Below are positions 1-64,000 of a stretch of 64,000 nt of DNA, in pieces. The stretch lies in the IMG/VR virus record IMGVR_UViG_3300045988_084596, positions 57,930-121,929 of that record; one strand, written 5' to 3'. Within the stretch, counting starts at the first letter, position 1, and the number at the start of each line of letters is the position of its first letter. The stretch comes from a virus. The notes below the pieces were generated by a model that saw only the letters and a list, made by a program, of their open reading frames with translations, was not told where the DNA came from and made no database searches. A program made the position numbers and the translations under genes.

Positions 1-17875: not shown

Positions 17876-18664
17876 TGATGTATTCTATCCACGTAAAATA
17901 TGGATACTACTATGCAATAATAGTAGAGAGTGCCTAAGAGGAAACTCTTAGAGTAGAGGCTGGCTAAAACGGCGAAGGCGAATACAGAACGCCGTGCTAA
18001 GTTTCTTTGGGCAGACTCATTTAAGTGGAATACACTATTTTTCATATATAATGAAAGGTGGTAGACTTAAATGAGAAAATATGATAAAGAGTGGCTTCAA
18101 GAATTATGTTCTTCAAGTTATTCTTATGCGGAAGTTTTAATTAAAGCTGGTCGTAAGATTGGCGGAGGCGCGCAACAAACCTTAAAAAAGAAGATTGTTG
18201 AGTATGGAATTGATGTTTCACACTTCACAGGGTAGAGATGGTATGATGCTCCAGGGAAAGAGTGTAATTTAAAGGGGCAAGATAGAGAAAAATATTCTCT
18301 GAACGAAGTTTTTGTGAAAGATAGTCCAGTTACTCAAAAGGTTCTTAGAGGTTATGTTGAAAGGCACAATGTTTTAGAATATAAGTGTCAACAATGCGGA
18401 TGTGACGGTCATTGGCAAGATGGAATAATTGCCTTAGAAATTGACCATATAGATGGAGATAACACCAATAATGAAAAAACTAATCTTCGCTATTTATGTC
18501 CAAATTGTCATGCTTTAACAGAAACTTACCGAGGAAGAAACAAAGCCCTAAAGAATAAATGTGTAGAGAGTATACACCAGCTACCTAAGTCTGAATAAGA
18601 TATGGTAAAGACGTACTCCAGACTACAACACAGAAATGTGGCTATGGTGACATAGAGTAGTAAG
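17876..18664 (+). mobile_element. group I intron in tRNA-Leu(TAA) carrying an HNH homing-endonuclease ORF
   Basis: Bounded by the tRNA-Leu exons. Contains ORF 18071-18598. Terminal G present. The intron RNA core was not modelled. Confidence 0.6.
18071..18598 (+). CDS. HNH homing endonuclease (intron-encoded), one in-frame TAG
   Basis: ATG 18071 after GAAAGGTGG. CQQCGC...HIDGD...NLRYLCPNCH HNH motif. The frame is continuous from 18071 through a TAG at ~18233 into track ORF 18314-18598. Confidence 0.7.
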
Positions 18665-18734
18665 AAAATCCCCTGGGAGCAATCTCGTACGGGTTCGAGT
18701 CCCGTCTCCGGGACCAAACAATTCTTTTATATAT

Positions 18735-19266
18735 GGGTCAGTAAAGTGCTAAAGTAGACACCCCGGTCTGTGTTAAATTCCTACTTAGGAGGATATTAAT
18801 GGTCATTACAAACAATCAGTAGAAAGGAAATGCTGGTCTATCTTTAGCAATAGGATACTTTGGTTCTAATGGATACACTGTATCAGTCCCACTGAATGAT
18901 ACTCAATGGTATGATTTAGTTATTGAAAAAGATGGAGTTTTCCAAACAGTTTAGTGCAAATTTACATCATCGAAAACTGGAGAAATTAATCTAAAATCCG
19001 CAGGTGGAACTAAAGGAAATGTTTATGATTCGATACTTAACCATCCTTTAGACTTGTTGTTTTGCGCTAATCAAGATATGAATATGTTTGTAATTCCAAT
19101 GAACGATTTGATTCAAGCTGGAAATGTAAAATCAATAACTTTGAGAACAACCAGTGCCCCAAATTGTAAATTGGATACCAGTAAATACTTAGTTCGAATC
19201 TAAGATTTAACTCCAAAAACCGGTGCTTTCGAGCTCGAGTGGGTGCGATTCCCTCCTGGCCCACCA
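18735..19266 (+). tRNA. candidate split tRNA (5' part ~18735-18775, 3' part ~19204-19266) interrupted by a ~430-nt insertion encoding a PD-(D/E)xK nuclease
   Basis: 3' end GTGGG-TGCGATT-CCCTC T arm, acceptor 3' strand CTGGCCC, A, CCA. Upstream GGGTCAG pairs with it (one G-U). Candidate anticodon stem CCGGT (18763) / ACCGG (19219). Type II-like variable region. Exact intron borders were not resolved. Confidence 0.35.
18799..19203 (+). CDS. PD-(D/E)xK-family nuclease (Hjc/Holliday-junction-resolvase-like), 2 in-frame TAG
   Basis: ATG 18799 after TAGGAGGATATTA. GNAGLSLAIGYF...YDLVIEKDG...Q-CKF matches the D...E-x-K nuclease core. Two in-frame TAG. Confidence 0.55.
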
Positions 19267-19295
19267 CATCTAACAATAGGAAAGGAAGTAAATAG

Positions 19296-20417
19296 ATGAA
19301 TATTGTCCATACAGGAAATCGTTTTTAGGTATATGGTGACGATGTAAAAACTTATAAAGAGTTACCAATCGGAACCTATACAATCGGTTTCCATCCCCAA
19401 ATGGGAATTTGGCTTTCTGTTCATAATAATTTGCAGATTGGCGAAGAAAAAGTTTATGGCTCGCATAGTCATAAGGTAGAGAAAGTTTTCAACTCTTTCG
19501 ATAAGTCCGAGCGAAACTTTGGTATAATTCTTTCTGGTAAGAAAGGTATTGGCAAATCTCTTTTTGCAAGAATGATTGCGGATGCCGCGATCAAGCGAGA
19601 AATGCCAGTGATTGTAGTCGATTCTCCTATTCCTGGAATTAGTAATTTCCTCAGTTCCATTGAACAAGAAGTTGTTATTATCTTTGACGAGTTTGAAAAG
19701 ACTTTTGCCAGGAATGATGACGGCGATCCGCAGGTAGGACTTTTAAGTCTATTTGATGGGATTGATAATGGAAAGAAACTTTTTGTTATCACTTGTAACG
19801 ATACAAGAAAATTGAACGAATTTCTTATCAATCGCCCTGGTCGTTTTCACTATCATTTTGAGATTGGCTGTCCTACAGCGGATGAAGTGCGGGCATATAT
19901 GATGGATGCGCTTGGAAGCGGTATGGAAGAGGAAATTGAAAAGGTTGTTAAGTTGTCGCAGGTCGCGGACATTACTTATGATAGTCTAAGGGCTATTGCT
20001 TTTGATTTGAAACAGGGTTATCCTTTGGAGGAAACCTTAATGGACTTGAATATTAACTATGAGAGAGGCGCTCTCTTTGATGTTAATGTTCGTTTGACTA
20101 ATGGTTGGGTTATGACTGCATATAATTATAATCTCGATCTTTATGCCAAAGAAGTTCAGTGTCTTCGATTTAGAAAAGATAAGAATGATTTCTACCTTTC
20201 TTTTGATCCAGGAAAGATTAAATCTATGGATGGTACTCTAGTACTTATGGGTGTAGATGCTAATTTCTATTGTGATTTTGATGCTTTCGATTATGATTAC
20301 CCCACTGAGGAAGAGAGTGCAAAGGCTAGAAAGGAATTTAACGAAAAAGTAAGGGTTGAAAATGCAACCTTTACTAAGGTTTCAATTTATGGAGTCAATA
20401 AGTATATTGACCTTTAA
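19296..20417 (+). CDS. AAA+ ATPase (373 aa), one in-frame TAG near the N-terminus
   Basis: ATG 19296 after the consensus leader TAGGAAAGGAAGTAAATAG. Walker A GKKGIGKS, Walker B VIIFDEFE. The frame is continuous with track ORF 19401-20417 through a TAG at 19326. Confidence 0.65.
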
Positions 20418-20456
20418 TATAAAGACCTAAGCAAGTCTTAAAACTGCTTTATATAT

Positions 20457-20532
20457 TGCGGGTAGGACAAGTGGTTAAGTCGCAGCCCTCATAAGGCTTG
20501 AGGAATGAGTTCGATTCTCATACCCGCAACCA
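20457..20532 (+). tRNA. tRNA-Met/Ile2-type (anticodon CAT), second copy
   Basis: Acceptor TGCGGGT/ACCCGCA, loop CTCATAA, T arm ATGAG-TTCGATT-CTCAT, CCA. One C·U mismatch in the anticodon stem. Confidence 0.55.
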
Positions 20533-20616
20533 TCCATCGTTGCAGCGGTGTTTATATATATTTCATTTATAAATGCAATATGTATGATTGAGGTTCTGCA
20601 AAACCTTGATTACCCT

Positions 20617-20652
20617 AGAGGGGCTAGCCATAAGCTAGCCCCTCTTTTCTGC
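20617..20652 (+). terminator. intrinsic terminator
   Basis: AGGGGCTAGC-CATAA-GCTAGCCCCT followed by CTTTTCT. Confidence 0.6.
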
Positions 20653-20654
20653 TG

Positions 20655-20760
20655 TCCTCGTTCTGCTCCGAGTTTCCGTTCGCGCAGGCTCACCAAATTT
20701 TTCTTTCAAAAATGGGGTTTGGACAATTTATGTGAAATCTCTTGTCAATATTGTTATATA
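20655..20760 (+). promoter_or_regulatory. conserved ~45-nt element followed by sigma70-like promoter with -35 TTGTCA (copy 1)
   Basis: GCTCCGAGTTTCCGTTCGCGCAGGCTCACCAAATTTTTCTTTC. Near-identical to 47492-47540. Followed by TTGTCA -35 and a 17-nt spacer to TATAGTAT. Confidence 0.4.
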
Positions 20761-20812
20761 GTATAAAGAGAGATAATTTTCTTCTCTACTTCTTTAAGAA
20801 AGGAGAATAAGT

Positions 20813-21070
20813 ATGATTACTATTGGTAAAAATATAGATAATAAAGTTTTTTATGGTACAGTTCATTTTTTATGTGATTACCAAAGTGATGTTGCTAATC
20901 TCCCTAAAAACCGCAAGCCGGGCAGTTCAGCCTACGTAATTGAAAATGGAAATAGATATATTTTCAATTCTGATCATGAATGGGTGTTGTAGCACTCTGG
21001 TGGAGGCGGAGATTAGCCTCTTCCTCCAGAAGATACAACTATTATTTATGATGGCGGACTAATTGGCTAA
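20813..21070 (+). CDS. hypothetical small protein (85 aa), 2 in-frame TAG
   Basis: ATG 20813 after AAGAAAGGAGAATAAGT. Continuous to TAA 21068 if TAG is sense. Confidence 0.45.
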
Positions 21071-21084
21071 AGGAGGGAGTGACT

Positions 21085-21645
21085 TTGGCTGAAGTTGTTT
21101 ATAAAACAATATTTTAGTTCAAGCGAGGAACATCAGAGAAGTGGACCGAATTAAATCCAATTCTTCGTCAAGGTGAGCCGGGATTTGAAATAGATACTGG
21201 AAAGTTAAAAATTGGAGATGGAGCCACCGAGTGGAAATAGTTAAAATATATAAATAGTAGTTTGGTAAATGTTGATGTAGACAATCAATCTATTGTTATT
21301 GATGGAATTGGACAGATTTCATTAAAAGGATTTGCAGAAGCATCAACAGGGCAATCTATTAGAAAAAGAGAAGATGGCACATTAGAGTGGTATACTCCAA
21401 TATCTTAGGATAAAGTAATAGAAACTATCTCTATCGGAAACAAAGATTTGCCGGTTGAAGATAATAAAGTTACTATTCCGGCGGGAACAGAAGAAAATCT
21501 TGGTTTAATTAAGGGGAGTAGTTAGAATAACTAGATAAAAATACTTTCAGATGGAACCGGAGAAATTAATTCTGTAGGACTTGATAAAATAGTGGATGTT
21601 GAAGGTTTTACTTTAATATTAAACTGTGGGACAGCAGTAGACTAA
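21085..21645 (+). CDS. tail-fibre-like protein with hyaluronidase/tail-fibre N-terminal motif (186 aa), 5 in-frame TAG
   Basis: TTG start after AAAGGAGGGAG. Motif KRGTSEKWTELNPILRQGEPGFEIDTGKLKIGDGATEWK typical of phage tail-fibre N-termini. Readable only with TAG as sense. Confidence 0.55.
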
Positions 21646-21665
21646 AATAAGGAGGCATTTTAAAG

Positions 21666-22727
21666 ATGGCCAATGAATTAAAAACTAGAATCCAACTTAG
21701 ACATGATACCGAGGAAAATTGGACTTCAGTTAAGGACTCCTTTATTCCTCTCGTTGGAGAGGCTTGTCTTACCACTGATGGCGAGAATAAAGGAAAAGTA
21801 AAATATGGTGATGGAACAAGCACCTGGGGTTAGTTAGAATATTCTGGTGGAAAAGATATTGTAGAAGTTGATTCATCTATTGTAAAATTTGATGATGATT
21901 TTACATTTACCTATACTTTTGGTAAATATGCTCCTGGAGGAGATGGATCTGTTAATATTCCCGCGACTGGAAAAACATTAGATCAATTACTGCTAGATGC
22001 TTTTGCGGAAGAAAAAAATCCTACTATCACACAACCTTCTGTTAGTATTTCCTCTAGTCAAATGAAAGCATATGAAGTGGGCACTAATGTAACTCCAACT
22101 TATACTGCAACTTTAAATAAAGGATCTTATCAATATGGCCCCGATACTGGAATTACAGCAACCGGTTGGAGCGTTCAATTTGATGAAGAAACAAAAACAG
22201 AAGCTACTGGAACTTTCTCTGAAATTCAAGTTGAAGATGCTACTAATTTAAAGATTACAGCAACAGCTAATTATGAGAATGGAGCTATTCCTGTTACAAA
22301 TCTTGGTTCTGAATATGTAGAAGGATAGATTAAAGCTGGATCTAAGTCTAATAGCACAGGAGCTATTACTGGATATCGCTAGATTTTTTATGGAGTTAAT
22401 AATTCTACAAATCCTTTAACTAGCGCGATTATTCGTTCTTTAACAGCAAGCAATAAAGCGGCAGCCGCAATGACTATTAATAGCATTAAAGCAAAAAGTG
22501 ATACTAAGAGAATTATTATCGCAGTTCCTCAATCTTCTGGGCTTAAAGTTACCGCAGCTAATATTACTTCTAGTTTGAACGCAGATGTAACTTCTAGCTA
22601 TGTAAAGCAAGGACCAGTGCAAGTAGAAGGAGCAAATGGATTTACCGCGGTTCCTTATGATGTATTCGTTTATCAACCTGCTTCCATTGATCCAACTGAG
22701 GATCATAAGGTTGTAATTGGAAAGTAA
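21666..22727 (+). CDS. tail fibre protein (353 aa), 3 in-frame TAG
   Basis: ATG 21666 after AAGGAGG. N-terminal RIQLRHDTEENW...KYGDGTSTWG motif. One frame links track ORFs 22062-22328 and 22470-22727. Confidence 0.6.
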
Positions 22728-22744
22728 GGAAGGAGGAACAAATA

Positions 22745-23917
22745 ATGGCAGTAATTAACAAAGATATTGCATATATGGCGTTACCTCTGAGTATTCGTAG
22801 AGGAAATCCTTTCCCTATTGATGAATATTCAGTATGGTATGATATGGAAGAATTAACAACATATGCTCAATCTAGTCCTGTAGCATATGTTGGTTAGGTA
22901 GTTACCTTAGTTAATGAAGAAGAAAATACAGTTGAAGCGTATATGATTCAAAATGCTGCTGGCAATTTAATGAAATTGGCTTCAACTACTGCTTCTGGTG
23001 ATTTAACGAAAGATGTTTTAGAGCTTCAAGGAAAAGTTTCCGCATTAGAAACCTCTGTTGGTACCAAAGAAGAAGAAAGTTCAATAACAGCTTCTAATCT
23101 TTGGGCAGCCATTGAGGAAGTTAAAGCAGCTTATGAAGCAGCTGATAGTTCTATTAATGGAAAATTTAATGATTATTATAATAAAACAGAAGCAGATTCT
23201 AAGATTGACCAAAAAATTGCTACTGCAATAAGTTCAACTTATAAACCTGCTGGTTCCATTATGTTTAGTTTCCTTCCTACACTTGGAGCTGATCAAGAGG
23301 GAAAAGTATATAATATTATAGATGCTTTCACCACTACTGAAGACTTCGTTGAAGGAGCCGATAATAAATATCCAGCTGGAACTAATGTAGTATGTATTGA
23401 CACTGATGATGCTGGAACTTACAAATGGGATGTTCTTGCGGGATTTGTAGATTTAAGTGGATACGAAACTACAAGTAGTGTAGATACTAAGTTAGCTAAT
23501 AAAGTCGACAAAGTAGAAGGATCATCTTTAGTTCAAGACACTCTAATTGCTAAATTATAGGGTTTAGCAGAAATCAAAGGAGTTAGTGATGAATTAGAAA
23601 TCGATCCTGATGATAAAATTCTTGGTGTAAAAGCGATTGCGTAGGAGAAAATTACTGGTCTTCCCGCAGCTTTAGCAGAGAAGATTAAAAGTATAACCGT
23701 AGGAACTACTCCTCTTTAGGTTAGCAATGGCGCAGTTACTATTCCTATTGCTACAGCAGAAGCTCTCGGTGTAGTAAAAAGCACTAATGATGAAAATGGT
23801 GTTGCTATTACAGGCGATGGAACTATGATTGTCAATAATATAAATATAGAAAAAATTACTTAGACTCCTGGTACAGAGCTTATCTTAAATGGCGGAGATG
23901 CTACTGTTAGTGAATAA
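22745..23917 (+). CDS. tail fibre protein (390 aa), 5 in-frame TAG
   Basis: ATG 22745 after GGAAGGAGGAACAAATA. One frame through track ORF 22943-23560 to TAA 23915. Shares a ~90-aa module (SSTYKPAGS...KWDVLAGFVDLS) with the next gene. Confidence 0.55.
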
Positions 23918-23942
23918 AAATCAACTTGGAGGAAGATAAATA

Positions 23943-25280
23943 ATGGCTACAACTTTTAATACAAGAATCCAATTAAAATATGACACTTATGAAAATTGGA
24001 ATACCAATAACCCCACTCTCCTAAAAGGAGAAATGGCGGTTGTTGAAGTTCCTGTTGAAACTGGAGTTGCTCAAAATGAGCCTACCTATTTGTTAAAAAT
24101 CGGTGATGGTGAATCGGATTTTAAAACTTTAAAATGGGTAAGCGGGACGGCCGCAGATGTTTATACTTGGGCTAAAGCGGCAAGTAAACCAACTTATGCA
24201 GCGACTGAAATTACCGGACTTGAAGATTTTATCGGAGAAAAAATTCAAGATACCGATACACAATATTAGATTGTTAAAAATGGAGATATGGGCTTTAAGC
24301 TTCAATCTAGACCAAAAACTGGCGGATCTTGGACAGATGTAAGCACTATTGCTCTGACCGCTCCCACTTATAATTTAGTCGAAGGGACTACTAATGGTAC
24401 TGTAAAATTTGGAATTACTGGTTCTGAAAAAGAAGTAAAAGTTCATGGACTTGGATCAGCAGCTTATACTGAATCTAGCGCTTATGATGCAGCTGGTAGC
24501 GCAGATACAGCAAAAAGCGAAGCTATCGATGAAGCTGCTAGTGCCACCGATGAAAAAATTGCAGCTCTAAAAATCAATGAATATGCAAAAACCACAGAAG
24601 TAGATTCTAAAATTGGAGCTGCAAAAACAGAGCTAATTGGTGAAGGAAGTGGCTCTTCTACTACTATTAAAGGTGCTTATGATGAAGCTAAAACCTATAC
24701 TGATTAGCAAATTGCCGCTAGAATTTCCTCTACTTATAAAGCAGGAGGATCTGTTGCATTTGCTTCTCTGCCAGAACTAACTGCAACAGAAGAAGGAAAA
24801 GTTTATAACATTCTTGATAAATTCACTACTACAGACGATTTCGTAGAAGGTTCCGGAAAGAGCTATCCTGCTGGCACTAATATTGTTTGTATAGATGTAG
24901 GAGAAGAAGAATTTAAGTGGGATGTTTTAGCTGGAATGGTAGATCTTTCAGCATATGATACAGCAGAGACAACTCAGGGAAAAATTGATTCCGCTAAGCA
25001 AGAGGCCAAAAACTACGCAGATTCTAAAGTTAACGCTTTAGATAAAGAAGATTCAGCCGTAGAAAATCAATTTGTAACTGCGGTATCTGAAGTCGATGGT
25101 ATCATTAGCGTAACTCGTACTCAGCCTACCATGGAGAATATCAACGGGTTGCCTGCGGCTCTTGCTAAAAAAGCTAATGATGGAGATTTAGCACTCGTTG
25201 CTAAAAGTGGAAAGATTGATGATTTAACTTAGACTGCTACAATTATTTTTAATTGTGGAAGCTCTAGCACAGTAATGTAA
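23943..25280 (+). CDS. tail fibre protein (445 aa), 3 in-frame TAG
   Basis: ATG 23943 after GGAGGAAGATAAATA. N-terminal RIQLKYDTYENW...KIGDGESDFKTLKW motif. One frame links track ORFs 23943, 24288 and 24936. Confidence 0.6.
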
Positions 25281-25348
25281 AATTTTAGATAAAGCCCATA
25301 TTTATTAAATAAATATGGGCTTTATCTTTTTATAAGGAGGTCACAATA

Positions 25349-25546
25349 ATGACTTTTGATACTAGAATCTCTCATAAGATAGATACAGAAGAAAATTGGA
25401 AAACAAATAATCCAATTTTATTAAAGGGAGAATTAATTATAGTAATTGATGAATCTAATACAGTTCATCTTAAAATTGGAAATGGAACGAGTCATTATTC
25501 AGAATTGCCATTTATTGAAAATGAAATTGTCTGGGGTACTTTTTAA
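25349..25546 (+). CDS. short tail-fibre N-terminal-motif protein (65 aa)
   Basis: AAGGAGG RBS. RISHKIDTEENWKTNNPILLKGE...KIGNGTSHYSELP. Confidence 0.5.
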   Translation: MTFDTRISHKIDTEENWKTNNPILLKGELIIVIDESNTVHLKIGNGTSHYSELPFIENEIVWGTF

Positions 25547-25631
25547 TTTGCAAAAAAATAAAAAATATAATATAATATATACATAAAGTTAAGGAAATAA
25601 AAACTTAAAATTATTAAAGGAGATTTAGATT

Positions 25632-25964
25632 ATGTATCCTATTGAGAAGTATCGCTATTATACTAACGGTCGGCGAGTAATCGCCGTGTCTACTTATGCT
25701 GGAAAGACTGTCCGCGGTGTAGCTACCTGTGATCCCGGTGATGAATTTTCTATGGAAAAGGGTAAGGCACTTGCGGCTGCTCGATGCGCGTTGAAGATTG
25801 CTGGTAAGCGCTATGATCGTGCCACTCGTAAGACAAAGGAAGCTAATGAAGCTTGTCATGTGGCTGAGCGTCATCTTGAAAAGATGTGTGAGTATCTTAC
25901 TGATTCTGAGCGGATGTTGATCCAGGCTGAGGATAATCTCGAGGATATTCTGAACGCTCTTTGA
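25632..25964 (+). CDS. hypothetical protein (110 aa)
   Basis: ATG after promoter/leader and AAAGGAG. Followed by the terminator GGGGCTTTATGCCCC-TTTATG (25968-25992). Confidence 0.55.
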   Translation: MYPIEKYRYYTNGRRVIAVSTYAGKTVRGVATCDPGDEFSMEKGKALAAARCALKIAGKRYDRATRKTKEANEACHVAERHLEKMCEYLTDSERMLIQAEDNLEDILNAL

Positions 25965-25967
25965 TAC

Positions 25968-25992
25968 CTGGGGCTTTATGCCCCTTTATGCC
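25968..25992 (+). terminator. intrinsic terminator
   Basis: GGGGC-TTTA-TGCCCC then TTTATG. Confidence 0.5.
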
Positions 25993-26077
25993 GGCGTGGT
26001 AGAGTGGTTTAATACAGCGGTCTTGAAAACCGCCGATCCGCAAGGGTCCGTAGGTTCGAATCCTACCGCCGGCGCCA
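25990..26077 (+). tRNA. tRNA-Ser (anticodon TGA), type II
   Basis: Perfect acceptor GCCGGCG/CGCCGGC, anticodon stem GCGGT/ACCGC with loop CTTGAAA, long variable arm, T arm GTAGG-TTCGAAT-CCTAC, CCA. Confidence 0.7.
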
Positions 26078-26100
26078 TCTATAATTAAAGGAGAAATATA

Positions 26101-26268
26101 ATGCGCTGGTTAGTGAATTATATTCGACAAATATTTTGTAAACACGATTTTGTTTTTGATGAAGGTTGGGCAGAAAAAACAAGTGATTCAGGATCTTTTC
26201 GCAAAGGGATAAAAGTTTCTTGCTATTGTAAGAAATGTTCTTATCATAAATCTTGGTGGAAGTATTGA
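26101..26268 (+). CDS. small Cys-rich protein (55 aa)
   Basis: AAAGGAGAAATATA then ATG. CKH...CYCKKCSYH cysteines. Confidence 0.4.
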   Translation: MRWLVNYIRQIFCKHDFVFDEGWAEKTSDSGSFRKGIKVSCYCKKCSYHKSWWKY

Positions 26269-26314
26269 CAATAAAAAATTTTTTTGATATAATATTTATA
26301 GAAAGTTGAAAGAT

Positions 26315-26641
26315 ATGAAAAACTGTTTGGATTGTAATAAATGTTGGGTTGTAAAAGACCCCGATCCAAAAGACGATACTTGTTTAGCTGCTTTCTGTAG
26401 CAAGTCTAAAACAAGAGGCATGAAATGCAATGAAATTTCATACCTAATGCCTTTAGGATATAATTCTGCGTTTGCAGAAAGTCCTCTTCCTGATGACCCA
26501 TGGATTACTGTTGCGGAACATTGGGGCACTCTTAGAGAAAAATGCACCGTTCCAGATTGGTGTCCGGGAATGGAAGAGAATGGAGAATACAGTTTGTTCA
26601 CAGATAAAACATCGGTTGATATTATGAAAGAGCGACAATAA
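26315..26641 (+). CDS. hypothetical Cys-rich protein (~108 aa)
   Basis: ATG 26315 after the consensus promoter/leader TGATATAATATTTATAGAAAGTTGAAAG. Confidence 0.5.
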   Translation: MKNCLDCNKCWVVKDPDPKDDTCLAAFCSKSKTRGMKCNEISYLMPLGYNSAFAESPLPDDPWITVAEHWGTLREKCTVPDWCPGMEENGEYSLFTDKTSVDIMKERQ

Positions 26642-26730
26642 CTAAAAGACGCTTTCAGCAATTTATTTTAAGAATATAAAAAAGTTTGATTTTTAATTTC
26701 TTGCCATGATTTTGCGTCTTGAGAATATAT

Positions 26731-26806
26731 TGCGGAGTAGCGTAATGGTTTAGCGCAGGGGTCTCTAAAACCTCGGGAGTGGGTTCGAATCCCACCTCCG
26801 CTGCCA
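26731..26806 (+). tRNA. amber suppressor tRNA (anticodon CTA), Gln-like
   Basis: D arm GCGT-AATGGTTTA-GCGC, anticodon stem GGGGT/ACCTC with loop CTCTAAA (CTA at 26765-26767), T arm GTGGG-TTCGAAT-CCCAC, acceptor 3' CTCCGCT, G73, CCA. U1·U72 mismatch. The 3' acceptor/discriminator resembles the two tRNA-Gln genes. Confidence 0.65.
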
Positions 26807-26826
26807 TATTATAAGGAGATATTCGT

Positions 26827-27141
26827 ATGAGTAGATCAAGAAAGAAAACTCCGTACAATACAGATATTTCCCAGAAATTCTTGAAGAAAGTCGCAAATAA
26901 GAGAGTTAGAAGGCTTCTAAAAAATCCTGATAATAGTTTACCTTATAGTTCATATAAGAAAGCCTTTCAATCATGGGATATTTGTGACTATAAAAATTAC
27001 GGGCATAGCTTTGAAGAGTTCTATAAAGAAGAGGTCGCTCTGTGGAGACATTGGAGAACTCTTCCTTATTGGAAGAATGAACCAAAACCAACAAGGGAAG
27101 AATGTTGGTTAGATTACCTCAAATGGTATTTGCGAAAGTAA
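26827..27141 (+). CDS. hypothetical basic protein (104 aa)
   Basis: AAGGAGATATTCGT then ATG. Confidence 0.5.
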   Translation: MSRSRKKTPYNTDISQKFLKKVANKRVRRLLKNPDNSLPYSSYKKAFQSWDICDYKNYGHSFEEFYKEEVALWRHWRTLPYWKNEPKPTREECWLDYLKWYLRK

Positions 27142-27225
27142 GAAATTTTTGCAATAACTTAAAAAATATTTTATAATATAAGTGTAAATCTTCCTTTCAA
27201 ATATATAATAAGGCTCATACAGCAA

Positions 27226-36061: not shown

Positions 36062-36340
36062 ATGCCAGGTCGCAGAACTTCAAAATATACAAAAGATCAG
36101 AACGCCTTGTTTCAAGGAGAAGTAATGGTAATTCTTGCTGATAGCGAAGAGGCTCTTACTATTGAGCAAATTCAGCAAAGATCAATTACATTAACAGGGT
36201 TAAGCCCTCAGAAGATGGCTCGTATTCTTTCTCATTTAATTGAAATGGGAAATGTAACAAAAGCAAAAAGTAAGAGCATGGGTAAAATGGTATATAAATC
36301 ATTGGCTGTAATGAGAAGGCAGGGATATGATGTTTATTAA
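36062..36340 (+). CDS. hypothetical protein (92 aa)
   Basis: ATG 36062 after AAGGAGG. The track ORF began earlier in the same frame. Confidence 0.5.
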   Translation: MPGRRTSKYTKDQNALFQGEVMVILADSEEALTIEQIQQRSITLTGLSPQKMARILSHLIEMGNVTKAKSKSMGKMVYKSLAVMRRQGYDVY

Positions 36341-36584
36341 TGTCATGAATGAAGATATTTTTGATGTTACTTTTAGTATCTATCTAGATAATCAAATTAT
36401 TCGACAATGGAGAATGCAGGCGCCGAGACCATTCATAGAGATTAAATTTATTCAAACTGTTCAACAAATTGCTTCTCAATCACAACCTATGAAGGTAATA
36501 GTGTCAAGAGAAGAGGTAATTTGGGATCAATTTGAACAGAAACACAAAGTTCTTCCTGTAACAATGGAGTTTCAAAATTATTAA
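36327..36584 (+). CDS. hypothetical protein (85 aa)
   Basis: Overlapping ORF. Confidence 0.4.
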   Translation: MMFINVMNEDIFDVTFSIYLDNQIIRQWRMQAPRPFIEIKFIQTVQQIASQSQPMKVIVSREEVIWDQFEQKHKVLPVTMEFQNY

Positions 36585-36601
36585 GAGGGAGATTGTTAGT
36601 A

Positions 36602-37417
36602 ATGAAATATTTTATCGACTTTGAGGCTACACAATTTTCGCAAGAAATTATTTCTATCGGATGTATTAGAGAGGATGGTCAGACTCTTTATGCACTCGTA
36701 GCCCCAAAGAAAGGTAAAATTACTCCTTTCATTACTAATCTTACTGGTATCACAGCAGAGATGATTGATAGTGCTATGTCTGCCGATACCGTATTCTCTA
36801 AGTTCTATGATTGGTTGTTTGAAAATCTAGATGATGCACCAGAATTTCTTGTATGGGGAAATTCTGATGGAGATTTTATTCGACATACTTCTCGTCATGC
36901 GACCGCACTTAAAGCAAAAATGGCGTTGGGATATATTTGTGGCAATTATCGAGATTATGCCAAGATGTGCAAAAAAGAGCTGAAATGGGAATGTAATCAC
37001 AGTCTTTTGAATACTCTCAGAAGATTTAATCCTTCTGCTGAACAAAATCACAACTCCTTAGATGATGCAGTTCTACTAAAGGAAGTATATGATTTTATAA
37101 GTAACACATCAAGAGAAACACTTGATGAAATGTTCGCTGATTGGAAGAGGAAAGCAACTAATAAAGAAAGTGTTTTTATTCCTAAATGGAATAAAGCTGG
37201 TTATCCTGCTGGAACTATTTGCATTGTTAATTCTAAGAAGCGGGCTACAAATACTTTTACTAGTGTTGAAGCTGCTGCACTGTGGCTTAAAGAAAATAAA
37301 TGCGAGTCTGACACCTATGAGCATTTCAATCTTGAAAATACGATAAAAAATATCGAGAAAGCTATCAAGGGTGGTAACCACTACTACGGAATGGGTTGGA
37401 GGAGAGTAAATGGCTAA
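36602..37417 (+). CDS. DEDDh-family 3'-5' exonuclease (DnaQ-like)
   Basis: ATG 36602 after GAGGGAG. FIDFEATQF (Exo I motif) and later H...D motif. Confidence 0.55.
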   Translation: MKYFIDFEATQFSQEIISIGCIREDGQTLYALVAPKKGKITPFITNLTGITAEMIDSAMSADTVFSKFYDWLFENLDDAPEFLVWGNSDGDFIRHTSRHATALKAKMALGYICGNYRDYAKMCKKELKWECNHSLLNTLRRFNPSAEQNHNSLDDAVLLKEVYDFISNTSRETLDEMFADWKRKATNKESVFIPKWNKAGYPAGTICIVNSKKRATNTFTSVEAAALWLKENKCESDTYEHFNLENTIKNIEKAIKGGNHYYGMGWRRVNG

Positions 37418-37748
37418 ATATAATTTATACGCAGGCCTGGGCGGAGGATTTGGCGGGTATCAATATCATTGCACAGAAGATTATGACTCTAGAGAAGACG
37501 CCGAGGAAGCCGCTCGAGAGCTAGCGATTGAAGAGTACCAATCTTATGAGGGTATGCACGGAATTTTGTCCGAGGGAGACATTCGAGAGCAATATTGCGA
37601 AGAAAATGAACTGACCGAAGATGAACTGACCCAAGAAGATGAAGATGAAATCTCTGGTATGTATCAAGAGGAAATTGAAGGTTGGCTTTCCTATTTGGTA
37701 ACTACTGTTGAGGAAGATCCCGACCATGATAGATATTATGAATGGTAA
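37410..37748 (+). CDS. hypothetical highly acidic protein (112 aa)
   Basis: ORF with GGAGGAG RBS; Glu/Asp-rich. Confidence 0.45.
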   Translation: MAKYNLYAGLGGGFGGYQYHCTEDYDSREDAEEAARELAIEEYQSYEGMHGILSEGDIREQYCEENELTEDELTQEDEDEISGMYQEEIEGWLSYLVTTVEEDPDHDRYYEW

Positions 37749-37767
37749 GAAAGGAAAGTGATATAGT

Positions 37768-39039
37768 ATGGCGTATTTTGGTCTTGTAACTAAATTGCAG
37801 AATGTGCGGAAGGACGAGAATAGTGACCGCCTTTATCTTGCCGATTGTTTCAATGAAGGTGTAATTATTGGCTCTGATATGCAGACTGGTCAGGAGGTAT
37901 TGTATCTACCTACTGACGGTGAGATTGAGAGATGGTTCGGGAATGAATTCTGCCTTTTTCGCAAGAATGAGGATGGAACCCCTCAGGGCGGATATATCGA
38001 GAATAATGGACACATCAGAGCTATTAAACTTCGCGGCAATCAGAGTTCTGGTGTTGTAATTGCTCTTGATAAAGTTTATGAGAAATTCGGAAATCAGAAC
38101 TGGAAAGATGGAGATAAGGTAAACACTATCAACGACAAAGAGTTTTGTCGTAAGTACATTCCTAAGCGCAAAACTCCTACAGGTCAGGTTAAGACTTCTT
38201 ATAAAGGTCGTAAAGCTGAGGGAATTACATATCCTGAGTTCTCTATGCACACTGATACTGAACAGTTGGCATATAATCTTGACAAATTCCGCCCCGGTGA
38301 TATTCTCAATATGACCCTTAAAATGCACGGAACTTCTCAGCGCTCTATGAATACTTATGCTGAGCTTCCTAATGGTTTCTTCCGTCGCCTCTTCCATATG
38401 AAAAAGCGCACTAAGCAGGCTTATGTTCTTGGAACTCGTCGCTGTGTAGTCACAGAGAACTCTCAGGGATTTTATGGAAATGACCAGTTTCGTATGCCAC
38501 ATCATGAAGCGTTGAAACCTTACCTTGAGCCAGGAATGGAAGTTTTCTACGAAGTAGTGGGTTATTACGGCCCCAATGAAGAGAACACCATTATGCCTAT
38601 CGGAGATAATACCAAAGTCAATGATAAGGCTTTTGTAAAGCAGTTTGGTAAGCGTTCTATTTTCTCTTATGGATGTGAGCCTGGTTAGAGCAAGATGTAT
38701 ATTTATCGTATTACCTCTGAAAATGGAGAAAGAGAGTGGACTCCTGACGAGATTACTGAATGGTGTAATGCTCATGGCTTTAATCGAGTTCCTGTGATCG
38801 AGGATTTTGAATTTACTACCGTAGAGGATTTGCAGGAGCGCATTAACAAATACTTTGAAGATCTCACTGATCCGATCGGCCGCACTCATGTAAAAGAAGG
38901 CGTTGTTATCCGAATTGTAAATCGTCGTACTTTTACAGCTTTTAAGTCTAAGACTTATGAATTTAAAGTCATCGAGGGCATTATCAAGGAAAACGAAATC
39001 GCTCCAGATATGGAAGAGGCTCAGGAGGAAGAGATTTAA
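37768..39039 (+). CDS. RNA ligase (Rnl2 family) fused to an N-terminal tRNA-binding OB-fold domain; one in-frame TAG
   Basis: N-terminal VTKLQNVRKDENSDRLYLADCFNEG resembles the tRNA-binding-domain motif (V.KH.NADKLYV..VD.G). LKMHGTS matches the Rnl2 adenylation motif KxHGxN. Track ORFs 37768-38688 and 38695-39039 are one frame joined by a TAG at 38689. Confidence 0.6.
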
Positions 39040-39284
39040 TGTTAGGAATTATTTTTGGAGCGGCGGGTATGGTCTTTGTTTATTATACGGTTCAAACCAT
39101 TTTTGGTCCAGTTGATGAAGAGTTTTATCTTGGATATTATACTGGTATTGGAGCTACATTTCTTTGCGTACTAATAAACGCAATTCTATAACCAATTAAA
39201 TTTTAAATTAAAGGAGAGTATATTCTCCTTTAATTTTATAATAAAATATTATATAATATTTATATAAAAGAAAGGAGTTATGAT

Positions 39285-39821
39285 ATGTATAGACTTCTTG
39301 TGATTGTAGATGCGCAGAATGATTTTATTACTGGCTCTCTGGGATCTAAGACAGCGGATGCCGCGGTTCCTAATATCGTTGATCTAATTAAACGATTCTG
39401 TTGGGAGGAAATTATTTGTACCATGGATACCCATGACAATGATTACTTTGATACTTTGGAAGGAAAAAGACTTCCCATTAAACATTGTATCAAAGCAAGT
39501 GTGGGCTGGTGTATGGATTCCAGAATTGTTGTTGCGTTGAATAACAAATTTAACTATTATGAAAAAGATACCTTCGGTAGTACTGATATGGTCAATGAAG
39601 TATACGATTCTCTAAAAATGAAGAATCCAGAGGAAGTAGAAATTCATATCTGTGGATTTTGTACCGATATTTGCGTTATGGCTAATGCAGTTATGCTTCG
39701 TGCGGCGATGCCAAATACTAGAATTATCGTCCATTCTAGCGCGTGTGCAGGAGTAACTCCAGAATCGCATGAAGCAGCGCTAACTATTTTCAAAGCCCAG
39801 CAGATTGATGTGGAGGATTAA
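39285..39821 (+). CDS. isochorismatase-family hydrolase (nicotinamidase PncA-like)
   Basis: LLVIVDAQNDF N-terminus and Cys-containing ICGFCTDICV block are typical of cysteine hydrolases/nicotinamidases. Confidence 0.55.
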   Translation: MYRLLVIVDAQNDFITGSLGSKTADAAVPNIVDLIKRFCWEEIICTMDTHDNDYFDTLEGKRLPIKHCIKASVGWCMDSRIVVALNNKFNYYEKDTFGSTDMVNEVYDSLKMKNPEEVEIHICGFCTDICVMANAVMLRAAMPNTRIIVHSSACAGVTPESHEAALTIFKAQQIDVED

Positions 39822-40638
39822 AAAAATGATTAGTCTAATTAATACACGCAGTCATTGGACAGACGTAATTGAACAAAATCATTTTCCAGATGGTACGCTG
39901 CACATTAACATGCCTCCCAACTACTTCGATTATGATACGATTGTTTGGGAGTACGAGAATGATGCAGAATTATTTACTCTCATTTGTGTTAAGGGACATT
40001 TCGAAGATTTCCCTGTAAACCTAGATATGCCATATATTCCTCATGCGAGGATGGATCGGGTTCAAGAACTTGAAGATGTATTTACTCTAAAATACTTCTG
40101 TCAAGTAATTAATAGCCTTCATTTTGATAAAGTTATTGTACGCGATGCTCATTCTAATGTATCGTTAGCTCTACTTGATAGAGTTATTGATCTTAGTCCA
40201 GTTGGAGAAATCAAAGAGGCTATTAAGAGAACTGAGGAATATGAAGGAGAAATTCCTATCCTATTTTTCCCAGATGAAGGAGCGATGAAGAGATATTCTG
40301 CTCCACCCATTAATTTTCCTTACGCTTTTGGAATTAAGAAAAGGGATTGGTCTACTGGAAAAATTCTTGGTTTGCAGTTAATAAATGAGGAAATCGTTAA
40401 AGAGAGAAATGTCTTAATTGTAGACGATATTTGTTCTCGCGGTGGAACTTTTTATCACGCAGCAAACGCCCTTAAAGAAGCTGGCGCAAAGAATATTTAT
40501 CTGTATGTAACTCATGCAGAGCATACCATGATTGAGGGCGATATGTATAATCAAGATATTGTGAAGAAAATCTTCACTTCTGATAGCATCTTCAAGACAG
40601 AGTGGGATATTAGAGGAAAGGTAGAGATTGTAAGATGA
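39805..40638 (+). CDS. PRPP-synthetase-like type I phosphoribosyltransferase (candidate ADP-ribose pyrophosphate synthetase)
   Basis: PRPP-binding loop VLIVDDICSRGGT. ~277 aa, Prs-like size and order. Confidence 0.5.
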   Translation: MMWRIKKMISLINTRSHWTDVIEQNHFPDGTLHINMPPNYFDYDTIVWEYENDAELFTLICVKGHFEDFPVNLDMPYIPHARMDRVQELEDVFTLKYFCQVINSLHFDKVIVRDAHSNVSLALLDRVIDLSPVGEIKEAIKRTEEYEGEIPILFFPDEGAMKRYSAPPINFPYAFGIKKRDWSTGKILGLQLINEEIVKERNVLIVDDICSRGGTFYHAANALKEAGAKNIYLYVTHAEHTMIEGDMYNQDIVKKIFTSDSIFKTEWDIRGKVEIVR

Positions 40639-41084
40639 CTATTGAGAAACTTCAAGAGTTAAAGATTATGGCTCTTAAAAATGGAAATACAAATACAAAG
40701 AGGGTACTTTCTGACATGATTGATGCGTGTCAGAAAGCAGCCATTACTCCAAAAGGAAGAGTTGAATTAACTGAACAACTAGTTGACGAAACCCTTATCA
40801 AATATCAAAAGACAGTACAAGAAATGATTGATACCTGTCCTGCTAGTTATCCTGAAAAACTGCATCAATATCAAGAGGATATGAAGGTAGTAAAGATGTG
40901 TGCCCCTCAGCTTATTACTGATAAGGCAGAAATTGAAACAAAAGTAAGAGAGATCGCTGGAACCGCAGGTATTGATCTCCTCAAAGCAAACCGTGGTGTG
41001 CTTATGAAGTCTGTTTCTATGGAGCTTAAAGGTAAGGCAGATATGAAGATTGTAAGTGCTGTTGTTGGAGGGTTGTTAAAGTGA
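40635..41084 (+). CDS. YqeY/GatB-C-terminal-like domain protein
   Basis: Weak remembered similarity of the N-terminal region to the YqeY family. Low certainty. Confidence 0.3.
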   Translation: MTIEKLQELKIMALKNGNTNTKRVLSDMIDACQKAAITPKGRVELTEQLVDETLIKYQKTVQEMIDTCPASYPEKLHQYQEDMKVVKMCAPQLITDKAEIETKVREIAGTAGIDLLKANRGVLMKSVSMELKGKADMKIVSAVVGGLLK

Positions 41085-41449
41085 ATCTATCTTTAGAGCA
41101 GACTCTCGCATCTATTCTTCAGTCGCTCGCAGATTTTTTTGGAGTAACAACTCAAACTATTATGGAAAACGCTCCCATGTGGCTGGCCAAATATGGTTGG
41201 TATGTAACTATTAAAGATTTAGGATTAACTATCTTTATAGGAGGATTTATTAGTATTGCTCTTATTGGTGGATTATTTTTTATATTTTATATAATGCTTG
41301 ATGCAGATTATAAAAAATGGCACTCAGCTATGTTTGTAACGATAGCAATACTTGCAATTATTATAACAATTTTTATTCCAATTATTACTTGTATCATCGC
41401 TCCAGAGTATGTTGGAATTGAAGCACTACTTAGATTGCTTCAAAGTTGA
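41081..41449 (+). CDS. membrane protein (122 aa, 2-3 TM)
   Basis: Hydrophobic stretches IFIGGFISIALIGGLFFIFYIML and IAILAIIITIFIPIITCIIA. Followed by terminator 41452-41478. Confidence 0.5.
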   Translation: MNLSLEQTLASILQSLADFFGVTTQTIMENAPMWLAKYGWYVTIKDLGLTIFIGGFISIALIGGLFFIFYIMLDADYKKWHSAMFVTIAILAIIITIFIPIITCIIAPEYVGIEALLRLLQS

Positions 41450-41451
41450 TA

Positions 41452-41478
41452 AAAGCCCTCATAAAGAGGGTTTTTTAT
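41452..41478 (+). terminator. intrinsic terminator
   Basis: AAGCCCTC-ATAAA-GAGGGTTTTTTATTTTT. Confidence 0.65.
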
Positions 41479-41532
41479 TTTTATAAAAATATATGATATA
41501 ATATATTTAAGAAATAAGGAAAGGAAGATTTT

Positions 41533-43122
41533 ATGAGTTTCTTTGATGTAGCTCCAATGTTTGCCGCTGACTACTACAAAGTTGGTCATGCTATTAAGAT
41601 GCAGCCGAAGTCTGCTTCTATGGTTTATTCTACTTGGACAGCTCGCAGTTATAAGCATCATCCAAATTGCCCTAAGACAGTGGTCTTTGGTCATCAATAT
41701 ACCATCCAGAAACTACTTGAATTTTGGCAGACAGAGTTCTTTGATCAGTCAGTTGAGCTTCTTGAACAGGAGTGGAATCATGTAATTAAAAGTACTTTCC
41801 ATCCTGATTACGCGGATTTTACCAAGTTTAAAGAATTGCATAAACTTGGTTATTTACCTATTTCTATCATGGGAGTTCCAGAGGGTACGCTTCTTCCCGT
41901 CGGGATTCCAGATCATGTAATTTTTTCTAATCATCAAAATTTTGCGTGGCTTCCGCAATTTATCGAAGATCAGTGGAGCGCTAATAACTGGCTCCCCTCG
42001 ACTTCTGCCACTACCGCTTTTTATCGCCGCAAGTTGATTGAGCCTTATGTCAAGACTAGTTGCGACGATATGTCTGCGCTTCCGCATATGTGCGGAGACT
42101 TTTCTCTGCGCGGGCATACAAGCCTTGAAGCGGGTTATATCTCAGGTGCTGCCCATGCTCTTTCTTTTGATAGAACTGCAACCATTGGTTCTAACCTTCT
42201 CCTTGAAAAATACTATGGAGCAGATCTTGAGAATAATCCTCCCATGATGGGAACTCCTTCTCTTGAGCACTCTGTTGTTGAACAAGGTGTAGCTTGGATG
42301 AAGCAGAAGATTACTAATGGAGATTTAACTGAAACTGAGCGTTATCTTTTCTCTAAGGCCGCTTTTGATAATTGGGATATTAACCTTATTGCAGAAATGC
42401 TTTTTATTAATTATCTTTGCACAGAAGTGCAACCTACAGGAACTATGACCTATGTATCTGATACATATGATTATTGGGGTATTGTATCTAAGGTTCTTCC
42501 TATGTTGCACGATGTTATTGCAGCAAGAGATGGATGTTTCTCCGTTCGACCTGATAGCGGAGATCCTGTAAAGATTATCTGCGGCGACCCAGATGCTGTA
42601 CCCGGTTCTCCTGAGTTTATAGGAACTTTAAATCTTCTAAAAGAAATCTTTGGCGGTGAATTGAATACTAAAGGATATTTTATTCTTCCTTCTTATATTC
42701 GTATGATTTATGGAGATGCCATTACTCCAGAGATTACTGAAAAAGTTTGCTCTTGGTGCGTTAGAAATAATATCTCAGTATCCAATCTATGTTTTGGAAT
42801 TGGAGCTTATACTTATCAGTATGTAACTCGTGATACTAGAGGCTATGCTATTAAAGCTACAGATTGTATCCTCGGCAATGATGAAATTCAGATTTATAAA
42901 ATGCCTAAAACCGACCCTGGGAAAAAGTCTCCTCGTGGATGTGTTGCAATTTTTAAAGAGGAGAATGGCGATTATTCTTTAGTAGAAAATCTTACTCTTG
43001 AAGAATCCATTGGATATAAGAACAATGTAATGAAATTTAAAGTCAAGAATGGAAGTTTCTGTACGGAGAGCGTAGAGACTATCGAAACTATTAAAGAGAG
43101 ATTGATGGGAGAAGTTCTATGA
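41533..43122 (+). CDS. nicotinamide phosphoribosyltransferase family protein (NAMPT/NadV-like; possibly nicotinamide ADPR transferase)
   Basis: 529 aa. N-terminal FDVAPMFAADYYKVGH and later GTMTYVSDTYD blocks match NAMPT family proteins as I recall them. Confidence 0.6.
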   Translation: MSFFDVAPMFAADYYKVGHAIKMQPKSASMVYSTWTARSYKHHPNCPKTVVFGHQYTIQKLLEFWQTEFFDQSVELLEQEWNHVIKSTFHPDYADFTKFKELHKLGYLPISIMGVPEGTLLPVGIPDHVIFSNHQNFAWLPQFIEDQWSANNWLPSTSATTAFYRRKLIEPYVKTSCDDMSALPHMCGDFSLRGHTSLEAGYISGAAHALSFDRTATIGSNLLLEKYYGADLENNPPMMGTPSLEHSVVEQGVAWMKQKITNGDLTETERYLFSKAAFDNWDINLIAEMLFINYLCTEVQPTGTMTYVSDTYDYWGIVSKVLPMLHDVIAARDGCFSVRPDSGDPVKIICGDPDAVPGSPEFIGTLNLLKEIFGGELNTKGYFILPSYIRMIYGDAITPEITEKVCSWCVRNNISVSNLCFGIGAYTYQYVTRDTRGYAIKATDCILGNDEIQIYKMPKTDPGKKSPRGCVAIFKEENGDYSLVENLTLEESIGYKNNVMKFKVKNGSFCTESVETIETIKERLMGEVL

Positions 43123-43844
43123 CTAATACGGTTACTAAAATTATAGATTGGATTAAAGAGTATTTCATAAAAAACGGGCCGGAGTGTAAAGCTGTTATCG
43201 GGATTTCTGGCGGCAAAGATTCTACAGTGGCTGCGGCTCTTCTTTGTAAGGCTCTTGGCCCGAATCGAGTAATTGCCGTACAAATGCCACAGGGATTCCA
43301 ATATGATATTGATGTTTCTAATGAGGTAATTGATTACCTCGAAATTACAGAGCATTACAACATCAATATTGGTTCAGCTTGTCAGGAGATTTTCTTGTCT
43401 TTGCCCAATGATATTAGAATTCAGCCGCAAGTTACAAGTAATGTTCCAGCAAGAGTAAGAATGAATATCCTTTATGCAATCGCCGCGAGCCGTCATGGAA
43501 GAGTTGTGAATACTTGCAATAGAAGTGAAGACTATGTAGGCTATTCTACTAAATTTGGAGATGCAGCAGGAGATTTTTCTATTCTCTCTAATTATACTGC
43601 CACGGAAGTTAAAGAAATTGGTATTGAGCTTGGATTGCCAAAGAACTTCATTGAAAAGCCTCCAGAGGATGGATTAAGCGGTTTAACAGATGAGGAAAAT
43701 TTAGGATTTTCTTATGATGTCCTAGATAATTTCCTACTTAATGGTATTACTCCTCCATATGAGATATATAAAAACATTGAACAAAGACATAAGAGAAATT
43801 TACATAAGATTTCCCCTATGCCAACTTGTCCATTCTTTTCTTAA
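43119..43844 (+). CDS. nadE: NAD+ synthetase (NadE-like PP-loop ATPase)
   Basis: GISGGKDST PP-loop SGGxDS motif. Confidence 0.6.
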   Translation: MTNTVTKIIDWIKEYFIKNGPECKAVIGISGGKDSTVAAALLCKALGPNRVIAVQMPQGFQYDIDVSNEVIDYLEITEHYNINIGSACQEIFLSLPNDIRIQPQVTSNVPARVRMNILYAIAASRHGRVVNTCNRSEDYVGYSTKFGDAAGDFSILSNYTATEVKEIGIELGLPKNFIEKPPEDGLSGLTDEENLGFSYDVLDNFLLNGITPPYEIYKNIEQRHKRNLHKISPMPTCPFFS

Positions 43845-43872
43845 AGAGAGCTTTACAGCTCTCTTTATTTTT
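43845..43872 (+). terminator. intrinsic terminator
   Basis: AGAGAGC-TTTAC-AGCTCTCT then TTATTTTTT. Confidence 0.6.
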
Positions 43873-43924
43873 TATAATATTTATGATATAATATTTATAT
43901 AATATAAGAAAGGGAGTTTTATTT

Positions 43925-44656
43925 ATGAGCATATACGCAGTTAGCGATCTTCATGGTATGTATGAGCTATATCAAAAAATTAGTGACTTTCTAAAGCCAG
44001 AAGATAAAGTTTATTGTCTAGGAGATTGCGGCGATCGAGGTCCGCGGTCTTGGGAAACTATTAAAGCGGTCGCGTCGGATCCGCGTTTTATCTATATTAA
44101 AGGTAATCACGAAGATATGCTTGTTAAAGCTATGAAAGATTATATTAAATATGAAACATATGGAGGAGGTCATTTTGATCTTCTCTGTTGGAATGGAGGA
44201 GCTTCTACTTTTAATGGATGGATTAATGATGGAGCTAAGTCTGGATGGTATCACTATCTAAGAAAATTGCCCCTATATCTTGAATATAAGAATAAAAATG
44301 GAATAACCATTATGCTTTGTCATGCGGGTTTTACTCCTGCAAAAGAACCATTCCCAGCAAACGAGGATTTGCTATGGGATAGAGAGCATATCTATGATAC
44401 TACCGAAGGTGAAGGAATTTGCGTTCATGGCCATACTCCAATTTCAGAATACTTAATTCTAAGATTAGATAATGCGAATAATTTTCTACCGCCAGATAGA
44501 CAATTCTCTTACTCATATAATGGTGGAGCTTTATGGTATTGTGATAATCATAAAGTTGATATTGACTGTTGCAGTTATATGTCTGGAAAAACTGTTCTTC
44601 TAAATTTGGATACTTTCGACGAACACATCTTTACTGTTGATAAGGAGGATGAATAA
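43925..44656 (+). CDS. PPP-family serine/threonine protein phosphatase (lambda-phosphatase-like)
   Basis: DLHG ... GDCGDRG ... GNHE motifs in order. Confidence 0.6.
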   Translation: MSIYAVSDLHGMYELYQKISDFLKPEDKVYCLGDCGDRGPRSWETIKAVASDPRFIYIKGNHEDMLVKAMKDYIKYETYGGGHFDLLCWNGGASTFNGWINDGAKSGWYHYLRKLPLYLEYKNKNGITIMLCHAGFTPAKEPFPANEDLLWDREHIYDTTEGEGICVHGHTPISEYLILRLDNANNFLPPDRQFSYSYNGGALWYCDNHKVDIDCCSYMSGKTVLLNLDTFDEHIFTVDKEDE

Positions 44657-44657
44657 T

Positions 44658-45503
44658 ATGAATGACCAGCTAGGCGCTCGCATGAAAGAGTTCTATGAGC
44701 AAATTCCAAAAACTCGACTTGTGCGTAGAACACCTGTAGCAATTAGAATTGATGGAAAAGCATTTCATACCTTTACTAAAGGTTTTAGAAAACCATTTGA
44801 TGCGGTATTGACTTCGGCTATGCAAGAAACAATGAAATATTTATGTGAAAATATCCAAGGATGTGTTCTTGGATATACTCAAAGCGATGAAATAACTCTA
44901 ATTCTTGTTGACTATAAAAAATTAAATAGCGACGCATGGTTTGATTATGAAGTTCAAAAAATGTGTTCTGTAGCAGCGTCCATGGCAACAATGATTTTTA
45001 ATAAGGTGTTTCGTTCAGCTATTGAAAGATATGATATTGGTTGGAAAAATTCTTTAACTCCTCAGGGCGTAGAAATTCAACTTGAGCATCAAGAATATAT
45101 GAGAACTTTACGGATAGCAAACGCAAGAGGGGCTATGTTTGATGCTCGTGTTTTCAATATTCCGAAAGAAGAAGTAACAAATCTAATTTATTGGCGCCAA
45201 TTAGATGCTATTAGAAATTCTATTCAAATGGTTGGACAAGCGAATTTTTCTCATAGTGAACTTCAAGGTAAATGTAGTAGTGAAATTTTAGAAATGCTTA
45301 TTTCTCAAAAAGGAATAGATTGGAATGAATTGCCCGTCTATTTACAAAGAGGTTCTTGTTGCATAAAAGACTGCGAAGAGACCGAAAGAGAGGATGGTTC
45401 AATCCATTTTAAACATTATTGGTTCGTCGATCTCAATATTCCTATTTTTAAGGAAGAAGGTAGACTTTATATCGAAGACCTCATTCAACCAGTCGAATTT
45501 TGA
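44658..45503 (+). CDS. Thg1-like protein (tRNA-His guanylyltransferase family, 3'-5' nucleotidyltransferase)
   Basis: AIRIDGKAFHTF matches Thg1 RLDGRNFHRF. RKPFD matches AKPND. GYTQSDEITLIL matches YGQSDEYSFVF. Start ATG 44658 after AAGGAGGA. Confidence 0.65.
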   Translation: MNDQLGARMKEFYEQIPKTRLVRRTPVAIRIDGKAFHTFTKGFRKPFDAVLTSAMQETMKYLCENIQGCVLGYTQSDEITLILVDYKKLNSDAWFDYEVQKMCSVAASMATMIFNKVFRSAIERYDIGWKNSLTPQGVEIQLEHQEYMRTLRIANARGAMFDARVFNIPKEEVTNLIYWRQLDAIRNSIQMVGQANFSHSELQGKCSSEILEMLISQKGIDWNELPVYLQRGSCCIKDCEETEREDGSIHFKHYWFVDLNIPIFKEEGRLYIEDLIQPVEF

Positions 45504-45539
45504 GACGCATAGAATCTTTTGAAATTATTATAAAAATAT

Positions 45540-45581
45540 AATATAATATATATAGAAAGTTAAGGAATGGAGGAAAGCAGT
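45540..45581 (+). promoter_or_regulatory. consensus promoter + leader
   Basis: TATAATATAATATATATAGAAAGTTAAGGAATGGAGGAAAGCAGT then ATG. Confidence 0.5.
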
Positions 45582-46100
45582 ATGACTATCGAAGTAAAAG
45601 TCATGGTTGGTATACCTGGTAGTGGGAAGTCAACTTGGGCTAATAAAGAAGCCGAACTTCTTGAAATGGATGGCTTTCATACTGCTATTATTTCTCGCGA
45701 TGTGATAAGAGAAAGTTTCATTGGAGATAAGGATTATTTCTCGCGAGAAAATGAAGTATTTGAAGAGTTCGTTCGACAAATTAACGAGTGCCTTGAAATT
45801 GGGATTGACTACATCTTTGTTGATGCTACTCATATCTCTCAAGGATCAAGAGCCAAGTTATTAGGAAGGTTGCGGCCGGACGGGAAGACTGGACTTAGTT
45901 TTGAAGTTTGTGATTGCGGGATTGATACTTGTATAGCCCGCAATAACTTGAGAAAGGGATTTTCCAAAGTACCCGATTCCGCGATTAGAAAGATGGCTAG
46001 AGGTTTTAGACCTCCCACTCCCGCAGAATTTAAACTCTACAAGTATGGCTTTAAGGATGTAAAAATCAATCATCATAACATGGAGGAGGGAGATAAATGA
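45582..46100 (+). CDS. polynucleotide 5'-kinase (P-loop)
   Basis: Walker A GIPGSGKST. ~170 aa, T4 Pnk kinase-domain-like. Confidence 0.55.
   Translation: MTIEVKVMVGIPGSGKSTWANKEAELLEMDGFHTAIISRDVIRESFIGDKDYFSRENEVFEEFVRQINECLEIGIDYIFVDATHISQGSRAKLLGRLRPDGKTGLSFEVCDCGIDTCIARNNLRKGFSKVPDSAIRKMARGFRPPTPAEFKLYKYGFKDVKINHHNMEEGDK

Positions 46101-64000: not shown

What the first reader, a model, noticed from the sequence alone, without database searches (positions are those of the whole stretch)
18735..19266. Second candidate interrupted tRNA carrying a PD-(D/E)xK nuclease gene
Downstream of nuclease ORF 18799-19203 sits a tRNA 3' end (T arm GTGGG-TGCGATT-CCCTC, acceptor strand CTGGCCC, A, CCA). 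Its complementary 5' acceptor strand GGGTCAG lies upstream of the ORF at 18735, followed by D-arm-like sequence and CCGGT, which can pair with ACCGG at 19219. This suggests another intron-split tRNA with a different homing-endonuclease type (Hjc-like PD-(D/E)xK). I could not place the splice sites unambiguously.
Basis: inference. Interest (0 to 1): 0.5.

Follow-up and report, generated by a model that had tools for sequence, protein, structure and literature searches.

The report
tRNA-like mobile intron in tRNA-Tyr
A phage tRNA-Tyr gene is split in its anticodon loop by a 444-base mobile element that carries a homing-nuclease gene and whose ends fold into the top half of a tRNA. This points to an apparently undescribed kind of intron that would be cut out by ordinary tRNA-trimming enzymes and re-joined by an RNA ligase, not by self-splicing.

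Summary
Window 18735-18771 plus 19216-19266 is an 88-nt tRNA-Tyr(GUA), base-for-base identical to uninterrupted genes in related phage contigs. The insert is therefore exactly 18772-19215 (444 nt). It encodes an I-Ssp6803I-family PD-(D/E)xK nuclease (Pfam PF11645) read with TAG as Gln.

It is not a group I intron. It ends in A rather than G, only 39 nt are non-coding, and ORF-less relatives are just 47-158 nt.

The insert is a tRNA minihelix. Its first 7 nt pair with the 7 nt that precede a discriminator base and CCA at its very end. A canonical T arm (CTTAG-TTCGAAT-CTAAG) sits in the last codons of the ORF.

The same scaffold splits tRNA-Tyr, Asn, Glu, Gly and Leu in related gut phages. There it carries PD-(D/E)xK, HNH or GIY-YIG genes, or no ORF at all.

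The intron ends in N-CCA only where the phage's own tRNA genes encode CCA (15/15). It ends at the discriminator where they do not (9/9).

Best model, inferred: RNase P cuts the 5' junction, an RNase Z-type enzyme cuts the 3' junction, and an RNA ligase (one is encoded at 37768-39039) seals the loop. No RNA data were available. No prior description was found.

The parts
18735..18771 (+). tRNA-Tyr(GUA) 5' exon, positions 1-35: acceptor GGGTCAG, D arm, anticodon stem CCGGT, loop CUGU
   Evidence: Identical to the uninterrupted alleles in L042, L041 and L043. ARAGORN calls Tyr(gta) on the spliced construct x18771_y19216 at -ps95.
18772..19215 (+). The whole inserted element (444 nt): a tRNA-like 'minihelix' intron carrying a nuclease gene
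   Evidence: Boundaries come from the empty-site alleles. It is 444/444 identical to L001 2974-3417, while flanks are 80-91% identical. The unconstrained MFE fold of 18735-19266 recovers the nested structure.
18772..18778 (+). Intron acceptor-like 5' strand GUUAAAU. It begins at the first intron nucleotide and pairs 7/7 with 19205-19211.
   Evidence: All 7 pairs of this helix covary across 23 relatives.
18787..18792 (+). Shine-Dalgarno AGGAGG for the nuclease ORF, 6 nt upstream of the ATG
   Evidence: Read directly from the sequence. Homologues have the same GGAGG-spacer-start arrangement.
18799..19203 (+). ORF of 134 aa: PD-(D/E)xK homing-endonuclease family of I-Ssp6803I. TAG codons at 18820-22 and 18952-54 are read as sense (Gln).
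   Evidence: Pfam PF11645, 55.4 bits against a cutoff of 26.1. PDB 2OST is the only hit. The TAG at codon 52 aligns with the invariant Q52 of the family.
19188..19204 (+). T-arm mimic CUUAG-UUCGAAU-CUAAG, embedded in the last codons and the stop codon of the ORF
   Evidence: It is present in the inserted homologues. It is absent from 0/35 free-standing homologues.
19205..19211 (+). Intron acceptor-like 3' strand AUUUAAC, directly abutting the T stem as in a tRNA
19212..19215 (+). Discriminator U plus CCA, the last four nucleotides of the insert
   Evidence: fixes the boundary. Across relatives, CCA is present if and only if the phage's tRNA genes encode CCA.
19216..19266 (+). tRNA-Tyr 3' exon, positions 36-76: AAA, ACCGG, long variable arm, T arm GUGGG-UGCGAUU-CCCUC, CUGGCCC-A-CCA
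37768..39039 (+). Candidate trans factor (inferred): ATP-dependent RNA ligase. It has an N-terminal extension before the nucleotidyltransferase domain, which I read from own knowledge as the DRB0094/Rnl5-like layout.
   Evidence: Pfam PF09414, E=1.2e-8, residues 183-391. The gene is also present in intron-less relatives, so it is not specific to the intron.
44649..46651 (+). Neighbouring RNA-end repair genes (context only): Thg1-like 44649-45503, P-loop kinase 45567-46100, metallophosphoesterase 46097-46651
   Evidence: Pfam PF04446, PF13671 and PF12850

Best explanation
The insert is a mobile intron of a kind built on a tRNA 'top half'. Its ends form a 7-bp acceptor helix stacked on a 5-bp T stem with a UUCGAAU loop, followed by a discriminator base and CCA. 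The homing-nuclease gene sits where the D and anticodon arms would be.

Proposed pathway:
1. The tRNA array is transcribed.
2. Host RNase P treats the inner minihelix as a pre-tRNA and cuts 5' of its G+1, between U35 and the intron. This leaves 3'-OH on exon 1.
3. The enzyme that makes mature tRNA 3' ends cuts at the end of the minihelix: after CCA here, and after the discriminator in CCA-less phages (RNase Z). This leaves 5'-phosphate on exon 2.
4. The two exons stay held together by the acceptor and anticodon stems. The nick in the anticodon loop is sealed by an ATP-dependent RNA ligase such as the phage's PF09414 enzyme.
5. The released intron is a helix-closed monocistronic mRNA for the nuclease. 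The nuclease cuts intron-less tRNA-Tyr genes and drives homing.

Shown here: the exact boundaries, the tRNA-like architecture and its covariation, mobility, the link between intron end type and the phage's CCA style, and the presence of ligase and repair genes.

Inferred: which enzymes cut, that ligation occurs, and that the nuclease targets the tRNA-Tyr gene.
For: - **Boundaries.** Empty-site alleles fix the insert at exactly the +1 nucleotide of the inner helix through the A of CCA.
- **Geometry.** It is exactly that of a tRNA: 7 bp, then 5 bp, then a 7-nt TTCGAAT loop, then N, then CCA, with no spacers. The MFE fold of the whole 532-nt precursor recovers both the outer cloverleaf and the inner minihelix.
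- **Non-circular test.** Boundaries were defined only by restoring CTGTAAA between a 5-bp stem. On that basis, 19 of 22 nuclease-bearing inserts have >=6/7 acceptor pairs, >=4/5 T-stem pairs and TTCRANY-type loops.
- **Covariation.** 16 of 17 pairs show double-sided changes. The score is 0.867, against 0.217 for shuffles and <=0.168 for slid controls.
- **Generality.** The scaffold is independent of cargo and host tRNA. It carries HNH in tRNA-Asn, GIY-YIG in tRNA-Glu and tRNA-Gly, and PD-(D/E)xK in tRNA-Tyr. ORF-less forms are 47-158 nt. Removing any of them restores a canonical 7-nt loop.
- **CCA link.** The intron ends in N-CCA in 15/15 loci whose outer tRNA encodes CCA, and there the neighbouring tRNA genes mostly encode it too. 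It ends at the discriminator in 9/9 loci whose outer tRNA lacks CCA (neighbours 0/39).
- **T arm only when inserted.** Free-standing homologues of the nuclease lie 5-65 nt upstream of intact tRNA-Tyr genes and never carry the T arm (0/35).
- **Mobility.** 444/444 identity to L001 against 80-91% in the flanks.
- **Trans factors.** RNA ligase, kinase, phosphoesterases and a Thg1-like gene are in the window.
- **Precedent for the 3' cut.** An RNase Z that cuts precisely after A76 of CCA is known in T. maritima (PMC1540738).
Against: - No RNA-level evidence of cleavage or ligation is available.
- In many Bacillota, RNase Z is inhibited by CCA (own knowledge). The enzyme that would cut after CCA in this phage's host is therefore unidentified. 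No RNase P or RNase Z gene turned up among the 30 window ORFs scanned.
- The ligase also occurs in intron-less relatives. It is widespread in gut phages that carry theta ribozymes (PMC10879173), so it is not specific evidence.
- Some relatives have a decayed outer tRNA or no minihelix (L010, the L016 type, L034). Interruption without repair can evidently be tolerated.
- The CCA-less introns form one related clade, so the CCA correlation rests on few independent transitions. L205 is a CCA-bearing member with a related acceptor sequence.
- The window's tRNA-Tyr is itself a weak tRNA, at 32.4 bits.
Confidence: 0.55

Rival explanations
1. Processing without splicing. The tRNA-like ends serve only as RNase P / RNase Z 'punctuation' that frees a stable nuclease mRNA from the polycistronic tRNA transcript. 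The two tRNA-Tyr halves are never re-joined, so the element simply inactivates a dispensable phage tRNA gene.
For: Every structural result fits this as well as it fits splicing. Several relatives have decayed outer tRNAs (L010, L016-19, L034). Phage tRNA genes are individually dispensable (own knowledge). The ligase is not specific to intron carriers.
Against: - ORF-less derivatives cannot home and have no mRNA to release. They still keep a perfect minihelix inside an intact outer tRNA (L194 65 nt, L013 and L014 47 nt, L028 158 nt).
- In every case, removing the insert restores a canonical 7-nt loop with U33 and A37.
- No other tRNA-Tyr gene lies in the 64-kb window, which otherwise holds a near-complete tRNA set.
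- The cut ends would be 3'-OH and 5'-P, exactly what the encoded ligase class seals (established enzymology).
Confidence: 0.27
2. Relic architecture with no RNA-level role. A homing-endonuclease gene once landed inside a tRNA gene. That composite was later copied into other tRNA genes, and the acceptor, T-arm and CCA features are inherited leftovers.
For: The 65-nt ORF-less form folds like a miniature cloverleaf, consistent with descent from a tRNA.
Against: - Leftovers would not covary. Here 16/17 pairs keep pairing through double changes.
- Leftovers would not gain or lose CCA in step with the host phage's tRNA style.
- The T arm is maintained within coding sequence only in inserted copies.
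- The boundaries coincide to the nucleotide with tRNA processing sites.
Confidence: 0.1
3. Self-splicing ribozyme: a group I intron, or another catalytic RNA that overlaps the ORF.
For: The nuclease family was first found in a group I intron of a tRNA gene (I-Ssp6803I; PMC3943268). The adjacent tRNA-Leu(UAA) gene at 17841-18716 does carry a group-I-type intron. Rfam's group I model also misses that neighbour, so its silence is weak evidence.
Against: - The intron ends in A, not G, in 24/24 relatives.
- No guide sequence pairs with the 5' exon.
- Only 39 non-coding nt are present.
- ORF-less members are 47-158 nt.
- The interiors are unrelated ORFs of three protein families.
- There is no bulge-helix-bulge motif (inspection).
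Confidence: 0.03

Closest known systems
Group I intron of Synechocystis tRNA-fMet encoding I-Ssp6803I, and bacterial or phage tRNA group I introns in general
   Same: A mobile insert in a tRNA anticodon loop. It encodes a nuclease of the same PD-(D/E)xK family (PF11645; 2OST), and it shows presence/absence polymorphism consistent with homing.
   Different: There is no ribozyme core, no terminal G and no P1 guide. The RNA scaffold is a tRNA minihelix, and excision must depend on proteins or RNase P.
Archaeal and eukaryal protein-spliced tRNA introns (bulge-helix-bulge, EndA/Sen, then RtcB or Trl1)
   Same: An enzyme-dependent tRNA intron in or near the anticodon loop. The exons are held by the mature tRNA fold and joined by a ligase.
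   Different: The recognition element would be a tRNA-like helix with CCA, not a BHB. The predicted ends are 3'-OH/5'-P rather than 2',3'-cyclic-P/5'-OH. The setting is bacterial phage. The element carries homing-endonuclease genes.
tRNA-like processing signals cut by RNase P and RNase Z: mitochondrial tRNA punctuation, plant t-elements (PMC1920247), MALAT1 mascRNA, and external guide sequences for RNase P
   Same: A helix plus NCCA, or a tRNA top half, directs RNase P and RNase Z cleavage to release flanking RNAs.
   Different: None of these is nested inside another tRNA's anticodon loop, is mobile, or requires re-ligation of the flanks.
Phage tRNA anticodon-loop repair (T4 Pnkp + Rnl1) and DRB0094/Rnl5-type RNA ligases
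   Same: A phage-encoded ligase seals a break in a tRNA anticodon loop. The window encodes ligase, kinase and phosphoesterase genes.
   Different: In this case the break would be programmed by the gene's own structure, not inflicted by a host anticodon nuclease.
Theta (minimal HDV-like) ribozymes next to tRNAs in recoded gut phages (PMC10879173)
   Same: The same ecological group: gut Caudoviricetes, TAG recoding, large tRNA arrays, and enrichment of DRB0094-family ligase. Both are unusual tRNA-end processing elements.
   Different: Theta ribozymes lie 3' of tRNAs and self-cleave. The element here lies inside the tRNA, has no ribozyme fold, and mimics a tRNA.

Membership tests
Group I intron (Rfam RF00028) | Conserved catalytic core P3-P9 detectable by covariance model | tested here: not met
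   No Intron_gpI hit at E<=10 in 17400-19500. Caveat: the model also misses the neighbouring group-I-type Leu intron. Independently, only 39 nt are non-coding and ORF-less relatives are 47-158 nt.
Group I intron (Rfam RF00028) | Terminal guanosine (omega-G) immediately before the 3' exon | tested here: not met
   The insert ends ...UCCA. All relatives end in CCA or in the discriminator base.
Group I intron (Rfam RF00028) | 5' exon ends in U, paired with G of an internal guide sequence (P1) | tested here: not met
   Exon 1 ends in U35 in the window, but in G34, C32 or A35 in relatives. The first intron nucleotides pair with the intron's 3' end, not with exon 1.
Archaeal-type BHB intron | Two 3-nt bulges separated by a 4-bp helix at the splice sites | tested here: not met
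   The junction is a 4-nt / 7-nt internal loop between the anticodon stem and a 7-bp helix. No register gives a BHB (inspection).
PD-(D/E)xK homing endonucleases of the I-Ssp6803I family (Pfam PF11645) | Profile match above the curated threshold | tested here: met
   55.4 bits against 26.1, E=8.8e-15, residues 5-121
PD-(D/E)xK homing endonucleases of the I-Ssp6803I family (Pfam PF11645) | Conserved catalytic-core motif (D ... E-K ... Q-x-K) shared with the solved structure | tested here: met
   D39, E43, Q52 and K54 are invariant in 15 homologues and align with YDLV...VQVK of 2OST.
PD-(D/E)xK homing endonucleases of the I-Ssp6803I family (Pfam PF11645) | Cleaves the intron-less allele of its host gene (homing) | not testable with these tools
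   Indirect evidence only: empty and filled alleles, 100% identical insert in diverged phages, and 45/120 homologues free-standing next to intact tRNA-Tyr.
tRNA-like RNase P / RNase Z substrate (minihelix) | 7-bp acceptor helix coaxial with a 5-bp T stem and a 7-nt T loop of TTCRANY type | tested here: met
   GTTAAAT/ATTTAAC plus CTTAG-TTCGAAT-CTAAG with no spacer. 19/22 relatives have it under boundary-only selection.
tRNA-like RNase P / RNase Z substrate (minihelix) | Single discriminator base followed by CCA (or nothing), matching local tRNA genes | tested here: met
   15/15 CCA-type and 9/9 CCA-less introns match the outer tRNA. Neighbours in CCA-less loci are 0/39.
tRNA-like RNase P / RNase Z substrate (minihelix) | Actual cleavage by RNase P at +1 and by a 3' endonuclease at the mature end | not testable with these tools
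   Requires in vitro assays or RNA-end mapping.
Bacterial type II tRNA-Tyr | Cloverleaf with long variable arm, GUA anticodon and A73, scoring above the tRNA model threshold | tested here: met
   The uninterrupted allele scores 32.4 bits against 29. The spliced window sequence is identical to L042. ARAGORN calls it only at -ps95. It is atypical in having G55 and no G18G19.

The most novel reading that the evidence does not exclude
Gut phages carry a third mechanistic class of tRNA intron besides self-splicing and BHB/EndA-spliced introns. These are 'tRNA-in-tRNA' introns, whose ends mimic a mature tRNA top half. They would be excised by RNase P and RNase Z and re-ligated by a phage RNA ligase. 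They serve as a general mobile chassis for PD-(D/E)xK, HNH and GIY-YIG homing endonucleases. This would be the first protein- and RNase P-dependent tRNA splicing pathway in the bacterial world, and it would give a biological role to the DRB0094-type RNA ligases enriched in these phages.
Probability: 0.5. Interest if true: 0.95.

Novelty: categorically new. Interest (0 to 1): 0.85.

Why it matters
To my knowledge, all described bacterial and phage tRNA introns are self-splicing, and enzymatic tRNA splicing is regarded as an archaeal and eukaryal trait. If this is real, an intron defined by mimicry of tRNA processing sites would be a new route by which selfish DNA makes itself harmless.

Three practical consequences follow:
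- It would explain why standard tRNA finders miss genes in phage tRNA arrays. Here the only tRNA-Tyr was missed.
- It would assign a function to phage RNA ligase and repair modules that are currently read only as anti-defence.
- It would yield a compact, programmable RNase P / RNase Z excision cassette.

It is directly testable with one transcript, commercial RNase P RNA and public metatranscriptomes.

Tried and rejected
- **Rfam.** A scan at E<=10 over 17400-19500 found no intron or ribozyme family. The whole-window gathering scan found only tRNAs and a tmRNA.
- **ARAGORN.** Intron mode finds the Leu intron but not this gene. Spliced constructs pass only at a lowered threshold.
- **Group I, BHB and HDV-like readings.** All rejected on anatomy: no omega-G, no core, no bulges, and no room after the 3' helix.
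- **Generic helix+CCA scan.** Without a T-arm filter, a first scan was swamped by chance hits and by ordinary tRNAs in AT-rich flanks. It was replaced by an ARAGORN-verified scan and a boundary-only test.
- **Cultured phages.** No close relative of the locus or the nuclease.
- **Ligase co-occurrence.** Uninformative. No repair genes lie within the short loci.
- **PDB search with the ligase.** Found nothing.
- **Small 'type B' inserts.** No Rfam family matches them.
- **Literature.** Nine searches found no description of tRNA-like or RNase P-dependent introns.

Full report
**Context.** The window is part of a large, uncultured gut phage.
- It has at least 29 tRNA genes plus a tmRNA.
- It reads TAG as a sense codon. 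It carries a suppressor tRNA(CUA) at 26731-26806.
- ORFs across the window contain in-frame TAGs.
- One TAG of the ORF studied here aligns with a glutamine that is invariant in 14 homologues.
- Relatives come from human-gut and rumen metagenomes. In MAG collections they are mostly binned with Oscillospiraceae, Acutalibacteraceae and other Clostridia.
- No cultured phage is close.

**The observation.** ARAGORN and Rfam do not call a tRNA here, and no tRNA-Tyr is called anywhere in the window. Three related contigs carry an uninterrupted 88-nt gene. The L042 copy is identical to window 18735-18771 joined to 19216-19266. This fixes the insert at exactly 18772-19215 (444 nt), between U35 and A36 of the anticodon loop CUGU|AAA. 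The gene is therefore a type II tRNA-Tyr(GUA). The uninterrupted allele passes the Rfam tRNA threshold, but only just (32.4 bits against 29). The lineage has an unusual T loop (UGCGAUU) and D loop in both interrupted and uninterrupted forms.

**The cargo.** ORF 18799-19203 is preceded by AGGAGG. It matches Pfam PF11645 (PD-(D/E)xK endonuclease, E=8.8e-15). Its only PDB relative is 2OST, I-Ssp6803I, the homing endonuclease of the Synechocystis tRNA-fMet group I intron.

I collected 120 homologous loci from viral and metagenome collections:
- 45 are free-standing genes that end 5-65 nt upstream of an intact tRNA-Tyr.
- 28 are inserted in a tRNA-Tyr anticodon loop.
- About 8 are inserted but with decayed surroundings.

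The family is thus tightly tied to tRNA-Tyr genes.

**Mobility.** The insert is 444/444 identical to the copy in contig 093451. That contig's flanks are 80-91% identical to the window, and its RNA ligase is 89% identical. Two closer relatives (ligase 97-99% identical) lack the insert. This is the signature of recent lateral transfer into an empty site.

**Not group I.**
- No Intron_gpI match at E<=10. This is weak evidence alone, because the model also misses the neighbouring group-I-type tRNA-Leu intron.
- The insert ends in A, not G.
- Only 27 nt lie before the ORF and 12 nt after it.
- Homologous ORF-less inserts are 47, 65 and 158 nt.
- No bulge-helix-bulge can be drawn.

**What it is.** Nucleotides 18772-18778 (GUUAAAU) pair perfectly with 19205-19211 (AUUUAAC). 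Immediately 5' of the latter lies CUUAG-UUCGAAU-CUAAG (19188-19204). That is a 5-bp stem with a textbook T loop, encoded by the last codons and the stop codon of the ORF. Immediately 3' come one base (U19212) and CCA (19213-19215), which are the last nucleotides of the insert.

The insert is therefore delimited, to the nucleotide, by what would be the mature 5' and 3' ends of a tRNA 'top half'. An unconstrained MFE fold of the 532-nt precursor returns the outer cloverleaf with this inner minihelix. With the boundaries fixed independently, I estimate the chance of this combination at about 1e-10. This is my own arithmetic: 0.375^7 x 0.375^5 x ~1e-3 x 1/64.

**Generality.** An ARAGORN-verified scan of all fetched loci found the same architecture in 23 distinct sequences.

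| Outer tRNA | Loop and cut site | Cargo |
|---|---|---|
| Tyr | CUGU\|AAA or CUG\|UAAA | PD-(D/E)xK |
| Asn | CUGU\|UAA | HNH (PF01844) |
| Glu | CUUU\|CAC | GIY-YIG (PF01541) |
| Gly | CUUC\|CAA | GIY-YIG (PF01541) |
| Leu | C\|UUAAAA, CUUA\|AAA | none (47 nt) |

The 65-nt ORF-less form folds as a miniature cloverleaf.

Across 23 sequences, 16 of the 17 pairs change on both sides while staying paired. The covariation score is 0.867, against 0.217 +/- 0.024 for shuffles and <=0.168 for slid registers. That set was selected partly on pairing. I therefore repeated the test with boundaries defined only by restoring a 5-bp stem and the loop CTGTAAA. Nineteen of 22 inserts then have >=6/7 acceptor pairs, >=4/5 T-stem pairs and TTCRANY-type loops. 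Two more have 5/7 acceptor pairs, and one candidate boundary looks spurious. None of the 35 distinct free-standing nuclease genes has a T arm at its end.

**The CCA test.** In 15 loci the intron ends in N-CCA, and in all 15 the outer tRNA encodes CCA. Their neighbouring tRNA genes mostly do as well: 28/29 in the window, 9/9, 11/12, 12/17 and 6/7 in other loci.

In 9 loci the intron ends at the discriminator with no CCA, and the exon follows directly. In all 9 the outer tRNA lacks CCA, as do 0/39 neighbours. An uncorrected Fisher test gives about 8e-7 (my arithmetic). The CCA-less introns form one related clade, so independent transitions are few. L205 is a CCA-bearing intron with a related acceptor sequence. 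A DNA-level element has no reason to track the 3'-end style of its host's tRNA genes. An RNA that is matured by the tRNA 3'-end machinery does.

**Mechanism.** This rests on established enzymology and is inferred here. RNase P cuts 5' of +1 of an acceptor/T-arm stack, leaving 3'-OH on the leader, which is exon 1. RNase Z cuts after the discriminator, leaving 5'-phosphate on the trailer, which is exon 2. T. maritima RNase Z cuts precisely after A76 of encoded CCA (PMC1540738).

The products form a nicked tRNA with 3'-OH/5'-P ends in the anticodon loop. That is the substrate of ATP-dependent RNA ligases. The window encodes one (PF09414, 37768-39039). It also encodes a P-loop kinase, three metallophosphoesterases, a Thg1-like enzyme, an RlaP nucleotidyltransferase and an RNase T-like exonuclease. 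The same ligase family is strongly enriched in gut phages with theta ribozymes next to tRNAs, where its role is unexplained (PMC10879173). The excised intron would be a helix-closed mRNA for the nuclease.

**Weak points.**
- There are no RNA data.
- The enzyme that would cut after CCA in a Clostridia-type host is unknown.
- The ligase is not specific to intron carriers.
- Some relatives have decayed outer tRNAs.

The main rival keeps the two cleavages but drops the ligation, so the tRNA-like ends would act only as punctuation for the nuclease mRNA. ORF-less mini-introns inside intact tRNAs argue against that rival but do not exclude it.

**Novelty.** Nine full-text searches found nothing describing tRNA-like or RNase P/Z-dependent introns. 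The defining features of group I and BHB introns were tested and not met. I rate the anatomy as secure, and the splicing pathway as the most likely but unproven reading.

Noticed in passing
window 17841-18716: tRNA-Leu(UAA) split at U34|A35 by a 789-nt insert. The insert ends in G and carries an HNH ORF (18071-18598, one in-frame TAG) and P7-like strands CAGACT/AGTCTG. The uninterrupted allele is in L041 531-617. It looks like a classical group I intron that Rfam RF00028 misses, so two different intron types sit side by side.
   Followed up: partly
window 17636-17758; L011 2527-2665; L015 2528-2666; L022 2481-2634: A second kind of small insert (42-67 nt) lies at about position 31/32 of several tRNAs. 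It has a conserved hairpin plus a (G)TAACAGCAA-like motif and no NCCA end. It matches no Rfam family. Its mechanism and the identity of the window tRNA are unexplained. A link to minimal HDV-like (theta) ribozymes was considered but not shown.
   Followed up: partly
window 18952-18954 and 26731-26806: TAG is read as glutamine. The TAG codon at 18952-54 aligns with an invariant Q in 14 homologues, and the phage carries a suppressor tRNA(CUA) that ARAGORN labels 'Pyl'.
   Followed up: partly
window 34271-46651: A dense RNA-repair and tRNA-maintenance gene set: RlaP nucleotidyltransferase, metallophosphoesterases, RNase T-like exonuclease, PF09414 RNA ligase, Thg1-like 3'-5' polymerase and a P-loop kinase.
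   Followed up: partly
window 14520-15335: A phage-encoded tmRNA (Rfam 70.9 bits) is followed directly by a LAGLIDADG endonuclease ORF (14937-15335).
   Followed up: no
window 8077-8686: An ORF (8077-8598) is followed by a partial tRNA-Asn(GUU)-like sequence (Rfam 33 bits, model positions 8-63). Its 5' acceptor strand does not match its 3' strand. It may be another disrupted or decayed tRNA.
   Followed up: no
window 27751-27837: An 87-nt 'tRNA-Cys(GCA)' has a long variable arm and discriminator U, which is an unusual architecture for tRNA-Cys.
   Followed up: no
L010, L016-L019, L040, L159: The same nuclease family is inserted in tRNA-Tyr-like genes without a recognisable minihelix. In L010 part of the outer tRNA is deleted. 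These are probably decayed introns, or possibly a further variant.
   Followed up: partly
L028 4003-4160 vs L029 4003-4849: The same tRNA-Gly intron ends occur with and without the GIY-YIG ORF (158 vs 847 nt). This is a natural ORF deletion that keeps the minihelix.
   Followed up: partly
window 30789-33230: An 813-aa protein has major-vault-protein repeat and shoulder domains (PF01505, PF17795, PF11978), which is unusual in a phage.
   Followed up: no

What the first reader, a model, noticed from the sequence alone, without database searches (positions are those of the whole stretch)
26731..26806. Amber (TAG) to glutamine recoding: in-frame TAGs align with Gln codons in paralogs, and the phage encodes a Gln-like suppressor tRNA(CUA)
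Direct evidence from paralogous repeats: LTG[TAG]RFG (5976 gene) versus LTG[CAA]KFG (same gene, repeat 2, and 8077), and WKC[TAG]CDCGN (5976) versus WKC[CAA]CDCGN (27915). TAG therefore sits where Gln is encoded elsewhere. At least 20 genes become continuous, motif-bearing frames only if TAG is sense (Ung, HNH, LAGLIDADG, GIY-YIG, tail fibres, amidase, RNA ligase, ThyX and others). A tRNA with anticodon loop CTCTAAA (anticodon CTA) and otherwise canonical arms lies at 26731-26806. Its acceptor 3' end and G73 resemble the phage's two tRNA-Gln genes (17312, 17389), and its weak 1:72 pair is a known GlnRS identity feature. Standard-code gene callers will fragment or miss a large share of this genome.
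Basis: partly seen in the sequence, partly recalled or inferred. Interest (0 to 1): 0.8.

Follow-up and report, generated by a model that had tools for sequence, protein, structure and literature searches.

The report
Phage reads TAG as glutamine
This common ~148 kb human-gut phage reads the stop codon TAG as glutamine and carries its own TAG-reading tRNA; the finding is correct, but it is one more example of a recoding already described in gut phages.

Summary
A canonical tRNA with anticodon CUA lies at 26731-26806 (ARAGORN; Rfam 59.8 bits). About 19 protein genes are continuous and carry Pfam domains only if TAG is read as sense. ORF coverage of the + strand rises from 66% to 84%. None of 58 curated genes ends in TAG.

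TAG means Gln. At 19 TAG sites in two gene families, Gln is the best-fitting residue by about 19 log units over Lys. The best-conserved sites are Q in 87-95% of diverse homologues, and Q in two solved standard-code proteins (PlyL, phi29 gp13). In related phages, 49 of the 72 non-TAG codons opposite window TAGs are CAA or CAG.

TAG supplies 33-41% of Gln-type codons in homing-endonuclease, tail-fibre and lysis genes, against about 1% in other window genes.

The tRNA is conserved in synteny in relatives. Its acceptor stem matches the phage tRNA-Gln(UUG). Its overall body is equally Trp-like, so calling it Gln-like is only partly supported. Who charges it is inferred, not shown.

This is the known code-15 recoding of gut phages, in a lineage with no close relative in the GenBank phage collection searched. 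Public protein sets for its relatives are already translated with TAG=Q.

The parts
26731..26806 (+). Suppressor tRNA, anticodon CUA. It has a canonical cloverleaf, a U1.U72 mismatch, G73 and an encoded CCA.
   Evidence: ARAGORN; Rfam RF00005 at 59.8 bits; fold. It is conserved in the synteny Ser(uga)-Sup(cua)-Leu(caa)-Cys(gca) in L006, L010, L015, L018, L020, L023, L028 and L034.
26265..26293 (+). Perfect sigma-70 consensus promoter (TTGACA-17-TATAAT with TG) upstream of ORF 26306-26641 and the tRNA. It is a possible driver of suppressor expression by host RNA polymerase.
   Evidence: Pattern scan only; its function is inferred.
17312..17385 (+). Phage tRNA-Gln(UUG). Its acceptor stem is nearly identical to that of the suppressor.
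   Evidence: acceptor stem plus N73 match 12/15, the best of 28 tRNAs.
17389..17463 (+). Phage tRNA-Gln(CUG), with G73.
13657..13731 (+). Phage tRNA-Trp(CCA). It has the highest whole-length identity to the suppressor. Their anticodon loops are CUCCAAA and CUCUAAA.
3555..4268 (+). Uracil-DNA glycosylase, 1 in-frame TAG (3660).
   Evidence: Pfam UDG. The TAG aligns with Q in Coxiella UDG 3tr7, but the site is variable in other UDGs.
5976..6923 (+). Homing-endonuclease-like protein with a DUF2726 nuclease domain, 10 in-frame TAG.
   Evidence: In homologues, LTG[TAG]RFG aligns with Q in 73/115 and 78/119 sequences.
8077..8598 (+). HNH endonuclease, 4 TAG.
14934..15335 (+). LAGLIDADG endonuclease, 3 TAG.
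18071..18598 (+). HNH endonuclease, 1 TAG.
18799..19203 (+). PD-(D/E)XK endonuclease, 2 TAG.
19296..20417 (+). AAA ATPase, 1 TAG.
20813..25280 (+). Tail-fibre block: one 85-aa ORF plus four fibre genes (21079-21645, 21666-22727, 22745-23917, 23943-25280), 18 TAG in all.
   Evidence: Pfam Mtd_N. The TAGs are conserved or replaced by CAG/CAA in relatives.
27915..28817 (+). DUF2726-type endonuclease paralogue, 4 TAG. The last TAG is directly followed by TAA.
37768..39039 (+). RNA ligase, 1 TAG.
46689..47435 (+). DUF2726-type endonuclease paralogue, 5 TAG.
49659..50513 (+). NAGPA + SPOR cell-wall enzyme, 2 TAG.
50516..51925 (+). Lysin (Phage_lysozyme2 + Amidase_2 + SLH), 9 TAG. This is the main test case for the meaning of TAG.
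59160..60071 (+). GIY-YIG endonuclease, 8 TAG.
60348..60974 (+). ThyX, 1 TAG. The catalytic domain continues past it.
40632..41084 (+). YqeY-like protein, related to the tRNA-Gln-binding tail of GatB. A link to charging of the suppressor is speculative.
   Evidence: Pfam YqeY, E = 1.9e-8. Also present in relative L001. Background on the domain: PMC1865053 (abstract).

Best explanation
The window belongs to a ~148 kb tailed phage of human-gut Firmicutes that uses a code-15-type genetic code. TAA and TGA terminate, and TAG is a sense codon for glutamine.

Decoding is done by the phage's own tRNA(CUA) at 26731-26806. This tRNA most likely arose from the phage tRNA-Gln(UUG) lineage, because the acceptor stems match. 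Its anticodon arm is the type shared by all tRNAs that read U-starting codons.

A host enzyme most likely charges it with Gln. That would be GlnRS, for which U35, G73, G10 and an open 1:72 pair are favourable, or ND-GluRS followed by GatCAB. This step is inferred, not shown.

TAG is very unevenly distributed. It makes up a third or more of Gln-type codons in homing-endonuclease, tail-fibre and lysis genes, and also occurs in some replication genes of a near-identical relative. It is almost absent from the NAD-salvage, RNA-repair, gyrase and ligase genes and from the upstream small genes.

The likely consequence is that TAG-free genes can be translated by the uninfected host's standard machinery. 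TAG-bearing genes give full-length protein only once the suppressor tRNA has accumulated. This would be a translational timer or safety catch, as proposed for other recoded phages.
For: **TAG is sense**
- Pfam domains run across TAGs in about 19 genes.
- + strand ORF coverage rises from 66% to 84%.
- None of 58 window genes stops at TAG (44 TAA, 14 TGA). None does in the flanking genes of relatives either.
- TAGs are spread evenly along genes, and their +4 context matches that of Gln codons.
- TAGs at lysin sites 40 and 89 are conserved as TAG in orthologues only 64% identical.

**TAG is Gln**
- Lysin against 150 diverse cluster representatives: Q at 48/55, 34/55, 136/143 and 137/144 at the four best-conserved sites. 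Pooled counts are Q 385, K 69, W 0.
- PlyL (1yb0) and phi29 gp13 (3csr) have Q at the aligned sites.
- Endonuclease family: Q is the plurality at 5 of 10 sites, pooled Q 292 against K 140.
- Summed log-likelihood over the 19 columns: Q -36.4, K -55.6, W -100.7.
- Codon level: opposite window TAGs, relatives carry CAA 34 and CAG 15 out of 72 non-TAG codons; the next most frequent is CGT with 3.

**The tRNA**
- Found by ARAGORN and Rfam.
- Conserved in synteny; differences are confined to position 1, the D-loop and the variable loop.
- Acceptor stem matches tRNA-Gln(UUG) at 12/15.
- By the E. coli identity set in PMC9976931 it has G73, G2-C71, G10, U35 and A37. The same review records that an amber-suppressing tRNA-Trp is charged with Gln.

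**Bias between gene classes**
- TAG/(TAG+CAA+CAG) is 66/174 in endonuclease, tail and lysis genes, against 4/309 elsewhere (Fisher p = 1e-28).

**Precedent**
- bioRxiv 10.1101/2021.08.26.457843; PMC9523058 (abstract); PMC10607447.
Against: - There is no protein-level evidence for this phage.
- Some database homologues may themselves come from recoded phages stored with TAG=Q. That makes part of the column counts circular. The two PDB comparators, the CAA/CAG codon exchanges and the near-invariant Q columns across 140+ diverse proteins are not affected.
- Several TAG sites fall in variable columns: K, N or E in homologues, R in ThyX, S/V/R/A in UDGs.
- The tRNA lacks G3-C70 and U38 of the E. 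coli Gln identity set, and has the A9, G4-C69 and G5-C68 of tRNA-Trp. Sequence alone therefore does not fix its charging.
- The early/late split is not clean. DnaB, RecJ-like and helicase genes of a near-identical relative carry TAGs. Four of the window genes outside the TAG-rich classes (AAA ATPase, UDG, RNA ligase, ThyX) have one each.
- No release factor or aminoacyl-tRNA synthetase gene was found in the 64 kb window or in about 20 kb of flanks. How RF1 competition is handled is unknown.
Confidence: 0.88

Rival explanations
1. TAG is sense but encodes another amino acid: Lys, Glu or Trp. Trp would follow if the tRNA is a tRNA-Trp derivative still recognised by TrpRS.
For: - Whole-length identity of the suppressor is highest to tRNA-Trp (71%), and the anticodon loops differ by one base.
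- It has A9, G4-C69, G5-C68 and G73 of the bacterial Trp identity set.
- Lys is the second most frequent residue at TAG columns, and is the commoner residue at the WxC?C motif.
Against: - W is 0 of about 680 aligned residues in lysin columns and 4 in endonuclease columns.
- Log-likelihood is Q -36.4, K -55.6, W -100.7.
- Codon exchanges in relatives go to CAA/CAG, not AAA/AAG or TGG.
- C35, the central TrpRS determinant, is replaced by U35, the central GlnRS determinant. The tRNA-Trp amber suppressor of E. coli accepts Gln (PMC9976931).
- The shared anticodon arm GGUCUnnAAAACC also occurs in the Ser(UGA) and Cys(GCA) tRNAs. It marks readers of U-starting codons, not ancestry.
Confidence: 0.04
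2. The in-frame TAGs are genuine stops. Under this reading the genes are pseudogenes or are made as fragments, and the tRNA(CUA) is incidental.
For: Many of the TAG-rich genes are selfish homing endonucleases, a class that often decays.
Against: - Essential late genes (tail fibres, lysins) are affected.
- Homology and Pfam domains continue past every TAG.
- TAGs are conserved or swapped for Gln codons in orthologues at 64-97% identity.
- The phage is extremely widespread as 143-149 kb contigs.
- No gene uses TAG as its terminator.
Confidence: 0.01
3. TAG encodes pyrrolysine, which is ARAGORN's label for the tRNA.
For: The anticodon is CUA.
Against: - The tRNA has a normal D-loop with GG, a GGUUCGAAUCC T-arm, a 5-bp anticodon stem and a 5-nt variable loop. 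These are unlike tRNA-Pyl as I know it from the literature.
- No PylS or PylBCD-like domain occurs in any window ORF scanned.
- TAG columns are Gln, not Lys-like.
Confidence: 0.01
4. This rival concerns function only. The uneven TAG distribution would be a by-product, not a timer. Once TAG equals Gln, C-to-T drift turns CAG into TAG wherever it is tolerated, and selection removes it only from genes that must be translated before the tRNA is present.
For: - In TAG-rich genes CAG has almost vanished (CAA 97, CAG 11, TAG 66), against CAA 200, CAG 105, TAG 4 in the rest. This fits CAG-to-TAG transitions.
- TAG context and position look like those of any sense codon.
- Replication genes of a relative also carry TAGs.
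Against: - Gln-type codons including TAG are more frequent in TAG-rich genes (43.6 per 1000) than elsewhere (27.9 per 1000). Without TAG they are equal, at 27.0 and 27.6. This hints that TAGs were added at tolerant sites rather than only replacing Gln codons. Protein composition differences could also explain it.
- The same gene classes are preferentially recoded in unrelated phage clades.
Confidence: 0.3

Closest known systems
Code-15 (TAG to Gln) recoded gut phages: crAss-like, Lak, and the Agate, Garnet, Amethyst and Topaz clades (Borges et al., bioRxiv 10.1101/2021.08.26.457843). Mass-spectrometry validation in crAss-like phages: PMC9523058.
   Same: - In-frame TAG aligns with Gln, and the phage encodes a tRNA(CUA).
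- No phage synthetase was found, so charging is presumed to be by the host.
- Lysis, structural and intron or homing-endonuclease genes are preferentially recoded, with variable use in replication genes.
   Different: - Clade membership could not be tested, because no reference genomes of those clades are held here.
- There is no close relative in the GenBank phage collection searched: GyrA at most 35% and DUF2828 at most 40% identity.
- The Agate lineage analysed in detail there was TGA-recoded.
- Here the heaviest TAG users are seven free-standing endonuclease genes.
phAss-1 / proposed Phassvirus (PMC10607447).
   Same: A human-gut Caudoviricetes phage of 136 kb with 36 tRNAs. TAG lies in 28% of its ORFs, re-annotated with table 15, and no aminoacyl-tRNA synthetase was found.
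   Different: - phAss-1 has three tRNA(CUA) genes, against one in this window.
- No nucleotide similarity to phAss-1 was picked up when 28800-33300 was searched against the phage collection, so this is a different lineage.
E. coli amber suppressors that insert Gln: supE (tRNA-Gln with anticodon CUA) and su+7 (tRNA-Trp with anticodon CUA, charged with Gln).
   Same: It has anticodon CUA with U35, G73 and a weak first pair. Its mix of Gln-type and Trp-type identity elements resembles the tRNA-Trp amber suppressor case that ends up with Gln (PMC9976931; the names supE and su+7 are from my own knowledge).
   Different: - Those are single-mutation suppressors in a standard-code cell that compete with RF1 at genuine stops.
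- Here the tRNA is a conserved phage gene serving a codon that is never used as a stop.
- 1:72 is a true mismatch (U.U, or C.U in L010) rather than U1-A72, and 3:70 is C-G.

Membership tests
Phage with TAG-to-Gln recoding (translation table 15 type) | In-frame TAG inside conserved genes, with homology continuing across it | tested here: met
   Pfam domains and full-length homologues span the TAGs in about 19 genes.
Phage with TAG-to-Gln recoding (translation table 15 type) | TAG positions align with Gln in homologues | tested here: met
   Q is best by 19 log units over 19 columns. PDB comparators have Q. CAA/CAG make up 49 of 72 non-TAG codons in relatives.
Phage with TAG-to-Gln recoding (translation table 15 type) | TAG is not used as a terminator; TAA and TGA are | tested here: met
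   0 of 58 window genes end in TAG (44 TAA, 14 TGA). The same holds in flanking genes of relatives. Only about 84 of ~148 kb was seen.
Phage with TAG-to-Gln recoding (translation table 15 type) | A suppressor tRNA with anticodon CUA is encoded by the phage | tested here: met
   conserved in relatives.
Phage with TAG-to-Gln recoding (translation table 15 type) | Gln found at TAG positions in the proteins themselves | not testable with these tools
   This needs metaproteomics, as was done for crAss-like phages in PMC9523058.
Phage with TAG-to-Gln recoding (translation table 15 type) | The host uses the standard code | not testable with these tools
   The host is unknown. Hints point to Firmicutes: an SLH domain in the lysin, the best phage homologues coming from Bacillus, Enterococcus and Listeria phages, and a relative binned in a Eubacterium MAG. 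The large set of TAG-free genes is indirect support.
tRNA-Gln identity (E. coli set: G73, U1-A72, G2-C71, G3-C70, G10, U34, U35, G36, A37, U38; PMC9976931) | G73, G2-C71, G10, U35 and A37 | tested here: met
   Read from the sequence TGCGGAGTAG...CTCTAAA...CTCCGCTGCCA.
tRNA-Gln identity (E. coli set: G73, U1-A72, G2-C71, G3-C70, G10, U34, U35, G36, A37, U38; PMC9976931) | U1-A72 weak first pair | tested here: inconclusive
   U1 is present but faces U72, giving a mismatch. L010 has C1.U72. The phage's own tRNA-Gln genes have A1-U72. An open first pair should suit GlnRS, but that is inference.
tRNA-Gln identity (E. coli set: G73, U1-A72, G2-C71, G3-C70, G10, U34, U35, G36, A37, U38; PMC9976931) | G3-C70, G36 and U38 | tested here: not met
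   The tRNA has C3-G70, as does the phage tRNA-Gln(UUG). A36 is forced by the amber anticodon. Position 38 is A. E. coli rules may not hold in the unknown host.
tRNA-Pyl | Atypical tRNA-Pyl architecture (small D-loop without GG, 3-nt variable loop, elongated anticodon stem) and pylS/pylBCD genes | tested here: not met
   The tRNA fits the canonical tRNA model end to end. No Pyl genes were found among the scanned ORFs.
Agate clade of Borges et al. | Terminase phylogeny placing the phage in that clade | not tested
   No terminase lies in the window, and no reference sequences of the clade are available here.

The most novel reading that the evidence does not exclude
The suppressor would be a purpose-built duplicate of the phage's tRNA-Gln(UUG), not a generic amber suppressor. 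It keeps that tRNA's acceptor stem and has a deliberately unpaired 1:72 position (U.U or C.U). Its anticodon arm has been converted to the type used for U-starting codons. Charging would be helped by the phage's own YqeY-like protein, a homologue of the tRNA-Gln-binding tail of GatB. Together these would make a self-contained code-switch module that times homing endonucleases, tail fibres and lysins.
Probability: 0.12. Interest if true: 0.55.

Novelty: new member of a known kind. Interest (0 to 1): 0.3.

Why it matters
**Practical.** About a third of the genes in this very common gut phage are broken by standard-code annotation. These include all of its tail fibres and lysins, so host-range or lysin mining with table 11 would miss them.

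**Biological.** It adds a clean, abundant Firmicutes-phage example to the set of TAG=Gln phages. The split between TAG-free and TAG-rich genes is very sharp, with a 40-fold difference in TAG use. There is a single, well-conserved suppressor tRNA whose mixed Gln/Trp identity features could be tested directly for how host synthetases are recruited.

It does not change what is known about phage recoding.

Tried and rejected
- **Representative search with X at TAG sites.** I used the 97%-identical database protein P0001 instead.
- **Close homologue alignment.** The first alignment of the 120 closest lysin homologues gave Q at most sites. I discounted it as partly circular once the loci showed those proteins are stored with TAG already translated as Q. 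I replaced it with diverse representatives, PDB comparators and codon-level comparison.
- **tRNA ancestry.** Whole-tRNA identity and a comparison with Trp and Gln tRNAs from other phage contigs did not resolve the origin of the suppressor (0.63 against 0.57). Only the acceptor stem was informative.
- **Single-TAG genes.** The ThyX and UDG TAG sites fall in variable columns and say little.
- **Codon context.** The +4 and -1 context of TAG showed no signal.
- **Named relatives.** Searches of the GenBank phage collection for a named relative found none close. Cluster look-up gave no names.
- **GTDB genomes.** An exact search for this tRNA found nothing. A looser pattern found four MAG contigs.
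- **Code-change genes.** I looked for release-factor or synthetase genes in the window and in 20 kb of flanks of relatives and found none. The remaining ~65 kb of the genome could not be reached.
- **TGA or TAA recoding.** Rejected on coverage and ORF statistics.

Full report
**1. The observation**

ARAGORN finds 29 tRNA genes, all on the + strand between 7378 and 27837. One, at 26731-26806, has anticodon CUA and is labelled 'Pyl' from the anticodon alone. Rfam's tRNA model matches it end to end at 59.8 bits, and 1:72 is the only non-standard pair. It folds as a cloverleaf and encodes its own CCA. Its sequence is TGCGGAGTAGCGTAATGGTTTAGCGCAGGGGTCTCTAAAACCTCGGGAGTGGGTTCGAATCCCACCTCCGCTGCCA. This gives U1.U72, G73 and the anticodon loop CUCUAAA.

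Every gene family it named is confirmed by Pfam once TAG is read through: UDG, two HNH, LAGLIDADG, GIY-YIG, PD-(D/E)XK, three DUF2726-type endonucleases, four Mtd_N-type tail-fibre genes, NAGPA+SPOR, a lysozyme+amidase+SLH lysin, RNA ligase, ThyX and an AAA ATPase.

**2. TAG is a sense codon**

- Greedy non-overlapping ORFs cover 66% of the + strand under the standard code. Coverage is 84% if TAG is sense, but only 69% if TGA is sense.
- In a curated set of 58 genes, 44 end in TAA, 14 in TGA and none in TAG.
- The 41 genes with no internal TAG also never end in TAG. That has probability about 0.001 if TAG were a stop in 15% of genes.
- The 70 in-frame TAGs are spread along the genes rather than clustered at ends. 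Their following base is distributed like that of CAA/CAG codons.
- Lysin orthologues at only 64% identity keep TAG at two sites and align over the whole length. Pseudogenisation is therefore excluded.

**3. TAG means glutamine**

The closest database homologues turned out to be stored already translated with TAG=Q. Their loci 'do not translate to the query' under table 11, and the codons at those positions are TAG. I therefore did not rely on them and used four other lines of evidence.

(a) The lysin 50516-51925 has 9 TAGs. I compared it with the 150 best representatives of 50%-identity clusters, which have many different architectures. The four best-conserved sites are Q in 48/55, 34/55, 136/143 and 137/144 sequences. 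Pooled counts are Q 385, K 69, E 35 and W 0.

(b) Two solved proteins from standard-code phages have Q at the aligned position. They are PlyL of the Bacillus anthracis prophage LambdaBa02 (1yb0, site 274) and phi29 gp13 (3csr, site 40).

(c) The endonuclease 5976-6923 has 10 TAGs. Against 120 homologues, the motif LTG[TAG]RFG is Q in 73/115 and 78/119 sequences. Pooled counts are Q 292 and K 140.

(d) Codon-level comparison with related phage loci: opposite window TAGs the relatives have TAG 149 times. Otherwise they have CAA 34 and CAG 15 out of 72 non-TAG codons, and the next most frequent codon is CGT with 3.

A simple column log-likelihood over the 19 sites gives Q -36.4, K -55.6, E -65.6 and W -100.7. 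The single TAGs in ThyX and UDG fall in variable columns and are uninformative.

It is selective for the WxC?C motif, where Lys is the usual residue.

**4. The tRNA**

It is conserved, in the order Ser(UGA)-Sup(CUA)-Leu(CAA)-Cys(GCA), in seven IMG/VR contigs and in a 147,780-bp contig binned with an uncultured Eubacterium MAG. Changes occur only at position 1 (U or C, both unpaired with U72), in the D-loop and in the variable loop.

Is it Gln-like? Whole-length identity is in fact highest to the phage tRNA-Trp (71%). It is 68% to tRNA-Gln(UUG) and 54% to tRNA-Gln(CUG).

The anticodon arm GGUCUnnAAAACC is shared with the Trp(CCA), Ser(UGA) and Cys(GCA) tRNAs, that is, with readers of U-starting codons. 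It therefore says nothing about ancestry. Outside that arm Trp and Gln(UUG) tie at 0.71, and a wider comparison did not resolve it.

The acceptor stem is specific. Stem plus discriminator match tRNA-Gln(UUG) at 12/15, the best of 28 tRNAs (mean 5.1, sd 2.5), against 6/15 for Trp.

Against the E. coli identity sets tabulated in PMC9976931:
- Of the Gln set it has G73, G2-C71, G10, U35 and A37. It lacks G3-C70 and U38.
- Of the Trp set it has A9, G4-C69 and G5-C68. It lacks C35.

[quoted passage not shown] A mixed Gln/Trp body with U35 is thus exactly the kind of tRNA that ends up carrying Gln.

It is not a tRNA-Pyl, because its architecture is fully canonical. No pyl genes were seen.

Which enzyme charges it is inference: GlnRS, or ND-GluRS plus GatCAB. 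No synthetase or release factor is encoded in the window or in 20 kb of flanks of relatives.

**5. Where the TAGs are**

| Gene class | TAG / (TAG+CAA+CAG) |
|---|---|
| Homing-endonuclease genes | 0.41 |
| Tail-fibre genes | 0.34 |
| Two lysis enzymes | 0.33 |
| All other window genes | 4 of 309 |

The difference is significant (Fisher p = 1e-28). The 'other' genes are NAD salvage, RNA repair, Thg1, gyrase A and B, DNA ligase, PhoH, the MVP-like and DUF2828 proteins, and small upstream genes.

In the TAG-rich genes CAG is almost gone (CAA 97, CAG 11, TAG 66, against 200, 105 and 4 elsewhere). This is as expected if many TAGs arose from CAG by C-to-T change.

In a near-identical relative the replication genes just beyond the window also carry TAGs: RecJ-like 9, DnaB 3, helicase 2. 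The split is therefore better described as 'immediate-early and auxiliary genes are TAG-free' than as 'only late genes are recoded'.

A perfect sigma-70 consensus promoter lies at 26265-26293, upstream of a small ORF and the tRNA. This is compatible with early transcription by the host polymerase, but it is only a pattern match.

**6. Comparison with what is known**

This is the phenomenon described by Borges et al. (bioRxiv 10.1101/2021.08.26.457843). That work reports:
- TAG-to-Gln recoding in several gut phage clades.
- Suppressor tRNAs in 35-40% of them, and rare phage synthetases or release factors.
- Preferential recoding of lysis, structural and intron-endonuclease genes, with variable use in replication genes.

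The recoding was validated by mass spectrometry for crAss-like phages (PMC9523058, abstract). It was found again in phAss-1 (PMC10607447).

The present lineage has no close relative in the GenBank phage collection searched. It is nonetheless very common in human-gut assemblies as 143-149 kb contigs. It carries SPbeta-like replication genes (YorF, YorH, DnaB, a PolIII-alpha-type polymerase) and looks like a Firmicutes phage. It is a new member of a known kind.

**7. Verdict**

- The tRNA's 'Gln-likeness' is only partly supported.
- The charging mechanism and the regulatory role are inferred.
- Interest is modest.

Noticed in passing
window 14520-14850 (+): A phage-encoded tmRNA (Rfam RF00023, 70.9 bits, E = 1.5e-25) sits inside the tRNA array; ARAGORN missed it. 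Read by eye, the tag ORF is ATKLNDNDYFSSNIAA followed by TGA. A LAGLIDADG endonuclease gene starts right after it.
   Followed up: partly
window 17636-17755 (+): A 120-nt match to the full tRNA model (50.9 bits) has 58 nt where the 11-nt anticodon region should be, so it is an interrupted or intron-bearing tRNA. No CCA is encoded and the anticodon was not determined. tRNA-Asn and tRNA-Tyr are the isotypes missing from the array.
   Followed up: partly
window 8616-8672 (+): A partial tRNA match (33 bits, model positions 8-63), possibly a tRNA remnant next to the HNH gene at 8077-8598.
   Followed up: no
window 28854-33230 (+): A major-vault-protein-like gene (MVP shoulder domain E = 6e-17, plus vault repeats; 813 aa) lies next to a DUF2828/DUF7788 protein. 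That protein is 39% identical to a Bacillus phage Tsamsa protein annotated as RNA-binding. Both genes are TAG-free. The pairing is unusual for a phage.
   Followed up: partly
window 34259-46651 (+): A large TAG-free block combines RNA/tRNA repair genes (RlaP, three metallophosphatases, RNase T, RNA ligase, Thg1, AAA_33 kinase) with NAD salvage genes (PncA-like, PRPP-synthase-like, NAPRT, NadE) and a YqeY-like protein.
   Followed up: partly
window 27751-27837 (+): The 'tRNA-Cys(GCA)' is 87 nt long with a long variable arm and U73. Relatives L006, L010 and L034 have a 75-77-nt version at the same place.
   Followed up: no
window 7516-7589, 8810-8886, 27557-27633 (+): Three of the four tRNAs with Leu anticodons (CAA, UAG, CAA) are 74-77 nt and lack the long variable arm typical of bacterial tRNA-Leu. 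Only Leu(GAG) at 9044-9130 has it. Their charging identity is unclear.
   Followed up: no
L038 10572-20486 (a near-identical relative, downstream of the window's end): The replication genes there also contain in-frame TAG (RecJ-like 9, DnaB 3, AAA_24 2, helicase 2). A second Phage_lysozyme2 gene has none. No gene ends in TAG.
   Followed up: partly
L034 (CALCFD010000051.1, 147,780 bp): A whole-genome-sized relative (92% nucleotide identity around the tRNA) is binned in an 'uncultured Eubacterium sp.' MAG. This is either a weak host hint or a binning artefact.
   Followed up: partly
L040 20201-20359: A 52-aa ORF in the tRNA region of a relative has a weak Pfam hit to ArfA (alternative ribosome-rescue factor). 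With the tmRNA, this would be a second ribosome-rescue element.
   Followed up: no
window 28812-28817: The endonuclease gene 27915-28817 ends ...TAG TAA. The TAG could be a last Gln codon or a relic stop backed up by TAA.
   Followed up: no
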